64,000 bases of DNA, taken from Candidatus Iainarchaeum sp. (GTDB lineage Archaea; Iainarchaeota; Iainarchaeia; Iainarchaeales; VGJJ01). Under the pieces are notes generated by a model that was not told the origin of the DNA, searched no databases, and was given only the letters and a program-made list of their open reading frames with translations. Made by a program: the position numbers and the translations under genes. Position 1 is the first letter of the stretch. Every line of letters begins with the position of its first letter. The stretch spans positions 27,456 through 91,455 of the forward strand of contig CP064981.1 in assembly GCA_016699555.1 (NCBI GenBank), in the 5' to 3' direction. Shown piece by piece: positions 1-64,000 of this stretch.

Positions 1-695
1 CCCGAACGCAATTCCGCCGCCATGTGACGCAAGGCAAACGACAATTCCGACGCACAGGCTTCGCCGCGCTGGATGGCATTCGATTTGGGGATGAGCAGTC
101 CCACGATGATGGTGATGAGGGAAAGGAATAACCCAATGATGAAAGGAAGGATCAAACTCAACGTAACCAAAAGCGGAGTCAGCACCAGACCGCGGCGTGC
201 GCCTATTTCGCGCAAGAGAAAGAATAGGAGCTGCAACCCGAAGACGCTGAAAACGAACACGAGAACGGAAACGATAGAAATCAGCGCCACCCATTGGCGC
301 GCGGAATAGTTCATGTTGGCGCTGTAGAGATAGTAATTGAGCGTCTTCATCTGCGGGAATTTTTCCACGATCTTTCCAACGGCATCAAGGGGACCGCGCA
401 TGTAACGGTACAATCGCCCCATGCTCCGCACGAAAGGAGAAGATTTCTCGGAGAGCTGTTCCGCGCCACCGAATTCAAATTGCTTCTTGTCATTGCCGGA
501 GATGATGTCCTTGAGCTCGGCGAGTTGGCCCGAGACGTCATTGAACTGCATGCCTTGAGACTCATATTTCCCCTTCATGCGCTGCACGATCTGATTGATC
601 TGGCGCTCGTCGAAGTCCGCCACTTCATCCCCTGCATCTTTCTGCACGGCCTTGCGCTCCTCGATGCGCTTCTTGATCCCCGAGAACTCCGTCAT
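1..695 (-). CDS. Partial (C-terminus off window) polytopic membrane protein, type II secretion system F / FlaJ-TadC-like, partner of the adjacent ATPase
   Basis: Manual reverse-strand translation from the ATG at 695..693 reads MTEFSGIKKRIEERKAVQKDAGDE...LISIVSVLVFVFSVFGLQLLFFLL... with no stop to the window edge. Its start overlaps the ATPase stop (ATGA). It is missing from the ORF track only because it runs off the window. Confidence 0.6.
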   Translation of the reverse strand, partial: MTEFSGIKKRIEERKAVQKDAGDEVADFDERQINQIVQRMKGKYESQGMQFNDVSGQLAELKDIISGNDKKQFEFGGAEQLSEKSSPFVRSMGRLYRYMRGPLDAVGKIVEKFPQMKTLNYYLYSANMNYSARQWVALISIVSVLVFVFSVFGLQLLFFLLREIGARRGLVLTPLLVTLSLILPFIIGLFLSLITIIVGLLIPKSNAIQRGEACASELSFALRHMAAELRS

Positions 696-2632
696 GCGGA
701 TTCCTCGACGAATTGCTGCGTGAGCTGGGAGACGGTCTTGAGGTCGCGCACTTTCCTCTCTACCAATCCCTGCAGGAAGCGCTCGCGACGGTTGATTTCC
801 ACTTCGATCTCATCCTTGGATTTTCCCGTCAATTGAGAGAGGCGCTCGAGATAGTGCACGGGAACATTGGTGCGTATCAATTCGTCCTTGATCGGGTCCC
901 ACGTGAAAATGGCGTTCGTGGAAGGTTTGCCCTGCAACACTCCCGTTACTTCCGCGATCTCCGTTACACGGCGATAGCTTCCCTTGGTGGAGGAATGGAA
1001 AATGTTCGCGACCACGACAAAATTCAAACCCGAGAGCATGACGGAAGGGACTTCCATCGGGGGAGAGGTCACACGGATGAGCGTTTCTTCCGCGGAGTTG
1101 GCGTGCACCGTTCCCATCGATCCATCGTGTCCGGTATTCATCGCAGTAAAGAGAGAGAACGCCTCATTATGACGCACTTCTCCCACAATGATGCGGTCCG
1201 GGCGCATACGCAGGGAGTTCTTGGTGAGGATATCCAACGTCAGCTCGCCTTTCCCTTCCAAGCCGGGAGGACGCCCTTCCAAGCGGATCCAATGCGTAAT
1301 GGGCAGACTCAATTCCGAGGTGTCTTCGATGGAGATGACGCGCTCGTTGGCGGGAATGAAGGAGCACAGCACATTCAACAGCGTGGTCTTTCCGGAGCTG
1401 GTCCCTCCCGAGATGAGCATGTTGGCGGGTTGCGCCTTCATCCCATCCGAGCACATCCACAGGAATGCGGCCGCTTGGGGAGTGAGCGTCTTGTAAGTGA
1501 TCAGATCTACCATGGAAATGGGATCCGCGCGGAACTTTCTGATGGTCAGCGTGGAACCCGAAACCGATGCAGGCGGGATCGTCGCATTCACACGCGAACC
1601 ATCCAACAAACGCGCGTCCAGCAAGGGAGAGGAAATGTCCACGCGCCGCCCCACTTCACGCGCAATGCGATTGATCACGTCTTCGATTTCGTCGTCGGTG
1701 GTGAATTGGATGTTGGTGATCATCATGTCGTACTTGCGATGGAACACATACACCGGGACGCGGGGCCCGATGACCATGATTTCTTCGAGGCGATCGTCTT
1801 TGATGAGATCATCGATCAGCCCATATCCCACCATCTCCGAAACGACGGCTTCGGCATAGAATTCGTACTTGGTGGGAGGGACTTTCATCTCAGGGGAAGC
1901 GCGCAAGATGTCCAGGACTTGTTGGCGGTACACCGTACGCTTCTGCTCGGGATCGCGGATCTTGTAGGGCGTTATTGTGATGAGGCGCGTGGCGACTTCT
2001 TTCAATGTGTTGATGATCGCGCGCTCGCTCACGGTGGGACGGGCAACGGGCACATAATAGTAGAGCAGGGACTCATTCTGCACGCGATAGATTTTGGCCT
2101 TGCCGTATTCTTCCAACAACGTCTTGGGCCTAGTCTCCATGACGGACTCGAAAGAGGGAGTATCCTTCTCCTGCGCCAGCGTCTTCAGATCCTGCACGAC
2201 CTTAGAGAAGTCGGTCGGAGATTTGGATGGCTCAGGCGATTTTGCCATCGTCGTCGGAATCGGTTGCGCCGCCGCAGGACGCATGGGCGCAGGGGCCGCA
2301 GGCGATGGACGGGGGGTCGTCGCTGGGGTGGGAGCGACTGGAGCGCTCATCCCGCGCAATTGGGAAAGCTTTTGCACGAGGGCATTCATCTCATCCTCGC
2401 GCATGCCCACTTGGGGAGCAGCGGAAGGAATATCGGCTACTGCCGAACGCGGAGGAGCGACAGATGCCGGGGCCGCTGAAACAGGCGTTGTAGGAGTGGA
2501 GCGGGGCGCCGTTGTCGCCATGGGAGCGGGGATAGGTGGTTGCGTGGAAGAAGGCTTAGCGGCGCTCGTAGCCTTTGGCGCAGCCTCGATAAGCCCTTTC
2601 AAATAATCCTTGGAACGCAACTCTTCGGCCAT
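692..2632 (-). CDS. Type II/IV secretion-system ATPase (FlaI/PilB/GspE family) with a Pro/Ala-rich low-complexity N-terminus
   Basis: Walker A GGTSSGKTTLLNVLCSF; conserved GspE-family core (RPDRIIVGEVR, GHDGSMGTVHANS). Confidence 0.85.
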   Translation of the reverse strand: MAEELRSKDYLKGLIEAAPKATSAAKPSSTQPPIPAPMATTAPRSTPTTPVSAAPASVAPPRSAVADIPSAAPQVGMREDEMNALVQKLSQLRGMSAPVAPTPATTPRPSPAAPAPMRPAAAQPIPTTMAKSPEPSKSPTDFSKVVQDLKTLAQEKDTPSFESVMETRPKTLLEEYGKAKIYRVQNESLLYYYVPVARPTVSERAIINTLKEVATRLITITPYKIRDPEQKRTVYRQQVLDILRASPEMKVPPTKYEFYAEAVVSEMVGYGLIDDLIKDDRLEEIMVIGPRVPVYVFHRKYDMMITNIQFTTDDEIEDVINRIAREVGRRVDISSPLLDARLLDGSRVNATIPPASVSGSTLTIRKFRADPISMVDLITYKTLTPQAAAFLWMCSDGMKAQPANMLISGGTSSGKTTLLNVLCSFIPANERVISIEDTSELSLPITHWIRLEGRPPGLEGKGELTLDILTKNSLRMRPDRIIVGEVRHNEAFSLFTAMNTGHDGSMGTVHANSAEETLIRVTSPPMEVPSVMLSGLNFVVVANIFHSSTKGSYRRVTEIAEVTGVLQGKPSTNAIFTWDPIKDELIRTNVPVHYLERLSQLTGKSKDEIEVEINRRERFLQGLVERKVRDLKTVSQLTQQFVEESA

Positions 2633-2763
2633 CGCTAAAACCCGCGCAATTTTTCGAATGCAATGAGTTGGCGTATATAAGCGTGGGGGATTTTGTTTTG
2701 GAGCAATCGGTTAAATCCCTTTGAAAAGGCAGATGCGCAGGGCATAGACTCAGCTTTAAATAG

Positions 2764-3228
2764 GTGGATTTCTTGCCTCAGTCAGAGGTTGAAGCCCATA
2801 TGCGACGCATTATCTTATTCCGGTTAGGCGCGAGGGACGTGCACCTGCCCAAATTGTTCGGTGCATTCATCATGTTAGCCGCCACACTCATGCTCTTACA
2901 CAGCTTAACGGGGATGTTCGATTCCTGGGAAAACGTGAAAGCCGTGCATGCCTGTATCGACGCAGCCAATTCGAACACGATTGCATTCGAGGCATGCCAG
3001 ACACAAGCATTTGATGCCTTTGGCATCCTGTTGCGCGCCAACCAATTCCGCTTGACGGATCTGCAGGTCGCATTCGGTTTGCTCGATAACGTCGCAGCCG
3101 TATTCTTCTGGGTCGCCGCGCTGATCGTGGGAATGGTATTCTACCGCTCCTGGAGATTGACGCTTCCGATCGAAGAAAATGTCATGGAGATGAAAAGCAA
3201 GCGATTCTCTCCACGCATGAAGAAATAA
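2764..3228 (+). CDS. Hypothetical membrane protein
   Basis: ORF with two hydrophobic segments; no recognisable domain. The true start may be the downstream ATG near 2800. Confidence 0.3.
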   Translation: MDFLPQSEVEAHMRRIILFRLGARDVHLPKLFGAFIMLAATLMLLHSLTGMFDSWENVKAVHACIDAANSNTIAFEACQTQAFDAFGILLRANQFRLTDLQVAFGLLDNVAAVFFWVAALIVGMVFYRSWRLTLPIEENVMEMKSKRFSPRMKK

Positions 3229-3279
3229 TAATTCGTAAGAAGTGGAAAAATTCCACTTCCCATTTTCTATTTTTATTCT

Positions 3280-4656
3280 CTATATGACGACGACTTTGAC
3301 TTTGCCGTCGTCGAACTTCCCTTTCTTGACGCCAGCGATCAATTGCACGTTGGCTTTTTCGGCCGCATCATAGAGGCGCTTGGTGATGATGCCATCCGCC
3401 ACGATGGTGTGGACGTTCTTGGCATTCTTGAGTTTTGCGACCATCTCACGCACCGCTACCTCTTGCAATTGCTTGCCTTTTTCGTCCAAGAAAAGAGCGA
3501 CCAATTTCCCTTTCACTTTTCCGAGCAGAGGGATGAGCTTGGCATGCTCCTCACTGGTCTCCGCAGGAGGCAAGCGAGAAGGTTGTACTCCTGAGGAAAG
3601 GCCGAGGGGATTCTCGTCCACGTCCTTCCCGAACGCATGATGCATGCCCGGGGCTCCCGGTGCACCACGGAGAGGACGACGCATCCCCGGAGTGGAAAGC
3701 GGGCGCTGCATGGGCATTGGAGGCGCTTCGGATTCGAATTCACGCGGACTGCGCGCCTCCCCGCGTGGAAAAGAAGGCGGAACGCGCGCGGGGCGAACAC
3801 CTTGGCGTGTTTCACGAGCGGAAACACCGATGTGTTCCAAGAACTCTGCAACGGGTTTTCTGCGATGCAGCGCTTGCACGATCTCTTTCTGCTGCAACTC
3901 CTCGACTTCTTTTCCGTCCGGCGCAACAGCAACGAATGCGATGCGCGCGATCTGATGCAATTTACGCGCATTCAATTCTCCGCCGCGATCCCCATCCGCG
4001 AAGAGCGTGAGCGTTTTACGTTGAGAAAGGCGGATAATCTCTTGCGGGATGTGGCTTCCACCCATTGCGATCGCATTCTTGATGCCGCAGCGCAGGAGAT
4101 TGACGACATCGGCTCGGCCTTCCACCACAATCACTTCTTCGCTCGAATCGATTTCGGGACCGGCGGGAAGTCTTTCTCTTCCATACTCGGTAATCTTTTC
4201 CACGCGCGCTTCGACGCGGACTTCTTCGGCAAGGTCGTCGATCTGGGGACCTTGTTTTTCTTTCAGGCGATTCAACAATTCTTTGGCGCGCTTGGCGATT
4301 TCGGCGCGTTTATCTCTGCGCGTGTCTTCAATGGCTTCCACATTGAATTGCGCCTCGCACGGACCGACTTTATCGACTGTTTCGATGGCCGCTGCGAGAA
4401 CGGATGTCTCGGCCATGTCCATGGAAGAAGGCACATGCAATTCACCGAATGTATTCCCGCCTTCCTGATGGGAAATGACTTCGATGCGGCCGATGCGTCC
4501 ATTCTTTTGGAGTTCGCGCAAATCCATCTCTTCGCCGAGCAATCCTTCGCTCTGTCCGAAGATGGCACCGACGATGTCGGGTTTGTCGACGACGCCTTTG
4601 ATCTGGAATTTTATTTTGACTTGATATTTGACTGCTTCAATGTAAGCTTTTGCCAT
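3280..4656 (-). CDS. dnaG: Archaeal DnaG-type primase (Toprim domain)
   Basis: Toprim motifs VIVVEGRADVVNLL and LFADGDRGGE; N-terminal MAKAYIEAVKYQVKIKF typical of archaeal DnaG. Confidence 0.85.
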   Translation of the reverse strand: MAKAYIEAVKYQVKIKFQIKGVVDKPDIVGAIFGQSEGLLGEEMDLRELQKNGRIGRIEVISHQEGGNTFGELHVPSSMDMAETSVLAAAIETVDKVGPCEAQFNVEAIEDTRRDKRAEIAKRAKELLNRLKEKQGPQIDDLAEEVRVEARVEKITEYGRERLPAGPEIDSSEEVIVVEGRADVVNLLRCGIKNAIAMGGSHIPQEIIRLSQRKTLTLFADGDRGGELNARKLHQIARIAFVAVAPDGKEVEELQQKEIVQALHRRKPVAEFLEHIGVSARETRQGVRPARVPPSFPRGEARSPREFESEAPPMPMQRPLSTPGMRRPLRGAPGAPGMHHAFGKDVDENPLGLSSGVQPSRLPPAETSEEHAKLIPLLGKVKGKLVALFLDEKGKQLQEVAVREMVAKLKNAKNVHTIVADGIITKRLYDAAEKANVQLIAGVKKGKFDDGKVKVVVI

Positions 4657-4680
4657 GTGTAATCACTACCTTTTTTTCTC

Positions 4681-4986
4681 TCATGGAGATTTGTTTTGTT
4701 TCGTTGTTGGGGCCAGCGCTTGACGGATTTTCCGTTGGACTTCTTCTTCGGAAAGAAAGATTTCCAACACCTTATGGTGGCTCTTCTCGCCTTTCACGAT
4801 TCGCGTGTCGCATTGGAATAATCGCGCGGTTTCGCGTTCCAATTCCTCATTGGCTTCGTTATGGTGGGGCTTGGAAACGAGGTGGATATGCCACTCTCCG
4901 CTCCAATCATCCCGACGCAAGAAACCAAACTTCTTCTTCTCCGGGTGTACGCAGATGCGCAGTAGGATCCCACGAGATGAGGACAT
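4681..4986 (-). CDS. Hypothetical small protein upstream of dnaG
   Basis: 101-aa ORF on the same strand, 25 bp upstream of dnaG; no domain recognised. Confidence 0.35.
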   Translation of the reverse strand: MSSSRGILLRICVHPEKKKFGFLRRDDWSGEWHIHLVSKPHHNEANEELERETARLFQCDTRIVKGEKSHHKVLEIFLSEEEVQRKIRQALAPTTKQNKSP

Positions 4987-5147
4987 ATTCCCTCGAACTG
5001 GTTAAGCGTGAATGTGAAATAATGCCCGTCAAAGACTGCCATTATTACCACCTATTATGTCGCGATGTTTATAAAACCGGCTTTTGGCGGAAAGGTGGTG
5101 GATTTCCCCGGCTAAGGGATAAATAGCCCACTTCCATCTATGAGGGA

Positions 5148-5537
5148 ATGACACGCTACAACAAAGGCGCAAATGCCGAACGCGAGTTGTTGAAGGCATT
5201 ATATGAAGCCGGAATGGCCGTTTGCCGTGTCGCGGGAAGCGGAAAAAACGACAAACCCATGCCCGACGCGGTCGCATTGAAGGATGGAAAGATTTTCGCA
5301 TTCGAATGCAAGGCATGGAAAGCCGATAATTTGAATATTTCTCGCGTGCAAGTGGAGGAGTTAGAAAGTTGGTGCAAGACCGCTGGAGCGCAATTCGTGA
5401 TTGCGTGGAAGATCCCCCACAAGGGATGGAGGTTCTTCGGAAAAGAGCACTTGCACGAGACGGGAAAAGCCTATGCCATTTCCCGAGAAAAAGCCTTCGA
5501 AATAGGCAAGAATCTGGACGATTTCAAGCTGGGCTGA
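5148..5537 (+). CDS. hjc: Holliday junction resolvase Hjc
   Basis: ERELLKALYEAGMAVCRVAGSGKNDKPMPDAVALKDGKIFAFECK matches the archaeal Hjc PD-(D/E)XK core; length 129 aa. TATA-like ataaata lies about 25-30 bp upstream. Confidence 0.8.
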   Translation: MTRYNKGANAERELLKALYEAGMAVCRVAGSGKNDKPMPDAVALKDGKIFAFECKAWKADNLNISRVQVEELESWCKTAGAQFVIAWKIPHKGWRFFGKEHLHETGKAYAISREKAFEIGKNLDDFKLG

Positions 5538-5573
5538 GACAGTCTTAAATGCCCTTTGCGTGGATTATTACCT

Positions 5574-5732
5574 ATGCAACCCCTTGAATTGACCATTGTG
5601 GAATTGGAGCAATTATACGAAAAACAAGCCTCCTACCGGGCACGCGTTTACTTGGAATGGGCCATCGAGAATTTGAAAAAGTTCCAGCACTTGGATGTCG
5701 CGGGCGCCGTGAACCGCACGAAGCGACAATAA
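5574..5732 (+). CDS. Possible small ORF (52 aa) below the ORF-track threshold
   Basis: Manual translation MQPLELTIVELEQLYEKQASYRARVYLEWAIENLKKFQHLDVAGAVNRTKRQ; no domain. Confidence 0.2.
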   Translation: MQPLELTIVELEQLYEKQASYRARVYLEWAIENLKKFQHLDVAGAVNRTKRQ

Positions 5733-5777
5733 TCCATTTCCTATCCGCAAGCGCATTTGCTGTGTCACATTATCGCG

Positions 5778-6476
5778 TCACACCAGCGTAGCGACGAACA
5801 TCATGGTCACTCCAACTAGCGCCATGACGATGAAAATGATGACTGAATCGATCGTCAACGCCGAACCGAAGTTCAACACGAACAACGCTAAATCCGCCAG
5901 CACGAAGAGGATGCCAATAATGAGTACGATCGTGGAGATGATCCGATTCTTGGAAGAAATCCCCTTCAAGCGCAACTCATCCTGATCCGCCTTGATCTGT
6001 TGCACGTCTTTTCCGAGCGTGTTGAGGGTGATGCGCACGCGCTCGGAAAGCTCAGTGAATTTTTGCACCGTGTCAGAGATCTGCGATTGAAAAGAACGGG
6101 ACTGGTTGGTGATCTGGTTCTCGTATGCCACCAAATCCTGTTTCACGGACTGTGTCAGGGCACCACGCAATCCTTCAACGGAAGACTTGGCTTCGGTCTG
6201 CATGAAAGAACGCATGTCGTTCTTTTGGGTCTCGATTTCCTGCTTCACCACTTTCCCTATTTCGCTGCGCAGCAACGCAAACGTATCGGCTTGCGCCAAG
6301 AGAAGAAGGCGCTGCGATTTCTTTTGGTCGATCCCGAGTTGAGCGAGAGTCTGGAGAATGGCTTCTTCGCTTTCCCCTTCGGCCACCATGTTGCGGATAA
6401 TCTCGATGATGGACGGCTCCCCGCTCGAGGGAGTGGAGGCATCAGCCGTATTGGATTGCGCAGGCATGTCAGGCAC
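5778..6476 (-). CDS. Coiled-coil protein with C-terminal transmembrane anchor
   Basis: Long Q/E/K-rich helical region followed by two C-terminal hydrophobic helices. Confidence 0.45.
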   Translation of the reverse strand: MPDMPAQSNTADASTPSSGEPSIIEIIRNMVAEGESEEAILQTLAQLGIDQKKSQRLLLLAQADTFALLRSEIGKVVKQEIETQKNDMRSFMQTEAKSSVEGLRGALTQSVKQDLVAYENQITNQSRSFQSQISDTVQKFTELSERVRITLNTLGKDVQQIKADQDELRLKGISSKNRIISTIVLIIGILFVLADLALFVLNFGSALTIDSVIIFIVMALVGVTMMFVATLV

Positions 6477-7187
6477 CGGTTCCTGTGGAGGTCGTCGCGG
6501 AAGGAGGCTCTGTCACATCGATGCTATGCAGTCCTTCTCCCAACGTACGCCATGCAGTCAGAACGCGTATTTTAATGGGGAGGTCTTCCTCGCCGAGCGT
6601 GGGGGTGAAAGCGATACCGGTAGAGGAGCAATCGTTCGCGGGAATCACCCAATCGACGGGCGCGGGCACCCATTCGGGGCGTGTCGGGAGTTCCATGGCC
6701 AATTGCAGTTGTTGGGGAGAAGAAGCCGTATTGCACCCCGAAGCGATGACCTCAACATCCTGCCCCACATAGCCGATTGGAGGATAGGAGAATTGAAAGG
6801 TCACCTGACCGTCATCCGGCGAAGGCATCCCAACGGGAATGAGCGCACGCGTGGTGAGATGGAAAGGCGCCATGACCTGCAATTCCACTTGCCCCGACTC
6901 ATCGACCATCGCAGGGGTTAACATGATGGTGCGCGATTCGCGAGGGGAGAGGAGGGGAATGACCTCCAAGGCTTGGCGTTGGCCGTCTTTCACATAGACG
7001 ATGGACACATCCCTGATGGCATGCACGGAATCATTGGACACCATCACATCATTCCCGCTCCCGCTCGGGGAAACACCGATCGTGAGGCCGGTATTGAAGA
7101 AGAGGAAATAGACCAATGCGAATCCGAACACCGCATAGATGGCGATCATGACACGATACACATGACTTCGGCGCGCGGAGAAATCCA
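6469..7187 (-). CDS. Hypothetical secreted/membrane-anchored protein
   Basis: ORF track gives 6469..7392. The internal ATG at 7187 (MDFSARRSHVYRVMIAIYAVFGFALVYFLFF, a signal anchor) avoids overlap with the GTPase gene and is the likelier start. Confidence 0.4.
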
Positions 7188-7315
7188 TGCCAGGAAAAGA
7201 GAAATTTGCCTTAAAAGGAATTACTTTCGCTGCGGCTTCGTCTTGCTCTTTCCTTTCTGCCAGCACAGTTCCGGCTGTGCGGTGCGGGATCGAGGCATTT
7301 CGAGTGAAATGCCTC

Positions 7316-8071
7316 TCATTTACGTTTACTCTTTCCTTTCTGCCAGTCGTGCCAGAGCTGGATGGACATCGTCCGCGTATCCGGCAAGCCACCCTTCCTG
7401 AGGCGATTCATCTTCTCCGCGAGCTTCTCGAGGGCCTCTTCCGCGTTCATGGTTCCGATGTCGAAATCATACTGCTTCTTGAGCCAGTTTCCCCACAACG
7501 CGCTCTTGCGCAACCACCCCAATAGTTCGACGGCCGGGTTCTCGATGTCCTGCACTTGATTGGGGGATTTGGCGTTCACGAGCAAGAGCTGGAACTCATT
7601 GCGCTGGTCGTATGGAATGACGCCGGGCGTGTCGAACACGTACACGTCCTCTTTCAATTTGATCAAGGATTTCCCGCGCGTGAAACCGGCTTGCTTGGAA
7701 GTGGGAGCGGAGTGCCTTCCCGTCAATGCATTGATGACGGAAGACTTCCCCACATTCGGAAAACCCACCACGGCAATCTTTCCGCCCTGCGGGAGCTTTG
7801 AGAAGATGAGCGCGCGCAAGTGATTGATATTCTTTTTAGGCGCGCAGGAAATGGCAATCGTATAGAGATTCGGCGCGCGCGCATTCTCATAGTCCGCTTT
7901 GTTATCGACGAGATCGAGTTTGTTGAACACGAGAATAACAATTTTTCCATTGCGCAACAACTTTCTTTCCAGATCCACGTTCTGCATCATATCCGCAAAG
8001 CGTGCATCCACTACTTCTAAGACGACATCTGCTTCGTCCATGGCGAGAAAGGCATGCTTGAAGAGCGACAT
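7316..8071 (-). CDS. Circularly permuted GTPase (YlqF/RbgA-like, G4 before G1)
   Basis: NKLDL (G4) precedes GFPNVGKSSVINAL (G1) and DTPG (G3). Confidence 0.7.
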   Translation of the reverse strand: MSLFKHAFLAMDEADVVLEVVDARFADMMQNVDLERKLLRNGKIVILVFNKLDLVDNKADYENARAPNLYTIAISCAPKKNINHLRALIFSKLPQGGKIAVVGFPNVGKSSVINALTGRHSAPTSKQAGFTRGKSLIKLKEDVYVFDTPGVIPYDQRNEFQLLLVNAKSPNQVQDIENPAVELLGWLRKSALWGNWLKKQYDFDIGTMNAEEALEKLAEKMNRLRKGGLPDTRTMSIQLWHDWQKGKSKRK

Positions 8072-8155
8072 ATACTATCACGCCGAGCGGGAGATTATAA
8101 TGGCGACGCACCCCAAAAACGAAAATGCGCATCGTGCATAGGGGAAGAAAATCCA

Positions 8156-9100
8156 TTACTTCCTAGTCCCCATCCTCTTCTTTATCCCTTCAATTATTTG
8201 CCGGATACGCTCACGCGTCAATGGAGCCGTATTCGTCCGCCGCGCAAGGATTTCAGCAATATCGACATTCGAATTCCCATTTAGCTTTTCCTTTAGGATA
8301 ATCCTCTCACGTGGCGTAAGCCAACGCGGCAATTGCATTGAGGTTGCAAGAGAGACAACCGCTGCAGGCCTTGCTACGGCCTCGTCGTTTAGGAGTGAAA
8401 CATCAGAAGGCGCATCCTTGTTCGTACGCTTGCGGCGATTTTCGTGCCTCAATGCATCCATCCCTAGATATCTAGCACATTTATAGAGATGGCTACTGAT
8501 TTGACTATATTTCGGATCGAATCTCATCATATGTTCTACGAGCCGGGGCAAGATTTCATTAAATATTTCTTCGCGTTTTGTATGCGATCTGATTTTCACT
8601 TTTCGGGATAGCGCACTCATCACAAGATTGCGATTTGCCGAGATGAATTGAATGGCTGCAGCCTCTGAAGCGAAGTAGCCGGAATGGAACTGTTTGGGTT
8701 TCCCATAAACCGGACAAATACCCTTCGTGGACAACCACGCACTTAGACGATTAAATTTATCCCGTGCGAATTTTTCACGCAGTGCTGCCATAAACTCCTT
8801 CCGTGCCGCAGCATAATCCCTAAAATTACGCGCAGCATCGAGTCGAGCGCGAAATCGTTCCAAAATTTTTAATCCCTCGGACCGTATGTGCATTGTATTT
8901 TGCCGTCGTGCAGCTGCTGCCTTTCTCGCCTTGACCCATTCCTTTTTCTCAGCGGACAACATGCTATTCTTTGCCCGAGCAGCCAAGGACAATATCCTAC
9001 GGCTTTCACCATACGAAAGTGTTCCGGATTCTTTTTGTTTCGCGTGATGCGATAATAGTCGTTGCATCCGCAAATAATGCGTTGAGTACGTGCGAGGCAT
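8156..9100 (-). CDS. Protein with sigma-70-like region 2 and region 4 HTH
   Basis: LVEHMMRFDPKYSQISSHLYKCARYLGMDALR resembles sigma region 2. LTPRERIILKEKL...NVDIAEIL...TRERIRQIIEGIKKRMG resembles region 4.2. Confidence 0.5.
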   Translation of the reverse strand: MPRTYSTHYLRMQRLLSHHAKQKESGTLSYGESRRILSLAARAKNSMLSAEKKEWVKARKAAAARRQNTMHIRSEGLKILERFRARLDAARNFRDYAAARKEFMAALREKFARDKFNRLSAWLSTKGICPVYGKPKQFHSGYFASEAAAIQFISANRNLVMSALSRKVKIRSHTKREEIFNEILPRLVEHMMRFDPKYSQISSHLYKCARYLGMDALRHENRRKRTNKDAPSDVSLLNDEAVARPAAVVSLATSMQLPRWLTPRERIILKEKLNGNSNVDIAEILARRTNTAPLTRERIRQIIEGIKKRMGTRK

Positions 9101-9116
9101 AGGGATTAAACCATCC

Positions 9117-9467
9117 TCACAATAATTTCAATCTTCCCGTGTAGCGATGCAATTCATTTTCGGGAGCGGGGCCGATCCCTAAACAGGTTTTGCTCCCGGG
9201 CGCCACTTGGGTGTGTCCTGCATCCGTGATGAGCGCAGCGGGGAATTGCCTTTTCACTTGTTCGAACAATTCCAATAATTCTCTTTCGGTTTGCACTTTT
9301 ACGACGATCTTCTTCATCCCTTCTTCCAGCCAATCATCGCACCAATTCTTGTATTTGGATTGCTGGGCCTTGAGATAGGATGCTAGTGAGGCATGCGCCA
9401 CTTGAGCGGCCATCTTCCCTTTGTCCATTTGGAGATCCATCCGAACGACGAGGACTTGCTGGTACAT
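9117..9467 (-). CDS. pth2: Peptidyl-tRNA hydrolase, archaeal/eukaryotic PTH2 type
   Basis: KMAAQVAHASL...KIVVKV...ITDAGHTQVAPGSKTCLGIGPAP is the PTH2 signature. Confidence 0.8.
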   Translation of the reverse strand: MYQQVLVVRMDLQMDKGKMAAQVAHASLASYLKAQQSKYKNWCDDWLEEGMKKIVVKVQTERELLELFEQVKRQFPAALITDAGHTQVAPGSKTCLGIGPAPENELHRYTGRLKLL

Positions 9468-9552
9468 TCCAGAAAGATACCGGCTACGCGATTTAAACCT
9501 GCCCTTGAAAAAAATAAGCGACCGCCGAGAAGCGGCTGCAAAGAGAAAACGA

Positions 9553-9921
9553 TTATTGTGCCGATTCTTCGGAAGCCAATTGAGTGGCTTCGCTTCCGCC
9601 CAACGCTTTCAAGTCGCGCAAGTAAATGGTCTTCGTAATGCCATTCTCGTCCCACAAGGAAGAGAAGGACTTCCCTTCATTCATTTCCAACCAAATCTGT
9701 CGTTCGGTGGGGTGCTCATAACCCTTTAATGTATACAAGCGGTTGTAGGCCAACAACACGCGGTTGCCGTGGATGCCTTTCAGCGTAAAGAGGTGATTGC
9801 CATCGCGCAAGGGCTCAAAAGAGTCCCCTTCGGACACGGAAAGGGTCTTGGTGGAGCGGTTCTTCTTGAATGGAGGCTTCCAATCCTGGCTCATCTCTTG
9901 GATCTCAAAAACGGCTTGCAT
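9553..9921 (-). CDS. Hypothetical protein
   Basis: 122-aa ORF in coding-dense context; no domain. Confidence 0.35.
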   Translation of the reverse strand: MQAVFEIQEMSQDWKPPFKKNRSTKTLSVSEGDSFEPLRDGNHLFTLKGIHGNRVLLAYNRLYTLKGYEHPTERQIWLEMNEGKSFSSLWDENGITKTIYLRDLKALGGSEATQLASEESAQ

Positions 9922-10023
9922 AGTTGTTCATCCCCTGGAGTTATCATGCGCCCAAAAAGGCAATACTGCTATCAGAAGGCTTCTGAGATTTTTAAGGGTT
10001 GGGGCGGAAAGCCCCCCTGGTGC

Positions 10024-10758
10024 TCAAGCCACCCTCGCTCGACGGCGGCGTTCTCGAGCATCCTCTTCCATCTTGATAGCGCGCTCACGACGGGCATCTT
10101 GGCGGCTGGCGCGCAAGGAATAAATGGTGTGGTGGCGTATCCGATGGATGTCCGCCCCCAGGTCACGATAGTGCGCCGCTTGGGCAGAATCCACTTCCTT
10201 GGCCTTGACGCGCAGATCACGCTGAAACCGACGCAATGCCCTAAGCGCGGCAGAGGTAGGCTCATACATCTGGATGAGGCGAACGGCACTCTGCTGGACC
10301 TTCGGATCCGGAGAACGCATCAGACGGATCAACGAGGGCATGAGTTCTCTGCGATAGGTATCGATCATGGCCGTATTGCCAGGGATGTCTTTGGACCACG
10401 TCGTCGCTGTCCTATCCCAATTTTCTTGCAACGCTTTGAGGGCCTCCAGCTGTACGGCAGGCGTGTCACGGGCCAATACCTCTTTTACCACGCGCGAGGC
10501 ACCCGCATTGAATTGGCGCACGAACGAACGGATGACCGCGCCACGTTGTTCAGGAGAGTCCGAATTGAGACGCTGCAAATTGGCATGCGCCGTGGGGTGA
10601 AATCCTTTCGGGATCTGCTCGAGCAAAAAATCGCGATAATTCATTCCACTCCCCACGGGCTTGCCTTTTGGCACTTTCATTTTAGCGTGGCGTCCTGCAC
10701 CGAATAAGCGTTGGTTGAGAGGGATTCGAGGACGCGATGGGCGCGGAGCGGAAGCCAT
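10024..10758 (-). CDS. Hypothetical alpha-helical protein (possibly HEAT-like), Arg-rich C-terminus
   Basis: 244-aa ORF; no catalytic motif recognised. Confidence 0.4.
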   Translation of the reverse strand: MASAPRPSRPRIPLNQRLFGAGRHAKMKVPKGKPVGSGMNYRDFLLEQIPKGFHPTAHANLQRLNSDSPEQRGAVIRSFVRQFNAGASRVVKEVLARDTPAVQLEALKALQENWDRTATTWSKDIPGNTAMIDTYRRELMPSLIRLMRSPDPKVQQSAVRLIQMYEPTSAALRALRRFQRDLRVKAKEVDSAQAAHYRDLGADIHRIRHHTIYSLRASRQDARRERAIKMEEDARERRRRARVA

Positions 10759-10830
10759 GTATCAAGGATGAAATCCGGGTATTTAATCTTCGCGGCGGAT
10801 GCGCGTGCACACGCTTAAATCCATGCGCAC

Positions 10831-11928
10831 ATGAACATGGGTATGGGCTTCGCGCAATTACTCGAAAAAGTGGTCTCCTTCATCAAGGACTCCCAGACCT
10901 CGCGCGAGAACGTGGGAAAAGCCATCCGCACGCTGAACGGAAAGCAATTGCAAGCGGTGGAAGCAGGGGAACAGCAGCTCGCGTATGGACTCCAAAAGCC
11001 CCTTCTGCAAGGCAAGTTCGCCGGAGTGGATTCCGGATTCATCTCACAGAGCTTCTATGCGCTGGACCTGATGATGATCCGTTCCGCGGGCGTGTGCTTC
11101 GAATATGAGAAAGGGAAGGTCGCGCGATCCAATTACTTCCCCAACTCCTTCGGACCGCCAGAGCCCATCGTGAATACGGACGGATTGGAGAAAGACGAAT
11201 TCCACAAATTCGTTTCCTTGACCCGATTGCAAGCCGAAGCGAACAATGCCGCTGCGCTCATCCGCGAGCACAAACCCCACGTGCTGTTCATCGATGGAAG
11301 CCTCATCCCCATGCCCGCGGACAAACCCGGGAGCGATTCCAAGCTCAAGAAAGAATACCATCAGACCATCGAAGCATTCCAATACCTCTACGCGGCCGCG
11401 CGCGAGCATGATTGTTTGCTCATCGGCACGATCGAAGACTCGCGCTCGGAGCGATTGAAGGAATTGCTCAAGGAAAAGATACTTCCCAAGCACGAATTGC
11501 AACTGGACGGGATGAACTCCCTGCAGGACGCATCCATCCTCGACAAGACGCTCAACGCAGGAGAGAGGAGCTTCGCTTTCACCTATGCAGCTGATACGCA
11601 CAAGCACGCTATCCTCATGGACTTCCCCTTCCCCATCGCATCCCAGTTGCACGCGTGCTATGTGAAGCCTTCGCAGTGGGATTACCCCATCCGCTGCGAA
11701 TTCTTTTCAAACGCAGAAAATCTCACTATCACCGCTACGCGCGTGGGGGAATACGTTTATGCGCAGTCGTCGCTGCACAAGGAATACGCATTCCCATCCG
11801 TTCTGATCGAAGCCGACCTGCGCGCGGGATTGAAGCCCGAAGAGATCGAGATGGTCTCGGACAAGATATTTTCCAAAGTGGGAAGGCACACCATCCACTT
11901 ACGACGAAGAGACCGCAGGCCCTTTTAG
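10831..11928 (+). CDS. nurA: NurA 5'-3' nuclease
   Basis: N-terminal GVDSGF and central HVLFIDGSLIP match NurA-domain catalytic aspartate motifs; length 365 aa. Confidence 0.7.
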   Translation: MNMGMGFAQLLEKVVSFIKDSQTSRENVGKAIRTLNGKQLQAVEAGEQQLAYGLQKPLLQGKFAGVDSGFISQSFYALDLMMIRSAGVCFEYEKGKVARSNYFPNSFGPPEPIVNTDGLEKDEFHKFVSLTRLQAEANNAAALIREHKPHVLFIDGSLIPMPADKPGSDSKLKKEYHQTIEAFQYLYAAAREHDCLLIGTIEDSRSERLKELLKEKILPKHELQLDGMNSLQDASILDKTLNAGERSFAFTYAADTHKHAILMDFPFPIASQLHACYVKPSQWDYPIRCEFFSNAENLTITATRVGEYVYAQSSLHKEYAFPSVLIEADLRAGLKPEEIEMVSDKIFSKVGRHTIHLRRRDRRPF

Positions 11929-11947
11929 CAAGAGCCAAAAAACCCGA

Positions 11948-12295
11948 TTACTTGCCCTCTGGCGGCAAATACGGGGATGCAGGAAGTGCATGAATCCAGT
12001 CTCGCCGGGGCCCTTCCCCATGGATCAATACACTCGCATTCTCTCCCAAACGGAAGTGCGCGAAATACGATGAACGAAAATCATCCAATTCCGGGTGCTC
12101 TTTGCTCCCCGCGAAATGAATCCAGGAAATCAATCCATCCGCGTACGTCGACTCATCCGCTCCACTTTCTACGTGCTTCCATGGATCGGGAATACCCACT
12201 TGACCATACGGATTCACAGACGTCTGCGCCGATACCAGCATGGCCAGCCCCAGCACTAGCAACAGCCCACTTGCCCAGACCACGAATCGTTTCAT
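11948..12295 (-). CDS. Small secreted protein (Sec signal peptide)
   Basis: MKRFVVWASGLLLVLGLAMLVSAQT signal peptide. Confidence 0.4.
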   Translation of the reverse strand: MKRFVVWASGLLLVLGLAMLVSAQTSVNPYGQVGIPDPWKHVESGADESTYADGLISWIHFAGSKEHPELDDFRSSYFAHFRLGENASVLIHGEGPRRDWIHALPASPYLPPEGK

Positions 12296-12389
12296 TCCAT
12301 CACCTTACAAGACCCACGCGACACGCGAAGCTTTTAAGCGAATCATATCCGCGCACGAAATATTTCGAACAAGTTTGACGATTGCCTAA

Positions 12390-13688
12390 TTATTCGACCG
12401 GAAGAAATTGTTGCATCCGGTCATAGGGGACATTATACTGCTGTACCGTCATGCACGCATATTTTTCCCCCAAATCGGGCATATTCTTATCCGCGACCAT
12501 ACAGTTTCCAATGAAACTGAAATCATCTGGAGAAAAATAAACCGTATACGGCGCAACCGCAATACGCGCACCCGGGTTGTCCGTATAACCCAAATACTCG
12601 TCTACACGCCCCGTCGCATAATAGGCACGCACCACGTCATCATAGTTGATTTTCCCCGTCTTCACGTAATTATCGGGCATCTGGTCGAAAGGACCATCAT
12701 ACCAGTTATTCGCCAGCACATTCTCGCCTTTCGCGCCCACCAAGAGTTTGCGCTTATTCTCGACATCATGGAAGAAGACCAAATCCGTCCGATTGCCGCG
12801 GATGAGTTTTTTCTCGGGGAGATATTGGTGGAATTGTTCCGGGACAAACACATCCTCATCCAACACCCAATACACACGATTCGTCTTCTGATTATACAAC
12901 AGGAAAAAATTCAATCCACTCTCATCGAACGTCGTGCCGATATATTTTTCCTCTGGCAGGAGCCCGAATGAGTGTGGAGGCGCCAGCCCCACGTCATTGA
13001 GGATGAATTTCACCGTCTTGTTCTCCACGGTAACATCATACTCAAAATCCGAAATCTTTTTCACGAAAACACCATTGGCATCCGTGTACTCGGCACCGTT
13101 CCCAATCCTTTCACTGCCCAATTCCAACGCAGGATTCTCGTCATACACGATATAGCCCATCCCGAAATGACCCGTATCGCGATCCTTGGCGAACAAGGAA
13201 AAGGAACCCTTCACATTATACCCGTGCGCCGTAAAACGGAAATAGAAATAATTCTCGGTGGGATACACCACCACTCTGTCGGGGAGATTGGCAAAAATAT
13301 AATTCAATACCGTCCACGAATCAAAAAGATTCAAGTCCGAGTTAAGACCATCGATGTATTCGAAATTCGTGAGTAGTGACCCATTCGAAGAGCCCGCAAG
13401 CCCGAACGAATTGTTGGCAGGAGAAGACGCCACGGGGAATGAGGGAGAAGAAATGCTCGACAAATTAGATTGAGCACCGCCGGGTGGAGAAGCCGGCGAG
13501 TAGAAAAATATCATATAGCCAAACGCCACGATAATGAGCGCAATCAACACCCATTGATGCATCCCTCCTCCAACGCGCGCAAACGCGCGATCATCCACAC
13601 CAGCCAATCCTTTTTCCATTCCAATCACATCCACTACCGCGTATGCGGGTGCAACATTATTTAATGGCACTCCATGGCCCGGAGTCAC
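12390..13688 (-). CDS. Hypothetical secreted/membrane-anchored protein
   Basis: 432-aa ORF with an N-terminal hydrophobic anchor and a Ser/Asn-rich linker. Confidence 0.5.
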   Translation of the reverse strand: MTPGHGVPLNNVAPAYAVVDVIGMEKGLAGVDDRAFARVGGGMHQWVLIALIIVAFGYMIFFYSPASPPGGAQSNLSSISSPSFPVASSPANNSFGLAGSSNGSLLTNFEYIDGLNSDLNLFDSWTVLNYIFANLPDRVVVYPTENYFYFRFTAHGYNVKGSFSLFAKDRDTGHFGMGYIVYDENPALELGSERIGNGAEYTDANGVFVKKISDFEYDVTVENKTVKFILNDVGLAPPHSFGLLPEEKYIGTTFDESGLNFFLLYNQKTNRVYWVLDEDVFVPEQFHQYLPEKKLIRGNRTDLVFFHDVENKRKLLVGAKGENVLANNWYDGPFDQMPDNYVKTGKINYDDVVRAYYATGRVDEYLGYTDNPGARIAVAPYTVYFSPDDFSFIGNCMVADKNMPDLGEKYACMTVQQYNVPYDRMQQFLPVE

Positions 13689-14401
13689 AATCCAAGCGCA
13701 CGATAGATATCCGAAATCGCATCACGGTGACCGTTCCTCTCTAATGCATCAAAGAAAACAAGCACGCGTGCATCAGGAGTGTTACGTCGAATAGTACGAA
13801 GCAACGTGGGGTCCTTCCAAAATGCGCGCGCCGGCCCTGCAGAGCCGCCATTCGCACGCTTGCAAGCATCGAATAGCCGGGGGACTGCATCCAAGTAACC
13901 CGCTACTTCGCGCGGAGAAAGATCGGGGCTCAATTGTGTTGCCATTTCGGATAGCGTAACGACCGTCTTGGCAGAAATCTCAGGAAACCCGCGCAGCCTG
14001 CCTTTAGGATCTTGCGCATCGGGCTTCCCGTCCAGGGCCTCTACCCACTGCCGTGCCACGCTGCGGACAAATTCTTCGCGCTTAGCAGGAGGGAGGTGAT
14101 TGCCTAAAATAGCATGGTGCTTACCCCCAATCACGTCGACCAAATGCTCAGCCTGCAAATCCTTCACGGTGTATTTCCACAATTCATTCGCGTGCAAAGG
14201 CATTACACGCACCGCCGGGGGCTTACCATTCTTCGGAGGATGGGTGCGCTTCCAGGCTTCTCTGCCTCCAACCCCTAGCGCCGTCGCGACTGCCGCCACG
14301 AGAATCCATTTCTTGGTCCTGGAATTCCACACACGCTTCGTCAGTCGGCGCATGCGCACGAAGCGCGGCTTGCGGGGGGTAGGAGGGGCCATGCGACTCA
14401 C
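13685..14401 (-). CDS. Hypothetical membrane-anchored protein
   Basis: N-terminal basic stretch followed by WILVAAVATALGV; ATGA overlap with the upstream gene. Confidence 0.45.
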   Translation of the reverse strand: MSRMAPPTPRKPRFVRMRRLTKRVWNSRTKKWILVAAVATALGVGGREAWKRTHPPKNGKPPAVRVMPLHANELWKYTVKDLQAEHLVDVIGGKHHAILGNHLPPAKREEFVRSVARQWVEALDGKPDAQDPKGRLRGFPEISAKTVVTLSEMATQLSPDLSPREVAGYLDAVPRLFDACKRANGGSAGPARAFWKDPTLLRTIRRNTPDARVLVFFDALERNGHRDAISDIYRALGL

Positions 14402-14408
14402 AAGCTAT

Positions 14409-15848
14409 TCATGGATTAAAAACATACGTCGTAGGACCGTGTTCCGCTTCGGGACTCGTTGAGTGCTGCCAACCGGGTTCGGTGTACGAGGATGGGGGCA
14501 CCGACTTTCCGTTGCCGGAAAACCCTTGCACCGATTGGTGGATCCAGTCGTTAGGAACATAGTATGTGTCGTCGGGACCGCCATTCACGTGACTATTTCC
14601 CGTCCCAGGAGCGTAACGCGTGTGGTCGGGCGAACTGGGGTTGAAAATGTGAGCGGTGCCGGGACTAACATAATCCGTTGCATCCACGCGCAAACGACCG
14701 CCGGGATTCAATCCAACACCCGGATTTGGCCAAGTGCCTCCCCACTCGGTCGCGTGAAAGAATCCTGGAGGCACATAGGTGGTGTACTCTCCGTAATCTG
14801 AATTCGAGACATGAAACCAGCCCGGGGGCAAATAATTCGTTGCCGAGTCCTCGGGCTCCATCAATCCGCCTCCATTGCTGGAAGGAGGAGAAAGCGTCGC
14901 ATGGAAATAATCCCCCGGAAGATAATTGGTCGTGTTGGGGCCCAGCGCCTTATGTTCCCACCCGGGAGGATGCCATGTCGTAGCAAAGGGGCCAGCCGTG
15001 ATGTGATCCCACCCCGCTGGAGCATAACTGGATGCCAACGGTCCCGCAACCGATTTGTGCTCGTGCGGAGCATAACGCGTAGTGTCCGGACCATATTTGA
15101 TGTGAGTCGCATCCGTGAGACCAGGACCCCAAACATAGGTAGAATTCTGAGCCTGATCCGGGGACTCAAAAATGTGAAAGCCACCAGGTCCAATCAAATC
15201 CGTCTGGTCGGGGCCGGGTTCGCTACCATGGAAGCCGGTGCCGCCAAACCCTCCGCCGGGTGGAAGCCACATCGTCGTGAGTGCTTGGTGATACCAGTCG
15301 GGCCCGACATACACCGTCTGATGGGGCCCGGGAAAATTCTTGTGACTCCAGCCCGGAGGAAAATAGCGAGTGTAATCAGGACCCTGAATCGCTCCGTGCA
15401 CCATATCCGTACGGATGACACGCGTCTTTTCAGGACCCGAAGCCACGTGGACAAGCCACGTATAAGTCGTGTGATCGGGATAGCCAGGATTATAGATATG
15501 ATGAAATACACGCCCCGTGGTGGGAGGCAATTGACGCGTGGCTTCTGTGCCATCGAAGACGTGCAATGTCGTAGGATTCAAGCCCCCGGTGGTATGATCA
15601 ACCGTATTGAAAGGGCCCTGTCCACTCGAAGGAACAGGCTCTCTGCCCGAACCCGAAGGCGGACGCGCGGATTGCAGTTCAATCCCGGGATCAGCCTCCA
15701 AATGCGAATCAGCCATGGGCAACACCACAAGGCCAGTGGACATCGACAACACGGCATCACGAGGAATGGCAATCATCCCTAGCGCCAAAAAAAATAAGCC
15801 AACCACTACTACCGCATACACGATTACTCGCATGAAAAAAACCACCAA
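14409..15848 (-). CDS. Secreted protein made of about 12 tandem 24-aa repeats (GP[DN]xTxY-PPGW-H)
   Basis: N-terminal TM helix; repeated YxPPGWxH / GPDTTRYAP units visible by eye. Confidence 0.5.
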   Translation of the reverse strand: MVVFFMRVIVYAVVVVGLFFLALGMIAIPRDAVLSMSTGLVVLPMADSHLEADPGIELQSARPPSGSGREPVPSSGQGPFNTVDHTTGGLNPTTLHVFDGTEATRQLPPTTGRVFHHIYNPGYPDHTTYTWLVHVASGPEKTRVIRTDMVHGAIQGPDYTRYFPPGWSHKNFPGPHQTVYVGPDWYHQALTTMWLPPGGGFGGTGFHGSEPGPDQTDLIGPGGFHIFESPDQAQNSTYVWGPGLTDATHIKYGPDTTRYAPHEHKSVAGPLASSYAPAGWDHITAGPFATTWHPPGWEHKALGPNTTNYLPGDYFHATLSPPSSNGGGLMEPEDSATNYLPPGWFHVSNSDYGEYTTYVPPGFFHATEWGGTWPNPGVGLNPGGRLRVDATDYVSPGTAHIFNPSSPDHTRYAPGTGNSHVNGGPDDTYYVPNDWIHQSVQGFSGNGKSVPPSSYTEPGWQHSTSPEAEHGPTTYVFNP

Positions 15849-15987
15849 TCCCAGTGATACATCACCCCCGCACTCCTAAATATATAAGTCTTCGGCATAA
15901 TGCGCCAATAGAATAAGACAATTGTTGAATTATCCCCTACTGGCGCAAGGCCAAACCTAATATACGTCGGAAGCCGCAATCATCTGA

Positions 15988-16752
15988 ATGCCCAGGACCA
16001 TTCAAGAGATGCAAACAGAGTTGCAGAAATTGCTCAAGAAACGGGAGAACGAACACCCCTTCGTGCACCTCGCAGCGTTCATGGAAGAGACCGCGGAACT
16101 ATCGCAGGATTTGAGCCAACACCTCGCGGACAAATATCATGCCACTCCAGAAGAAAAAACACAAACCGAAGAACGAATAGGAGATGTGCTCGTGAGCGTA
16201 GCGGCGCTCGCCAATTATCTCGGAATGGACTTGGAATCCGCCTACGAAAAGAGCATCCGAAAAGTACGCGCACGCCATCATACGGAGTGGACGCTGAAGG
16301 ACGCGCTTGCATATCAGGCGGGAGAGAAACACTTCGTTTTTGACTCTCCCACGAATTGGCTGGAACAATTGAAGCTGGAATTCCAGAACATCCCCGTCCA
16401 CATCGATAACGACCTCCGCATATCCGAGAAGTTCCTCCCATGGCTGCAAGAAGGAAAGAAGAAAACCCTCTTCCGATTCGAAAAAAATGCCATTTGCGTC
16501 CCTTCAGCGCCGGAGTTGGTGCTATATGAGAGCAGCGCCGAGCCCTTGCTCACGCTGGGAACCATCGCGCTCACGGGATTCATCATCAAACCCTTCCGGG
16601 AGCTGCATGATGAGGATGCCCGCGCACAGGGATACAATTCCAAAATCGAATTCATCACCGCGATGAAAAACCTCTATGAGCCGCGCGGGTTGACGGATGA
16701 CTCGTTGATTTCCCTCTATCACATCCAGGGATTCAAGACCATGAACGGATGA
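15988..16752 (+). CDS. MazG-like NTP pyrophosphohydrolase fused to an ASCH/PUA-like domain
   Basis: EETAELSQ...EERIGDVLVSVAALANYLGMDLE is a MazG/HisE-like all-alpha NTP-PPase motif. The C-terminal half is ASCH-like (EGKKKTLFRF). Stop overlaps the herA start (ATGA). Confidence 0.55.
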   Translation: MPRTIQEMQTELQKLLKKRENEHPFVHLAAFMEETAELSQDLSQHLADKYHATPEEKTQTEERIGDVLVSVAALANYLGMDLESAYEKSIRKVRARHHTEWTLKDALAYQAGEKHFVFDSPTNWLEQLKLEFQNIPVHIDNDLRISEKFLPWLQEGKKKTLFRFEKNAICVPSAPELVLYESSAEPLLTLGTIALTGFIIKPFRELHDEDARAQGYNSKIEFITAMKNLYEPRGLTDDSLISLYHIQGFKTMNG

Positions 16753-18350
16753 ACGCCATCCAAACGCATAAAATGGTAGCAGGACGTCCATGGTGTATGG
16801 ATGACAAAGAAATAGGCACGGTCATTTCCTCCCTCGAAGGACCTTCTCCCACGGAAGTGGATTTCGTCGTCACGCAAGGAAAGGTGCACCGCGGGCAGTT
16901 CGTGGAAATCCCGTATGCGGATGGGAAGATGATGTGTCTCGTGGAGAACGTCATCAAGACCAACAAATACTTCGAGCGCGCCGATAGCGTCAAGGAATTC
17001 GAGTCGCAAGGGACGAAACTCTTCGAACAGTTCCCCGTGCACGAGTGGGAATACTTGCTTGCGAAGACGAAACCGCTAGGATTGTTCGTGGAAGGAGAAA
17101 AACAAATACGCCGGCCCTCATTCCCACCCTCGCCCGGAAGCAAAGTGTTCAATGCGCATCCCGAGAACATTGTGCAATTCCTCGGACTGGATACCGAAAA
17201 AGGGATGCAACTCGGAAAGCTGGAATTCCATCCCGTGGAAGTGAAAGTGAATCTTTCAAAGCTATTGCAGAAACACCTCGCGATTTTGGCGATGAGCGGA
17301 AGCGGAAAATCCTATACGGTCTCTTGCCTCCTCGAAGAGCTCCTCAATCGCAAGGCCGAGCATGGGCGCGTGGGAATAGTGGCATTCGATGTGCACGGGG
17401 AATACACCAATTTTGCAGAACCCCCATCGGATGCAAAATATACTGATTTCTCCACGCGCACTCGACTCATCCGCGCACGCGATTTGCGGATTGGCGTACC
17501 CAAAATATCCGCAACCCTATTCGGGAGCCTCATGCCCAATGCCTCTCCCGCACAGAAACGCGAACTCGGGAAGATCATCGAGGAGCTGCAGAAGAAGATG
17601 AAAGAAGGATATGGCGCCTACGATTTGAACGACATCCGTGCGGCGCTTCTCGCAGAGCTCAATGAAAAAGAAGGAAAGAATACGACCATCCAGACGCTCT
17701 TGGGATGGTTGTATGAATTAGAAGAGCTGCACCTCTTTGGCAAAGCCGATAATCCATCGCTATTGGACTTGGTGCAGCCCGGGATACTGACCGTGGTGGA
17801 CCTCAACGATGTGCTGTCGCAGAAAAAAAAGCAAGTCATCGTCTCTTACTTGGCCAATCGCCTCTTCAATGAGCGACGCAGCAAGACGATCCCTCTAACG
17901 GTCATCGTGTTGGAAGAAGCCCACAATTTCATCCCCCAAAACACCCCCAAAGAGGGAAGCATGAGCAAGTATGTTTTCCGAACGATTGCGCGCGAGGGAA
18001 GAAAATTCGGCGTGAGCTTGTGCTTGATATCGCAGCGACCGGTGCAGTTGGATACTACTACACTCTCTCAGTGCAATACCCAATTGCTCTTGCGCATTAC
18101 CAATCCCTATGACATCAAGCACATCGGAGAGAGCTCAGAAGGACTCTCGGGAGAAAGCGCATCCATGTTGAATTCCCTGCGCGTGGGAGAAGGAGTATTA
18201 GTGGGAGAAGCCGTGAACGCGCCCGTGTTCTTCAAAGTACGCGAACGCAAATCACAACCCAGCAAGCACGAGGGAACGCTCGAGAAGGCGGGGATCGATT
18301 ATGAAGTCAACGCGGCGAAGAACAGGAAAGAGACGGAAGACTTGCTGTAG
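16749..18350 (+). CDS. herA: HerA DNA helicase/translocase
   Basis: Walker A AILAMSGSGKSYTV, Walker B VIVLEEAHNF, FtsK/HerA-type C-terminal region; 533 aa. Confidence 0.85.
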   Translation: MNAIQTHKMVAGRPWCMDDKEIGTVISSLEGPSPTEVDFVVTQGKVHRGQFVEIPYADGKMMCLVENVIKTNKYFERADSVKEFESQGTKLFEQFPVHEWEYLLAKTKPLGLFVEGEKQIRRPSFPPSPGSKVFNAHPENIVQFLGLDTEKGMQLGKLEFHPVEVKVNLSKLLQKHLAILAMSGSGKSYTVSCLLEELLNRKAEHGRVGIVAFDVHGEYTNFAEPPSDAKYTDFSTRTRLIRARDLRIGVPKISATLFGSLMPNASPAQKRELGKIIEELQKKMKEGYGAYDLNDIRAALLAELNEKEGKNTTIQTLLGWLYELEELHLFGKADNPSLLDLVQPGILTVVDLNDVLSQKKKQVIVSYLANRLFNERRSKTIPLTVIVLEEAHNFIPQNTPKEGSMSKYVFRTIAREGRKFGVSLCLISQRPVQLDTTTLSQCNTQLLLRITNPYDIKHIGESSEGLSGESASMLNSLRVGEGVLVGEAVNAPVFFKVRERKSQPSKHEGTLEKAGIDYEVNAAKNRKETEDLL

Positions 18351-18352
18351 TA

Positions 18353-18901
18353 TCATTTTTTCAAAAAATAATCCAAAATCAATTCCATCCCCGCTTTGCG
18401 TGTCTTTTCTTTCAGCGAGAAAATGGACTCGCTCGCTTCAAGGGCAAATCTCTTCTGCGCGATGACCTCTCCTGTGTCCATGCCTTCATCGATCACATGC
18501 AGCGTGGGACCGCTCTCAAGGGGTTTGGCCTGCAGGATATCACGATAGACCTTTTCGGGCAAGCCCTTGAATTGGGGCAAGAGCGAGGGATGGAGATTCA
18601 GCACCTTGCGCGGGAACACATCCAAGACGCGATTGGAAAAAAGCAAATCGAATTCCCATGCGATCACCACATCCACGCGGTGGCCCATCCACTCCTCCAA
18701 CAGGGCAAACTCAAACGCCTCGTGGGACGGGAAATCTTCTCTTCGGAGCATGCGCACCGGGAACTGATCCGAACGCATATGGCCGCGATTGCATATCACT
18801 TGGACCAATTCCACATCGGGAAGGGGATTGTTCCACCATTGCGCGAGCCAGAAACCCAGCTCGGGAGAAGAAGTGATGACGGCTACGCGGGTCTGGACCA
18901 T
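18353..18901 (-). CDS. purN: Phosphoribosylglycinamide formyltransferase (formyl-transferase domain)
   Basis: NLHPSLLPQFKG and HVIDEGMDTGEVIAQ motifs. Confidence 0.65.
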   Translation of the reverse strand: MVQTRVAVITSSPELGFWLAQWWNNPLPDVELVQVICNRGHMRSDQFPVRMLRREDFPSHEAFEFALLEEWMGHRVDVVIAWEFDLLFSNRVLDVFPRKVLNLHPSLLPQFKGLPEKVYRDILQAKPLESGPTLHVIDEGMDTGEVIAQKRFALEASESIFSLKEKTRKAGMELILDYFLKK

Positions 18902-19007
18902 AACTATTACTCATCCCCCAGAACTAAAACCCCATGGTTCCAACGCCCTAGCAATGGCGGTTTGGGGTTGGAATAGGGATAAGCTTGCACAAAACCGCGT
19001 GTAGTGC

Positions 19008-20297
19008 ATGCATCCCAATGCGTATAGTTTAGTTCATGCAGCGGCAGCCACCGATAAGCCTGCCATTCATGTGGTCTTCTCCACTCCCCTGAAGAAAGTG
19101 ACGAAGCAGTACGCATTCTTCCCCTCACTCTACCTCCCCCGCACTTCCACTAATCTCTTCGAAACCATCCTCCAATCCTCCACATTCCCCAAGCACCAAT
19201 GCATCACGCACGCACAAAGCCTGCAAATCATTGCACGCGATTTCTTAGAGCTCAAAAAAATCGCATTTTCTATTTTTGCTCAAACCAATTATCTCCCATT
19301 ACTCGTTGAACCCGAAAGGCAATTCCTCCTCACGCAGAAGTGGAGGTATTTCCAGGCATTCGATGAACAATTCAAACCGCTCCCCTACTCTTTTACCGAT
19401 GCACAACTCCCGGGATTCGTCGAGCCCATCTATGCCACGCTCAAAAGCCTGCACGTGCATAACCCCAAAATGCAAGCGGAATGGAATGAACGCATCACGT
19501 GCGCGCACGAGCTATTGCACCCCATCACGGAGAAGCTACTCACGCTCAATGAGAAAGTGGAAATGAGTTTGGATAACCAACTCTTCTCCAAGCAAATGCC
19601 TCTCCCCATCGAGACGGCAACGCCCATCGAAACCATCCAATGGAGCGTGGCACAGCGCGAAGAAGCCAAGCAGCGCATCATCACCACGCCCCTTGATGCG
19701 GAAGGGAAATGCAGCTGCTGCATCCCGCGCTCTTTCATGGAAGCGCATGTGCTGCCCCACAGCATGGTAAAGGCAACCACCACGCAGGACGGGCTCTATA
19801 TCCACACGCAACACGCCCCCACCAGCCAGCAATTCCACGCCGCGCAACCCGGAAAAGAAAAAAGAGAGGCGCGCGCAAAAGAGTATGCGCTCAACCATTA
19901 TCCTCTTGGACCGCTCGTGCGCAATCAAACCATTACGCTTCCCCTGCAAGAAGCCATCCAAGAGATGCGCACGGGAAATGTGAAGATCGCATTTTCCCCC
20001 GCCGAGGCCAAGTGGAAGTGCAGGAATGAGACGCCTTTTGCACTGCAAGCCGCCCAACAATCCATGCACCAACGCGCACAACTGCATGCCCAACAACAAA
20101 ATGCATTGCTCCAACCCTACATGACGCAGTTCCAACTCTATTACACCCAATTCGCCGCCCAAGACCCGCGCGTGCAGCTCCATGTGCAGGCCGAAAAGCT
20201 CTCCCAGCAGGTGCAGGAAAACATGCCCTGGCACCTCATCCGCGGAGACACCAAGTGGCGAAGCAAATCCCTCACGAATAGCCTCCTCATCGGATAG
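19008..20297 (+). CDS. Hypothetical Gln-rich protein
   Basis: 429-aa ORF; no domain recognised. Confidence 0.4.
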   Translation: MHPNAYSLVHAAAATDKPAIHVVFSTPLKKVTKQYAFFPSLYLPRTSTNLFETILQSSTFPKHQCITHAQSLQIIARDFLELKKIAFSIFAQTNYLPLLVEPERQFLLTQKWRYFQAFDEQFKPLPYSFTDAQLPGFVEPIYATLKSLHVHNPKMQAEWNERITCAHELLHPITEKLLTLNEKVEMSLDNQLFSKQMPLPIETATPIETIQWSVAQREEAKQRIITTPLDAEGKCSCCIPRSFMEAHVLPHSMVKATTTQDGLYIHTQHAPTSQQFHAAQPGKEKREARAKEYALNHYPLGPLVRNQTITLPLQEAIQEMRTGNVKIAFSPAEAKWKCRNETPFALQAAQQSMHQRAQLHAQQQNALLQPYMTQFQLYYTQFAAQDPRVQLHVQAEKLSQQVQENMPWHLIRGDTKWRSKSLTNSLLIG

Positions 20298-20426
20298 GGA
20301 TCCAACCCCCAATAGAACCCCATAAAACCCGCTTTTGGCCTGTTTGAGAGCCACCCAAGATTGCCTTTATATAGGTTTCTTAGGAGTTTTTGGTTATTAT
20401 CCCCCGAAAAGGGAGCCTGAACCACT

Positions 20427-20636
20427 ATGCAACTTGAACTCACACGCTTCGAAAAGGCCCGCATCATCAGCGCACGCGCACTGCAATTGGCATACGGCGC
20501 TCCTGCATTGATCAAACCCGGGAAGATCATCTCTCCCTATGAGTTGGCCAAGCAAGAGTTTGAGGAAAAAGCAACACCATTATCAGTCATTCGCAGACTG
20601 CCAAATGGACAGAACATCCGCATTGAGGTGAATTAA
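20427..20636 (+). CDS. rpoK: DNA-directed RNA polymerase subunit K (Rpo6/RpoK)
   Basis: TRFEKARIISARALQLAYGAP matches the Rpb6/RpoK core. Confidence 0.75.
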   Translation: MQLELTRFEKARIISARALQLAYGAPALIKPGKIISPYELAKQEFEEKATPLSVIRRLPNGQNIRIEVN

Positions 20637-20900
20637 ATGGGTAAAGCCGTTCCAAAGGGAATCAAAACAAAAGCCGTCACGATTATGAACGAATTAGCCG
20701 AAGAAGTCTCGGACAATTTCGAAGCCAACAAGAAGACCATCAACTCGCTCCAACTCCCCATCGGAAAGTGGACCCGCAACGTGATGGCCGGATTCATGGC
20801 CCGCAAGATCAAGCAGAAAAAGCAAGCCGAAAAGCGCAAAGAAGAATTACGCGCCAAAGCCATCGCAAGAAGCAATCCGACGCCGATGAAAACGGAATAG
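20637..20900 (+). CDS. rps17e: 30S ribosomal protein S17e
   Basis: MGK...IKTKAV..MNEL...NFEANKK...RN.MAGFM pattern of eS17; abuts the rpoK stop. Confidence 0.6.
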   Translation: MGKAVPKGIKTKAVTIMNELAEEVSDNFEANKKTINSLQLPIGKWTRNVMAGFMARKIKQKKQAEKRKEELRAKAIARSNPTPMKTE

Positions 20901-21061
20901 TTTCATCGCGTCCGCTCTCGTTCTAGAATAATTGCACCATTCGCAATCACGCACACACTCACTCCAAGGACTATTCGGTTGTCAGCCCACCCATCTAACG
21001 GCGCTTCAATGATATGCACGCGCAGGCAGCGTTCGACAGGAGCAGGGCAAGAATCGAATGA

Positions 21062-23425
21062 CTATTCCACTCTCGTCCCATGATCGATCGTCTTGATCAC
21101 GGGAATGGTCATCCCATCCTCATTCTTCTCGCGCTGCAAGAGATAGAGCGATCCCGTAGCGGATTTCTCTATTTCGGGATTGTGCGTGATCACGAAAATC
21201 TGATCCACCAATCCCGGCAAGCGCTCGCGGAGCATCTGCGAAAGCATGCCCACGGACTTGGTGTCGAGATTGTGCGTGGGTTCATCTAAAATCATCCAAC
21301 TCAGCTGGCGCGTCAACACGAAAGCGATGGCCATGCGCAAGGTCAGCGCAGCCGCGGAGCGTTCGCCTCCGGAAAGAGAAGACTCCACATCCACCCAATT
21401 CCCTAAACGCTCTTGCACGCGCAACACATAATCATTCTCATCCGCGACGAGCTGGGCATGGATGTAATCGCGATAGGGATAGACTTGAGGCCACAATTCC
21501 TGCAAGGCCAGATTCACCGCTTCCAATACCCACTCGCGCAATTGCTGTTGAGTGGAGATGAGTGCGTTTCCCCACACGCGCATGGCCTCCTCCACTTCCT
21601 TGGAGCGCTGCAACCGCGCCAGCATGCGCTCTTTTTCCTTCTGCATGAGATCCATCCCCTGCAGGCGTGCGTGAAGGTCCTTCAGCGCCTGTTCGATGGC
21701 AATGAGTTCGCGCTCAAATGACTGCAATTGCGTGTGCATACGCGTATGCTCTTGCGAAATGGCCACGACATCCGATTCCGAAATGGAAAACCACTCCATC
21801 TGCTTCTGGTTGGAGTCCAACTCCAACCCTATTTTCCCCAATTCCTGCACACGCAACGCATTCTGGAGGGCCAAATCGATGGCGTGCGATTCTTTTGAGA
21901 CCGCATCGAGGTCGGCTTGCGAAATGGTATTTCCCATTGCAGTTAGAGCAGCTTTTGTAGTTATTGTTTCGTTTTTTGCGGTTTCTAACTCTTTTTCCAC
22001 TCGCAACAACTCTGCACATTTTGATTTTAGCACGGCAATGGATTGTTGCTTGGATTGGTTTTCCTTTAATTCATTTTTGATTAATTGTAGTTCTTGCACC
22101 AGTGATTGTGTTTGCATTGAGAGGGATTGTTGTTCATTTTGAATGGCAGTGCGTTGTGCGTGTAATTGCAATAACAGTGATTGTTTATGCTCATTTGAAA
22201 TCGTTTGTTTACATGTGGCACAAGAAGCATGCAAGCTGGCCAGATTCTTTTCTTCTTCGTGCGAGTGTTTGAGTTTCTCTTGTAATGCGAATGACTTGGA
22301 CTTTGATTCTTGGATCAGCGATTCTTTTTCCCCAATCTTTTGCTCGCAAGAGGATAACTGTCCAAGAATCTGCGTTTCAACAAATTCAACCTCCTCTATG
22401 GTGCGATTCTGAATACTCTGAAGAAGCTGGTGATGGTTTTTTTGGAGCAACTCTTCCTTCTGGATTGCCTTTTGAAGCCTTAATTCGGCCATTTGGTGCT
22501 GTTTCTGCTTTTCAATCAGACTACGATAACGTTCCAAAACAGCCTGTTTTTGGGACTGTAAATCCGCATGGGTTTTCCCTGCGAAAGAAGGATTTTCGCT
22601 CTCAAATTGAGCCACTTGGTCGCGATACAATTGCTGCTTAGCATGCAATTGTTGCTGCTTTTCTTTCAATAACTTCAATACCTTCCAATCATCTTCCATT
22701 TTCATTTTCTTTTTAGCTAACTCGACGAGTTCATCCGCCACGCGCACTTTCTGGGATTGCAATTCCTTCAAGTGCAGCGATTGCTGCGCATGACGCGAGC
22801 GGAGCTCGTTCACATCGGTCTGCTGCAGCACCAGATCCAACTGCGCCAGCTGCGCCGCATCATTCTCTTGTTTGCGCTTGAATTGAAGCGCAACTTGATT
22901 GGCGTTGTTCCTGACGATCTCATACTTCTGCAGATCCAACAGCTCATCGAATTTCTTCTTCCGCTCGCCGGGGTTGAGCTTGAGAAAATAATCGACTTGG
23001 TTCTGTTCCGAGTAAACGCCGCGCACGAACAATTCATATGAGACGCCTAATTCCTGCTCCACTCTTTCGGTCGTTTGCGTGGGTTTAGGGCCGGCGATGA
23101 GGGTTTCATCCGCATATAACCGGCCTTCATTGATCCCATTGCGTTTCAGAACACGCTCGACCTTGTACTTCTTTCCATTCTTGGAGAAACAAACCTCGAT
23201 CTTGGCAATGTCAGCCGTTGAAGGCTTTCGCGTCAAGAGATCCTCCGAGGAGACGCGCGAGGACTTGAGCGCGGGAAAGGTCCCATAGAGGCCATAGCAG
23301 ATACCGTCGAGCACCGAAGACTTGCCTGAACCGATGACCCCCACGAGGACATTGGTTCCCTTTCTAAAATTGAAAGTAGAGCGCTTATGCGTCTTCCAAT
23401 TCTCTAAAACAAGCGAGTCGATCAT
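21062..23425 (-). CDS. rad50: Rad50 ATPase (SMC-like, zinc hook)
   Basis: N-terminal Walker A NVLVGVIGSGKSSVLDGI, long coiled coil with central CATCKQ hook, C-terminal signature SGGERSAAALTLRMAIAF and Walker B ILDEPT. Confidence 0.8.
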   Translation of the reverse strand: MIDSLVLENWKTHKRSTFNFRKGTNVLVGVIGSGKSSVLDGICYGLYGTFPALKSSRVSSEDLLTRKPSTADIAKIEVCFSKNGKKYKVERVLKRNGINEGRLYADETLIAGPKPTQTTERVEQELGVSYELFVRGVYSEQNQVDYFLKLNPGERKKKFDELLDLQKYEIVRNNANQVALQFKRKQENDAAQLAQLDLVLQQTDVNELRSRHAQQSLHLKELQSQKVRVADELVELAKKKMKMEDDWKVLKLLKEKQQQLHAKQQLYRDQVAQFESENPSFAGKTHADLQSQKQAVLERYRSLIEKQKQHQMAELRLQKAIQKEELLQKNHHQLLQSIQNRTIEEVEFVETQILGQLSSCEQKIGEKESLIQESKSKSFALQEKLKHSHEEEKNLASLHASCATCKQTISNEHKQSLLLQLHAQRTAIQNEQQSLSMQTQSLVQELQLIKNELKENQSKQQSIAVLKSKCAELLRVEKELETAKNETITTKAALTAMGNTISQADLDAVSKESHAIDLALQNALRVQELGKIGLELDSNQKQMEWFSISESDVVAISQEHTRMHTQLQSFERELIAIEQALKDLHARLQGMDLMQKEKERMLARLQRSKEVEEAMRVWGNALISTQQQLREWVLEAVNLALQELWPQVYPYRDYIHAQLVADENDYVLRVQERLGNWVDVESSLSGGERSAAALTLRMAIAFVLTRQLSWMILDEPTHNLDTKSVGMLSQMLRERLPGLVDQIFVITHNPEIEKSATGSLYLLQREKNEDGMTIPVIKTIDHGTRVE

Positions 23426-23508
23426 GACATAGGACTATGCGGTCGATGATGAATAAAAAACTAGAGAAAGGAGAATGCCAAAATAGAAACAAAAAATGAT
23501 AATTTATT

Positions 23509-23530
23509 GGGTTATTGATTACAATAACCC
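23509..23530 (-). terminator. 9-bp stem hairpin (gggttattg att a caataaccc) followed on the minus strand by a T-rich tract; candidate terminator for the EF-1beta/Zn-ribbon transcript
   Basis: Perfect palindrome read directly; T-rich run cattttttgtttctatttt follows on the minus strand. Confidence 0.3.
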
Positions 23531-23559
23531 ATTCTCGGCGCGTCCGGTCGAAACACGGA

Positions 23560-23820
23560 CTACAACAACGTCATCCCTTCGACTTCAACGGAGTCAACGG
23601 ATGGCATGGATTCGATTTCTTTTGTCAACGCGTCCAAGACACCATCTACCTTTTCGGGGATAGTGTAAGCGACTTTCAATACGACGATTCCAAAACCAAT
23701 CGGGGCTTCTTGGACGTCTCTGCATTCGCCGTTCTTGGCGGTGCGCAAGGCATTCTTGGTGGTTTCAAGGTCTTCCATGTCCTTGGGGTTGACTTTGTAA
23801 ATGACGATGATTTTTCCCAT
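23560..23820 (-). CDS. ef1b: Translation elongation factor aEF-1beta
   Basis: MGKIIVIYKV...start and 86-aa length are typical of archaeal EF-1beta. Confidence 0.65.
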   Translation of the reverse strand: MGKIIVIYKVNPKDMEDLETTKNALRTAKNGECRDVQEAPIGFGIVVLKVAYTIPEKVDGVLDALTKEIESMPSVDSVEVEGMTLL

Positions 23821-23870
23821 GCTTTGCTCACCTACGATTGTTTTGGTTAATGAACGGACTAAAGATGAAG

Positions 23871-24029
23871 TTAAGGACCCATGAACTGGCAGTCAGGGCA
23901 CTTATAGGAGCGGGCAGTGGTTCGGCAGTGCATGCAGCGGACGATCTTGTGCTTGCTACAATTGGGGCACTTGAACTCGATAAAGTCGGATCCGACTTGC
24001 ATATTACAGGAGGTACAGGTTTTCACCAT
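23871..24029 (-). CDS. Small Zn-ribbon protein (two CxxC pairs) commonly linked to aEF-1beta
   Basis: MVKTCTSCN...CPNCS...CMHC...CPDC. ORF track start 24125; the internal ATG at 24029 is preferred. Confidence 0.5.
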   Translation of the reverse strand: MVKTCTSCNMQVGSDFIEFKCPNCSKHKIVRCMHCRTTARSYKCPDCQFMGP

Positions 24030-24167
24030 TTCAGAACACCTTAGATAACCAAAAACCCCTGGCAATCGTTTATAAAACGAAGCCCGAGGCTTCCGCGCAT
24101 ATGCCCCCACACAGGCCCAAAACACCCATTTATAGGGTTATTTTGAGTGTTTTCTTCTAATGCCTAG

Positions 24168-24242
24168 GGCCCCGTAGCTTAGGCTGGATAGAGCGCCAGG
24201 CTTCGGACCTGGAGGTCGGGGGTTCAAATCCCTCCGGGGTCG
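24168..24242 (+). tRNA. tRNA-Arg (anticodon TCG), no encoded CCA
   Basis: Manual cloverleaf: acceptor GGCCCCG/CGGGGUC, D-arm GCUU..GAGC, anticodon stem CCAGG/CCUGG with loop CUUCGGA (U34 C35 G36), T-arm GGGGG-UUCAAAU-CCCUC, discriminator G. TATA-like tttatag lies about 33 bp upstream. Confidence 0.8.
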
Positions 24243-24252
24243 CTTTTTTATT
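24239..24252. repeat. Left 14-bp direct repeat (TSD) gtcgcttttttatt; overlaps the last 4 nt of the tRNA-Arg and its oligo-T terminator
   Basis: Identical 14-mer at 34627..34640. Confidence 0.8.
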
Positions 24253-24284
24253 GGGATATATACAGCTGCCGCGTTTGAGACTTT
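24253..24284. repeat. Left terminal inverted repeat (32 bp) gggatatatacagctgccgcgtttgagacttt
   Basis: Exact reverse complement present at 34595..34626. Confidence 0.85.
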
Positions 24285-24322
24285 TACAACATAATTATCA
24301 GATTAATAGGGCAGTAACATTG

Positions 24323-25528
24323 CTAAAGAGAATCTGTTGAATTATTTTTGTTTGAGATTGAGTTTTCAATATTCCCTACTGGATTTATTTTATTGTAGTG
24401 GTTCCAATCATTTAGCTGTTGTATAATTCTTTCCGGAATTTTCAAGCCAAGTAGGCGATAAATTATATTTAGAATAAGACAATCAAGAAAATATTCAAAT
24501 CGATTTATTGTGTAAAACGGCATTTTTTTACGTTTAACATTTTCAATTATTATTTTTAGCAGTGGTTCTCCATGACTATAATTATTCCTAAGCTTATACG
24601 TCTCTTTAATTGTTTCATAAAATAGTTCCCATTTTAAATCAGTATATTTCCTAATGAAAACTTCAGCCTTTTTAGTAATTGTATCATCTTTAATAGTTGA
24701 AAGCAAATATTCAACATCTTCATCACTCAACTTAAATTCTTCTTTGTACTTCGTTTTTACATCAGTTCTAATTTTATTTTTGACATTTTCAAAATAGCTT
24801 TTATAATCACGCAGATGGGCGTTAATGATCATTTCAAATAAAGCCCATTGAAAAATAGCCGCGTCATGCGATTCCAAAAATTCTTTATTTCTATTAAACA
24901 AAAAATGAGTAAATAGCATTGAACTAATCCATGCAGAATTTTTTTGATATTTATTATCCCCAATTGCATCAACAAGATTTTCAATTTCTAGTCTTGTCAG
25001 CTCAAAATTTAATTTTTTATATCTCAACTTCCTGGATAAAGGGCTTTCTGTTAGATATCCTGTTTGAGTTCTCTCATCAGCAAATAAATACTTCTTCTTT
25101 GTGCCCCCTACTAGAAATTCAATTAGCTGCATTGATGACACTTCATACATTTCAGCTATGGTTAGATAGAAATCAAGTTCATGATTAGGTGTATCTGCGT
25201 TAATTTTTCGATCGTTAATTAAATCGCCAAAGTTGTGGTTTGGTTCTTTGAAGTATTCTATTAATGGAATTTTAAAAATTAAAAAATACTTGTTGTTTAA
25301 TTCATAAAATAAATCTTGGAATTCTGAAGGGTGACGCAAATCAAAGATACTTTTTGCATTGAAATATTTTTGTTCAGGAACAATTACTTTTTTGATCCCC
25401 AACTCGTTTTTACAATAGTTTTGAAAGCTTTCAACCTTAATTAATTCAAAGAAACGCGTTTTTAGTTCAGGTATTTCATTTACTGAATCAAATTGAGCAA
25501 TTACTTTCACGTCTTTTGCATTAGCCAT
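24323..25528 (-). CDS. Casposon cargo protein, possible HEPN-domain (Abi-like) protein
   Basis: C-terminal KLRNNYSHGEP contains an Rx4H HEPN-type motif; otherwise unrecognised; AT-rich codon usage. Confidence 0.4.
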   Translation of the reverse strand: MANAKDVKVIAQFDSVNEIPELKTRFFELIKVESFQNYCKNELGIKKVIVPEQKYFNAKSIFDLRHPSEFQDLFYELNNKYFLIFKIPLIEYFKEPNHNFGDLINDRKINADTPNHELDFYLTIAEMYEVSSMQLIEFLVGGTKKKYLFADERTQTGYLTESPLSRKLRYKKLNFELTRLEIENLVDAIGDNKYQKNSAWISSMLFTHFLFNRNKEFLESHDAAIFQWALFEMIINAHLRDYKSYFENVKNKIRTDVKTKYKEEFKLSDEDVEYLLSTIKDDTITKKAEVFIRKYTDLKWELFYETIKETYKLRNNYSHGEPLLKIIIENVKRKKMPFYTINRFEYFLDCLILNIIYRLLGLKIPERIIQQLNDWNHYNKINPVGNIENSISNKNNSTDSL

Positions 25529-25534
25529 AAATGG

Positions 25535-26533
25535 TCATGGATATTTTAGGAGTTGATTATTTATTTTTACAGTTGAAATATTGCAGTCAATAATATTAGA
25601 TGGTAAATTACATTGAATAATTGTAGTGGTTTTTGATTTTAGGACTCTATCAAACTCACAACTATTGCTAGCAAATGAATTTTCCATGCTATTTATATCG
25701 ATGCACGTCATCGATAGATGAGTCATAATAGCTTCGTCGTTTGTTGCATTATACAGATATATGTTTGCATTTCCATCTCGCACAATGGAACCACGAAATG
25801 GAAAATCATGGACTGTCAAATCGTAAGGGTTTGAAACGAGTTGACTTACTGGCAACATAGTGAAAATGACAACGAGAATAACCGCATAGACTCTCGAGAT
25901 TGATGTATCTTTTGACAACCCATTGAATATTTGTCGTTCCAAGTAATACAGCAACACTACAAATATTGCAAACTTAAGGAAGTCAGTACTGGTGATGACT
26001 AAATAGATTCCCCAGCCAATGAATCCCATTAGCACCAAAAATAATAGTAGACAGATAATCTTGTGTTTTTCGACGAAGTCATTTGCTCCATCCCCTAAAT
26101 TTTTTTGAACTTTCTTTAATTTAGTCTTGAGCTTTTTCAGATACCCTTCTAGGCTGGCCAAATAAATGATTATTTCAATAATTGCTTGAAGTACACTCGA
26201 TATTTTCTTGAATCCTTTATCTAACTCCTCATAGGTTCCGCGCACAATCAGAAATGCAAGTGAATAAGATAGAGTGAAAAAGTTAGTGAACATGACGATG
26301 AAGTTAAACCCATATAACTGGAATTTGTCATTCAGAATCAGTATTGAAGCTATGAAAACCAGTACGTAGGTCAAACCACCAAGCAAAATTACTTCTTTTG
26401 CAAGGTTTGTGGGGGTCGGCTCATCCTTTTCATTCCATTTCTTCGCCAAGAACAACAAGTATCCTGAAATAATCGTGAAAACGACCACCGAAGGAGTTGA
26501 AAAGATGAAGTTCTGAAAAATATCTTCAAGCAT
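25535..26533 (-). CDS. Casposon cargo polytopic membrane protein
   Basis: Roughly 7 hydrophobic helices; no domain. Confidence 0.45.
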   Translation of the reverse strand: MLEDIFQNFIFSTPSVVVFTIISGYLLFLAKKWNEKDEPTPTNLAKEVILLGGLTYVLVFIASILILNDKFQLYGFNFIVMFTNFFTLSYSLAFLIVRGTYEELDKGFKKISSVLQAIIEIIIYLASLEGYLKKLKTKLKKVQKNLGDGANDFVEKHKIICLLLFLVLMGFIGWGIYLVITSTDFLKFAIFVVLLYYLERQIFNGLSKDTSISRVYAVILVVIFTMLPVSQLVSNPYDLTVHDFPFRGSIVRDGNANIYLYNATNDEAIMTHLSMTCIDINSMENSFASNSCEFDRVLKSKTTTIIQCNLPSNIIDCNISTVKINNQLLKYP

Positions 26534-26578
26534 ATAAATGGTAAAATGGCTTCTTTTTATAATCCGAACATGAAAAAA

Positions 26579-27763
26579 TCATTCTTCGCGGACTTTCCCT
26601 AAGGTCTTTTCATATAACTTGAATATTTTTCCACTTTTTGCATTCTTTTTCATGTAATGCAATGTCCCTTTATGCAAACCATGCTCGTATGCTTTATGAT
26701 AGGGAATTGCCAGAATCTTTTGTCGCAATTCCTCTGAATCAACTCTCTTTAATTCAAACTTAGGATTGGTAAAATCAATCTCTCTCTTTTCAAAATATTT
26801 TGTAAGTTCACGTGCTTTAATGAGTATTACATTATGCCAGCTTGACATGCCTCGATCAAATTCAACTTTATTGTTGAATTGTGTTTCAATTTCCTTTAGT
26901 AGCTTCTTTGCACCACTTGGGCGCAATTTTAGATTGTAGTTTTCGGTTCGAATAAAATCTTTTGCGCTGAAAACTTCTTTTTCAATCGCTGAAATAACTG
27001 CTAAATCAATGAGAAAGCGATACGGTTCTTGTAAGTCGTAAGCCAAAGAGTTATTTCCTGAATGTTTTTCATGCATATATCCAACATGTTGATCAAGTCC
27101 GACTGCATTAATGGCCTTTAGGCATTCAGCTTCTAGAATAGAATAGCCATAGTTGAGTAAGCAATTAATTACATCACCTGCACCGCGTGGCTTCTTTTGA
27201 TATTCTCTTGTTTCAAATTCTAACTTTTCTGGGAATATTTTTGTAAGTTCTTGCCAGTAAAAGGAAGCAACTCTCCCCTCAATCATCATAATCTCAGGTA
27301 TATCTTTTACTTGTTCAATCTTATTCCATTCATTACTGAAATCCGTTTTAATTTCAGGATACTTGGGTTTGAGATAATCTAATACTAATTTTGTCCGTGC
27401 AAACTTGGCATTAATTAAAGCTTTTGAAATTTTGACACGTTCAATATAATTTTCATAAATTTTGTACTGATTAAATTTCGTTTGCACATTGGTGCTTTCA
27501 GGAGGCAATAATGTAGTTAGAAGTTTTCCATTCCAGTCTAAGAAAGAAGCCTGAATGCCATGTTTGACAAGCCAACGAATTGCATCTATGGTGATGTTTC
27601 CGTCTTGGCCATAAATAATCACATTATCCACGTCAATTCTTCGAGGTGAATAAATATATTGAGTAGGTTCTTTTCCAAATTCTGAAAAACCGTCTTTGAC
27701 ATGCAGTTTTGCTTTTTCCACTTTCAGATTAATCCCATGGCCATTAAGTAATAACAATTTCAT
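26579..27763 (-). CDS. cas1: Cas1-family integrase (casposase)
   Basis: Cas1 core MMIEGRVASFYWQ (catalytic Glu), DVINCLLNYGYSILEAECLKAINAVGLDQHVGYMHEK (His), LAYDLQEPYRFLIDLAV (Asp); 394 aa with a C-terminal extension as in casposases; no CRISPR array nearby. Confidence 0.8.
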   Translation of the reverse strand: MKLLLLNGHGINLKVEKAKLHVKDGFSEFGKEPTQYIYSPRRIDVDNVIIYGQDGNITIDAIRWLVKHGIQASFLDWNGKLLTTLLPPESTNVQTKFNQYKIYENYIERVKISKALINAKFARTKLVLDYLKPKYPEIKTDFSNEWNKIEQVKDIPEIMMIEGRVASFYWQELTKIFPEKLEFETREYQKKPRGAGDVINCLLNYGYSILEAECLKAINAVGLDQHVGYMHEKHSGNNSLAYDLQEPYRFLIDLAVISAIEKEVFSAKDFIRTENYNLKLRPSGAKKLLKEIETQFNNKVEFDRGMSSWHNVILIKARELTKYFEKREIDFTNPKFELKRVDSEELRQKILAIPYHKAYEHGLHKGTLHYMKKNAKSGKIFKLYEKTLGKVREE

Positions 27764-28119
27764 GCAACTTCACCCTTCATACTTTCTTTTGTTCTGCTAT
27801 ATGCCGCAGCATCACTTCGAATTGACTTTAACCAACCCCTTTGTTCATCTTCAAGTGTAAGAGAAAATTCGACCAAGGCTTTCTTGTATAGCTCAAGCAC
27901 GCCATGCCAACGTGAGGCTTCGAAGAAAGTACTAAATGCAGTTCTTTGATAGTCTTTTATCACCCATTTTAGCCAATGGATTGCTTTTTCGCTTTCAGCA
28001 GTTGCAAAAAGCATTAGGATTAGTTTTCCATATGCTTTGAATATGGATGCCTCGTCTACTTTTTTATCAAACTCGTTAAGTATTTTGTCAAGATTTTTTT
28101 GGACGTATCCCAGCGTCAA
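27760..28119 (-). CDS. Casposon hypothetical protein
   Basis: 119-aa ORF, ATGA-type overlap with cas1. Confidence 0.4.
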   Translation of the reverse strand: MTLGYVQKNLDKILNEFDKKVDEASIFKAYGKLILMLFATAESEKAIHWLKWVIKDYQRTAFSTFFEASRWHGVLELYKKALVEFSLTLEDEQRGWLKSIRSDAAAYSRTKESMKGEVA

Positions 28120-28582
28120 GGTGATTCATTAGTAAAATGGCGGTTGTTTCTAAAAGTTTTTCATTTTTGGTGCGCGCGACTATTCGTTCAACCTTTTCCA
28201 ATGTTTCCCAATTTAATTTTACGCGTTGTACATCTCCTAACTCCTCTAAAGCAACTAATTGTTTCTTTTCATCATCTGACGCAAGTATATCAAGAATTTT
28301 CGAGTAAAATTCGTTTTCATTTGGTAAAGTTGAAAGTGCATAAAAAATTGCATTTTCTCTTTTTTCTTTTATTCCATAAGCTTGGAAGTCATTGAATTTT
28401 ATTCGTATAATCTTCTTGTCAACATCACGCAATTCTTGGATTGCTTTGTAAATTGAGGGTTTTGATCTGCCGAGCGGCATTGCATCGCCAATTTTGCCTA
28501 TTTTTTCGAAGATTTGGTCTGAAGACTGAATCTTCTCTTTCGCCAGTAAGTCGATGATTTCTTGTTTTATGCTATCACGCAT
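28088..28582 (-). CDS. Casposon putative winged-HTH DNA-binding protein
   Basis: N-terminal SIYKAIQELRDVDKKIIRIKF helix-turn-helix-like segment. Confidence 0.4.
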   Translation of the reverse strand: MRDSIKQEIIDLLAKEKIQSSDQIFEKIGKIGDAMPLGRSKPSIYKAIQELRDVDKKIIRIKFNDFQAYGIKEKRENAIFYALSTLPNENEFYSKILDILASDDEKKQLVALEELGDVQRVKLNWETLEKVERIVARTKNEKLLETTAILLMNHLDAGIRPKKS

Positions 28583-28621
28583 GCTCTCACTTCGGTCTCT
28601 TTTGCTCTCACAATTAAGTAT

Positions 28622-28666
28622 AATTACTATAACTTATGCTATCAATTACTATATAATAGTTGCTAT
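28622..28666. promoter_or_regulatory. Divergent AT-rich intergenic region with two imperfect direct repeats (aattactata..tgctat, about 22 bp apart) between the HTH and RHH genes
   Basis: aattactata at 28622 and 28644, tgctat at 28637 and 28661; candidate operator/TATA elements. Confidence 0.3.
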
Positions 28667-28700
28667 ATTCCAGGTCTGCTCCAATGTATGTGGTGATCCC

Positions 28701-28871
28701 ATGAGTGGACGTAAACTTGTCATAACCTTGAATCCAAGCCTTAAACGTGGACTGGAGGAGGCATCAAAGCGCAGGAAATGCTCGCAAGCTGAAATTGTGC
28801 GTGGCCTCCTCTATCAAAATCTTGCCCCTTACTTGAAAGAGGTGGAAGCTGATGCCCAAACGCTTCTCTAA
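28701..28871 (+). CDS. Ribbon-helix-helix (CopG-like) DNA-binding protein
   Basis: MSGRKLVITLNPSLKRGLEEASKRRKCSQAEIVRGLLYQ is the classic RHH beta-strand plus two helices. Start chosen at ATG 28701, not the ORF-track start. Confidence 0.45.
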   Translation: MSGRKLVITLNPSLKRGLEEASKRRKCSQAEIVRGLLYQNLAPYLKEVEADAQTLL

Positions 28872-29484
28872 ACACTACAAAACTTTTTCCGACTGGAAAA
28901 AAGGACGGAAACTAACGAAATATAGTAAGAAAATAATTGAAAATCGAGCCATATTTCCAAAATCTACCTTGAAGAGGCTCAGGACTGGAATCTCCAACTT
29001 TTCCACAAAAAAATGGAATGTATTGAATTCCACTCAAAAAGTGCATCGAACAAATGCATTGAACACACTTTCTGAAATACGGAAAGGAAACTCACTCCTA
29101 AAGACGCTTAAAAAATATGGTTATTCATTAGAAAGAATAAAAGAACACTTAGGAAAAACGATTCATTTCCAAAACAATAAGTGGATTAGTAGATCACGCG
29201 ATTCAATTGAACGTTCAATGGTTATTTATGAAAATGGAAAACGAAAAGCAATTCTTGTTAATGATTCAAAGACTGCATCACGAATTGGAGAGTATTATAA
29301 TTCAGTAAAGAAGTTTTTACAAACAGGAAACGAGAAGGAATTACATAAAATAAACACAAAAATCATCGACTCAAATGGTAACACTCATTACTTAGAAACA
29401 AATCCTAAAAAGATTTTAGAAATTGAAGAAGCAAAGGAAGAACCCGAATTCACAGAAATATATTCAGAGGAAGATTCTCCATGA
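28852..29484 (+). CDS. Casposon basic Lys/Ser-rich protein immediately upstream of HNH and PolB (function unknown)
   Basis: 210-aa ORF overlapping the RHH gene stop and the HNH gene start (operon). Confidence 0.45.
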   Translation: MPKRFSKHYKTFSDWKKGRKLTKYSKKIIENRAIFPKSTLKRLRTGISNFSTKKWNVLNSTQKVHRTNALNTLSEIRKGNSLLKTLKKYGYSLERIKEHLGKTIHFQNNKWISRSRDSIERSMVIYENGKRKAILVNDSKTASRIGEYYNSVKKFLQTGNEKELHKINTKIIDSNGNTHYLETNPKKILEIEEAKEEPEFTEIYSEEDSP

Positions 29485-29813
29485 TGAAGTGTTTGCTGTG
29501 CATTGAAACTGAAGAAACAGTCCCACTTCGATTTGAAATGCACCACCTATCTGGTAGAAAATATTCTGACGAAACAGTTCCACTATGCCCAAACTGTCAC
29601 GCTAAAATAACAAAAATTCAAAACAAATTTCCTCCAAAGATACGTTCACAAAAGAATCGCAAAGACACATTAATTTTCAGTATTACAAGCACAACCGCGC
29701 TCATGAAAACGGGGGCTGAAAACGGCCTTCGTATGCTAAAAGAATTAACGGAGCTGATACAAAATGACTCAAAAAATAGCCGTGAGAATCTTGTCGAACA
29801 AGAAAAACAATGA
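29481..29813 (+). CDS. HNH endonuclease
   Basis: CLLC...HH...VPLCPNCH is the HNH zinc/ββα-Me motif. Confidence 0.7.
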   Translation: MMKCLLCIETEETVPLRFEMHHLSGRKYSDETVPLCPNCHAKITKIQNKFPPKIRSQKNRKDTLIFSITSTTALMKTGAENGLRMLKELTELIQNDSKNSRENLVEQEKQ

Positions 29814-32370
29814 AAAACAAGAGTATATTCCAAAAATTGTCTCTCCATATCAAGGCGTACTCGTTTTTGATTGTGAAACAACAACAGATGCAGTTCAAAA
29901 CCTAAAATTTGGCTCATACCAGTATCGTGTTAATGACATCATTCAAGATATTGGCATTTTTTACAACCCTACTGAGGTAACTGCAGAAGAACTAAACTAC
30001 CTTCAAACTGCTAGCAGTCAAAAACTAATCCAACTGTATACACGCGAACAATTTGTTGCCAAACTAGCTGACTACGCCCTGAAGATACGGGCACTATGTA
30101 TTGGACACAACTTGGTATTTGATATTTCGCGATTATGTGTTGGAACGGGATATTGTAGAGGCGCGTACAACAGCGGATTTTCACTCAAACTATCGGAAAA
30201 CAAAAGTATTCCTCGCATTAAAACAACGCGTATCAATGAGCGAAAAGTATTATTACGATTTGGAAAAGCATTAGATGGCACGAACTTTGGAGGCCATTTT
30301 TTAGATACCCAAACGTTAGCCTCGGCATTATTGGACACTAAACACATTTCATTGAACGCGTTGGCAAAGGAGCTTGGAATCGATGAGCAAAAATTAGAAG
30401 TAGAAAAACATGGAATGATTACACCGCATTATATTGACTATAATTTGAATGATGTGATGCTTACTTATTTGGTTTTTGCAGAACTAAAGAAAAAATATGA
30501 AGAATACGGTCTCAGCTTACCGATAACAAAAGTCATTTCAGGTGCATCCATTGGAAAAGCGTTCCTGCGAAAAATGGGAATAAAGTCTTTCCTTGAGCAA
30601 AACAAAACATTCCCCATGGAAGTATTAGGGCAATGCATGTCAGCCTATTTTGGTGGGCGTTGCGAGGTAAAAATGCGAAAAACGCCTGTACGAACAACAG
30701 TATTAGACTTCACAAGTATGTACCCAACTGTTTGTCATCTAATGAATCTTCAACGATTCATGCTAGCTAAAAGAATTGATACACAAAAAATAAATGTACA
30801 GAAACTATTAGAAGAATTGACCCCTGAAAAATTATTTGATCCAAAAACATGGCCATCACTTCTCATTTTATGCAAAATAAAACCAAACAAGGACTGTTTA
30901 CCCGTACGTAGCGACTATGGTGGAAAAACGCTCAACGTGGGAGTCAATTATTTTACATCAAGTGAATCTTTTTACTATTGGTTGCCAGACTTAGTATATA
31001 GCAAGTTCATAACTGGAAAAACCTCAGTAATTGAGGAAGCTTTGGAATTTGTTCCTGTTGATGTTCAGGAAACGGTAAAACCAATAAGTGTCTTTGATGT
31101 GGAATTTAATCCGTTGAAACATGACTTTATTCATAATCTGGTTCTACAACGAAACAAATTGAAAAAAGTGAATCCCGTTCAGGCGCAGGGATTAAAAATT
31201 TTGGCTAATGCCACTTCTTATGGCATTTTTGTCGAATTAAACCCAGAAAAAGAACCATCCCCACTAACTGTTTATTCGAGAAAAGTTTTTGAAACAAATT
31301 CTATACATGAGCAAGCAGGTGAATTCTTCAATCCGATTGTTGGCGGACTGATTGTTTCGGGGTCAAGGTTGCTATTAGGAATGATAGAGGTTGAGCTAGC
31401 AAAAATTGGCAAGACCCATTATGCGTGTGACACCGATTCAATGTTCGTTCCGCCTGAAACGGCTGATTACTTGCAAGAAAAATTTCAACCTTTATCACCT
31501 TATCAAGGACATATATATTTACACGAGAAGCAGGCAGATCAAACTCCTATATATTTACTAAAGAAGGAGTACGAAAACGTGTGGTTCTATGGTGTGAGTT
31601 CCAAAAGATATGTTCTATTCGAGAAAAAGGGCACGAAACTAAAGATTCTCGACCAAAAAGGAAAGAAAGGATACAAGCTACATGGACTTGGGTATATCCT
31701 CAATCCCTTTGGCAAAGATCCTGATTGGCATAAACAATTCTGGGAAGATGGACTGAAACTGCACTACAATCAGCTATCAGAACAGGATATCATTGCAAAG
31801 TATGGACAATACTATTGTATATCACAATTAACAGTCTCCAGTTGGGATGCTTATCGCCGATTTCGATACTTCAACAAAGGAAAACCTTTTCGAGAGCAGA
31901 TAAAACCGTTCAATTTTATGCTATTGGGGTTTGGTCAACAAAATGATGTCAAACCATTAGCACCTTACACGAAAAACTATCAAGCAATCGTTCACGAACC
32001 ATTTATTGACTACAAAACAGGCAAAACTTTGATTGGGATTGAATATTGGCAAAACTTGGCAGATGTATTTTTCAATTACTTTAATCATCCCGAAGCAAAA
32101 ATGGATGGTACTGTTGGCTTGCTAAGACTTAAGTACGTGACTTCTGACTTGACTGCTTATATAGGGAAAGAAGGGCGCGATATTGACACGCAAATCATGC
32201 GTAAAAGTCCAATTACGGCCGTTATTCCTCAAAAGGATCTGCATACATATGTATGTATGTTGACGAAAGAAGAGGCAAAGCAACTTCATATTTCACGAGC
32301 AACTTTTTATCGCTTGAAAAAGAATCCAGAGAAACTTTCTGTTGCCATAATACAAAAATTGTTACATTAA
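29764..32370 (+). CDS. polB: Family B DNA polymerase with 3'-5' exonuclease motifs (casposon PolB, likely protein-primed type)
   Basis: Exo I VFDCETT, Exo II YNLNDVMLTY, motif A LDFTSMYPTV, motif B KILANATSYGIF, motif C YACDTDSMFV. Confidence 0.85.
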   Translation: MTQKIAVRILSNKKNNEKQEYIPKIVSPYQGVLVFDCETTTDAVQNLKFGSYQYRVNDIIQDIGIFYNPTEVTAEELNYLQTASSQKLIQLYTREQFVAKLADYALKIRALCIGHNLVFDISRLCVGTGYCRGAYNSGFSLKLSENKSIPRIKTTRINERKVLLRFGKALDGTNFGGHFLDTQTLASALLDTKHISLNALAKELGIDEQKLEVEKHGMITPHYIDYNLNDVMLTYLVFAELKKKYEEYGLSLPITKVISGASIGKAFLRKMGIKSFLEQNKTFPMEVLGQCMSAYFGGRCEVKMRKTPVRTTVLDFTSMYPTVCHLMNLQRFMLAKRIDTQKINVQKLLEELTPEKLFDPKTWPSLLILCKIKPNKDCLPVRSDYGGKTLNVGVNYFTSSESFYYWLPDLVYSKFITGKTSVIEEALEFVPVDVQETVKPISVFDVEFNPLKHDFIHNLVLQRNKLKKVNPVQAQGLKILANATSYGIFVELNPEKEPSPLTVYSRKVFETNSIHEQAGEFFNPIVGGLIVSGSRLLLGMIEVELAKIGKTHYACDTDSMFVPPETADYLQEKFQPLSPYQGHIYLHEKQADQTPIYLLKKEYENVWFYGVSSKRYVLFEKKGTKLKILDQKGKKGYKLHGLGYILNPFGKDPDWHKQFWEDGLKLHYNQLSEQDIIAKYGQYYCISQLTVSSWDAYRRFRYFNKGKPFREQIKPFNFMLLGFGQQNDVKPLAPYTKNYQAIVHEPFIDYKTGKTLIGIEYWQNLADVFFNYFNHPEAKMDGTVGLLRLKYVTSDLTAYIGKEGRDIDTQIMRKSPITAVIPQKDLHTYVCMLTKEEAKQLHISRATFYRLKKNPEKLSVAIIQKLLH

Positions 32371-33065
32371 TTTTCAATTTCCTTATCTATTATAGTTATT
32401 ATCTCGTCCAAGTAACGAATAAGCTGATTAAGTGATTCTTCAGTAGCATCGACACCTAACTTTTCTTTATTAGCAATTAATTCCAATTTATCTTTTGCAT
32501 TTTGAAATCTTATTTTTACGCCTAAGAAAATGTCTTTTGCTTCTTCATAGTCAACTTTTGTCGGATTATTGACAAGCAGTATCTTCTTCCCGCCAGTTAC
32601 AAAATCTTCTAAACCTTTCACAACTTCCTCTTGAATATCTAAACTCAATTGGAGATCCGTACGAAGTTGCTGATCATATGTGAGCACTTCTTTTGTTTTG
32701 CCTAAAAGCCACCGCATCTCTGATAATTCCGCCTTTGCTAAAGGAATAATTGCATCAGCTTCATCAAAATGGTTGAATTCTATGTAAGCAAAAATTACTC
32801 CAAGATAATATGCAAAAGAGGCGTGGCGTCTTTCATAATCAATACTAATTTCTTTTACTTTTTCTAATTCTATATTATAATTATTTATTCCTGCTTCTAA
32901 ATTTTGGATTTGCTCTTTTTGGGACTGTGTTTCAAAATAAAGATTTCCTGCAGCAATCAATAGAAATAATAGTATCACTCCGTATATCCCTTGAGTTGAG
33001 GGGTTTTGATGATTTTGCATAGTGCTTGATCTCGTATGGTTTTTTTCGTCCATTGTAACGTTCAC
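32367..33065 (-). CDS. Casposon membrane-anchored coiled-coil protein
   Basis: N-terminal TM helix (IYGVILLFLLIAAGNLYF) plus coiled coil. Confidence 0.4.
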   Translation of the reverse strand: MNVTMDEKNHTRSSTMQNHQNPSTQGIYGVILLFLLIAAGNLYFETQSQKEQIQNLEAGINNYNIELEKVKEISIDYERRHASFAYYLGVIFAYIEFNHFDEADAIIPLAKAELSEMRWLLGKTKEVLTYDQQLRTDLQLSLDIQEEVVKGLEDFVTGGKKILLVNNPTKVDYEEAKDIFLGVKIRFQNAKDKLELIANKEKLGVDATEESLNQLIRYLDEIITIIDKEIEN

Positions 33066-33135
33066 CCAGGCTCAAAACTACGTTCGTTACGTTGATGTTA
33101 CGCTACTACTTATTAAGGGGTTATGCACCCCTTAT

Positions 33136-33387
33136 ATGTACGAACTTCTGAGCTACATTCGAAGAAGCTCAATAAAACGCAAAATTCTACAAAATTTACA
33201 GGAAGCTAAAACTCCAACAGATTTGAAGAAGGCTCTAGGGGTTCATAGGGAAAGTATCTCAAGGGCACTATTAGAGTTGGAGGAAAGAGGACTAGTTGAA
33301 TGTCTGACCCCAGACCAACCAAATTATCGCTATTACAAAATTACAGAAAAAGGAGATAAACTGTGTAAGCAGCTGAAAAATTACTGA
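33136..33387 (+). CDS. Small winged-HTH transcriptional regulator (PadR/ArsR-like)
   Basis: MYELLSYIRRSSIKRKILQNL...RALLELEERGLVEC; start at the internal ATG 33136. Confidence 0.45.
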   Translation: MYELLSYIRRSSIKRKILQNLQEAKTPTDLKKALGVHRESISRALLELEERGLVECLTPDQPNYRYYKITEKGDKLCKQLKNY

Positions 33388-34508
33388 ATTAGAACATGAT
33401 CCTCATCTAGTGAAGAACTCCAAACTTCGCTTTTCCATTTTTTCTTCCTTTTTGTTGGCATGTAAAAATTGTGGCTATCTTCCTCGATTTGTTTTAGCAT
33501 TTTTCTAATATTCTTCTCAAGTTCTGTTTTTGGTTTATACTTATATATTTTGCCATAAGCATTTGGGATCTTTTTAGCAATTTTTTTAGCCCACTCCACT
33601 TTCGGAATTTCAATTTTGGGGTCATATACCTTGATTGTTGCTAAAATATCTTTTTTTGACTTATTAGTTCTCTTAATTTCCTTAATGCTAATTTCTTTAT
33701 TGATTAGTTCTGATAACAACGGAATTGAAAAATCAACTGGCACCGAATCTTCAAAATTTTTCTTCCAAATAATAACTCTTCGCTTATCAATTAAACCAGC
33801 AGACACTAAATCATTTACAAATGAAATTACAGATTTATCATAATCAAGAACTAAGTAGTATTGAATGCCAGGAATCCTATATCTTCCAAGCAGTTCTTTT
33901 ATGGCTTGCTTCTTTACAGCGTCCTTGCCTTGTAAATTGATAATCTCATGGTCTCGAAATAGATTGAATTGATTTTTGTTAAAAAGAATTTCAAATGCTT
34001 CTTTCTCCGACTCGCCTTCAACCAGAATATAAAATTTAGGCTTTAAATCTTTTTGAAGTTTACCTAAACTAACAGTAAACTTGCTTACACCTTGAAGTAA
34101 TAAACCACTCCAGACTAAATGATTTGTTAATTGCATACCCTCATGATAATGCATCCTATCGTCAGTAGTGTAGTTATCTACCCACCTTACAGAAGCCCAG
34201 TGTACTTCAATAAATGAAAGAGATAATTTTACCAGTATTTCAACGTAATACTGATTTTGCAAATCAAATAGATATTGCACTGAATCAATAAAATTGTTTA
34301 AAAGTGTTTTTAGTTTTGGACAACTATCCATTGTCCCCCTATGTCCAAATACACAACTTCTCCCTCTTTTTGGATAACATGCGGGAAGATGACCTCCCAG
34401 GTGGGTTTTTAGATCTTCTAAAGTGTTAACATTTCTGAAGTCTAACTCTTGATTCATTGCCATCCAAAAAATTTTCAGCGACTTCGCATTGACAGAAACA
34501 TCTTTCAT
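33381..34508 (-). CDS. Casposon cargo protein with a C-terminal Toprim-like domain (OLD/DUF4435-like)
   Basis: FYILVEGESEKEAF (Toprim Glu) followed about 55 aa later by YYLVLDYDKSV (DxD); N-terminal Cys/His-rich segment. Confidence 0.4.
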   Translation of the reverse strand: MKDVSVNAKSLKIFWMAMNQELDFRNVNTLEDLKTHLGGHLPACYPKRGRSCVFGHRGTMDSCPKLKTLLNNFIDSVQYLFDLQNQYYVEILVKLSLSFIEVHWASVRWVDNYTTDDRMHYHEGMQLTNHLVWSGLLLQGVSKFTVSLGKLQKDLKPKFYILVEGESEKEAFEILFNKNQFNLFRDHEIINLQGKDAVKKQAIKELLGRYRIPGIQYYLVLDYDKSVISFVNDLVSAGLIDKRRVIIWKKNFEDSVPVDFSIPLLSELINKEISIKEIKRTNKSKKDILATIKVYDPKIEIPKVEWAKKIAKKIPNAYGKIYKYKPKTELEKNIRKMLKQIEEDSHNFYMPTKRKKKWKSEVWSSSLDEDHVLIQ

Positions 34509-34594
34509 TTAACAAGCAACTGTTTTTCTAATTTAATCTTATATGGTATTGATGAGAAAAAAATAGCCCCACACCATTACCAAATTATGTTGTG

Positions 34595-34626
34595 AAAGTC
34601 TCAAACGCGGCAGCTGTATATATCCC
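34595..34626. repeat. Right terminal inverted repeat (32 bp), exact reverse complement of the left TIR
   Basis: aaagtctcaaacgcggcagctgtatatatccc. Confidence 0.85.
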
Positions 34627-34640
34627 GTCGCTTTTTTATT
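34627..34640. repeat. Right 14-bp direct repeat (TSD) gtcgcttttttatt
   Basis: Identical to 24239..24252. Confidence 0.8.
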
Positions 34641-34661
34641 TCTAGAATATTTCTTAGCAAC

Positions 34662-35618
34662 ATGCCAGGACGAAAACCACTTCGTAGCAAGAAATCAAGC
34701 ACTGGATTACCCAAAAGAAGAACAAAACCTCAAATTGTCACCCCGGTAATAACATCCGATGGAAGTATTTTGATCCACCCATCGCATTATCAAAGTAGTC
34801 ATTTTGGCAGCAGACTAACACTGCTTCAAAAAAGACTGTTGGCCACACAAGAAAGGCTGATCGCCGAAGACAGTAGGCACGACAACCACCTCATTGCCAT
34901 GCGCCATGCCGACGAGTGGCACCATCAACGAGCCCATCATGACGGGGATAGCACATATATCGCCAATGATCGTATGCGAGTGGCGAAACATTATGCCCCG
35001 ATTCACACACTCTTAGAACTCGTCGGCGGGAGAGGATTAAAGGGAAAGAGCATCCTGCATGTGGCTGGGTCGACGGGAGTGTATGCGAGATATCTACGCG
35101 ATCAGCTCCAGATGCGACCGGTCGTACTCGACATCGACCGCCTGTCCCTTCACGATGCGCATCATGAAAGACAGATTAAGACAGTGGTGCGCGCGAATGC
35201 CATTATAGAAAAAAAACATACGGGCCGATACATCATTCCCAGAGGAAAACGGATTGCAGTCCCGGAATATGAAACCACGCGCTTGCCATTCGCCGACAAA
35301 AGCTTCAAATTCGTGATAAGCGATCACTTCCTGTTTGCGAACTATCATCGCGGCGTAGGCGGATTCGAGTCCCACGGGGGATCAATCGAAAGAAGCGAGG
35401 AAACGCTTCCCGAACTCAATCGTGTCCTGGAAAAAGGAGGATACGCGATCATCGGGTCGATCCATGGGCAGAGCTTGTCCGATATTAGAAGATATCAAGT
35501 CGGACATACCATCCATGGCTTCGTAGTTGAAAGGGCATACGATGGATATCTTTCCCCCGTTGCGAAAGGAAACCCGCCTATTTTCATCATCCTGCGCAAA
35601 GTAAGGGAAGCGGAATGA
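34662..35618 (+). CDS. Class I SAM-dependent methyltransferase
   Basis: ILHVAGSTGVYARYL (motif I-like), LPFADKSFKFVIS, LNRVLEKGGYAII. Confidence 0.55.
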   Translation: MPGRKPLRSKKSSTGLPKRRTKPQIVTPVITSDGSILIHPSHYQSSHFGSRLTLLQKRLLATQERLIAEDSRHDNHLIAMRHADEWHHQRAHHDGDSTYIANDRMRVAKHYAPIHTLLELVGGRGLKGKSILHVAGSTGVYARYLRDQLQMRPVVLDIDRLSLHDAHHERQIKTVVRANAIIEKKHTGRYIIPRGKRIAVPEYETTRLPFADKSFKFVISDHFLFANYHRGVGGFESHGGSIERSEETLPELNRVLEKGGYAIIGSIHGQSLSDIRRYQVGHTIHGFVVERAYDGYLSPVAKGNPPIFIILRKVREAE

Positions 35619-35623
35619 CGGAT

Positions 35624-36346
35624 TCAGTGATCGGTAAATCCGCCATCGACTACGATTGTTTGCCCCATGATATAGGAAGCGGCGTCGCTGGAAAGGAATG
35701 CGACGGTCTCCGCGATCTCAGCGGGCTTCCCCATGCGCCCTTCGGGGATTATTTTAATCATCCCTGCAGCCGCATCCTTTGTCAAACCCGCTTTCACTCC
35801 GGGCGTTTGGATGGCCCCAGGAGCCACCGCGTTCACGTGGATGTTGAACGGGATCAATTCCAATGCCAGTGCGCGCGTGAAACCCATCAAACCCGCTTTC
35901 GTCGTGCAATAGTGCACGAGCCCAGGAAATCCTACTTGCGTTCCTGCGATGGAGGCGATGTTCACGATCTTTCCATACTTCTGTTTCTGCATGTAGGGAA
36001 GGACGGCTTTGGTGGTATTGAATACGCCATTCAAATTGACATCCATTACTTTATCCCACTCCTGCCTGGACATCTTGGAGAAAGATTGGAAGGGATAGAT
36101 TCCCGCGTTGTTCACCAAAATATCCACGCGCCCAAATTTCTTGATCGTGTTCTCCACGAGGTGTTGGCAGTCCTTCCATTCCGACACATTAGCGGTCACA
36201 TGATGGTGCTTGCTGGCGCGCGACTTGCTGGAGCATACGACCACTTTGGCGCCATAACTCGCCAGCGTATCAGCGATCCCTTTTCCGATTCCTTTGGTTC
36301 CGCCCGTGACGATGGCGACTTTTCCCTTCAAGCTAATCATGTGCAT
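35624..36346 (-). CDS. Short-chain dehydrogenase/reductase (FabG-like)
   Basis: [16 protein letters not shown] Rossmann motif, NNAG, YxxxK catalytic region. Confidence 0.8.
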
Positions 36347-36413
36347 CCACCTCTATAGCGAGGAAGGAAATTCGGATAATAAATAACCTAGTATCGACTC
36401 CGATACTAGACGC

Positions 36414-36947
36414 TTAAATGAAGCCCTTTTTCTTCAACACCTGCTTGAGATTTGTCCCGCCTTTTTCGCGTAACTCATAATTGACCTGCACAATGGGCTT
36501 GTTGAGCTTCACCACGTTCTGTAATGCAATCGGCGTGCCGGAAACGATGACGTCACAGTCCACGCGATTCAGCGTGTCTTGCAATTCCTTGATTTGTTCC
36601 TTGGAATAACCCACTGCCGGCACCACCATCTCCAATTGGTGATACTTTTCATAGGCCCTGCGGATGCTTCCTTTGGCATAGGGGCGCGGATCGATGATTG
36701 CCGCTTTATGCTGTCGCGCAAAAACCGTTCCCGCGCCGAAGGGCATTCCTCCATGCGTAACCGTTGGTCCATCCTCCACTACACATACACGCTTCCCGCG
36801 CAAATTGACTTTGGTGTTGGACGTTAGCACCGAATCCGCGTGGATGATCTTGGCCTTTGGATTGAAATGGTGCGTCGCGCTTACAACGGCTTTTATTTGT
36901 GCAGGATGCGCTGAATTCTCTTTGTTGATGACGATGTAATCCGCCAT
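36414..36947 (-). CDS. C-terminal part of a split P-loop protein (COG2403 cyclic-2,3-diphosphoglycerate-synthetase-like / DUF1611-like), see the frameshift finding
   Basis: Reads continuously from the upstream ORF if one G is added in the GGGG run (plus-strand CCCC 36986..36989). Confidence 0.5.
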   Translation of the reverse strand: MADYIVINKENSAHPAQIKAVVSATHHFNPKAKIIHADSVLTSNTKVNLRGKRVCVVEDGPTVTHGGMPFGAGTVFARQHKAAIIDPRPYAKGSIRRAYEKYHQLEMVVPAVGYSKEQIKELQDTLNRVDCDVIVSGTPIALQNVVKLNKPIVQVNYELREKGGTNLKQVLKKKGFI

Positions 36948-37756
36948 ACGCAGGTTCGTCTCACCCGGATGATAACGCTGTTCATCCCCGCGCGCAGGGG
37001 ATCTACTACCACGAATAACAAGTTGGGATGATAGAAAGAGAAATCGTTATTACCTCCATCCCAAATCACCACATCCGCTTCCTTTTCGGCGGCGCGGAGG
37101 ATCTTATTGTAGTTCACGCCCGCGTATACCACAAATCCCTCGCGGATGGGACGCTCATACTCTTCGCGTTCTTCAATGGTTGTTTTGTATTTTTTGAGAT
37201 CAGATAATTTGGCGAAGCGTTCCACTTCTTGCTTCACGAGATTCCCATAGGGCATGGGGTGGCGCACGATCACGGGTTTCTTCCCCGCTTTCTTCAACAA
37301 ATGCGCGATCTTACGCGTGGTCTGGGACTTTCCGCTTCCTGTACGAACCGCACAAACCGCGATCACGGGTTTGAAGGAATGCAACATCGTGGATTTAGGT
37401 CCCAGCAGGCGAAAATTGGTTCCCGCGGCCAGTGCTTGGGATGCCTTGTGCATGACATATTCATGCGACACATCAGAATAAGCGAAAACCACCTCATCAA
37501 CGCGATATTTTTCAATCAGCTCCGTAAGTTTTTCCTCGGGAAAGATGGGGATGCCTTTGGGATAGAGTTTTCCCGCGAGCTTGGCAGGGAATTTTCTCCC
37601 ATCGATTCCGGGGATTTGGTTCGCAGTGAAGCAGACGACGTGATAGAAGGGGTTGTCCTTGTAGAAAGAATAGAAGTCGAAAAAATCTCTTCCCGCCGCC
37701 CCCATGATAATGACTTTGCGCGTGGGCGCGGGCATTGGGGTGGTGGGACCAGACAT
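36893..37756 (-). CDS. N-terminal part of the same P-loop protein (Rossmann-like N-domain plus GSGKS P-loop)
   Basis: KVIIMGAAGRDFFDFY...AVRTGSGKSQTT. The last 31 codons (MNSVIIRVRRTCVW...) look out-of-frame. Confidence 0.5.
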   Translation of the reverse strand: MSGPTTPMPAPTRKVIIMGAAGRDFFDFYSFYKDNPFYHVVCFTANQIPGIDGRKFPAKLAGKLYPKGIPIFPEEKLTELIEKYRVDEVVFAYSDVSHEYVMHKASQALAAGTNFRLLGPKSTMLHSFKPVIAVCAVRTGSGKSQTTRKIAHLLKKAGKKPVIVRHPMPYGNLVKQEVERFAKLSDLKKYKTTIEEREEYERPIREGFVVYAGVNYNKILRAAEKEADVVIWDGGNNDFSFYHPNLLFVVVDPLRAGMNSVIIRVRRTCVWRITSSSTKRIQRILHK

Positions 37757-37802
37757 TTGAACATTCCTCCGATTGCACGGCTTGAGCGTGCAGGATTGAC
37801 GT

Positions 37803-39191
37803 TCAGAGGAAACTTTCCTTGCCTTTTAAGAATGCGCTCAGGGCATGCTGGAAGGATTTGTTCTTCTTGGCCAGCGCGATAATCTGCCCTTCATCGAGGA
37901 GCGCGAACTGGTGCAGCGCCTCGCGCAGGGGAGATTTCTCGGTCTGCGCGGTCAGTTGCGCCTCTTCCTTCAACGCACCCTTGAACTCCGGGAACGCGCG
38001 TGGGATCTCGAGCACGACTTTACCTTCCTCGATGCGCGGCCCCGAAAGCGGTTTGGGGTGGGCGCGCAGGAAATGCTCGACATGCGTGGCATCGAAGACG
38101 CTCGGACCGATGCGGAGCTTGGATGATTGTAACGATGGGTTTTCCACATCAAAAATGATGAACGCGTGCTCCTGGCCATCCGTCCAGAAGAAATGACGGC
38201 GGATACAATAGTCTTTCGCCTCCAATCCGTGCTGCATCTTCTTGCTCACGCGCAATAGCTGCCCCCACATCACGTCTTCAACGGTCTCCTTGGGAAAAGG
38301 GAAATGAATGCCCATGAGCTCCTGCATCGCGAGGTGCGACTTGATCTGGGGCAGCGTCATGCTGGGAGATTCATGCGCGAAAAAGAATCTCTCTTTCGGC
38401 GCCGCAAGGAATTGGCGCGCGGCCATGATCATGCGCGCGAATTGGTTGAATGAAAGCGCGGCCGCGACGTTGCGGGACATATCAGTAGGATCGATGACGA
38501 GCAAATGCGTATTGTTGAATTGCTTGAGCGCATCCTGCGGAGTGGAGTGCTGTTCCTCCAAGTCGATCACGGTGTTGTTCTTCCATTGACTCATGGCTTG
38601 AACGGCTTTGAGGAAGGTGCCGTATCGGAGAATGAGGATCTCCACGAGATAGCCCGGCACGCCCTGGTTCTTGACGTCGGCGCCATAGGCCTGGATCCCT
38701 TTGAGGAATTGCTTCAAGAGACGCACTTCCCCGCATTGCTGCTTGGAGAGGTGCTTGCGCATGTATTGGGCATGAAAGGGAGTCCGGTCCACCGCCGAGA
38801 GCTTGTCGCTCGCTTTTTCGACTTTGTAGGTGGGGACGATTTCCACGTCAAACCCGTCGATGTTCCCGCGCACGTAGGGGTGTTCCGAATAGACTTCCTC
38901 ATGGAAGTGCTTGCCGAAAATCTTGTGCGCGAGCTGTAATCCGTTCTTCTCGAACGATTCGCGTTTGAGTTTGGGAGAATAGAAAACGAAAATATCCAAG
39001 TCCCTGTCCCCGCGCAAATGCGTATTGCGGGCCATGCTGCCGCACAGCAGCGCAGAGAGATGCGGTCCCTTCGTCTTCTTGATTTCGCGCAACAATCGGC
39101 GCACCATCGCCTGTTCGGCTCTGGCGTCGCTGGGGGACGGAGTGATCCGCTTGCGGACCTTGCTCAGAAAACCAAATGATGGGGAGGCCAT
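37803..39191 (-). CDS. cca: CCA-adding tRNA nucleotidyltransferase, archaeal class I
   Basis: LCGSMARNTHLRGDRDLDIFVFY nucleotidyltransferase motif; about 460 aa archaeal CCA architecture. Confidence 0.8.
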   Translation of the reverse strand: MASPSFGFLSKVRKRITPSPSDARAEQAMVRRLLREIKKTKGPHLSALLCGSMARNTHLRGDRDLDIFVFYSPKLKRESFEKNGLQLAHKIFGKHFHEEVYSEHPYVRGNIDGFDVEIVPTYKVEKASDKLSAVDRTPFHAQYMRKHLSKQQCGEVRLLKQFLKGIQAYGADVKNQGVPGYLVEILILRYGTFLKAVQAMSQWKNNTVIDLEEQHSTPQDALKQFNNTHLLVIDPTDMSRNVAAALSFNQFARMIMAARQFLAAPKERFFFAHESPSMTLPQIKSHLAMQELMGIHFPFPKETVEDVMWGQLLRVSKKMQHGLEAKDYCIRRHFFWTDGQEHAFIIFDVENPSLQSSKLRIGPSVFDATHVEHFLRAHPKPLSGPRIEEGKVVLEIPRAFPEFKGALKEEAQLTAQTEKSPLREALHQFALLDEGQIIALAKKNKSFQHALSAFLKGKESFL

Positions 39192-39233
39192 ACTGCACGC
39201 AAGAAAAGCGTTTACTTAATATAATCGCTTGCG

Positions 39234-40826
39234 TTGCATGCCTGCATGGTGCGATTAACCTCTTTCCCCGAAGGAAAATGGCTGCACGAAACGCCCATTT
39301 CACGCATTTACGCCGGCTTTCCTTTTCCCATTTATGCGCTGCAAGGGCATGCGTTTTCGTTGGAGCACGGCAAGCTCGCCAACGTCCTCATCCACGCGCT
39401 CGCGCATCGACAGACGGAAGCGGTGTGGAGCAGGGAGATACCCCCATCCATCAGCAAATCGTTCGCGCATGCATTCCAGTCGCGCGTAGTGGGCCTGACG
39501 GAAGCCGGAGAGATGATCGACAAGATTCCCACCCCCCATGAACGCGAGCGATTGGCGCAAGCATTCGGCGAAGTGTTGGAGGAATTCATCCCCGAGATGA
39601 GTGACCCCGGACCATTCGTGGATTATGTGCTCGATCACGGCGTTGGATTGTTCGAGCTCAGCGCGTTGCTGCGCGATCCCGAGCTGAATGAGATCATGGT
39701 GAATGGCAACAACACCCATGTCTTCGTGGAACACCAAAAGATGGGGATGTGCCAGACGAATATCTTCATCGAAGAGAACGACCCCCAGTCCGCGCGCATG
39801 ATCCTCAAGGCCGCACGCTTTTCGGGAAGAAACTTTTCGGAGCAGGAACCGCTATTGGATGCGCGTCTGCCGGATGGGAACCGCTTGAACGCGACATTCG
39901 AAACGATTACACCGCAAGGACACAGCATGACCATCCGGAAGTTCCGCTATGACACGCTTTCGCTCGTGGACCTCGTCATGAACCGCACCCTCAGCGAGGA
40001 AATGGCGGCATATCTGTGGTTGATGGTCGAAGGATTCGGCAGCAACCCCATGAACATCATCGTCTCCGGCGGGAGCGGGAGCGGAAAGACCACGCTCATG
40101 AATGCATTAGGCGCCTGCATCCCCTATCGCGAGCGCATCATCTCCATCGAAGACACGCTGGAGCTGCAATTCCCCTTACGCGAGAACTGGGTGCAGATGG
40201 AATCGAAACCCGCGATCGTGCGCCAATCCACCCACGAAAGGTTGGGAATGGATGAGCTGCTCAAGAACTCCCTCCGCATGCGACCGGACCGCGTCATCGT
40301 GGGAGAGGTGCGCGGCATGGAGGCACAGACCTTGTTCGCGGCCATGGACACGGGACACCAAGGGAGCATGGGCACGCTGCACGCCAATTCCCCCAGCGAA
40401 ACGCTCTTGCGCTTGAGCTCGGAGCCCATGAATGTGCCCAAGACATTGCTGCCGCTGCTCAACATCATCATCGTCACCCAAAAAATCCACTTCCCAGGGG
40501 AAGGGACAAAACGACGCATCGCGCAGATCGCGGAGATATCCCACTTGGAGCGGGAGCCCTTGCTCTCGAACGTGTTCGAGCGCAAGCCGGAAGCCGACAC
40601 GGTATTGCGCACCGACACGCCATCGCACTGCGTCCAGGTGCTCGCGGATGCCACGGGGAAACCACGCAAGGTCATCCAGCAAGAACTGGTCGTGCGCCAG
40701 CGCATCCTCGAATGGATGCTCCGGCAGGGAATCCATGCATATGCGGAGGTGGAAAAGATCCTCCAACAGTATGGAGTCAATCCCGTCGGAGTATTGGAGC
40801 GCGTCCAAGGGCAAGCGATGCGCTAG
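39234..40826 (+). CDS. Second type II/IV secretion ATPase (FlaI/PilB family)
   Basis: Walker A IIVSGGSGSGKTTLMNALG; RPDRVIVGEVRG; GHQGSMGTLHANS. Confidence 0.8.
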   Translation: MHACMVRLTSFPEGKWLHETPISRIYAGFPFPIYALQGHAFSLEHGKLANVLIHALAHRQTEAVWSREIPPSISKSFAHAFQSRVVGLTEAGEMIDKIPTPHERERLAQAFGEVLEEFIPEMSDPGPFVDYVLDHGVGLFELSALLRDPELNEIMVNGNNTHVFVEHQKMGMCQTNIFIEENDPQSARMILKAARFSGRNFSEQEPLLDARLPDGNRLNATFETITPQGHSMTIRKFRYDTLSLVDLVMNRTLSEEMAAYLWLMVEGFGSNPMNIIVSGGSGSGKTTLMNALGACIPYRERIISIEDTLELQFPLRENWVQMESKPAIVRQSTHERLGMDELLKNSLRMRPDRVIVGEVRGMEAQTLFAAMDTGHQGSMGTLHANSPSETLLRLSSEPMNVPKTLLPLLNIIIVTQKIHFPGEGTKRRIAQIAEISHLEREPLLSNVFERKPEADTVLRTDTPSHCVQVLADATGKPRKVIQQELVVRQRILEWMLRQGIHAYAEVEKILQQYGVNPVGVLERVQGQAMR

Positions 40827-40867
40827 CCTGAAGGAGAGTTTTTATTTCTTCAAGCCCTACTCACTGC

Positions 40868-41674
40868 ATGCACTTCCAACAATTACTCTGCATTACACTC
40901 TTATTCCTGGCCTTCGGGGCTTATGTATCGGCGGATGCCTTCCTGGTGGACCCCCTCGTGGTCAAAGCCGAACCCGGAAAGATCATCGACGCCGGCGGAT
41001 TGCAGCCGGGCGAGAGCATGGAATTGATCTTCTCCACGGACTCGGGCTATGGAAACGACGCCAAATGGGTGCAAGCCGTTTTCGGGTCCAACCCCTATGG
41101 AGAGATCGTCCAGGCCCAGAGCTCGGAAGTAGGCACGCGTTCCCTGATCACGCGCATCAGCACCTCGACACTGCTGCCTCCCGGAACATACCGTTTGCCC
41201 CTGACCCTGCGCGGCACCCCCGGACAGCTCGAGGATGAGACGTATCAGTTGCAGTTCGTCGTGGCCCAAAAACTGTTCAGCGCCACGCTATTGAATCCCC
41301 GCGTGGAAGGGAATCTCAACGAAACGCTGCACTACGAAGTCACGCTCGTGAACGATTCTTCCGCTACCGTGGAAGTGCGCGTCGAACCATCGCTCCCGCC
41401 CACGTGGAGCAGCGGCACCACGCTCATGATCAAACCCCATTCCTTCAAGAGCGTTCCATTGTCCGTGACCCCGCGCTTCGCCGGACCCAAGAGCTTCGAC
41501 ATCCACATCACCAACACGCGCACGGGCCAACATTATGATGTGTTGCATGCCAATCTCGTGGCGCATGCCAGCATCAAAGACCATTATTCCGCGGGACTGT
41601 ATGGCTTCCCCTTCTTCACCATCTCATTGGTGGCCAACTACCTCTCGAATGCGTTCTTCAGTTTGGTGCTGTGA
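40868..41674 (+). CDS. Secreted protein with signal peptide and C-terminal TM anchor, downstream of the ATPase
   Basis: MHFQQLLCITLLFLAFGAYVSA signal; C-terminal FPFFTISLVANYL. Confidence 0.45.
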   Translation: MHFQQLLCITLLFLAFGAYVSADAFLVDPLVVKAEPGKIIDAGGLQPGESMELIFSTDSGYGNDAKWVQAVFGSNPYGEIVQAQSSEVGTRSLITRISTSTLLPPGTYRLPLTLRGTPGQLEDETYQLQFVVAQKLFSATLLNPRVEGNLNETLHYEVTLVNDSSATVEVRVEPSLPPTWSSGTTLMIKPHSFKSVPLSVTPRFAGPKSFDIHITNTRTGQHYDVLHANLVAHASIKDHYSAGLYGFPFFTISLVANYLSNAFFSLVL

Positions 41675-41768
41675 AGGCAAGGCTCTCACGCAGCCAAACT
41701 AGTCGCCGAACTCTTGGACATGCTGGACCCTAAGAACACTTAACTATCTTTCCCACCCCACATTCATT

Positions 41769-43358
41769 ATGTCGCAGACTTTACAGGTCCTGGCCGAGCG
41801 ATTGTATGGGGAAATCCAAGCCGGCAAGATCCAGACCCCCAAGCAATTAGACGTTCGCAAGCGCCAGCTCTCGGAAGGATTGCAGTTACAGAACCTCCCT
41901 ACGAATCCCGATCTCCTACCCATTATCCAGCAGGCGTGCGGGCCTTTATCGCAAGAGCAGCAGCAACTCTTCTCGATTAAGCCCGTGCGCAACCTCTCCG
42001 GGGTGGCAGTGCTGGCGGCAATGGTGAAACCTCATACTTGCCCCCATGGCACATGCGTCTATTGCCCCAAGGGAATCCATCACCCCGCTCCTCCAGCCTA
42101 TACCGGAGATGAGCCCGCTGCCCAGCGGGGGTATCGCAATAACTTCGATTCTTTTTTGCAAGTGACCTCGCGCATCAAGCAATTGCAGGCCACGGGACAG
42201 AGCACGGAAAAGTGCGAACTCATCATCATGGGCGGGACATTCCTCTCGATGCCCGAGGACTACCAATACGAATTCATGCAAGGATGTTTAGATGGCATTT
42301 CGGGACAGCGACATACGACGATCCAAGAATCCGTTGCGGCATGCGAAACATCTCCTAACCGCGTGATTGGGATTACGATGGAAACGCGCCCGGACGTGGC
42401 TAAGCTCTCCGACATCCAGCGCATGCTCACGTGGGGAAGCACGCGCGTAGAGATGGGAGTGCAGTCGGTGTACGATGATGTGCTCCAGAAGCTCAACCGC
42501 CAACACACCGTGCAAACCACCATCGACTCGACGCAGCGCTTGAAGGATTCATGCTTGAAGGTGGGGTATCACATGATGTCCAAGCTTCCCCACTCTACGA
42601 TCGAACGCGATCTCGCGGCGCACCTGGAAATATTCACCAATCCCGCGTTCCGCCCGGACATGATCAAGTTCTATCCGCTTGCGGTCGTGCAAAACACCGG
42701 GGTCTATCAGATGTGGAAGCGCGGGGAGTATGAGGAGATGTCCATGGAAGAGGCTATCCGGTTCTACTCCAAGCTCAAACCCCAAATCCCCGAATGGGTG
42801 CGCGTGATGCGCGTGCAGCGCGACATCCCATCGCAGAATATCTCCGCCGGCGTGAAGAAAACGAATTTGCGCCAAGAAGTGCAACGCCACATGAAAGAAT
42901 TAGGCATCAAGTGCCGCTGCATCCGCTGCCGCGAAGTAGGATTCAAGCACCAGAACGAAGGGGTTTGGCCCGTGAAAGTGGAATTAGTTACACGCGCTTA
43001 TGAAGCATCGCAAGGGAAAGAGTATTTCATTTCCGCGGAAGACGTGGAACAGGATATCCTGCTGGGATTCACGCGCTTGCGTATCCCCCATCAACCTACT
43101 CTCCCCGAATTAGAGGATTCCGCTTACATCCGTGAATTACATGTGTATGGGCAAAGCATCCCCATCGGCGAGCAAAAAGAAAAGAGCAGCCAACACAAGG
43201 GATGGGGAAAGAAACTGCTTGCGGAAGCCGAACGCATCGCCAAAGAAGAGCACGGCTTGGATGCCATGAACATCATCGCCGGCATCGGCGTGAGAGAGTA
43301 CTACAAGAAATTGGGATATACGCAGAATGGCGCATTCGTGAAGAAGGAACTGCGCTAA
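41769..43358 (+). CDS. elp3: Elp3-like radical-SAM/GNAT tRNA modification enzyme
   Basis: CPHGTCVYCP radical-SAM cysteine cluster; C-terminal GNAT (HKGWGKKLLAEAERIA). Confidence 0.8.
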   Translation: MSQTLQVLAERLYGEIQAGKIQTPKQLDVRKRQLSEGLQLQNLPTNPDLLPIIQQACGPLSQEQQQLFSIKPVRNLSGVAVLAAMVKPHTCPHGTCVYCPKGIHHPAPPAYTGDEPAAQRGYRNNFDSFLQVTSRIKQLQATGQSTEKCELIIMGGTFLSMPEDYQYEFMQGCLDGISGQRHTTIQESVAACETSPNRVIGITMETRPDVAKLSDIQRMLTWGSTRVEMGVQSVYDDVLQKLNRQHTVQTTIDSTQRLKDSCLKVGYHMMSKLPHSTIERDLAAHLEIFTNPAFRPDMIKFYPLAVVQNTGVYQMWKRGEYEEMSMEEAIRFYSKLKPQIPEWVRVMRVQRDIPSQNISAGVKKTNLRQEVQRHMKELGIKCRCIRCREVGFKHQNEGVWPVKVELVTRAYEASQGKEYFISAEDVEQDILLGFTRLRIPHQPTLPELEDSAYIRELHVYGQSIPIGEQKEKSSQHKGWGKKLLAEAERIAKEEHGLDAMNIIAGIGVREYYKKLGYTQNGAFVKKELR

Positions 43359-43396
43359 CCCAAGCATTAAAATGAGAAATCGCTTTCACTTCATGC

Positions 43397-43765
43397 ATGC
43401 TCGAACCCATATTCATCGCCATTATCGCCGTCCTGGCGATTGTGTGCATTTTCTTATATCGCCGCACCCAAGAATTATGGGATTCCCTGCAACAGACCCA
43501 ATTCTCCAAGCAAAGCCTTTCGGTGAAATATGGCAAGACCTCGGAGCAATGGCTACCGCTTTCCGAACGCTTCCCCTATCCTAAAGAAAAATTCCGCTTC
43601 TTGGGGAATCCCATTGACGGGATCGCTTTCTTGGACAACAAAATCGTCTTTTGCGAATTCAAGACCAATAAATCCCAACTCAGCGAAACGCAAAAGCGCA
43701 TCCGCGATCTCGTGGAAGAAAAACAAGTGGAATGGATGGAAATGCGGGTGGAAGAGAATGGATAA
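43397..43765 (+). CDS. Membrane-anchored predicted PD-(D/E)XK nuclease-fold protein
   Basis: N-terminal TM helix; PIDGIAF...VFCEFKTNKSQLSETQKRI resembles a D...ExK restriction-endonuclease-like core. Confidence 0.4.
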   Translation: MLEPIFIAIIAVLAIVCIFLYRRTQELWDSLQQTQFSKQSLSVKYGKTSEQWLPLSERFPYPKEKFRFLGNPIDGIAFLDNKIVFCEFKTNKSQLSETQKRIRDLVEEKQVEWMEMRVEENG

Positions 43766-43785
43766 TACTCTAATTATTTTTCGTT

Positions 43786-44145
43786 TTACTTAATATAATT
43801 CACTTGCGGCATTTTCTCGAATGCTTTATCTCCCGTGACGAATGAACCACCATTCCTGATTGCATGGGCATACCCAAATGCATCAAAAAAAGAAAGATTC
43901 TGATTTTTGTGCTTGTGTTTGAATTTTACCGCTTCGAGTAACGTGGCTAAATCACTGGACTGGACAAATGGCAAATATTTTTTCACCCAAAATTCGGCTT
44001 CGGACTCGCTCCGATCGCGAAGAATTACTGAATAGAATTCAGCTAGGGTCAATTCGCATATCGCAAAAGGATAATCCACTATTTTCTCATAGTTTTTACT
44101 CCCTTTTGCGATTTCGACTAATGCATAGGTGTCCAAGAATTGCAT
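43786..44145 (-). CDS. vapC: PIN-domain toxin (VapC-like)
   Basis: MQFLDTYALVEI...FFDAFGYAHAIRNGGSFVTGDKAF gives PIN acidic residues. Confidence 0.65.
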   Translation of the reverse strand: MQFLDTYALVEIAKGSKNYEKIVDYPFAICELTLAEFYSVILRDRSESEAEFWVKKYLPFVQSSDLATLLEAVKFKHKHKNQNLSFFDAFGYAHAIRNGGSFVTGDKAFEKMPQVNYIK

Positions 44146-44149
44146 GCAA

Positions 44150-44398
44150 TCACCAAAACTTTGATTCGTTCTTTCTCGATTCTTTAAGCAATTCTGCAGT
44201 CGGTTTAGAGAATTTCATCGCCCCAAACATCTCTCTCAAGGGATTCGATTTCTTCTGGATCGTTAACATAATTTCATCATGCTCTTTGAGGCCCAATTTA
44301 TTGAGTTCTTTTTTGGATAATAACAATCCCATAGAATTTCCCCACTTGCGCAGTTTTCCAATCATCACGTCTGAAGCCATACTAGAACGTATATACAA
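44150..44398 (-). CDS. vapB: AbrB/MazE-type antitoxin (VapB-like)
   Basis: KLRKWGNSMGLLLSKKEL swapped-hairpin motif; 4-bp gap to vapC. Confidence 0.6.
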   Translation of the reverse strand: MYIRSSMASDVMIGKLRKWGNSMGLLLSKKELNKLGLKEHDEIMLTIQKKSNPLREMFGAMKFSKPTAELLKESRKNESKFW

Positions 44399-44455
44399 AC
44401 TGTTTATATAAGTTGCATTTAAACATTTGGACGCGAGAGCGCCGAGGTAAAAAAA

Positions 44456-44719
44456 CTATTTTGCAGAACGACGAGCGGCGGCTTTTTGATTGCGAGCATG
44501 CTTGCGCACCCCTCTTGGATCACGAGCACTTTTCAACACACGACGCAAAGCCTTACGCCGATTAAGTTGGTATTCCTTTTGTAGATCATAAACTAAAGCA
44601 GGTAAAACAACTGCTTCACGTGAGAGTGGCGCCCCATTGGGATTAACCCCATCTAAATATCTATTGAGTCTCATTGACCAACGAATTTGTTTTTTCCTTC
44701 TAGGTGGTATTTGAGGCAA
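44456..44719 (-). CDS. Hypothetical basic protein
   Basis: 87-aa Arg/Lys-rich ORF; no domain. Confidence 0.3.
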   Translation of the reverse strand: MPQIPPRRKKQIRWSMRLNRYLDGVNPNGAPLSREAVVLPALVYDLQKEYQLNRRKALRRVLKSARDPRGVRKHARNQKAAARRSAK

Positions 44720-44743
44720 ACTATTGGGATCACTTTATGCTAT

Positions 44744-45799
44744 TTAATGATACTCAATCCGATAACGCAACAACGCAGCGACTCCCCCCAATCCCGCCAA
44801 TTGCTTTCCCGGTTCATTCTTTTCCTCGAGGATAAAGGATTTGACCCCGTTCTGCGCCGCATGGTGGAGCAATTCCTTGGATTTTTCCTGGAAATCTTTC
44901 TGGAAACCGCTGGAAAGCATCAGGGTATGCGCGGCGCCTAATTGGATAGCTTTCTCGACTTCGGCAATCCCATAAATGCCTAAACCGGAATTCTTTCCAA
45001 GCTCTTTCAACAACTCATGCATCAAATCGCTTTCTTGCGCTAACTTGTACTCGCCGATGGCTTTGGTGATGAGCGGAGCGGAAAGCGCTTCCTTCACTCC
45101 CTTCATCCCAATATCCGAGGTCGCAATGGAGAGGAATTGCTTCTCACTCCCCTTGGGTTTTATTTCTTCCATATGACTCAACAACGCCTCGCGCGTGAAA
45201 CCGGGACCGGCGATGATGATCTGATTCACGGGAGACGAATAGATGATCTCCGACAACTTGGAAAAGAACTTTTCCTGCGTCGAATCGGACTTGAATTGCT
45301 TTCCGGATTTGAATGAAGAGAAATGCGCGATTTCTTTTACACCGGAACCTGAAATCTGCACTAACAACGCTTCTTCATCATCCAACACCACACACAAGGA
45401 AAGGGGTTTCTTGCTTTCCGCTTCGAATTGCTTGAGCTGTTCAACCTCATGCGCAGCCAATTGGGTCTTCTGCACCCTGATGGGCTGGAATAGGTTGAAT
45501 TGCAGCGTGTGCTGGGACTTCACTTCCACGAACTCTTCAGGGGTGCCGCGCTCGATACGCCCATTCACGCGCAACGCGGGCAAGTGATCGTCGACTTCGA
45601 TGGAAATGACGGAGAGCGTCAAATGCATCTTCAGCCGAAAAGGCTTCTGCCCGGGCTCGCGGGGCTTGATATTGCGATCCGTTTCTCCCGAGACCAAGTC
45701 ATTGGGATGGATGAGCTTGGCCAGGTTATGGAAGTCCTCTGCCGAGTGGCATTCCACTTGAAAGAAGTGCTCGAAGGCATTCAAGCCCATAATACGCAT
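44744..45799 (-). CDS. pelA: Pelota (Dom34) ribosome-rescue factor
   Basis: eRF1-like three-domain layout, C-terminal LGGVAALLRY; no GGQ/NIKS motif (so not aRF1); 351 aa. Confidence 0.7.
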   Translation of the reverse strand: MRIMGLNAFEHFFQVECHSAEDFHNLAKLIHPNDLVSGETDRNIKPREPGQKPFRLKMHLTLSVISIEVDDHLPALRVNGRIERGTPEEFVEVKSQHTLQFNLFQPIRVQKTQLAAHEVEQLKQFEAESKKPLSLCVVLDDEEALLVQISGSGVKEIAHFSSFKSGKQFKSDSTQEKFFSKLSEIIYSSPVNQIIIAGPGFTREALLSHMEEIKPKGSEKQFLSIATSDIGMKGVKEALSAPLITKAIGEYKLAQESDLMHELLKELGKNSGLGIYGIAEVEKAIQLGAAHTLMLSSGFQKDFQEKSKELLHHAAQNGVKSFILEEKNEPGKQLAGLGGVAALLRYRIEYH

Positions 45800-45857
45800 G
45801 CAAAAGCCTTAGGCCAGGGGACTTTTTTAAAAGACGCATCGCCCCAGAAGTGGTATA

Positions 45858-46054
45858 TGAAGGCGCTCAGCAAGGCAGGATGGTTCACCCTTGTCCTAGG
45901 ACTCATCCTCCTCATCGGAGTGTTTTGGCACTACAACGGATTCGTGGATGCGTCCATCGCCCTCGAAAAGATGCTTTCCTCCCTATTCTATGGCGGACTC
46001 ATCTGGTTCGGGCTCTTTTGCCTGCTGATGGCCGTCTTATTCTTGAATAATTGA
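45858..46054 (+). CDS. Possible small two-TM membrane protein
   Basis: MKALSKAGWFTLVLGLILLIGVFWHY...LIWFGLFCLLMAVLFL; alternative start inside the listed 45500..46054 ORF. Confidence 0.3.
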
Positions 46055-46096
46055 TCTTTCGCGGAAAATGGATGATGCTACACCAGAGATGAGAAT

Positions 46097-47871
46097 ATGC
46101 CCGGACAACGCATTGCGGTAATCGACCACGACAAGTGTTTCCCCGACAAGTGCGGATGGCTCTGTCAGCGCAAGTGTCCCGTTAATCGCGTGGGAAAAGA
46201 CTGCATCACGCAAAATGTCGAAAAGTTCAAAGCCGTCATCGCGGAAGAACTATGCACGGGCTGCGGGATCTGTCCCAAGATATGTCCTTTTGGCGCCATT
46301 ACGATCATCAACCTCGACATCCCCCTCGAAGAGCCCGTACACCAGTATGGGGAAAACATGTTCCGCTTGCACCGCCTGCCCATCCCGCGCAACAACGCCG
46401 TCGTGGGGATGATCGGACGCAATGGAACGGGAAAATCAACCGCATTCAACATCCTCTCAGGGATCATCGTCCCCAATCTCGGGAAGTGGAACGAGAAAGG
46501 CAATTATACCACGGTCAAAGAGCGCTTCAAGGGAAAAGAATTGCACGCGGTATTTGACAAAATCGAATCCAAGGAACTCGTCGTATCCATCAAACCCCAA
46601 CACATCGAAAGATCCCGCGCGCATTCCAAGGGAGCGTGCGCGAGCTGTTCCATTCCATCAACCAAGAGAAAACAAACTCCATCTTACAAACGCTCGAGTT
46701 GGAAAAGATCGCCGATCGCAAGTTGCCGCAGCTCTCGGGGGGAGAATTGCAGAAAGTAGCCATTGGAGCGGCCGCACTCAAGCCTGCACAATTGTATTTC
46801 ATCGATGAACCCTCTTCATACCTGGATATCCGCGAACGCTTACGCATGGCGGGATTCCTGCGCGGGCTCGTGAATGATACTACTGCGATGCTGGCCGTGG
46901 AGCATGATTTGATCCTGCTGGATTACCTCTCGGACTATGTGCACCTCATGTATGGCGAACCCGCCGTATTCGGGGTGGTTTCCAACTCCCGCGCCACGCG
47001 CGAGGGGATCAACACCTACTTGGATGGGTATGCCAAGGACGAGAACTACCGCTTCCGCGCCAATGCAATCCATTTCGACGAAAAGGCATCACGCGACGTG
47101 AAGAAACCCCTGCCCATCCTGCACTGGCCTCATTTCACCATCGAGCAAGGGACGTTTTCCTTGCACGCGGAAGGGGGGACGCTCAACCAGAATGAAGTCA
47201 TTGGAATTCTCGGCCCCAATGGTATCGGCAAAACGACATTCGTGAAAACGCTCGCGGGACTGCTTACGCCGAAAGAAGGGCCATTGCCCTCCTCCATCCC
47301 CGTCTCCTACAAACCCCAATATCTCGAGGCGCCAGAAGGGATGACGGTACAGGAATACTTGGATGCGAATGTCGGAAAAGAATTCATGCAGAGCAAGCAC
47401 TTGCTCGTTGAACCTTTACACCTCCCGGCGCTGTTCGAGAAGCAAATGTCGCAGTTGTCCGGAGGAGAACTCCAGCGCGTGGCGATCGCTTCCGCGCTCG
47501 GAAAAGATGTTCCGCTCATTTTGTTGGACGAACCCTCGGCGCACTTGGATGTGGAACAGCGCCTGCAAGTGGCCAAGACCATCCGCAGTCTCGCGGACAC
47601 GCAGAAGCGCACCATCTTGGTCGTGGATCACGACTTGTTGTTCATGGATTATGTCTCCGACCGCCTGCTGTTATTCGAAGGCAATCCCGGCACGCACGGA
47701 AAGGTGCGCGGGCCCATGAGCATGGAGCAAGGGATGAATGGATTGTTATCCCAACTCGGAATCACATTACGCCGCGATCCCGAATCCAAGCGACCGCGCA
47801 TCAATAAGCCGGGTTCCGTGAAGGATATGGAACAGAAGAAGGCGAACGAATACTATTACACCAAAGCGTAA
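46097..47871 (+). CDS. abcE1: ABCE1 (RNase L inhibitor / ribosome recycling ATPase) interrupted by a -1 frameshift near 46608
   Basis: N-terminal 4Fe-4S clusters (CGWLCQRKCP, CTGCGICPKICP), two ABC cassettes (GRNGTGKST; GPNGIGKTT; LSGGELQ twice). Reading frame switches between ORFs 46097..46759 and 46636..47871. Confidence 0.8.
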
Positions 47872-47898
47872 AAAACGGTTGCGCGAAACCAGTCGGGA

Positions 47899-48690
47899 TT
47901 ATTTGTGATGCGTAATCGCGCCACGCAAGCCCGGATGCTTCTTCTGTGCATATTCATGTCCGCGCACTAACTCGAAGCGGCGCATGTAGAGAATAGTCTT
48001 GAGTATCTCGATGACGGGGATGACCACGACGAACATCAAAATGATGGAAACGAATCTCCCCACGGGAACGACTTGGTCCACGAGGTATTCGATGAGCGGC
48101 AGCAAGGCCACCAACACGGTCGAAACCACTACGACCAAAATGAAGTCGATGGGATGGGAAAGGATCACATAGAGGTTGGTGCGAATGCTCTCGAAGATGG
48201 GCTTTTCATCGATCACGAGGGATTGGGGAACGAACACGAGCGCCAGCGATAGAATCAACAACACTAAATTCATCCACACCACGCTCAAACTCAGGGCTTG
48301 ACCTAGCAGCACCAACCCGACGAACACGACGCTGATCAAGACGAAGTAGACCGCCATCACGACAAAGAACTTCTGCACCATCTCACGCAAATAGAAGTGC
48401 ACCTTGATGTGAGAGAGGTCGTTGCGCACCGCTAGGATGAGCAGCGTCAACAAAATGGCATACATGGACAAGAACAACAACCCCGCCACGGCCTGTGCGA
48501 TCACGACCTCGGGAGCGAGTTGGGCAAAGGAGTAATCGAAAAACACGCTTCCCGAGAAAAGCGCCATATTCTGGAATTGCAAGAAGAAAAAAGCGAAGAT
48601 GAGCAGGATAGCGAACGAGATGCTCAGGAGAAAGTTATCCACATACTGCTTCCGGATCTGGCCCACGAGCGAAATTTCTTCTACAACCAT
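47899..48690 (-). CDS. Polytopic membrane protein
   Basis: About 7 hydrophobic helices; no domain. Confidence 0.45.
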   Translation of the reverse strand: MVVEEISLVGQIRKQYVDNFLLSISFAILLIFAFFFLQFQNMALFSGSVFFDYSFAQLAPEVVIAQAVAGLLFLSMYAILLTLLILAVRNDLSHIKVHFYLREMVQKFFVVMAVYFVLISVVFVGLVLLGQALSLSVVWMNLVLLILSLALVFVPQSLVIDEKPIFESIRTNLYVILSHPIDFILVVVVSTVLVALLPLIEYLVDQVVPVGRFVSIILMFVVVIPVIEILKTILYMRRFELVRGHEYAQKKHPGLRGAITHHK

Positions 48691-48785
48691 ATTCCACCAT
48701 CATGGTCGCGCAGGATTAAAAGCTTGAGGCCGGGCCATGTCAAGCGGCAAGCGATGAACCCGATCCAGAAATCAACATAATATCG

Positions 48786-49343
48786 TTATGCTGCGACATG
48801 CATGTGCTTTTCGCCCCAAAAGCGGCGGACGAGCAAATAGGAAACCCACCCCAAGAGGCCCGCCAGCACAAAAACGAAGAAAGGGGACTGGAGCAGCTGC
48901 GGGATGAATTGTTCCTGCACGAAAGCAAGCGTGGCCGCGAATGAAGCCGATGCGGCATTCTTGCCCCCGCGTGCGATCTCCACGAGATAGGCGTTGTTCC
49001 AATAGTACCCCAGCATGGCGACGAACCACACCGCATAGGCAGCCACCATATACAGCAACGCGAATGGCACATTGAGCACAAATTCATCCTTGAAGTGGTG
49101 CTCATACCACTCCAACCCCAACCACATCAACCAAAAGCCGATGAAGGGGATGAACAGGAACAGGGGATCGATGAAGGCATAGCCCGTAATGGGGTCCCCG
49201 CGCAAAAAACTATACCCGAAGATATCCCACTTCGGCAAGAATTCTTGGGTAGCGTACAAGAGATAGAGCACGACGTAGGAGATGACGAACAATACCAAGG
49301 CCTTCCAGGATTTGGTGTGCATAACCAACCCATATCCCATCAA
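48786..49343 (-). CDS. Polytopic membrane protein
   Basis: About 5 hydrophobic helices; no domain. Confidence 0.45.
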   Translation of the reverse strand: MMGYGLVMHTKSWKALVLFVISYVVLYLLYATQEFLPKWDIFGYSFLRGDPITGYAFIDPLFLFIPFIGFWLMWLGLEWYEHHFKDEFVLNVPFALLYMVAAYAVWFVAMLGYYWNNAYLVEIARGGKNAASASFAATLAFVQEQFIPQLLQSPFFVFVLAGLLGWVSYLLVRRFWGEKHMHVAA

Positions 49344-49372
49344 GGTTTAAGACTGCATGGGTCGGCAACCCA

Positions 49373-50977
49373 TCAGGGGTTCAATGTGAACGCACCCACG
49401 TGGGTGCCGATCTCCCCAAATATAGGAGACCCACCCCAGTGCCCGCGCAATATCGAGTTGGCTTGCGGGTAACTCGGCAGTGAGGGCACCCCGGGAGCCA
49501 GGCGGACCCCCACAAAGTAATTCTGAGGCGTATTGATTCCAGTCAGACTGGGCAATGCGAATGTCGCACCACAATTCGCCCCAATCGGAGCCCCGGAGGA
49601 ATCCGGGACCACATTTGCGCCGGGATTCGTTGAACCAGGAGACGCAGGAATCAGCGAGGCAGTAATCAATGTTACCGCGGGATCGCTACTCGCATTCGCT
49701 AGTTTGTCGCACCACGCGCTCGTGGGAGTAGTGGGGGCAATCCGATAGAAGCGCAGATTCGGAATAACCCCGCCCAAATAAGCCGTGCACACCGCATTGC
49801 ATGCGTTCTGGGCGGCCGCCAAATTGGGCTGCCCTTGCCAGCACGGCGAGGAAGGATTATCAAAATTAGAGAACTTCAAACTGATTTGAGGAGTAAAGCC
49901 AGCTACCAACCCCGATGAGGCGAGCGGAGAAACATCAATGTGTACGACTTCCCCTTGGTCATTGGCAAAATCAAATACGCGGTTGACAGGATTAGTGAAA
50001 TACGCCTGCGCCACTGCAGGAGAACCCAACGAAGAATCGTATCCGCAACCCGCAAAGCTGAAGGGAGTCCCCAACCCCAAATCGCACCAATAGAAATCAT
50101 GCGCCGTCCCAGGAGCGGTCGAATCCAAGTTCTGGCACACGCGGAAAGAACCGGTGTAATAGTTCCAGGAAGAATAATACCCAAGCGCGTTGGTGCGCTT
50201 AATGCCTGTGGTATTGGCCTTCAACTCATACGTTGTCGGGCCCCCGGGAATCGCAGGAGGAAGCGGCTTCGCCTGGGTCACGCGCAAAGAAATATGGCCG
50301 TTCTTGGAATTCCCCTTGCCATCAAGGTCCCCTGAAATGAGCAATCCCAACTCGCGGGATTCCCCGGACTTGAGGATGAAACCCGCACTCGGAGCGGGAG
50401 AAATCAAGCTGAGGTCGCTCACCGGATTGGTGCACGCCGCAGCCGGATTCGGATTGAAGCAGAAGGGAACACTCAACGTCTGCACACAACTTGCGGAAGT
50501 CACATTGGGATCGCACACGCCCGAACAATCCCACACCGGGGGAGTCGTACCCGGATTCGCACTCACATCCGTGCATGTCCCACTCTGCACCGGGAGCAAA
50601 AAACCTACTTGAAGGCTGTTATTGAAAAAATTATTCTGGAGCGTGCACGGGACGAACCCGGCAGGAGTATAACAATTGAGCTCGGTCCCAATCCCATCGA
50701 TGTAGAGATCGCGCCACGTCGTGTTGGTCAGGCGCACCCCGACAGGATCTGTTTGGACGCCCGCGCCCCAATCCAGTTGCAGGCTGCAGTCCGCCGTCTT
50801 ACCCGTGCACAAGTCGATCTCTTCGTATTCTTGGATATTCGCCCCCAGGAAGCTTTGCCCGAGGGGAGTCAACCCGATCACGCTGAGCAGGATGATGATG
50901 ACGATGATGACGCCTCCCGCCAAGAGAAAAAGATATTCCAGCGCCGACTGGCCACGCGGAACAGAAGAGGAGTGCAT
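49373..50977 (-). CDS. Large type IV pilin-like (class III signal peptide) secreted protein, possible adhesin
   Basis: Preferred start MHSSSVPRG|QSALEYLFLLAGGVIIVIII: basic residue-Gly, Gln at +1, Glu at +5, hydrophobic helix = EppA/PibD-type prepilin signal. Thr/Ser/Gly/Pro-rich body with many Cys. Confidence 0.55.
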   Translation of the reverse strand: MHSSSVPRGQSALEYLFLLAGGVIIVIIILLSVIGLTPLGQSFLGANIQEYEEIDLCTGKTADCSLQLDWGAGVQTDPVGVRLTNTTWRDLYIDGIGTELNCYTPAGFVPCTLQNNFFNNSLQVGFLLPVQSGTCTDVSANPGTTPPVWDCSGVCDPNVTSASCVQTLSVPFCFNPNPAAACTNPVSDLSLISPAPSAGFILKSGESRELGLLISGDLDGKGNSKNGHISLRVTQAKPLPPAIPGGPTTYELKANTTGIKRTNALGYYSSWNYYTGSFRVCQNLDSTAPGTAHDFYWCDLGLGTPFSFAGCGYDSSLGSPAVAQAYFTNPVNRVFDFANDQGEVVHIDVSPLASSGLVAGFTPQISLKFSNFDNPSSPCWQGQPNLAAAQNACNAVCTAYLGGVIPNLRFYRIAPTTPTSAWCDKLANASSDPAVTLITASLIPASPGSTNPGANVVPDSSGAPIGANCGATFALPSLTGINTPQNYFVGVRLAPGVPSLPSYPQANSILRGHWGGSPIFGEIGTHVGAFTLNP

Positions 50978-51100
50978 GCCTGAGGCAATGCGTGTGAGAA
51001 TAAAAAGCCGCTCTCGAAATACCGTTCTTTCCCCGCACACGATAAAATTTGAGGCAAAAAAAAGCACCCCCTAAAAAAGGATTGGCTATGCATTTCCTGC

Positions 51101-52087
51101 ATGCACGCCACCGATACCACGCTCCAACTCCCATGGGTCGAGAAATATCGTCCCCAAAAACTCGCACAGGTCGTGGGCCAGCGAGATATCACTTCACGCC
51201 TGGAAAGCTATGTTTCTACGCGCAATCTCCCCAATATGATGTTTGCCGGTCCTGCCGGGATCGGAAAGACAACCTCTGCCGTGGCGCTCGCCAAAGAATT
51301 GTTCGGAAGCGATTTCGAACGCAATTTCTTGGAATTGAATGCATCGGACGACCGCGGAATCGATGTCGTGAGAAACACCATCAAAGAATTCGCGCGCACA
51401 CTCGCGTTCAACGCGGATTTCAAAATCATTTTCTTGGACGAAAGCGATGCATTGACCGCGGATGCGCAACAAGCGCTGCGTAGGACGATGGAAAAATACA
51501 CCAAGACGTGCCGTTTTGTGTTGTCGTGCAACTATTCCTCGCGCATCATCGAACCCATCCAATCGCGCTGCGTCGTGTTTCGCTTCAAACCATTGCAGAG
51601 CAAGGACTTGGAAGCCCAGCTCAAGCACATCGCCGAACAGGAAAAGCTCAGCGTGGACGCGAAAGCCTATGAGGCGCTCATCTATGTGTCTGAGGGGGAC
51701 TTGCGCAAGGCCGTGAATACGCTCCAAGCCTGCGCTGCGCTGGAGAAAAAAATCACCGACGACACAGTCTATTCCGTGGCGAACCGCGCAAAACCCAAAG
51801 AGATCAAGGCACTACTCGAGAAAAGTTTTGAAGGGAAGTTCATGGAAGCCCGCACGCAACTCGATGCGCTCATGAACGAGCACGGCCTCTCCGGGGAAGA
51901 CATCATCGCGCAATTGCATCGCGAATTGTTGGAGTGGCCCGAGAACGAAGTGGATTCGAAGACGAAAATCATGCTCGTCGACAAAATAGGCGAATACGAT
52001 TTCCGCATGGTGGAAGGGGCCAACGAACGCATCCAATTGGAAGCGCTCATCGCCAACATCGCACTGCTGAATGCGGCAAAGAAATAA
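51101..52087 (+). CDS. rfcS: Replication factor C small subunit
   Basis: PWVEKYRPQKL, GPAGIGKTT Walker A, DEsD Walker B (IIFLDESDALT), SRC motif (SRIIEPIQSRC). Confidence 0.85.
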   Translation: MHATDTTLQLPWVEKYRPQKLAQVVGQRDITSRLESYVSTRNLPNMMFAGPAGIGKTTSAVALAKELFGSDFERNFLELNASDDRGIDVVRNTIKEFARTLAFNADFKIIFLDESDALTADAQQALRRTMEKYTKTCRFVLSCNYSSRIIEPIQSRCVVFRFKPLQSKDLEAQLKHIAEQEKLSVDAKAYEALIYVSEGDLRKAVNTLQACAALEKKITDDTVYSVANRAKPKEIKALLEKSFEGKFMEARTQLDALMNEHGLSGEDIIAQLHRELLEWPENEVDSKTKIMLVDKIGEYDFRMVEGANERIQLEALIANIALLNAAKK

Positions 52088-52242
52088 CGCGCATTTTTGC
52101 GACAACCATTCTATCACGGAATGCCACTCGAAGACGGATCGCTATCCTCATCCCTCGCCACGCCGAGTCGGGATTGGGTCCGATTGCCGGTCGCCGCACA
52201 TAGTTTCATTTCTTCGCGACTTGGTCACTTTTTACATTGACA

Positions 52243-53028
52243 TTAAGTCAGGCGGTATTTTCCGAGCAAGGGTTTTTTGGAATTGACAACGACCCCTTTT
52301 TTGTCGACGATTTCAAGCTCTACCAGTTTTCGTTTAAAATTTTCCCCGCGCAATTTGAATATTTCCAGTCCTCTCCCCCGAGAACCATTTTCGTATAGGA
52401 CATTGTAGATGGCGATAATCCCATCCGACAAAAAACTAATCGCCGCCCCCTTCTCGTCCCCCTGATATCCTCCGATGTGGGTGGGGACCGGAGTCTCTCG
52501 AATGAGGAGGGAACTGATGTTGTGTTTCTCCAGGTAGCGGAACAATTGTTCCATGTAAATACGGAAACGATATTCTTCTCCACTGAAAGCCGAAGAAATA
52601 GAGGTAAGTGAATCCACCAAAATCAAGTCGGGCTTGAAATCTCCCGGAATCAAAACAGGCTGCACATCAATCAACAATTCCTTCTTCGCCTCACTCAACA
52701 ATGCCTCGACGCTTCGCGCAATATCCAACGCGTTAAACCGCTTGATACAGAGTAATCCTTTCTTCTCGTACTGAACGGGATCGAATCCAAAAGAACGCAT
52801 GTGCTCACGGAGACGCTCTTCCCTCTCCTCAAAACTCATGTACAAGACCTTATGACCCGCCCGGCACATATTTTGACCCACTTGCAGACAAAAGAGGGTT
52901 TTACCCGAGCCCGGTCCGCCCTCTATCAGGATAGCAGAACCGGATGGAATCCCATTGTTAAGGAGATCATCCACGCCCTCAATTCCAGTCTTGTAAAATT
53001 CATTATTCATCAACGGTCGAGAAGGCAT
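52243..53028 (-). CDS. KaiC/RadA-like RecA-superfamily ATPase (single domain)
   Basis: GIPSGSAILIEGGPGSGKTLFCLQ Walker A in a KaiC-like context; 261 aa. Confidence 0.65.
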   Translation of the reverse strand: MPSRPLMNNEFYKTGIEGVDDLLNNGIPSGSAILIEGGPGSGKTLFCLQVGQNMCRAGHKVLYMSFEEREERLREHMRSFGFDPVQYEKKGLLCIKRFNALDIARSVEALLSEAKKELLIDVQPVLIPGDFKPDLILVDSLTSISSAFSGEEYRFRIYMEQLFRYLEKHNISSLLIRETPVPTHIGGYQGDEKGAAISFLSDGIIAIYNVLYENGSRGRGLEIFKLRGENFKRKLVELEIVDKKGVVVNSKKPLLGKYRLT

Positions 53029-53055
53029 ATGAATTCCTATTGGAAGAGGGTACTT

Positions 53056-54054
53056 TTATACCTTGCCTTCTCCCATGTTTGAGAGTGATCGCGGGTCCGG
53101 CGATTTTTTTTTAAAAAAACCTTTGAACTCTGATTTCTGCAGAGCCTCGGTGGATACTGCAATTTTTCGAGTGATGTCACGAACCATGGCATTGTAGACT
53201 TTGATTCGAATCTTGTAAATGGAATCCGGAATCGATCCCTTAACAAAAAATTCATCCTGTGCGCGACGAATTTCGTCCCGCAAGGTATTGCGTTCGAGTT
53301 CAAGTGCATTGATACGAGAGATAGCCATGTAGCGTTTCAGCCTGTTTTTGAAAATAAGGAAAAAAACCAACAACACGCCCCCTGCTCCAAGGATGGTAAA
53401 CTTGTTCGTGTCCAAAAATGAAAAAACATTCGCGGTTGCCGCCTCTGCGGCGGCTTTGGCTTTAGTATCCAGGGATTGGAGCTCGACAATCTTATCCTCC
53501 CCCGCATTGGCGGATTCCTTGGCCGTTTCGAAACGCTCGGCATTGAGTTCCCGCTTCGCTGAAGCCAACAACGCCTCCACGGGAGCAGGATCGATGGAAT
53601 CCTTCGCCTCCCCCAAATGTTTTTCGAGGGCGACAATTTCATCTTTGGCTTCATAAGCGAGAGAAATGATCCTATCTAATTCTGAGATCTTTTTGTAGAC
53701 ATCCGTGAAATTTTCCTTTTTACCGGATTGGACGAGGGGATACTCGATTTCATAGTAGGAGTGCGCTGCAATTAATCCGTCCGAAACACGAACCGTTTTG
53801 AGGCCCGCCGCACCCATCTTGCCAATGGTATCCTGCATATTCTCTAACTCCTGCAGGACGGCCTTGTCCTTCGCCAAGAAAATAGCATTGGCATCCGAAA
53901 GGGGGGAGGGAGTCTCTAACCCTTGAAGGGACAGGATTCCTGGACCGGTTTCGCTCGCCAACCCCGTTGTCAATGGAGGGAGGGCGGAGAGAACCACCAA
54001 GAAGAGCACGAGGGAAAGGGGATTCATTTCAACACCTTGTAATAGATTTGCCAC
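53056..54054 (-). CDS. Surface protein with signal peptide, C-terminal TM anchor and basic cytoplasmic tail; partner of the giant protein
   Basis: N-terminal MNPLSLVLFLVVLSAL signal; C-terminal ILGAGGVLLVFFLIF TM then coiled-coil tail; overlaps the giant gene stop by 31 bp. Confidence 0.5.
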   Translation of the reverse strand: MANLLQGVEMNPLSLVLFLVVLSALPPLTTGLASETGPGILSLQGLETPSPLSDANAIFLAKDKAVLQELENMQDTIGKMGAAGLKTVRVSDGLIAAHSYYEIEYPLVQSGKKENFTDVYKKISELDRIISLAYEAKDEIVALEKHLGEAKDSIDPAPVEALLASAKRELNAERFETAKESANAGEDKIVELQSLDTKAKAAAEAATANVFSFLDTNKFTILGAGGVLLVFFLIFKNRLKRYMAISRINALELERNTLRDEIRRAQDEFFVKGSIPDSIYKIRIKVYNAMVRDITRKIAVSTEALQKSEFKGFFKKKSPDPRSLSNMGEGKV

Positions 54055-57000
54055 AACCCGCGCAAGAGACCATTCGTCGTGCGCAAGACCCTCTTTGCTT
54101 CCGAAACCATGATGTCCTTTTCAATCTGACTAAAACGACTGTTGAGGCTCTTCATTTTCGTATCATAGATCCGGGTCTCCGTATCCCCTTTATTGAAGTA
54201 AGATTCCTGCGTCCCCTTAATCTCTTCAATAATACGCTCGCGCTCATCTCGAAGTTTGGCGGATCGCGTCTTAAATTTGAGAAGGTTGTTCCGCTGGTTC
54301 TCCAACTGAATGCCCTTTTCCACGACACGCGAAAGCCTCCCCTCAAAATGGGACGCGGTCTCATGATAATCATTGATGGAGAGTTTTCCCAAGACAAAAC
54401 AATCGTTTTGAGCATTCTTGATGAGGGAAAGCAGGAGATCCTGTTCCGATTTAAGGGCCTTAATTCGACGACCCAGGAGGGCGTGGCGAAGGTATAAGGA
54501 GCCCAGGAACATGACCACAATAATCACGAACCCCGTAGCCGTGAGGGGCTTGGCATTCTTGATGACGAATGCCGTGATGTTGATCGCCCCCTTCGTCTCC
54601 AATAGGAATACGTTCTCCGCATCTGCAATGCGCTGGGCCGCTTGATCGAACTCCCCGCGATTGAATGATTGTTCAGTCAACGTGATGAGGCGCAGGGTCT
54701 TAGGGACTTCCAGGCCATCCTCTTTCGCCTGATCAATTCCCTTCTGCAAGGCGGCAAGCTTTTCGCTCACGGACTGGGCAAACTGGTACTGGGACTTGAT
54801 CTTTTCCGTGAGAACGGCCATATCCTCGTACGCTTTTTCGTCAAAAAGGATCTGGGCCTGCTTCTGAAGTTTAACCAGGGGAGAAATTTCCCACCCACGA
54901 GCATTCATGTCTGCCAAGATGGTTTTGGTTTCCGCCAACAAATTAACCGCCATCCCCTTGGTGACTTCACGAATTTGAAGAATGATCACTCGCTCCTCCT
55001 GGAAAGCCTTGGGCCTGAGCCATTTCTTCCCAACCAATACCCCGTCAATGGTAAACGTCAATTCATGTCGACCGCTCGTAAAGTAGGAAGGAGAAGAAAT
55101 CTCCACGCGCAATTTCTTTTCTTCGGATGGAGCAAAGTCTCCCAAGTATCTGGGGGTCACGCTCAAGTATTTGGACAAGAGCCCCTCCACCGTCACATTG
55201 ATGTTTTGGAGCGACTTATCCTCGAACGGATTTGTGATAATCACTTCAAACACCGAATTCTGTCCACGGAGGAGCTCGAACTCTTCCTGAGAGCTCTTGA
55301 AAAAATTACTCGCATCTTCGGAATTGGAAAATATTCCGCCGCCTCCCAAAGAACTGCTGCTACCGCTGCCGCCTCCGCCACCCCCACCGCCTCCGCCACC
55401 GCCGCTCGCAGTAGTAGTAGTGCTACTCGAACTCCCCGAAGAACCCCCACCGGCTTCCACCACTTCGATGGAAATGGAAGTGGAGCGCGTCTTATTGTCA
55501 TCCCCGCAACACGTGCCCGTGGCAATCACCGACTGATCGCCCGCCGTGGCGTCATCCGCAATTGAAACGGTGATGGAATTGGTGAGGATACTGTTAACCC
55601 CCAGAATCGCAGTGGAGACGGATTGAGTTCCCGAAATAATGCTCCACCCAGAGGGAAGAGTCCAGGTTAATTCCACGTTGTTTCCATCTGAATTTCCTTG
55701 ATTCGTGATTTTAGCGATAAATTGTTTGTTGTCGTCTCCCTGCGTCACAAATAGGGGATACGTGGGAATGGTGACGTTGAGAAATGGCCCCCCAGCCAAA
55801 CTAATAATAGTACCCGAACTCGTCGCACTCGATGGGGAGGCCTGCGCTTCCGAAGGGTCGGCCGTGATGGTGAGGCCATCGCTCCGCTCCACGGATTTGG
55901 TATTGACGAGGGTGTACAACAACCCATTGGAATCGGGATTCACGACTATCGAATACCCGTCCCCTTGGGGGGTGTTATTGTAGAAAATCTTGGAGGTGGG
56001 GTCCCAATTCGAAGTCACGGAGAAGGTAAGGGCCAAGTCACCCGTATTTACGATGTTAATATCCCCCACGACGACGTTAGTATCGAGACTCCCGCTCAAC
56101 GAACCAAAAGAAGAAGGGGAAAAGGACCACGAATAATCCGTGTACGCGAAAAAGGTCGCAGAGGAAGAATTAGAATCATTCCCCTGCGTGTCAAGGGCGT
56201 AAATTCGGTACTCGAATATCTTGTTCAGGTCGCTCGGAATAAAATAATTGTAGTCATATTCGTAATTGTAATCCGTGGGCTGCGAGACCAGGGACATGGA
56301 AATCGAATTCCAATCACTCCAAGAAGAATTCTCGTCATAGAACCAGCGCACCTGCAGATCGACTTGAGAAAGACCCGTGTATTCGGTAACGTTCACATCA
56401 AAATCGACCCACTTGCCGGGATCAATTCCCGCATTGGTGTCCGGACTAATGGACACCCCCCACGCGTCGGGGGGAGTGACATCTCCCACTGAAAACTGGA
56501 AAGAAGTAAACGCATCATTGGATGCAATATCAAACACGTGCACGTTCACATCTACCGTCCCCGCATTCATCGCATTGGCATCCACCACGTAATTTGGGGT
56601 CGCGTTCGTATCGGAAAACGATTGACGGACCTGGACATTGAGATCTGGTCCCAGGATGTTAATATCCACGTAATTCAGTTGAAGATTATCCCCGACGACC
56701 GCCCACACGTTCACGTCAAGATCGTCATTCACATCCGATGGAGTGCGACCGGAGCTGAGGATCACCGGCGAAATCGCATCGTTGGCCGAGGTGCTGCTCA
56801 CAGAAAAGGATCCAGGATTCTTGAGGCTGAAAAAAATCATGTTCAAGTCACTGGCGCCAGACCACGCGTTGAAGGGAGCGCGTGCGACGCGTGAATTGAA
56901 TTGATCTTCATTCGAGACGGAACCGGAATAAAGCTGGCGCGTCCAATACTCATAATCGGACTGATCATAAAAATTAGACGCGATCACCGGAGATGGATTG

Positions 57001-60000
57001 TCCGACCGATTGATGAAAACGGTTCCGACCCCATCCCCATTCGCAGGGGAATAAACGCCCCAATAATTAATGTCGCCCATCGACGAGACTCCGGAACCTG
57101 CACCGTCCGTCACTGAACTGGGAGTAAAAACATTGTTTTTGAAGTATCCAAAATTCGTAAAATTCCCATCGGCGAGGGCAACGTAATCATCATAGAGGTA
57201 TGACCACGATTGCGACTGCGTAGGCGAGACATTCGTGTCGATCAGGAAGAACGGCTGTTTAGCGTAAAAATAGTAAGTGAGATTGTAATCCAAACTACCG
57301 GAAGTCCCTCCCACAGAAAACTTGGAAAAAAGGCCTCCATTAACATCCAGCGAGAACGAGGGACCGGTGACCCCGTACGAAGAATAGGTAAAAATCCCCG
57401 ATTTTGACTCTGGGGAAAGCTGTAACGGGTTATTGCCCCCCACATTGGTATTGGTCCCTAACCTGTTCCAGAGTCGAGAAACCATCCCACCATAATTGAT
57501 ATCCAGTTCACTCGATAGAAGAGAGTTTTGGAACGTATATTTGTACCCGGACACTCCCAAATTGAGATCAGGAGAATATTGAGCATTCACATCATTCGGA
57601 GAATAATTCACATAGAATGTGCGCCCCTCCCCCTTATCCGAAGACACGAGAAAAACGCCCCGCCCGCTAACAAGATTGCCGTTCACGAGGTTCGTATCAT
57701 ACAATTGGGAGGGAATCTCCAAGTAATTGGTCCCATTGAAATCAAGGACGCGCACCGACGACGAAGAAGCTTGAAAATTGAAATCAAATGCCACATCCGC
57801 CGGCCAAAACCAACGGGGCAAGACATTCGGTTCCTGTACAGTCACACTAAAACGAAAAGGATAAACCTCGCCGTCCGCATCCGTGTACCCGTCCCGCCAA
57901 ACCGGAGAACGATAAAACACATTATAGTGCCATTTATTGGAAACTTGAATCGAATACCATCCAATGGAACCATTCACGGAGTACGTATATTGATGGCGGT
58001 TCACATCAGAAGTGCTCACATCCGTCATCGTAGCTAAATTGACCAAAACATTCCCATCCGAATCCACAATCGTGAGATGGGGCGCCACGACATTCCCATC
58101 AATGACAATATTGACATCCTCCCCGCTCCCAAAAAAACTACGAGGAGAACTATTCGAATACGTTTTAACCCAGACGCGAGGGGAAGACAACAAGAAGAAA
58201 TTCGCATCCGAAGCGTCAGTCTCCCCGCCGTTGGAATCCAATCCCCTCAATAGAATGAAATAATTCCCATCCACCACGTCAGAGGCGTCCCAGGGATACG
58301 AACAAGAATACACGGGTCCCCCCGCACACGTGGCACTGCTCAAAAGACCACTCAGGATGGGAGTCCCCCCTCCTAGGGAGGAAGAATAATTGATGTCCAC
58401 ATTCAAATCACTCAATGAACCATACCCCGACTCAAAATTGAAATCAACCGAAGTCACTCCTCCGACAGTTTCCCCGCCATTCGGAAAGACCACCACCACG
58501 TACGGGGCATTCTGGTCGTAGTGAAAACCCATGTCGATGAGGCCCGAATCGAGTTGGTTGGAGAGACGAGTGGTCTTGGATTGGTAAAAAGAATTAACAT
58601 CCACTCCCCCCGCCCCCACTAGCAACTGTCCGCCATTCGCATCGGTATTTAGTAAAAAATTACGATCCGAATTATCTCCGATAAAAGGATTATTGACGAA
58701 GCCCGTCTCAACATTTTGATCCCCCTCGTGTTGAGCGGACGTCCCCCCAATAGTAGTAATCCCCTGGAACGCATTATTTGAAATCGACCCCGTAAATGTC
58801 CCGCTGAGGGCAGTTCTCCCGGTTTGAAAAATATTACGCTGGACATTACCCGAAAAAGTACCAGAGTTCAGAATGGCGATGGACGTGGAACGGTTGAAGT
58901 CCGTAAATGTATTATTGTACACCGATCCGGAAAACGTCCCGGAGGCATTTTGGATGAAATTAGTATTCGTGTAATTGGTGGAAAACAAGTTGTTGTACAC
59001 GGCCCCCGAAAACGTCCCGGTGGAATTCGTGTAATACAAGGAGGTCATCGTCCCAATGTTGGAAAAACGATTATTGTAGAAATCACCCGATGAGAGGCCC
59101 GCCATGTAGATTACTTGACTTGCGGAATAGGAATTGAGATCGTCCATCACGTTATCATGGAATGATCCCGTGAAAGAACCGCTCGTGCTCTGAAAAAATG
59201 CACGATTGTTTATGTTGCGCGAAAAATTATTGTCATAAATGTTTCCGGTAAAGGAAGCATTGTTGTAGATTGCGGCGTAGTTAACAGTGGTATTGAAATC
59301 AGTAAAGTTGTTTCGATAGATATCGCCAGAAAAGATTCCACTGGCCACCGAAAATCCATACGCCAGGCCCGTCATCCTGGAGAAATTGTTATCGTGGACG
59401 GATCCCGAATACGTCCCCGTGATGGTGTACATCAAATAGGATGCAGCGGTGCTATTCACATCGGAAATAGAGTTGTTGTAAAAGTCCCCCGAAAAAGTGG
59501 AACTGTTGTAAAGGAAATAACTCGCAATAGATCGATTAAAACCCGAGAGATTATTGTCGTGAATGGTCCCTGAAAAAGTCCCCGCGTTAAAAATGATGTA
59601 ATTAGCTGCCGTGTAATTAATGTCCGACCACGTATTGCCACAAATTTGACCCGAAAAAGTACCTGCCGTGATATTGACGAAACGCATGTTCCAAGCATCG
59701 TGCATGGTGTTGTTGCAAATGCTCCCGGTGAATTCACTCCCGGTAAGTTGGAGATTAAACGCATAGGAAGCCGTGAGAGTCGTGAAGGAAGTGAAATCAT
59801 TCCCATTAATATCCCCGGAAAAAACAGTGGCGGGGGCATGGTAAATGGCATATGCACGATCCAATGTAAAATTGTTGTCCGTCACGCTACCGGAAAAAGT
59901 TCCCGCCAGGTTGAATATGCCATACCCGGTTTGCTTGAGCAAAATGTTATTGTCATGCACCCCGCCGGAATAATTCCCCGTCAGATATAGAAAGGCATAG

Positions 60001-61214
60001 TTGGAGCTCCCCGAATTGATGTCGGCTCGATTCCCATACACGTCACCCGAAAACTCGCTGGAGGTATTGGAAAAAATACCATGCGCTCGGTCAAGGGTCA
60101 GATCATTATTGTACACGTCCCCCGTATACACTCCGCTCTGGAATCGCAGCCATTGGGCAGCAAGAGTAAGGACGGCGTTGTTATCGTACACGTCCCCCGA
60201 ATAGTCTGCATTCATGCGAATTCCAAAATACGTGGAGGCTGTTCCATTGGCATTTACATCGAAATAGTTATTGTAAAAGTCCCCAGTCGACGCCACACTT
60301 GTGGCGGAAAAAACCCCGCTCGCGAGGAAGGCAGTGACGTTATTGTCATAGTAGTCCCCATTGAAGGCCGCAGAGGTATTGAGGTACAGTCCGTATGCGC
60401 CGCGCTGTGGAGTGAAATTGTTATCGTGAATGGCGCCCGTAAACGTGCCGTCGATACGGACCCCATAATACCCACCCGCGGTCGCGTTGGCATTGACATC
60501 AAAAAGGTTGTGGTAAATGTCAGCGGAAGTATCCGCACTCAATTGAAGCGCGGCGGCGGTGGCGGTCCTCCGCCCAAAATAACTAAAATTCGAATCGTGA
60601 ACGCTTCCCACGTTCAAATCCAACTGCACCCCGATGGTGGCGTATAACACTTTCAAATGAGAAAAAGAATCGGTGCTGCCGTTTCCTGCGCTTGATGTGA
60701 GGTAAAACGCGACATTATAATCCTGATTACCCGCTGTGCCGGAACAACCCGAGACTGTGCTCGTGTCCACTCCATACGTTTGATCCCGACATGAAGTGAA
60801 AATAATTTTATTAGAAGCGGTACCATTCGCCGAAAGAACGGCTCCGCTCGTGACATGAATTCCGGAAGAGGTTGAGTTCGTGTACTTGACCACGGTACCG
60901 GGAGCAATGTTCAAATCCACGTCCATGCCGGAAAAAATCACCGCGCCGGAAATAACATAGGTATTGGCATCGATGAAATTGGCATCCGACGAAATGGTTC
61001 CCGAGACCACACACACATTGTTGGTATCCCCACACGCAATAGCAGCAAAAACGGGCGAGGAAAGCAGAAAAAGGGAGAATATAGCCCCAAATAGGAAAAA
61101 ATATCGCCCACTACTAAGGGGTATTCGCGACGAGGCTTGGGCAAGGGCAATTATCGAAAACATGATCGGACAAAACCAAAAAAGCTTTTGACAGTGGGGA
61201 CCCATTTGAAGCAT
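54024..61214 (-). CDS. Giant (2396 aa) cell-surface protein dominated by parallel beta-helix-like repeats, with Gly-rich linker, C-terminal TM anchor and cytoplasmic coiled-coil tail
   Basis: Signal peptide; dozens of degenerate about 22-aa units (F[ST]GxxxDNNF / YYGxRxD / GDxYNN); poly-Gly GGGGGGGGGGGGSGSSSS; TM VIIVVMFLGSLYL near the C-terminus. Confidence 0.7.
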   Translation of the reverse strand: MLQMGPHCQKLFWFCPIMFSIIALAQASSRIPLSSGRYFFLFGAIFSLFLLSSPVFAAIACGDTNNVCVVSGTISSDANFIDANTYVISGAVIFSGMDVDLNIAPGTVVKYTNSTSSGIHVTSGAVLSANGTASNKIIFTSCRDQTYGVDTSTVSGCSGTAGNQDYNVAFYLTSSAGNGSTDSFSHLKVLYATIGVQLDLNVGSVHDSNFSYFGRRTATAAALQLSADTSADIYHNLFDVNANATAGGYYGVRIDGTFTGAIHDNNFTPQRGAYGLYLNTSAAFNGDYYDNNVTAFLASGVFSATSVASTGDFYNNYFDVNANGTASTYFGIRMNADYSGDVYDNNAVLTLAAQWLRFQSGVYTGDVYNNDLTLDRAHGIFSNTSSEFSGDVYGNRADINSGSSNYAFLYLTGNYSGGVHDNNILLKQTGYGIFNLAGTFSGSVTDNNFTLDRAYAIYHAPATVFSGDINGNDFTSFTTLTASYAFNLQLTGSEFTGSICNNTMHDAWNMRFVNITAGTFSGQICGNTWSDINYTAANYIIFNAGTFSGTIHDNNLSGFNRSIASYFLYNSSTFSGDFYNNSISDVNSTAASYLMYTITGTYSGSVHDNNFSRMTGLAYGFSVASGIFSGDIYRNNFTDFNTTVNYAAIYNNASFTGNIYDNNFSRNINNRAFFQSTSGSFTGSFHDNVMDDLNSYSASQVIYMAGLSSGDFYNNRFSNIGTMTSLYYTNSTGTFSGAVYNNLFSTNYTNTNFIQNASGTFSGSVYNNTFTDFNRSTSIAILNSGTFSGNVQRNIFQTGRTALSGTFTGSISNNAFQGITTIGGTSAQHEGDQNVETGFVNNPFIGDNSDRNFLLNTDANGGQLLVGAGGVDVNSFYQSKTTRLSNQLDSGLIDMGFHYDQNAPYVVVVFPNGGETVGGVTSVDFNFESGYGSLSDLNVDINYSSSLGGGTPILSGLLSSATCAGGPVYSCSYPWDASDVVDGNYFILLRGLDSNGGETDASDANFFLLSSPRVWVKTYSNSSPRSFFGSGEDVNIVIDGNVVAPHLTIVDSDGNVLVNLATMTDVSTSDVNRHQYTYSVNGSIGWYSIQVSNKWHYNVFYRSPVWRDGYTDADGEVYPFRFSVTVQEPNVLPRWFWPADVAFDFNFQASSSSVRVLDFNGTNYLEIPSQLYDTNLVNGNLVSGRGVFLVSSDKGEGRTFYVNYSPNDVNAQYSPDLNLGVSGYKYTFQNSLLSSELDINYGGMVSRLWNRLGTNTNVGGNNPLQLSPESKSGIFTYSSYGVTGPSFSLDVNGGLFSKFSVGGTSGSLDYNLTYYFYAKQPFFLIDTNVSPTQSQSWSYLYDDYVALADGNFTNFGYFKNNVFTPSSVTDGAGSGVSSMGDINYWGVYSPANGDGVGTVFINRSDNPSPVIASNFYDQSDYEYWTRQLYSGSVSNEDQFNSRVARAPFNAWSGASDLNMIFFSLKNPGSFSVSSTSANDAISPVILSSGRTPSDVNDDLDVNVWAVVGDNLQLNYVDINILGPDLNVQVRQSFSDTNATPNYVVDANAMNAGTVDVNVHVFDIASNDAFTSFQFSVGDVTPPDAWGVSISPDTNAGIDPGKWVDFDVNVTEYTGLSQVDLQVRWFYDENSSWSDWNSISMSLVSQPTDYNYEYDYNYFIPSDLNKIFEYRIYALDTQGNDSNSSSATFFAYTDYSWSFSPSSFGSLSGSLDTNVVVGDINIVNTGDLALTFSVTSNWDPTSKIFYNNTPQGDGYSIVVNPDSNGLLYTLVNTKSVERSDGLTITADPSEAQASPSSATSSGTIISLAGGPFLNVTIPTYPLFVTQGDDNKQFIAKITNQGNSDGNNVELTWTLPSGWSIISGTQSVSTAILGVNSILTNSITVSIADDATAGDQSVIATGTCCGDDNKTRSTSISIEVVEAGGGSSGSSSSTTTTASGGGGGGGGGGGGSGSSSSLGGGGIFSNSEDASNFFKSSQEEFELLRGQNSVFEVIITNPFEDKSLQNINVTVEGLLSKYLSVTPRYLGDFAPSEEKKLRVEISSPSYFTSGRHELTFTIDGVLVGKKWLRPKAFQEERVIILQIREVTKGMAVNLLAETKTILADMNARGWEISPLVKLQKQAQILFDEKAYEDMAVLTEKIKSQYQFAQSVSEKLAALQKGIDQAKEDGLEVPKTLRLITLTEQSFNRGEFDQAAQRIADAENVFLLETKGAINITAFVIKNAKPLTATGFVIIVVMFLGSLYLRHALLGRRIKALKSEQDLLLSLIKNAQNDCFVLGKLSINDYHETASHFEGRLSRVVEKGIQLENQRNNLLKFKTRSAKLRDERERIIEEIKGTQESYFNKGDTETRIYDTKMKSLNSRFSQIEKDIMVSEAKRVLRTTNGLLRGLWQIYYKVLK

Positions 61215-61323
61215 TTAAAGATGCGCTTTCAAACTCATACGCGCAAACACCCAGAAAGGCAAAGAATCGACCCCGACCAACATCGCACTGCTGAATACGG
61301 CAAAGAAATAACGCGCAATCTGC

Positions 61324-62610
61324 TCACTTGAAGAAATCCAATATGCGCTTCTGGTGCTGCACGCGATCCAAGAGCTTGGAGTTCTTCTTCCATACATCGA
61401 TGGGAATGGATAGTTTCGTCGCGAGATGCGCCAACGCCGCGTCCAACGAATCGAATTCTTTTTTCTCGGATTGCATGGCATTCCGCACGTTTTGGCGGCA
61501 TTGCCAGACGCCCATGGGTTGCTGATAGCCGGGACCGATTTCCCTGAATATGACGCACGCCGCCTGCTTGCGCTGCGCGTGGAGGTATTCCACTACCGCC
61601 AGGCGCGTGGCATAATATCCTCCCGCGACGTTCTCGGCATAATTCTTTCTTCCTTCGTAGAATTCATGATCGCAACTCATGTGCACACCTTTCATCTCTT
61701 TCGACCAAAAACCTCCGGGGCGATAGGCTTCCATGATATCGAAGCTCCACTCGCGCGGCAGCAAGAGGACGAAAAAGTGATTATCGAGATAATGCGATTC
61801 GAACACGTGGAATTGATCGATGCTCGGGAAGTCTTTGAGCGCTTCGATCTCCTGCTTGCCGATCGTATCGTCCACTGCCGTAATGGCCCAGCGCGTCGGC
61901 ACGAGTTTGCGATTATCTTTTTCTCCCAGCGTTCCGACGGATAAGAGCTTGTACAGATGATGCACCGGAATCTCGTCCGCGTACAACTCATTCATCGCCG
62001 TGGCCGCTTTCGCGTGGGTGTCGCTCACGAGGTAATCCACTTTCTGCGGAATCTTAGGATTCTCCTGCAACGCCAATGATTTCAGCGGCGCCTGCGGACC
62101 CATGGGAGGAGCGGCATCCGTGAAATGCAATTCCGCTTGGGGTTTTTTTGTTAATTCTATTGCGACATCCAACTTTTTCACGGACATCGCGATCTCTTGC
62201 ACTTGCTGCAATTCCTTTCCGGGATCCTTTGCGGCATGGATAGAAACGGGAATGTTGCTCCGCACGAGTTGGGTGCGATACCCCACGAGCGTCTCAAGAG
62301 GAGTACCGAACCAGCGCTCGGGATTATCCAAAAGGTCGGCGTCTTCCGAAAAATACGTGGGAGCCATCGGGGCCATCTTGACTTTGGGATACCCATAATG
62401 CGAAACGAAAACGGAAGGAGGAGAACTCCCAGCGAACGATTTTTCATTGATCTGTTGGAGGGACTGCTGCTTGGTCTGGTGCTTCTCGAGGATCCAGCAA
62501 ATGGGACCGCACCATAAACGACCACGACACTTCACACAGGTCTCGGGAGAAGGTTTGACATCGCTACTGGGCGCGCTCGTGGGAAGGGGATGCATAGCAT
62601 ATACCGCCAA
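61324..62610 (-). CDS. nreA: NreA-like archaeal DNA-repair protein with C-terminal PCNA-interacting (PIP) box
   Basis: N-terminal CxxC...C zinc-like cluster (CVKCRGRLWCGPIC); extreme C-terminus QKRILDFFK fits the Qxx[ILM]xx[FY][FY] PIP consensus; about 430 aa. Confidence 0.5.
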   Translation of the reverse strand: MAVYAMHPLPTSAPSSDVKPSPETCVKCRGRLWCGPICWILEKHQTKQQSLQQINEKSFAGSSPPSVFVSHYGYPKVKMAPMAPTYFSEDADLLDNPERWFGTPLETLVGYRTQLVRSNIPVSIHAAKDPGKELQQVQEIAMSVKKLDVAIELTKKPQAELHFTDAAPPMGPQAPLKSLALQENPKIPQKVDYLVSDTHAKAATAMNELYADEIPVHHLYKLLSVGTLGEKDNRKLVPTRWAITAVDDTIGKQEIEALKDFPSIDQFHVFESHYLDNHFFVLLLPREWSFDIMEAYRPGGFWSKEMKGVHMSCDHEFYEGRKNYAENVAGGYYATRLAVVEYLHAQRKQAACVIFREIGPGYQQPMGVWQCRQNVRNAMQSEKKEFDSLDAALAHLATKLSIPIDVWKKNSKLLDRVQHQKRILDFFK

Positions 62611-63291
62611 AAGCGTTATTTAATAGGAAATGCAACTAAGGGTGTGGAACCAAAAAAGAAACCAATCGGGATCGGCGCACTCTATCGCACAGCACTGCGC
62701 GAACTCCCGTCATATCGAGAGCGCAATGCACGCGTCATCCAAGCACTCGCTAATCCCACGCAAGCGACATCGCGCGCATTATGGAATAACTATGCCATCG
62801 TCACTTCTTACCGCGCCGCACGGAGATTCGTGCAACGCTACGAGATCCACCGCCAAAACTTCAAAGATCTATTCAGCGCGACGCTGGCGCGATCTATCGA
62901 ACTATTTCCTGTACTCGCACGACGCCATGCACGCGAACCGATTCAGCACGTATCAGGAGCGTATTTCCCTTATGTCGTGAATGCCCTAAAAGTGGAGGCA
63001 CGTAAATTGAAACCATATCGCCAGATGAAGGAGCGCGCCCCAAAGAAAGTAGGCGTGATTGAAGATCACGTGCACGGCGTCTTGGAAGAGATTCCATTAC
63101 GGAAGCGCCTGATGGTCGAAGCCTATTACCTACACGGGCTCAATACCACTGAAATCGGACGCCTGATGGACATGACGCCCGGCAGCGTACACACTACCCT
63201 CTGGAGGATTCGTAAAGAACTGCGCAAAAAAATGCGCGTCATTGAACCGCGTAAAACCCTCCGAAGGACCATCCGCGGAAGGCGCCGATAG
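62590..63291 (+). CDS. Second protein with sigma-70 region-4-like C-terminal HTH (ECF-like)
   Basis: LRKRLMVEAYYLHGLNTTEIGRLMDMTPGSVHTTLWRIRKELRKKM resembles sigma-70 region 4.2. Confidence 0.45.
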   Translation: MHSIYRQKRYLIGNATKGVEPKKKPIGIGALYRTALRELPSYRERNARVIQALANPTQATSRALWNNYAIVTSYRAARRFVQRYEIHRQNFKDLFSATLARSIELFPVLARRHAREPIQHVSGAYFPYVVNALKVEARKLKPYRQMKERAPKKVGVIEDHVHGVLEEIPLRKRLMVEAYYLHGLNTTEIGRLMDMTPGSVHTTLWRIRKELRKKMRVIEPRKTLRRTIRGRRR

Positions 63292-63335
63292 CTTGCACGG
63301 TATCGCATTAAAACCCTCCCATGCAAGAAATAGCC

Positions 63336-64000
63336 TATGATTGGCCAAAACGTCACGCTCACGCTGCCCGACGGCAAGCAATTGGAAGTAGCGCACGGCT
63401 CTACGGTACTTGATGCTATTGGGAAAATTGGAAAAAAACTCCAAGAAGCCGCCATTTCAGCCTCTCTCGACGGGAAAGAAGTCGATTTGACGCACAAAGT
63501 CGAAAAAGACGCCAAGCTCGTCGTGCACACATTCGCGAGCGCGGAAGGAAAAGAAACGTACTGGCATTCGACTTCGCACTTGATGGCCTACGCCATTACC
63601 GAGCTATACCCCGGCGCCCAATTCGGCGTCGGCCCCGCCATTGATGAAGGATTCTTCTACGATGTCGATTACGAACTGAACTTTACGCCTGAAGACTTGG
63701 TCAAAATCGAAAATAAGATGAAAGAACTCGCACAAAAGAATTTTCCTGTCATCCGACACGAATGGCCCAAGCAAAAGGCTATTGAATTCTTCAAGCAAAA
63801 TAAGCAACACTACAAAGCGGAATTGATCCAAGAGATCCCGGATGCGAGCGTTTCCGTCTATGAAGAGGGTGCGTTCAGCGACCTGTGCACCGGCCCCCAT
63901 GTCACGAGCACGGGAAAAATTGTCGCCATCAAACTCCTCAAGCTCGCAGGGGCGTATTGGAAAGGGGACGCCAAGAACAAGCAGCTCCAACGCATCTATG
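63336..64000 (+). CDS. thrS: Threonyl-tRNA synthetase, N-terminal part (runs off window)
   Basis: Manual translation MIGQNVTLTLPDGKQLEVAHGSTVLDAIGKI...WHSTSHLMAYAITELYPGAQFGVGPAIDEGFFYDVD is the TGS plus second-domain signature of ThrRS. Not in the ORF track because it is unterminated. Confidence 0.7.

Follow-up and report, generated by a model that had tools for sequence, protein, structure and literature searches.

T401, a protein of 401 amino acids carried as cargo by a casposon, i.e. by a self-replicating transposon, in the genome of Candidatus Iainarchaeum sp., reads best as a very divergent HEPN RNase in its C-terminal half, which would be gated by the N-terminal half and would serve the casposon in an Abi-like, anti-competitor or addiction function. 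We regard this reading as about evenly poised between right and wrong. It was reached by following up a sequence-only reading of the window, by which we mean the whole stretch of 64,000 nucleotides (GCA_016699555.1, CP064981.1:27456-91455) in which the casposon resides and to which all positions given below refer.

The open reading frame of 401 codons that the sequence-only reading had placed at 24323..25528 was indeed found there, on the minus strand, running from ATG to stop and with a GC content of 28.7%. Its product is identical in sequence to NCBI entry QQR92680.1 (locus tag IPJ89_00335, annotated as 'hypothetical protein'), which comes from a Candidatus Iainarchaeum (DPANN) MAG. Since 401 open codons at the base composition of the element would arise by chance with a probability of only ~3e-13, and since full-length homologs exist that measure 401 and 403 aa, T401 is a real protein-coding gene. 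Its product is an extremely lineage-restricted two-domain protein. When 1.84 billion cluster representatives were scanned exhaustively with HMMER, a single other representative emerged, P0002 (31% identity, E 7e-30), and the only additions from 5.8 billion proteins searched by profile were P0003 and P0004, both close to P0002. Word-indexed searches with the single protein and with two- and three-sequence profiles (E<=10) returned nothing beyond this family; nor did further members come to light when metagenome and viral contigs were scanned at the DNA level for patterns of the family, or when 72,556 plasmids were searched by tblastn with the C-terminal domain.

The key element of the proposed nuclease is the segment KLRNNYSHGEP with its Rx4H arrangement, which is present in T401 at residues 312-322; contrary to what had been stated, it is not the end of the protein, as another 79 residues follow on its C-terminal side. 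Active HEPN domains feature an Rx4-6H motif with a polar N, D or H after the arginine (Anantharaman et al. [quoted passage not shown] In T401, R314-NNYS-H319 (codons at 24572..24589, minus strand), which is directly followed by G320 and, as a helix break, P322, is the sole Rx4-6H. Taken alone, an Rx4H motif is not beyond chance, as it turns up in 28% of shuffled T401 sequences, with Rx4-6H found in 62% and the stricter R[NHQD]xxxH in 5.9%. The conservation of the motif, by contrast, does appear to be beyond chance as judged from the aligned sequences. In the three-sequence alignment, P0002 and P0003, at ~30% identity, both retain R314, N315 and H319. The Rx4H residues, a lack of whose conservation in homologs would have refuted the sequence-only reading by its own terms, are thus invariant. 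N315, which all members have straight after the arginine, is the polar residue typical of active HEPN domains, and R-N-x3-H is the only Rx4-6H that every family member has in common. With 26% of all positions in this alignment being invariant, including 3/16 of the arginines, 5/35 of the asparagines and 2/8 of the histidines, the joint expectation for all three residues being invariant is 0.0067 when calculated from these residue-type conservation rates, a figure that comes from two independent lineages, at which number 'invariant' is a weak statistic. Only 0.12% of shuffles contain the extended pattern RN-x-[I/V/Y]-[G/S]-H that every member has.

These data also bear on a quite different interpretation, according to which T401 is not a HEPN protein at all, but an unrelated orphan alpha/beta plus helical protein, such as an accessory factor with a regulatory, a DNA-binding or a structural role in mobile elements, whose conserved arginine, asparagine and histidine would serve, for instance, in ligand or nucleic-acid binding or in helix capping. 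We consider this quite possible, if short of probable. The frequency with which Rx4H arises by chance and the two independent lineages behind its conservation are in its favour, and so is the finding that the most conserved blocks of the family (aa 283-301 and 344-365) both exclude the motif. On the other hand, both lineages have kept the canonical pattern, i.e. the arginine, the asparagine, a small residue before the histidine, the predicted helix-end position and the predicted all-alpha surroundings. A second invariant feature, E289-x3-[R/K]293 (codons at 24650..24664, minus strand; R293 in T401), lies upstream of the motif within the block of residues 283-301, the most conserved one of the family. 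This Ex3[K/R] pattern counts in favour of a HEPN domain, but, being common in helices, it is not diagnostic, and it may be too distant from R314 to be relevant; if residues 281-312 are one continuous helix, E289 would be far away from R314, and Ex3[K/R] would therefore not represent the HEPN acidic residue.

The predicted secondary structure of T401 resembles that of a HEPN protein in its general layout. Two AlphaFold (AF2) runs gave models of low confidence (pLDDT 38.8 and 43.2), both of which have an alpha/beta region at aa 1-190 and an all-alpha region of ~180 residues at aa 198-380. On this basis, we distinguish an N-terminal half (aa 1-195; 24944..25528, minus strand), predicted to be alpha/beta by DSSP on a low-confidence model, and a C-terminal half (aa 196-380; 24389..24943, minus strand), predicted to be all-alpha in both models, as the candidate HEPN-like domain. 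The motif is located between the predicted helices 281-312 and 321-331 (DSSP, low-confidence model), with R314 at the end of the long helix and H319 in the loop together with G320 and P322 in both AF2 runs at a local pLDDT <50. As far as such models can tell, this layout of two unlike halves, the second one helical, resembles that of Abi-type HEPN proteins, in which a variable N-terminal domain is followed by a C-terminal HEPN domain (PMC3710099). Foldseek searches with the low-confidence model produced only noise (E >3), which included the HEPN domain of Csm6 and Can2. With structural support for a HEPN fold thus amounting to low-confidence models and Foldseek noise, this is another point for the alternative in which T401 is an orphan accessory factor.

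Profile searches were conducted with the full-length proteins, the domain halves and 92-aa motif-centred fragments of all T401 family members against libraries with roughly 40 HEPN-containing models in Pfam and dozens in PADLOC. The models of the HEPN clan and of Abi proteins in Pfam, NCBIfam, PHROGs and PADLOC gave no convincing match for any of the three members, and at E<=10 neither T401 nor its relatives matched any of the described Abi families (AbiD/F, AbiJ, AbiU2, AbiV and others) in PADLOC or Pfam. Searches of the PDB by sequence and by profile, for which full-length T401, each of its halves and P0002 served as queries, came back empty. A match of P0002 to DUF3644, which is a HEPN family, was discounted, as it is sub-threshold, involves the N-terminal half and is absent from the other members. 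That all three members show no profile-level similarity to HEPN models favours a non-HEPN identity; however, HEPN families are notorious for being missed by sequence-to-profile methods (PMC3710099), which is a point against that identity. Of the HEPN/Abi-like identity put forward by the sequence-only reading, the part that stands is therefore the motif and its conservation, whereas family profiles contribute nothing except a single marginal match. We infer the HEPN nature of T401 by reasoning from these features taken together, and use 'Abi-like' for its architecture only.

This sole library signal is to the PADLOC model PDLC01163 ('CARF, Csm6-like'), the C-terminal, HEPN-side third of which aligns with residues 224-372 of T401 at a marginal E of 0.018 for the full sequence and 0.0022 for the domain alone. 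It was obtained with the window protein only, is absent from P0002 and P0003, and may be compositional, i.e. due to a shared K/N/I-rich composition. TtCsm6, which is encoded on plasmid pTT27, matches PADLOC models other than this one. Nevertheless, the signal raises the question of whether T401 belongs with the CARF-HEPN effectors of the Csm6/Csx1 type and responds to cyclic oligoadenylate made by a type III CRISPR system, a scenario for which one could also cite the alpha/beta N-terminal half joined to a helical C-terminal half in the low-confidence model, and the appearance of the Csm6 HEPN domain and Can2 among the Foldseek noise. We consider it highly improbable and the least probable of the readings weighed here. 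The N-terminal half, where the CARF domain should be, matches neither the many CARF models in PADLOC nor those in Pfam, with PDLC01163 aligning to the C-terminal half only; hhalign of the T401 C-terminal profile against TtCsm6 gives a probability of 0.12; the Foldseek matches are at E >3; and neither a CRISPR array nor cas10 was seen in the 64-kb window (which also has no non-tRNA RNA genes that we could detect) or beside the T401 homologs. The N-terminal half found no family in the Pfam and PDB searches, and we propose it to be a regulatory or sensor domain. The idea that T401 may have an N-terminal domain in common with Toprim375, a cargo protein at the other end of the casposon (see below), in the manner of a HEPN/Toprim-NTD1, was dropped after no similarity was found between the two.

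The genomic neighbourhoods of the relatives speak to yet another possibility. No neighbouring gene is common to the window and the P0002/P0003 loci, i.e. there is no conserved partner gene. In all five P0002/P0003 loci (5/5), however, the gene is followed after ~50 bp by a gene for a 42-aa protein of the DUF7557 family and then by NucS; one relative's locus features conjugation genes upstream (TrbC, T4SS pilin, TraC-like and a VirB4/TraG-like ATPase). As the DUF7557 protein looks ribbon-helix-helix-like by inspection and in this respect resembles small RHH antitoxins, T401 could be the toxin of a two-gene toxin-antitoxin pair, with DUF7557 providing the antitoxin in the two relatives. This is very unlikely in our judgement: the casposon has no DUF7557-like gene and only 26 bp separate the T401 stop codon from the left terminal inverted repeat (TIR); NucS, a housekeeping repair nuclease, always comes after DUF7557, which may thus belong with NucS; and DUF7557 has no antitoxin match in PADLOC or NCBIfam. 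Since there is no shared neighbour, a gap of 26 bp only and no CRISPR array, a self-contained single-protein module is favoured over both a toxin-antitoxin pair and a CARF-HEPN effector dependent on cyclic oligoadenylate.

The element that carries T401 is a sharply bounded family-2 casposon of 10.4 kb, with a GC content of 34.7% against a background of 51-52%. It is inserted at a tRNA-Arg (TCG) gene (24168..24243, plus strand; ARAGORN; Rfam tRNA, 62.8 bits), the last 5 nt of which overlap with the left copy of a 14-bp target-site duplication (TSD), GTCGCTTTTTTATT (24239..24252), a perfect second copy of which, GTCGCTTTTTTATT, lies at 34627..34640 as the right TSD. Directly inside of these are TIRs of 44 nt (left, 24253..24296, beginning with GGGATATATA; right, 34583..34626), which a repeat search showed to pair with 98% complementarity, i.e. 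with 1 mismatch. The casposase, a Cas1 homolog (26579..27763, minus strand; Pfam Cas_Cas1, E 3.7e-63), is 49-56% identical to the Cas1 proteins of casposons in Methanolobus and Methanosalsum, its nearest relatives thus being found in Methanosarcinales. It is accompanied by a family B DNA polymerase (PolB) of 868 aa (29764..32370, plus strand; PHROG DNA polymerase, 5e-9), which has the motif C 'ACDTDS' at aa 554-559 and a C-terminal HTH (HTH_26, E 6.7e-4) and is 40% identical to the PolB of a Methanolobus casposon; the casposon polymerase of AciBoo (Aciduliprofundum) belongs to the PolB_CDTDS group (PMC7544198). Between Cas1 and PolB, o105, o210 and o110 (28554..29813, plus strand) are core genes that tblastn finds in all five sister casposons, L001-L005. 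The family-2 core has been described as two HTH proteins plus an HNH protein (PMC4779613), and o110, with its CxxC...HH...CxxC arrangement, looks HNH-like, with the HNH and HTH assignments of these core genes being made by inspection of motifs and not by profile matches.

The TIR terminus GGGATATATA is common to the window casposon and the sister elements L001 and L004, and L004 also has the same geometry, i.e. a 14-bp TSD overlapping the 3' end of a tRNA gene, there that for tRNA-Leu. Integration into the 3'-distal part of a tRNA gene or into an intergenic region is typical for casposons, and overall the element meets the published definition of family 2 (PMC4779613). With its perfect TSD, near-perfect TIRs and contrasting GC content, the insertion is apparently recent, and the element shows signs of having been acquired not long ago from a donor of low GC content, related to the casposons of Methanosarcinales. 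The casposon context and the cargo position of T401, as claimed by the sequence-only reading, are thus borne out by the TIRs, the TSD, Cas1 and PolB, as well as by the absence of T401 from the sister casposons.

The cargo is distributed over two arms. In the left one, the T401 gene is preceded on the same strand by TM332 (25535..26533, minus strand), which ends 6 bp upstream of it and encodes an orphan multi-pass membrane protein with about 6-7 hydrophobic segments; it has no family matches and is absent from the sister casposons. Upstream of Cas1, two small overlapping ORFs, o119 (27760-28119, minus strand), which shows a weak AbiTii match (E 0.0036), and o164 (28088-28582, minus strand), are found. 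The other arm, beyond PolB, comprises o232 (32367..33065, minus strand), an orphan with one predicted TM segment; o121 (33022..33387, plus strand), a winged-helix transcription regulator (Pfam HVO_A0261_N, 7e-9; also HTH_45, MarR_2 and, in PADLOC, Csa3-type wHTH); and Toprim375 (33381..34508, minus strand), a stand-alone Toprim-domain protein of 375 aa, OLD-like or AbiLii-like. None of these seven proteins, i.e. T401, TM332, o119, o164, o232, o121 and Toprim375, has a counterpart in the sister casposons by tblastn, and they all represent element-specific cargo.

Toprim375 is the Toprim-like protein that had been noted at the far end of the element, and the earlier view that either end has cargo of the nuclease type is upheld. 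Its matches are borderline (Pfam OLD-like_TOPRIM, E 1.1e-4 and 23.1 bits against a cut-off of 23.2; PADLOC AbiLii, E 1.7e-4), and it has the Toprim glutamate in VEGESE (aa 163) and the DxD in LDYD (aa 221). With its Toprim domain and conserved E and DxD it is like the OLD-family and AbiLii nucleases; unlike OLD-family nucleases, it comes with neither an ABC-ATPase domain nor a partner gene. Profile searches detect no ABC-type ATPase in Toprim375 itself or elsewhere in the casposon, and Toprim375 is therefore a Toprim-only protein rather than a full OLD nuclease.

T401 itself is encoded in the arm of variable content that extends from Cas1 to the left TIR. This interval spans ~1.5 kb in L001 and ~7.4 kb in L004 (from Methanolobus bombayensis), where it houses a complete Type I R-M system (HsdS, HsdM, HsdR) together with a NERD nuclease; given this content of the L004 slot, T401 sits at a position in which casposons of this lineage demonstrably accommodate defence genes. 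Such a mobile and defence-rich context, to which the conjugation genes beside one homolog add, would suit a nuclease toxin, and thus argues for T401 being a HEPN RNase rather than an unrelated accessory factor.

How does this compare with known systems? HEPN proteins have been published as casposon cargo in Met2HA1B4-C1 from Methanosarcina (PMC4779613) and in NitEve-C1 from Thaumarchaeota (PMC6563490), and AbiF-like, RES and OLD-family proteins are on record as casposon cargo since 2016 and 2019 (PMC4779613, PMC6563490), including OLD nucleases (PMC6563490). To say, as the sequence-only reading did, that such defence or addiction cargo has rarely been reported for casposons is therefore fair as far as frequency is concerned, yet these precedents have to be credited. 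Like the HEPN proteins of Met2HA1B4-C1 and NitEve-C1, T401 is an accessory, non-core casposon gene product with a HEPN-type motif; unlike these, which standard domain searches recognize, it goes unrecognized by such searches and has only one other representative cluster, and thus constitutes a family separate from the reported casposon HEPN proteins. With the Abi-type HEPN RNases (AbiD/AbiF, i.e. Abi_2, as well as AbiJ, AbiU2 and AbiV; PMC3710099), T401 has in common an N-terminal domain of variable type that precedes a helical one containing R-[N/D/H]-x3-H, a location on a mobile element and independence of an obligatory partner gene; it differs by having no detectable similarity to the Abi models of PADLOC and Pfam, an archaeal host and a casposon as its vehicle. 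Also Csm6/Csx1 proteins, with about 400-460 aa, an alpha/beta N-terminal and a helical C-terminal half and RN...H at about 60-90 residues from the C-terminus, are of similar build, whereas T401 features neither a CARF signature nor a type III CRISPR context. The casposon as a whole resembles the members of family 2 from Methanosarcinales and from Aciduliprofundum boonei (AciBoo-C1; Krupovic et al. 2014, 2016) in its Cas1, its CDTDS PolB, its core genes, its TIR terminus and its 14-bp TSD at a tRNA gene; it is distinguished from these by its DPANN host, by targeting tRNA-Arg instead of tRNA-Leu and by a different, mostly orphan cargo in both arms.

If T401 is a HEPN RNase, a plausible mode of action can be outlined. 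The all-alpha C-terminal half would be a very divergent HEPN-type domain, in which R314-N315-x3-H319 would form a metal-independent endoribonuclease site at the end of the long helix and the start of the adjacent loop. By analogy with other HEPN enzymes, this site may be completed across a dimer, and cleavage may generate ends with a 2',3'-cyclic phosphate. Until triggered, for example by an infection or a competing element, the nuclease would be kept inactive by the alpha/beta N-terminal half. T401 would thus serve the casposon that encodes it as a module for abortive infection or for conflict between elements, made up of one gene, or possibly as an addiction module. In a wider and more tentative proposal, which we consider possible rather than probable as a whole, T401 and its two relatives would represent a hitherto unrecognized HEPN family confined to archaeal mobile elements, which combines an alpha/beta sensor with an RNase and endows a casposon, by means of one gene, with an abortive-infection or anti-competitor function; the element described here would be the first casposon documented in a DPANN (Iainarchaeota) genome, gained recently and across phyla from a low-GC donor of the Methanosarcinales type, with defence-like nucleases at both of its ends.

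With HEPN, Abi and OLD cargo on casposons already published, the gain made here is incremental. What may be new, in a modest sense, is an orphan family that perhaps represents a new HEPN lineage, as well as a family-2 casposon in a DPANN genome and the signs that it was acquired recently, and a search of the accessible literature found no report of a casposon in DPANN or Iainarchaeota. The CRISPR adaptation module is presumed to descend from casposons, the cargo of which therefore informs us about the exchange of parts between transposons and defence systems, for which the element described here is a clean example with nuclease-type cargo in both of its variable arms. If T401 is indeed a HEPN RNase, it would offer a compact new RNase scaffold and, more generally, would mean that defence or toxin modules can also be found among orphan proteins that domain libraries fail to recognize.

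In the sister casposon of Methanolobus bombayensis (locus L004), bounded by terminal inverted repeats (TIRs) at 3338-3371 and 18527-18560, the region between Cas1 and the TIR (11363-18336) encodes HsdS, HsdM and HsdR, which together make up an entire Type I R-M system, and a NERD-domain nuclease; in the window casposon, TM332 and T401 occupy this slot. The membrane protein TM332 (25535-26533, minus strand) is an orphan, with no family match in any library searched; it has about six to seven hydrophobic segments, and its C-terminal tail is rich in Cys and Asn. Since only 6 bp separate its end from the start of the gene for T401, the candidate HEPN-like protein, the two are probably co-transcribed. 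With a GC content of 28.7%, the T401 gene (24323-25528) lies clearly under the casposon mean of 34.7%, and the cargo may come from a source even lower in GC than that of the casposon core. Outside the casposon, the host sequence shows milder GC dips at window positions 43000-45000 and 8000-10000 (0.43-0.46 and 0.48, respectively).

A winged-helix regulator (33022-33387, plus strand), which in PADLOC best matches Csa3/CARF3 models over their wHTH part, is encoded convergently with the Toprim-only gene (33381-34508, minus strand), overlapping its 3' end by 7 bp, and could regulate this Toprim nuclease. The family B polymerase PolB (29764-32370, plus strand) carries a C-terminal Cro/C1-type helix-turn-helix (aa 836-866) that matches Pfam HTH_26 with E = 6.7e-4, under the gathering score. 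Upstream of Cas1 and overlapping it, the small ORF o119 (27760-28119, minus strand) gives a weak PADLOC match to AbiTii (E = 0.0036) and has no counterpart in the sister casposons.

At the loci encoding the T401 relatives P0002 and P0003 (L023-L027), every homolog is followed downstream by a 42-aa DUF7557 gene (11259-11387 in L023, 7585-7713 in L025, with equivalents in L024, L026 and L027) and then by NucS. The DUF7557 sequence has an RHH/antitoxin-like appearance, and its partner may be either the T401 homolog or NucS. About 4.6 kb upstream of the P0002 gene, a conjugation-type module (TrbC/T4SS pilin, TraC-like and VirB4/TraG-like DUF87 ATPase) is found together with a TrmB regulator (L023 699-5365); this homolog may mark the border of a conjugative element integrated there.

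Several Methanolobus loci (L002, L003 and L005) contain two or three copies of Cas1 and PolB within about 20 kb (in L003, Cas1 at 497-1255, 10001-11158 and 17625-18782), which indicates that casposons are arrayed in tandem there, as has been described for Methanosarcina. Methanolobus and Methanosalsum also provide the nearest relatives of the Cas1 and PolB of the window casposon. We found no published report of a casposon in DPANN or Iainarchaeota. Overall, these relationships, a perfect target-site duplication, TIRs matching at 43 of 44 positions and a GC content of 34.7% (24253-34626) versus 51-52% in the Candidatus Iainarchaeum (DPANN) contig suggest that this casposon was acquired recently and across phyla.

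Follow-up and report, generated by a model that had tools for sequence, protein, structure and literature searches.

A predicted ATPase-less OLD-type Toprim nuclease carried as cargo by a casposon of a Candidatus Iainarchaeum genome

OLD-type Toprim nucleases are the central effectors of P2 Old, Gabija, PARIS, retron Eco8, AbiL and MADS, and in all characterised systems of this type that we know of, the trigger is detected, and the nuclease gated, by an ABC ATPase. Casposons are the ancestors of CRISPR adaptation modules. The two meet in the stretch of DNA analysed here (64,000 nucleotides of contig CP064981.1 from Candidatus Iainarchaeum sp., hereafter the window, to whose numbering all positions refer), in which a gene for a Toprim-like protein without an ATPase lies at the right end of a casposon. 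The locus raises the question of what such a protein does there: whether it serves the transposition or replication of the element, stabilises the element in its host, is a decaying passenger, or takes part in conflicts with other genetic elements. The reading that we prefer, at a probability of about 0.62, is that the gene encodes a stand-alone ATPase-less OLD-type nuclease, carried as casposon cargo, with a role in conflict or defence; nuclease activity, defence and the role of the N-terminal domain are what we infer.

The casposon and its cargo

A preliminary description of the window had placed the gene in a casposon, and the TIRs, a 14-bp TSD, a tRNA-Arg target and a casposase are all present. 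The element spans 24253-34626 (10,374 bp) and is precisely bounded by its 44-nt TIRs (left, 24253..24296; right, 34583..34626), which are 98% complementary to each other. Identical copies of the TSD, GTCGCTTTTTTATT, stand at 24239..24252 and 34627..34640, and the left copy shares the last 5 nt of the integration target, a tRNA-Arg(TCG) gene (24168..24243, plus strand, ARAGORN). Base composition marks the element as a low-GC island, with 34.7% GC inside against approximately 52% in both flanks. The core gene for the Cas1 casposase (26579..27763, minus strand; Pfam Cas_Cas1, E=3.7e-63) encodes a protein with 49–56% identity to homologs from Methanosarcinales, and Methanolobus, Methanosalsum and Methanohalophilus provide all of the closest ones. 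A second core gene (29764..32370, plus strand) encodes a family-B DNA polymerase (PolB) with a C-terminal HTH; it has approximately 40% identity (E=0) to the PolB ORFs of related casposon loci, and its translation shows exonuclease and YxDTDS motifs, with HTH_26 at residues 838-866. The third, for a small HNH-type protein with CxxC...HH...CxxCH motifs in its translation (29481..29813, plus strand), is common to five related casposon loci.

The hallmarks of family-2 casposons are Cas1, PolB, HNH, TIRs and a TSD of approximately 14-15 bp by the 3' end of a tRNA gene (PMC4046053), and all of them are found here. The host element is a family-2-like casposon in a DPANN genome. It resembles the Methanolobus and Methanosarcina elements and AciBoo-C1 in its TIRs, its TSD at a tRNA 3' end, Cas1, PolB-HTH and HNH, but differs from described family-2 casposons in carrying an OLD-type Toprim gene and in residing in Ca. 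Iainarchaeum (DPANN) rather than in Euryarchaeota.

The Toprim gene (33381..34508, minus strand) begins with ATG and encodes 375 aa; its product is 100% identical to P0001, annotated as 'hypothetical protein IPJ89_00385' in a Ca. Iainarchaeum archaeon MAG. Its GC content of 32.4% is like that of the casposon and unlike that of the flanks (52%). As described earlier, the gene adjoins the right TIR, the start codon lying 74 nt from the inner edge of the repeat (34583). At its 3' end it overlaps by 7 nt a convergent gene for a winged-helix (wHTH) regulator (33022..33387, plus strand; Pfam HVO_A0261_N, 7.2e-9, and HTH_45, 4.9e-6), itself cargo and possibly a local regulator of the Toprim gene.

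To separate core from cargo, we compared the element with 22 related casposase loci, each taken with ±10 kb. Related Methanosarcinales casposon loci contain counterparts of Cas1, PolB, HNH, a 210-aa and a 105-aa protein. None of the 22 loci has the Toprim gene (family or Toprim-only profile at E<=1; blastp at 1e-3), nor counterparts of the adjacent wHTH and 232-aa genes or of the 401-aa and 332-aa genes of the left arm; Pfam and PADLOC returned nothing usable for the 401-, 332- and 232-aa products. The casposon gene repertoire published in 2014 names no Toprim or OLD gene (PMC4046053, Krupovic et al. 2014), and in our literature search no article reported a Toprim or OLD gene among casposon cargo. 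Because it is missing from 22 related loci that share Cas1, PolB and HNH, the Toprim gene is accessory cargo outside the transposition and replication core, which bears out the earlier suggestion of cargo rather than core.

The same comparison weighs against an accessory of transposition or replication, either an end-processing or nicking nuclease at work on the TIRs or a DnaG-like primase for an RNA-primed PolB. The 74 nt between gene and right TIR would suit such a role, yet no related casposase locus has the gene, and every family member that we found apart from the window copy lies outside casposons. We consider this explanation very improbable, and the Toprim domain itself, discussed below, speaks against its primase version.

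A Toprim domain of OLD type

Searched alone, the window protein matches PF20469 (OLD-like_TOPRIM) at E=1.1e-4 over residues 160-224, with 23.1 bits against a cutoff of 23.2 bits, and PADLOC reports weak similarity to AbiLii (1.7e-4) and mad4 (7e-3). NCBIfam gave only noise, Pfam gave no DUF4435 match, and no OLD protein was matched in the PDB by sequence, with either the single protein or the 33-sequence family profile. An indexed search of 5.8 billion proteins returned the window protein itself and only two relatives, with 43% and 39% identity, co-linear with it and of 383 and 384 aa. An exhaustive HMMER search with the profile of these three sequences was more productive, reaching 164 proteins at E<=1e-3 in two architectures. 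The first comprises approximately 60 cluster representatives of 340-390 aa, matched over almost their entire length. The second comprises proteins of approximately 580-610 aa, matched through their C-terminal ~160 residues only; these are canonical OLD proteins with an AAA_15/AAA_21 ABC ATPase and PF20469, reached at E values down to 4e-16 over query positions 163-325.

Among 33 relatives of the first architecture, Pfam finds PF20469 in 22 and DUF3226 in seven, finds no primase-type Toprim family, and covers the N-terminal half with nothing. Together with the profile link to the ATPase-fused OLD proteins, these matches back the OLD-type Toprim assignment. Of the earlier label, "OLD/DUF4435-type", the first part thus holds, through PF20469 and the fused-OLD homology, and the second falls for lack of a Pfam match; membership in the DUF4435/AriB group is ruled out by that lack and by the lack of a partner ATPase. 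PADLOC's GajA models match family members marginally or not at all.

Relatives are rare. With the three-sequence alignment, no related loci were found in GTDB genomes or IMG/VR, and JGI metagenomes yielded nothing but one more instance of the L001 arrangement. Among the family members, no archaeal or casposon-borne copy other than that of the window was seen.

Structure prediction agrees with the profiles. An AlphaFold2 run with only three sequences was unusable (pLDDT 51) and is superseded by model m9e8b9a64f329, built from the 33-sequence alignment (pLDDT 84.8, pTM 0.75). This model begins with a beta-hairpin (12-23), a helix (30-38), a low-confidence Cys loop (44-63) and three long helices (64-152), and continues with a beta-alpha-beta-alpha-beta-alpha-beta Toprim core (158-248) and a helical domain (252-349). 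The core strands (158-163, 186-191, 215-222 and 245-248) alternate with helices. Combining PF20469, the model and conservation, we place the Toprim core, with its four strands and helices, at residues 156-250 (33759..34043, minus strand) and the helical domain that follows at residues 251-349 (33462..33758, minus strand). The best Foldseek match in the PDB is GajA of Gabija (8jq9_A, E=3.8e-3, prob 0.99), with another four GajA entries among the first 25; since the alignments cover just half of each protein, the global TM-scores are low. [quoted passage not shown] The model has the four strands, and the corresponding residues E164, G194 and D222 are conserved in 33/33 family members and D224 in 29/33. 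The expected Toprim fold is therefore predicted, with GajA as its closest match, and its motifs are conserved in the 33 relatives.

The motifs themselves had been spotted correctly: ILVEGESE is found at residues 161-168 (nt 34005-34028) and LVLDYD at residues 219-224 (nt 33837-33854), and the spacing between E164 and D222 is 58 residues, close to the ~55 first given. In OLD nucleases, metal A is bound by E400, D455 and D457 of BpOLD and by E377, D431 and D433 of TsOLD, metal B by E404 and E508 of BpOLD and by D381 and E480 of TsOLD, and a basic residue, K562 of BpOLD or R487 of TsOLD, lies at the scissile phosphate; the metal A and B ligands of both enzymes have been probed by mutagenesis (PMC6755086, PMC7049728). 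We counted conservation at the equivalent positions, all encoded on the minus strand, in the 33 family members and, through a joint alignment, in 21 ATPase-fused OLD proteins, in which the same catalytic columns are invariant with the exceptions of D224 and E253. E164 (34017-34019), G194 (33927-33929) and D222 (33843-33845) are kept throughout the family. At position 168 (34005-34007), four residues after the Toprim Glu, 30 of the 33 have Glu and the other three Asp; all 21 fused proteins have Glu there. The DxD signature stands fully in its first Asp and partly in its second, since D224 (33837-33839) is found in 29/33 family members and 10/21 fused proteins and is Ser in the 39%-identical relative P0003.

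Downstream of the core, E253 (33750-33752; 33/33 and 20/21) lies in a W-x-K-x-F-E-D motif and, by its position and its order in the sequence, may be a metal-B ligand analogous to BpOLD E508. K303 (33600-33602; 33/33 and 21/21) stands at a helix start approximately 50 residues past E253, against 54 residues between E508 and K562 in BpOLD, and by analogy would be the equivalent of the catalytic lysine K562. Direct alignment of the fused relative P0042 with TsOLD (6p74) sets IEGDSEE of P0042 against VEGYGD (E377, D381) and so links the window protein to residues that have been probed by mutation. Because the catalytic columns are conserved and this alignment connects them to TsOLD, the C-terminal 220 residues are, as judged from sequence, a bona fide OLD-type catalytic module in which all seven catalytic residues are kept.

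These results also bear on the primase version of the accessory role. A Cys cluster followed by a Toprim domain superficially resembles the layout of bacterial DnaG, and family-2 casposon PolBs are thought to require an external primase (PMC4046053). The Pfam matches are nevertheless to OLD-like_TOPRIM and DUF3226 only, never to a DnaG or primase Toprim, and two invariant residues, K303 and E253, are peculiar to OLD proteins (PMC6755086). We reject a DnaG-like primase on the lack of primase-type Toprim matches and the absence of the gene from related casposons.

An N-terminal domain in the place of the ATPase

The family-specific N-terminal domain covers residues 1-155 (34044..34508, minus strand) and in model m9e8b9a64f329 consists of the beta-hairpin, the helix, the Cys loop and the three long helices, sitting where the ABC ATPase of an OLD protein would. 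The Cys/His-rich stretch noticed earlier lies at residues 36-63 (34320..34403, minus strand) and comprises H36, H40, C44, C52, H56 and C63. Across the family it takes the form C-x2-3-C-x5-6-C-x8-17-C, in which C44, C52 and C63 are invariant (33/33) and the second Cys is kept in 30/33 by alignment column and 32/33 by motif match; the window copy alone is without it. No relatives of the domain were found in the PDB with an N-domain profile or in the protein database with the domain alone, and it occurred in no other architectures.

The loss of this Cys might mean that the window copy is decaying or inactive, a passenger gene of bacterial type that arrived by horizontal transfer and whose N-terminal domain has a broken metal site. 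The bacterial look of the other contexts (RF-1, Tn7-like, TPS/ShlB, Sulfurimonas) and the mere 39-44% identity of the nearest relatives fit such an origin. Against decay, the gene keeps a full-length frame, co-linear with those of the relatives (375 versus 383/384 aa), the seven catalytic residues are all intact, and H40 or H56 could stand in for the lost Cys as a ligand; a GC content of 32%, like that of the casposon, argues against recent acquisition. We regard a decayed copy as improbable.

We found no ABC ATPase in the window protein (no match to AAA_15, AAA_21, SMC_N or another P-loop family, and no Walker A motif), and no neighbouring gene for an ATPase or Walker-A protein at the window locus or at the loci of seven relatives. 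No neighbour gene of any kind is conserved across these loci. The candidates for a conserved partner, an ATPase or the genes of approximately 165 aa that lie downstream in three loci, were rejected, as the neighbours are mutually dissimilar and no Walker-A protein is adjacent. In the strict sense an OLD protein (Classes 1-3) has an N-terminal ABC ATPase fused to its Toprim domain, an arrangement that the fused relatives have and the window protein lacks.

Comparison with the known systems shows which parts are shared. Class 1 OLD proteins (P2 Old, TsOLD and Vibrio cholerae OLD) are, like the window family, encoded by a single gene, often borne by mobile elements, and have the same two-metal set of residues; the closest ATPase-fused relatives of the family align to the Class 1 protein TsOLD (6p74). 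Sensing and activation in Class 1 fall to an N-terminal ABC ATPase into which a dimerisation domain is inserted (PMC7049728; bioRxiv 10.64898/2026.07.10.737580), and this ATPase is missing from the window protein. TsOLD supplies its basic residue as an Arg from a loop, whereas the candidate residue of the window family is a Lys, placed on a helix of the helical domain as in Class 2. The Class 2 proteins GajA and BpOLD share with the window protein a Toprim domain followed by a helical domain; in Class 2 the latter supplies an acidic ligand of metal B and the catalytic Lys, for which E253 and K303 are the candidates here, and the series E-x3-E, DxD, E, K of the window protein corresponds to E400/E404/D455/D457/E508/K562 of BpOLD, but their ATPase domain is missing from it. 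Neither the window gene nor those of the seven relatives adjoin a gene for GajB or another UvrD-like helicase, as Gabija would have. The resemblance to GajA that had been proposed thus extends to the catalytic module, for which GajA is the best PDB match, and not to the architecture, which has neither ABC ATPase nor helicase partner.

AriB of PARIS, AbiLii and mad4 of MADS, from Class-4-like split systems, are likewise ATPase-less Toprim polypeptides of approximately 300-375 aa. They are encoded beside, and controlled by, the partner ABC ATPases AriA, AbiLi and mad3 (PMC12409363); no partner ATPase gene accompanies the window family, which is also unique among them in its Cys4-helical N-terminal domain. 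The catalytic module is already known. The architecture, a single-gene combination of an OLD-type Toprim with a Cys4-helical domain and with no ATPase in cis or nearby, is without an entry in Pfam or PADLOC v2.

Genomic contexts and a proposed role

Whether homologs sit in defence islands could be followed at approximately seven loci, which have restriction-modification, toxin-antitoxin, STAND or nuclease genes as neighbours or are cargo positions in mobile elements. The gene for P0002 has a PemK/MazE pair and an unknown 344-aa gene on one side and an N6/N4-MTase-Mrr fusion on the other; its contig also encodes a bacterial RF-1, and the arrangement recurs in two other samples. P0003 is encoded immediately downstream of the gene for Res, a Type III restriction subunit (PADLOC, 6.9e-78) with an S24 peptidase tail. 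A Tn7-like transposon (TnsA, TnsB, TniB and TniQ) carries P0160 as cargo, near an Mrr-nSTAND3 gene, and P0161 of Sulfurimonas aquatica belongs to a nuclease-rich integrase/terminase island, where SNase, Endonuclease_1, HNH and GIY-YIG genes are found. P0154 lies beside two large serine recombinases, and P0070 among uncharacterised genes. The family is a single-gene module that moves among mobile elements and defence-type islands.

The same contexts could suit a toxin of addiction or selfish type, which would serve the stability of the casposon, through post-segregational killing or the exclusion of empty sites, and not the protection of the host, and would be held in check by, for example, the convergent wHTH regulator. 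The gene is always on mobile elements or islands, the wHTH gene overlaps its 3' end, P0002 adjoins a toxin-antitoxin pair, and active OLD-type nucleases are toxic (PMC12445682). No antitoxin-like neighbour is conserved across the loci, though, and the wHTH gene is beside none of the relatives, which leaves addiction a plausible but unlikely explanation. Addiction and defence are compatible with each other, and the context data do not separate them.

In the defence reading that we prefer, E164, D222 and D224 are the predicted ligands of metal A, E168 and E253 those of metal B, and K303 would be the transition-state lysine. Since the predicted two-metal active site is complete, Mg2+-dependent two-metal cleavage of phosphodiester bonds by the window protein would be expected. 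The N-terminal domain, pictured as a beta-hairpin, a four-Cys metal knuckle and a three-helix stalk, would stand in for the ABC-ATPase sensor and would most likely serve oligomerisation and/or recognition of a trigger or substrate. The candidate substrates are DNA, which GajA, TsOLD, BpOLD and VcOLD cut or nick (PMC10568477, PMC12392090), and tRNA, the in vivo target of P2 OLD and AriB (PMC12445682, PMC12409363, bioRxiv 10.64898/2026.07.10.737580). Borne by a casposon, such a nuclease would most likely exclude viruses or rival elements or cause abortive infection, like the old gene of the P2 prophage. Of the initial proposal of a nuclease or defence cargo, the cargo status (0/22 related loci) and the kept catalytic residues are established, and the most likely function, defence, is read from genomic context.

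A family with a full catalytic site that has a Cys-cluster/helical domain for its ATPase would reveal a second mode of control of an OLD effector, and its compact enzymes (approximately 350-385 aa) would suit the study of the choice between DNA and tRNA as substrate. More tentatively, and in our view with rather less than an even chance, the window protein may be the founding archaeal example of a casposon-borne single-protein immune or conflict system, in which an OLD-type Toprim effector is under a novel Cys4-helical sensor and not an ABC ATPase. If true, casposons would carry stand-alone defence nucleases from one domain of life to another, here from bacteria into a DPANN archaeon by way of an element related to Methanosarcinales casposons. 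The known repertoire of casposon cargo would gain a defence-type nuclease, and a family-2-like casposon in a DPANN genome, with a casposase closest to those of Methanosarcinales, bears on the movement of elements and their cargo between archaeal phyla.

Limits and chromosomal setting of the casposon

The casposon (window 24239-34640 including the target-site duplications; 10,374 bp without them) is sharply delimited by 44-nt terminal inverted repeats (TIRs) and a perfect 14-bp target-site duplication that overlaps the 3' end of a tRNA-Arg. Because both copies of the duplication are perfect and the TIRs are 98% complementary, the element is consistent with a recent insertion that is possibly mobile even now. 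Judged by eye from translations, the host flanks encode a 787-aa Rad50/SMC-like protein with a Walker A motif (window 21062-23425), a small EF-1-beta-like ORF (23560-23820) and a CCA-adding-enzyme-like ORF (37803-39191), all on the minus strand. These look like typical archaeal housekeeping genes, which is consistent with a chromosomal insertion site.

Further cargo genes

At its 3' end the Toprim gene overlaps by 7 nt a convergent gene for a winged-helix regulator (HVO_A0261_N / HTH_45; window 33022-33387, plus strand), which likewise belongs to the casposon cargo; none of the Toprim-gene relatives is accompanied by a counterpart. The cargo gene adjoining the left TIR (window 24323-25528, minus strand) encodes a 401-aa protein that has no match in Pfam or PADLOC and carries an Rx4H, HEPN-like motif, 'LRNNYSHGEP', close to its C-terminus. 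The motif makes this gene a possible second nuclease-type cargo of the casposon. The gene is followed by one for a 332-aa multi-pass membrane protein (25535-26533).

Neighbours of the Toprim relatives

Directly upstream of the relative P0002 is a 344-aa gene (L001 4217-5251, plus strand) whose product has no Pfam or PADLOC match and begins with 'HLVLLGAGASKA', containing a SIR2-like GAGxS motif. This gene and the Toprim gene occur together in three samples (L001, L002 and L030), and it could be a local partner limited to the P0002 sub-lineage. The gene immediately upstream of the relative P0003 (L003 2-2359, plus strand) joins a Type III restriction subunit (PADLOC REase_III, 6.9e-78) to a C-terminal Peptidase_S24 (LexA/UmuD-like) domain, which is an unusual fusion. 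The Tn7-like transposon L007 (1-12805; TnsA, TnsB, TniB and TniQ) carries a Metallophos protein, a Toprim family member, an Mrr_cat-nSTAND3 protein and an Endonuclease_1 protein as cargo. A homolog of the last (50% identity over 80 aa) lies near the Toprim family member of the Sulfurimonas island L004.

Possible origin of the casposase

The nearest relatives of the casposase (window 26579-27763), at 49–56% identity, all belong to Methanosarcinales (Methanolobus, Methanosalsum and Methanohalophilus; loci L008-L029). The window protein carries the label Ca. Iainarchaeum (DPANN); it sits on a 1.05-Mb contig with flanks of 52% GC. This suggests that the casposon moved between phyla, for which a DPANN symbiont-host route is a candidate path.

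Follow-up and report, generated by a model that had tools for sequence, protein, structure and literature searches.

In the cultivated DPANN archaeon Nanobdella, sequon-rich surface proteins with a pectin-lyase fold and Ig-like domains have been proposed as host-interaction factors (10.1101/2023.10.27.564410). The N. aerobiophila proteins MJ1_0451, MJ1_0701 and MJ1_0776 (908-1320 aa) are secreted and sequon-rich, contain a parallel beta-helix together with Ig-like beta-sandwiches, and are detectable mainly through structure prediction; a role in cell-cell interaction has been proposed. In the crenarchaeal archaellum motor, ArlX, a single-TM protein whose helical cytoplasmic domain forms a cytosolic ring, binds the single-domain KaiC-like ATPase ArlH (PMC8978795). 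For stand-alone archaeal KaiC-like ATPases, a role as ‘signal transduction hubs’ has been proposed (Makarova et al. 2017, in PMC5847659), in which they act with a range of input and output proteins in their neighbourhood. Very long right-handed beta-helices that form surface-exposed rods for binding or depolymerisation occur in EtpA, FHA-type two-partner-secretion exoproteins, the autotransporters Fap2 and Ag43, and phage tailspikes; these bacterial adhesins and tailspikes need outer-membrane beta-barrel transporters or virion attachment. In SlaA/SlaB of the Sulfolobales and in tetrabrachion, a large beta-rich outer protein is encoded next to a small helical, TM-anchored protein, and these proteins are strongly glycosylated.

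We analysed a three-gene surface cassette in a 64,000-nt stretch of DNA (the window) from Candidatus Iainarchaeum sp., a DPANN archaeon with a small genome. Its features, all on the minus strand, are as follows.

54024..61214 (-), giant ORF, 2396 aa, ATG start; collinear orthologues at 40-70% identity
61041..61214 (-), signal-peptide region of the giant, aa 1-58; hydropathy and orthologue N-termini
58719..61040 (-), parallel beta-helix head, probably right-handed, aa 59-832; repeat register, AlphaFold2 (AF2) and Foldseek
56415..58718 (-), conserved beta-rich central region, aa 833-1600; orthologue identity and D-x-N enrichment
55515..56414 (-), probable stalk of tandem Ig/MG-like beta-sandwiches, aa 1601-1900; PF10633 and Foldseek
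55335..55457 (-), Gly/Ser low-complexity linker, aa ~1920-1960; composition
54960..55319 (-), beta-sandwich near the membrane, aa 1966-2085; modelled by AF2 with strands at aa ~1978-2082, pLDDT 60-81
54540..54959 (-), hairpin bundle of extracellular helices, aa 2086-2225; AF2 and BLASTP to the partner
54480..54539 (-), single TM helix of the giant, aa 2226-2245; hydropathy 2.2
54027..54479 (-), basic helical tail on the cytoplasmic side, aa 2246-2396; pI 9.8, without sequons
53056..54054 (-), partner ORF, 332 aa, GTG start; anchor-family member without an added head
53344-53403 (-), TM helix of the partner, aa 218-237
52243..53028 (-), gene 3 of the cassette, a 261-aa single-domain KaiC-like ATPase; PF06745 match

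The preliminary description of this DNA had reported overlapping ORFs of 2396 and 332 aa, and both are genuine genes at these coordinates, sharing a 31-nt overlap. It overlooked the KaiC-like ATPase gene at 52243-53028(-), the third member of the unit, which follows the partner gene after a gap of 27 nt in the window.

A gene with internal repeats and a homopolymeric Gly tract, taken from a metagenome-assembled genome, could reflect a chimeric or collapsed assembly of repeats, or be a long ORF that does not code. The DNA repeat copies are only 60-80% identical across 20-40 nt, however, and the sole tandem DNA repeat in the coding part is a 35-nt CCGCCA tract encoding the poly-Gly. Seven independent orthologues (2329-2527 aa), taken from different samples, can be aligned over their whole length: they are collinear across ~2,400 aa at 40-70% identity, nearly free of indels and rich in invariant residues. 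Pfam and AF2 both find domains in the giant. The collapse of a repeat array, raised in the preliminary description, is excluded by the absence of near-identical DNA repeats and by the collinear orthologues. Because that alignment is collinear, we regard an artefact as refuted, its probability being negligible.

The N-terminal h-region of the giant ends in VFA-AIACGD (by hydropathy; in full, SSPVFA-AIACGD), and orthologue N-termini align with it at AxA-type sites (AWA-AI, VSA-AI, AFS-AI). The hydrophobic segment and the aligned sites bear out the signal peptide noted earlier. The head that follows has ~775 residues in about 30 coils of 25-28 residues each; ~26 residues per coil is as expected for right-handed beta-helices. 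About 24 repeats of 25-28 aa are detectable by motif between aa ~200 and 830 (F[ST]GxIxxNxF, with a conserved Asn), and orthologue comparison reveals an invariant Asn at the ‘DNNF / NN’ position in successive coils, likewise in line with a right-handed helix. AF2 models aa 58-832 with pLDDT mostly 80-95 and three short strands per coil, and the DSSP pattern of the model has short strands along its whole length. At ~4.8 Å per coil, the modelled head would be roughly 14 nm long.

The top Foldseek matches to the head in PDB and BFVD are all right-handed beta-helix proteins, which upholds the fold proposed in the preliminary description. The protein is not ‘largely’ beta-helix, as had been claimed, since the solenoid (aa ~59-832) comprises about 32% of it. 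The comparison suggested there, with pectate-lyase-fold and NosD models, succeeded for structures and failed for Pfam: neither Beta_helix (PF13229) nor NosD (PF05048) matches the giant at E<=1. Three distant relatives (P0006, P0020 and P0021) do carry Beta_helix/NosD, and their alignment to the giant mostly covers its N-terminal ~140 aa.

The identity of the matches bears on whether the head is an enzyme, that is, a membrane-tethered polysaccharide lyase or depolymerase that digests host or environmental glycans, with adhesion secondary. The best PDB match is the PL6 alginate lyase; HK620 tailspike is also among the top matches, other tailspike depolymerases, inulin fructotransferases, chondroitinase B and AlgE4 epimerase match as well, and so do viral pectate-lyase-superfamily and tailspike models in BFVD. 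Pectin-lyase-like DPANN surface proteins have moreover been proposed to degrade host walls (10.1101/2023.10.27.564410), which we count for this explanation. Against it, the top PDB matches also include the adhesins EtpA, Fap2 and Ag43, all structural matches are weak (best E 2e-4, low TM-scores), catalytic residues were not identified, and no polysaccharide lyase, glycoside hydrolase or other enzyme family in Pfam or NCBIfam matches the giant at E<=1. At ~30 coils, the head is also long for a beta-helix enzyme and nearer to EtpA, Fap2 and Ag43. We consider an enzymatic head quite improbable. On the reading we prefer, the most likely targets of the head would be glycans or protein of another cell or of a substrate, and it might cleave glycans besides binding them.

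The head has no detectable sequence homology to the long beta-helix adhesins or tailspikes of bacteria. Unlike them, the giant carries its helix at the N-terminus and is predicted to be exported by Sec and held in the archaeal membrane by a C-terminal TM anchor. An autotransporter or two-partner-secretion adhesin was rejected, given the helical one-TM C-terminus, the lack of beta-barrel or TPS Pfam domains, and the archaeal host.

Between head and linker lies a conserved beta-rich stretch of ~1,100 residues. Its first part, the central region, is 45-70% identical to orthologues and enriched in conserved D-x-N tripeptides; AF2 pLDDT is mostly <50 here, with some beta-sandwich-like parts at 60-80. 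Residues 1601-1900 are probable Ig-like beta-sandwiches, modelled with moderate confidence. An NPCBM_assoc domain (CARDB-like, PF10633) occupies aa 1828-1898 (E 4.3e-10; 40.1 bits, cut-off 24.4) and is also present in orthologues P0001-P0003, and Foldseek matches the stalk to domain arrays of alpha-2-macroglobulin, C3 and the integrin leg (E 1e-9 to 1e-5). The ectodomain as a whole has a pI of 4.3 and 49 N-x-S/T sequons. The giant resembles the Nanobdella proteins in architecture, sequon content and detectability mainly by structure prediction, but it is far longer, at 2396 aa. Compared by description, the Nanobdella preprint mentions neither a C-terminal anchor module nor a paralogous partner, nor any link to a KaiC-like ATPase.

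The flexible linker contains a run of 12 Gly (encoded at 55368-55403) and differs in length and composition among orthologues, being poly-G, Q/E-rich or a Cys-rich insert. The Gly/Ser hinge of the preliminary description is present, but not beside the TM helix, from which ~265 extracellular residues separate it. These include the hairpin bundle, where the stretch common to giant and partner begins; AF2 places its helices at 2086-2105, 2111-2125, 2129-2165, 2171-2185 and 2189-2219 (pLDDT ~68-85). An unbroken helix is then modelled from 2226 to 2274, with positive residues on the C-terminal side of the TM segment. Hydropathy, AF2 and the tail pI of 9.8 agree with the single TM helix and helical cytoplasmic tail described earlier. 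Rather than a coiled coil of roughly 200 aa, however, AF2 gives the tail ~150 aa in four or five helices of ~30 residues. The tail is 75-76% identical to its nearest orthologues and contains two copies of the motif Q..[FY]F..G.....Y, AQNDCFVLGKLSINDY and TQESYFNKGDTETRIY.

The partner consists of a signal peptide, a ~180-aa helical ectodomain, a TM helix and a ~95-aa basic tail with one tail motif. It had been called similarly built, which holds for all four parts, and it is moreover homologous: the giant's C-terminal module matches partner aa 106-280 (BLASTP E 3e-7). A profile of the partner (E 7e-143 against the partner itself) matches 10/10 giants at E 6e-14 to 3e-4, with the C-terminus of this giant at 6e-14. 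These comparisons make the partner a true paralogue of the C-terminal module, beyond topological likeness. Both belong by profile to what we call the anchor family, whose hallmarks are a signal peptide, a ~180-aa helical ectodomain with the motifs R..D, DEL and ER, one TM helix, and a basic tail with the motif given above; the family's most conserved positions include the cytoplasmic residues Q266, Y269/F270, E277 and R292. The family comprises 891 cluster representatives at E<=1e-3 (214 at E<=1e-30), its named members come from five DPANN lineages, and no relative was found in Pfam, NCBIfam or PDB. A typical member is a stand-alone protein of ~290 aa. Among the best 149 matches listed besides P0014, 129 are stand-alone, 5 lie at giant C-termini and 15 have cytoplasmic extensions; looking through the family members revealed no anchor-ATPase fusion. 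On sequence grounds, the anchor module defines an unnamed family spread over DPANN.

The ATPase matches PF06745 over profile positions 2-229 of 231 (145.6 bits, E 2e-42) and, in PDB, KaiC (5e-38) and PH0284 (5e-22). Like PH0284, PH0186 and SSO2452, it is one RecA-like KaiC domain with intact Walker motifs: Walker A GGPGSGKT, the catalytic Glu pair FEE and Walker B LILVDS are all conserved in 5 orthologues. Orthologues are 64-87% identical across DPANN lineages, compared with only 30-45% for the anchors; at such identities the ATPase is a distinct, tightly conserved orthologous group. Circadian KaiC has two tandem KaiC domains (~500 aa) and kaiA/kaiB partners. The ATPase was rejected as circadian KaiC proper, given its 261 aa, single domain and score against NF006799 (101.6 bits, cut-off 408), and no kaiB-like neighbour was found around its gene in the window. 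An identity as ArlH was likewise rejected: NF052589 scores 43 bits (cut-off 215), the genes around the window cassette are RFC, Nre and similar, and no arl genes flank the cassette. All NCBIfam KaiC subfamily models fall far under their cut-offs. The pairing of a single-pass protein that has a helical cytoplasmic domain with a single-domain KaiC-like ATPase recalls ArlX-ArlH, yet ArlX lacks a large ectodomain and works with ArlI, ArlJ and archaellins. Unlike other stand-alone KaiC-like ATPases, this one has a specific neighbour, an unnamed single-pass membrane family.

The order giant-partner-ATPase is found in the window and at L001, L002, L004, L006, L008 (Ca. Iainarchaeum AR10) and L010 (Micrarchaeota). 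The truncated contigs L003 and L005 show the cassette partly, both ending before a complete ATPase. Flanking genes vary from locus to locus, and in several genomes the cassette is single-copy and syntenic. At L007, L011, L012, L013 and L014 the anchor module adjoins the ATPase either alone or as part of LamG-type or unannotated giants; in L013 (Aenigmatarchaeota) the anchor-ATPase pair sits within a ribosomal-protein neighbourhood. Overall, the ATPase adjoins an anchor gene in the window and 11 further loci, that is, in every fully assembled locus inspected. In a reciprocal test of metagenome loci having an ATPase orthologue and >=1.2 kb on both sides, an anchor gene is the neighbour in 27/31, and 4/31 have no detectable anchor neighbour. 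Most lineages have the pair without any giant, and the heads joined to the anchor differ by lineage (beta-helix, LamG, NosD/Big). We infer that the anchor-ATPase pair is an ancient conserved core and that giant heads are lineage-specific additions.

This distribution bears on another explanation, in which the giant is a structural envelope protein (S-layer or canopy), the partner its membrane stalk, and the ATPase merely regulatory or co-expressed. As in an S-layer pair, adjacent genes encode a large and a small secreted protein, the small one with a helical ectodomain and TM anchor, and the large ectodomain is acidic with 49 sequons. Its single copy and its synteny across several genomes also suit this explanation. 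The orthologues, strictly collinear with few indels and many invariant residues, are no less in keeping with a structural envelope protein than with an adhesin that evolves fast to recognise a host. That archaeal S-layer proteins often lack mutual sequence similarity (10.1101/2023.10.27.564410) is also counted in favour. The anchor-ATPase pair, however, lacks a giant in most lineages, and anchor-fused heads vary between them. Unlike in SlaA/SlaB, giant and partner each have their own TM helix and conserved tail, their anchor parts are paralogous, and an ATPase gene lies next to them. We know of no conserved cytoplasmic tails or dedicated ATPase in S-layer anchors such as SlaB. We consider an envelope role, in which the giant might form a lattice as part of an S-layer-type pair, unlikely.

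The reading we favour, with slightly less than even confidence, is that a surface adhesin has been added to a conserved unit in which an anchor is coupled to an ATPase. The recurrence of the anchor family beside a dedicated KaiC-like ATPase in many related archaea suggests that the cell surface is coupled to an internal ATPase. By its anatomy, gene 1 encodes a glycoprotein-like giant of type I, exported through Sec and anchored at its C-terminus by a module of beta-sandwich, helical hairpin bundle, TM helix and basic tail; gene 2 encodes a small paralogue corresponding to the anchor module alone, and gene 3 the single-domain KaiC-like ATPase. In the proposed mechanism, giant and partner would associate in the membrane, held together by the helical ectodomains, TM helices and tails in which they are homologous. 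The conserved tail motifs would bring the ATPase, probably a hexamer, to the membrane, much as ArlX scaffolds ArlH, and its nucleotide or phosphorylation state would thereby be coupled to the state of the surface protein. Binding could be reported inwards, or adhesin assembly and activity controlled from inside.

Gene adjacency could also mean co-regulation without contact, which counts against coupling. We also count against our reading the four ATPase orthologues that lack an anchor neighbour, the absence of anchor-ATPase fusions, the weak structural matches of the head, the collinearity that suits an envelope protein, and the ~770 residues (aa 833-1600) for which modelling gave no reliable fold.

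A more far-reaching version, which we find rather doubtful, is that the anchor family, with the ATPase dedicated to it, makes up a DPANN transmembrane coupling device not described before, whose tail motif serves as the dock for an ATPase ring and whose extracellular side carries grafted heads that differ by lineage. If so, these archaea would have an equivalent of integrin-like outside-in/inside-out signalling, or else an attachment machinery under ATP control, and the device might govern contact between cells of small-genome DPANN archaea. The earlier claim that such giant pairs mark host-attached episymbionts is unsupported for this lineage; a DPANN review considers an independent life possible for Ca. 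Iainarchaeum andersonii (PMC6349945).

Some minor observations concern gene starts. The genuine start of the giant may be Met18 (nt 61163), giving 2379 aa; a TATA-like TTTAAAT box overlaps the first ATG. The partner is probably translated from Met10 as a 323-aa protein. It is identical to GenBank IPJ89_00485 (Ca. Iainarchaeum archaeon), whose annotated start cuts off the signal peptide.

The giant and the partner are both present as ORFs with exactly the coordinates and sizes claimed in the preliminary description. They overlap by 31 nt, and the ATPase gene lies directly downstream of the partner on the same strand after a gap of 27 nt.

54024..61214, minus strand: giant, 2396 aa, ATG start
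53056..54054, minus strand: partner, 332 aa, GTG start
52243-53028, minus strand: KaiC-like ATPase

The cassette has archaeal neighbours, among them Nre (upstream), the small subunit of RFC and a protein resembling Pelota/eRF1. A run of three ORFs (564, 185 and 263 aa) at 47899-51067 (-), situated downstream of the convergently oriented RFC gene, gave no matches in Pfam or NCBIfam; these ORFs lack synteny in other loci and were rejected as cassette members. GenBank IPJ89_00485 (Candidatus Iainarchaeum archaeon), encoded on a 1.05-Mb contig, matches the partner at 100% identity, which places the source among small-genome DPANN archaea of the Diapherotrites/Iainarchaeia. The GenBank entry is a 301-aa model whose annotated start cuts off the N-terminal hydrophobic signal segment. 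Since this segment is kept in all partner orthologues, the GenBank start is probably mis-annotated and too short. The giant may in fact begin at Met18, as its first ATG is overlapped by a TTTAAAT box.

An assembly or repeat artefact, such as the collapsed repeat array considered at the outset, is ruled out for the giant by its diverged DNA repeats and its collinear, end-to-end orthologues. DNA copies of the repeat share just 60-80% identity over 20-40 nt, and the sole tandem DNA repeat within the coding part is a 35-nt CCGCCA tract encoding the poly-Gly run. Independent samples yielded six orthologues (P0001-P0003 plus the giants of loci L004, L005 and L006; 2329-2523 aa) that align end to end with the window protein at 40-70% identity, and the giants of L008 (Ca. 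Iainarchaeum AR10) and L010 (a Micrarchaeota MAG) match it in size and context. Length variation among orthologues is limited to the linker and to ~6 additional coils in P0001.

The N-terminal hydrophobic segment of the giant ends VFA/AIACGD, aligned with AxA-type sites of the orthologues. A lipobox reading of ‘AIAC/GD’ was rejected, as the CGDTNxxC motif is internal (~residue 1010) in P0004 and the orthologues have AxA-type sites just before the motif. The head (aa 59-832) is a solenoid with ~24 motif-detectable repeats of 25-28 residues (F[ST]GxIxxNxF). Its AlphaFold2 model, based on a six-sequence alignment, has a pLDDT of mostly 80-95 and short strands throughout. Long top matches of this model in Foldseek searches of the PDB are right-handed parallel beta-helix proteins (PL6 alginate lyase, EtpA, the HK620 and Dettilon tailspikes, inulin fructotransferase, Fap2, Ag43, AlgE4 and chondroitinase B); the matches have weak E-values (best, 2e-4), and matches in the viral BFVD library agree with those in the PDB. 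An LRR solenoid was rejected because AlphaFold2 and Foldseek give beta-helices, not LRRs; a PDB sequence search with profile A2 of the giant returned nothing significant (LRR noise only, E 0.77). The models support a beta-helix head at the level of fold. The giant had been described as largely beta-helical; the fold call covers aa 59-832, ~32% of the protein and not most of it. In Pfam, no Beta_helix or NosD model matches the giant. Distant sequence relatives with such domains align mainly to its N-terminal ~140 residues. The head is possibly an enzyme. Beta-helix plus Ig-like surface proteins have been described before in DPANN, and the pectin-lyase-like surface proteins of Nanobdella are a comparable case for the ligand-binding, possibly cleaving, role proposed for this head (10.1101/2023.10.27.564410).

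The central region (aa 833-1600) shares 45-70% identity with orthologues, yet is poorly modelled; in the AlphaFold2 model of the second half (aa 1197-2396), aa 1197-1600 have a pLDDT of 20-40. The stalk (aa ~1600-1900) is all-beta in the model and matches Ig/MG-like beta-sandwich arrays in Foldseek (alpha-2-macroglobulin, C3, integrin legs; E down to 1e-9). It includes an NPCBM_assoc domain (aa 1828-1898), the sole Pfam match of the giant and the only hit in Pfam and NCBIfam scans of giant and partner. A Gly/Ser stretch at aa ~1920-1960, including 12 consecutive Gly, differs in length and composition among orthologues, which fits a flexible linker. In one orthologue clade, the giants of L001 and L006 (P0002), a Cys-rich mini-motif (CSDGIQN.GETGIDCGGPC.PC) is inserted where the window giant has plain poly-Gly. 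The hinge and single TM helix (aa 2226-2245) of the preliminary description are both present, but ~265 extracellular residues separate them, modelled by AlphaFold2 (pLDDT ~65-85) as a beta-sandwich (aa ~1978-2082) followed by five helices (aa 2086-2219). The tail beyond the TM helix is helical, but instead of a coiled coil of ~200 aa it comprises ~150 aa with four or five helices predicted by AlphaFold2.

There are 49 N-x-S/T sequons in the ectodomain (pI 4.3) and none in the tail (pI 9.8). This sequon load, like the strict collinearity of the orthologues, is consistent with the main rival interpretation, in which giant and partner form a structural, S-layer-like pair. D or E occupies position -2 in 21 of the 49 sequons. 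D-x-N tripeptides are strongly over-represented in the ectodomain, including aa 833-1965 (55320-58718), with 73 observed vs. ~14 expected (D[VLIF]N, 33 vs. 3.5), an enrichment absent from every other ORF of the window. Among seven orthologues (40-70% identity), 27 of 47 D-x-N sites in aa 833-1965 are invariant, as are 55% of Asp and 45% of Asn positions vs. 7% for Ser and Val. The D-x-N sites could be involved in metal binding, be modified or form structural turns.

The similar build noted for the partner reflects homology: by sequence comparison, the partner is a paralogue of the giant’s C-terminus. BLASTP aligned giant aa 2112-2283 with partner aa 106-280 (E 3e-7) and, separately, giant aa 2308-2371 with the partner tail (E 2e-5); the partner tail thus aligns twice, indicating two copies of a tail motif in the giant and one in the partner. 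A profile from eleven partner orthologues matches the C-terminus of every giant examined. In an exhaustive HMMER search, the partner profile recovered 891 cluster representatives at E≤1e-3, 214 of them at E≤1e-30. Among the best 149 members listed besides P0014, 129 stand alone (≤450 aa, typically ~290 aa), 15 have long cytoplasmic extensions and 5 are at the C-terminus of large proteins. Heads of other large members contain Laminin_G_3, or NosD and Big_13. Named members of this anchor family, which itself has no name, belong to the Aenigmarchaeota, Woesearchaeota, ‘Nanohaloarchaeota’, Micrarchaeota and Diapherotrites, all of them lineages of DPANN. Scanning 43 members against Pfam gave scattered noise and no family match, and PDB sequence searches with partner and family profiles matched no structure (TolC coiled-coil noise only, E 0.007). 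Near-invariant positions across the family include a cytoplasmic Q..[FY]F..G.....Y motif, a conservation that the S-layer-like reading leaves unexplained.

The third cassette gene encodes a 261-aa, single-domain KaiC-like protein (PF06745, E 2e-42) that keeps Walker A (GGPGSGKT), the FEE pair and Walker B. In the PDB it is most closely related to KaiC domains and to PH0284, PH0186 and SSO2452, which are stand-alone proteins of archaea. Assignment as ArlH or circadian KaiC was rejected, as NCBIfam cut-offs were reached for neither. Giant, partner and ATPase also follow one another in this order in L001, L002, L004, L006, L008 and L010, where other neighbours differ; the L005 contig ends inside the downstream ORF and that of L003 just past the giant. 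An anchor-module gene also adjoins a KaiC-like ATPase in five additional, diverse loci.

L007: LamG giant
L011: 3518-aa LamG giant
L012: 2061-aa giant
L013: 289-aa stand-alone anchor, within a ribosomal-protein cluster
L014: 788-aa protein with an anchor module

ATPases of these loci share 64-67% identity with the window ATPase over the full length, the anchors just 30-36%. Reciprocally, 80 metagenome loci with the ATPase (63-75% identity) were found, 31 of them with ≥1.2 kb on both sides. An anchor ORF lies ≤900 nt away in 25 of the 31, and in two more the module is inside a ~1,130-aa protein directly downstream, giving 27/31 with and 4/31 without an adjacent anchor. We infer that, in a genome of ~1,000 genes, two single-copy genes would be neighbours by chance in well under 1% of cases. 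Anchor-ATPase fusions were searched for and none was found. A third conserved small gene, matched by one profile in 25 of the 80 loci, lies between anchor and ATPase in 16 (L019, L025, L031, L035, L039, L042, L043, L045, L061, L068-L070, L073, L076, L086 and L087); its product (128-175 aa) has an N-terminal helical ‘FLSMDLxERMIRxEQ’ part and two TM segments. It is missing from the window and L001-L010, a set that includes all Iainarchaeia and Micrarchaeota cassettes.

These comparisons establish the anatomy, the giant-partner paralogy, the cassette of three genes and a widely conserved pairing of anchor and ATPase. The ATPase link in giant-free lineages is likewise left unexplained by an S-layer-like pair. 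We favor a transmembrane coupling in which the tails of giant and partner would recruit the ATPase, by analogy with ArlX, which binds the KaiC-like ArlH (PMC8978795). Giant and partner may associate via their common anchor module, and the head may bind, and possibly cleave, a ligand (glycan or protein) displayed by another surface. The coupling could serve sensing or control, in either direction. KaiC-like ATPases have been proposed to act as signalling hubs in archaea (cited in PMC5847659). Giant pairs had been regarded as an episymbiont trait, but it is not established that Iainarchaeia live as episymbionts (PMC6349945). Neither this anchor family nor its pairing with one conserved group of ATPase orthologues nor the grafting of giant heads was found in the searchable literature, whose coverage lacks the key 2017 KaiC paper.

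How DPANN attach to or communicate with other cells is largely obscure, and annotation is lacking for the majority of their surface proteins. The locus ties a beta-helix giant at the cell surface to a KaiC-like ATPase in the cytoplasm via a conserved single-pass anchor family with hundreds of members, and the two-gene core (anchor and ATPase) is a testable handle on transmembrane coupling: the core can be expressed for binding tests, the tail motif mutated and the interchangeable heads assayed for ligands. A specific partner would also be gained for one subfamily of archaeal KaiC-like ATPases, a group that is abundant but obscure in function.

Elsewhere in the window, a 10.4-kb low-GC island (24253-34626; GC 0.33-0.38 vs. 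~0.52 in the surrounding DNA) sits immediately 3' of tRNA-Arg(TCG) (24168-24243). Terminal inverted repeats of 44 nt (24253-24296 and 34583-34626, 98% complementary) flank the island, which resembles a casposon-type element. A CRISPR array was not seen, and the other ORFs sampled, one of them 868 aa long at 29764-32370 (+), are without a Pfam match.

26579-27763, minus strand: Cas1 (PF01867, E 4e-63), within the island
62590-63291, plus strand: 233-aa ORF with a sigma-70 region 4 / ECF-sigma-like C-terminal domain (PF08281, 6e-7)

The 233-aa ORF also matches TIGR02937 (6e-11), just under its cut-off; such a sigma-like domain is unusual for an archaeal genome.
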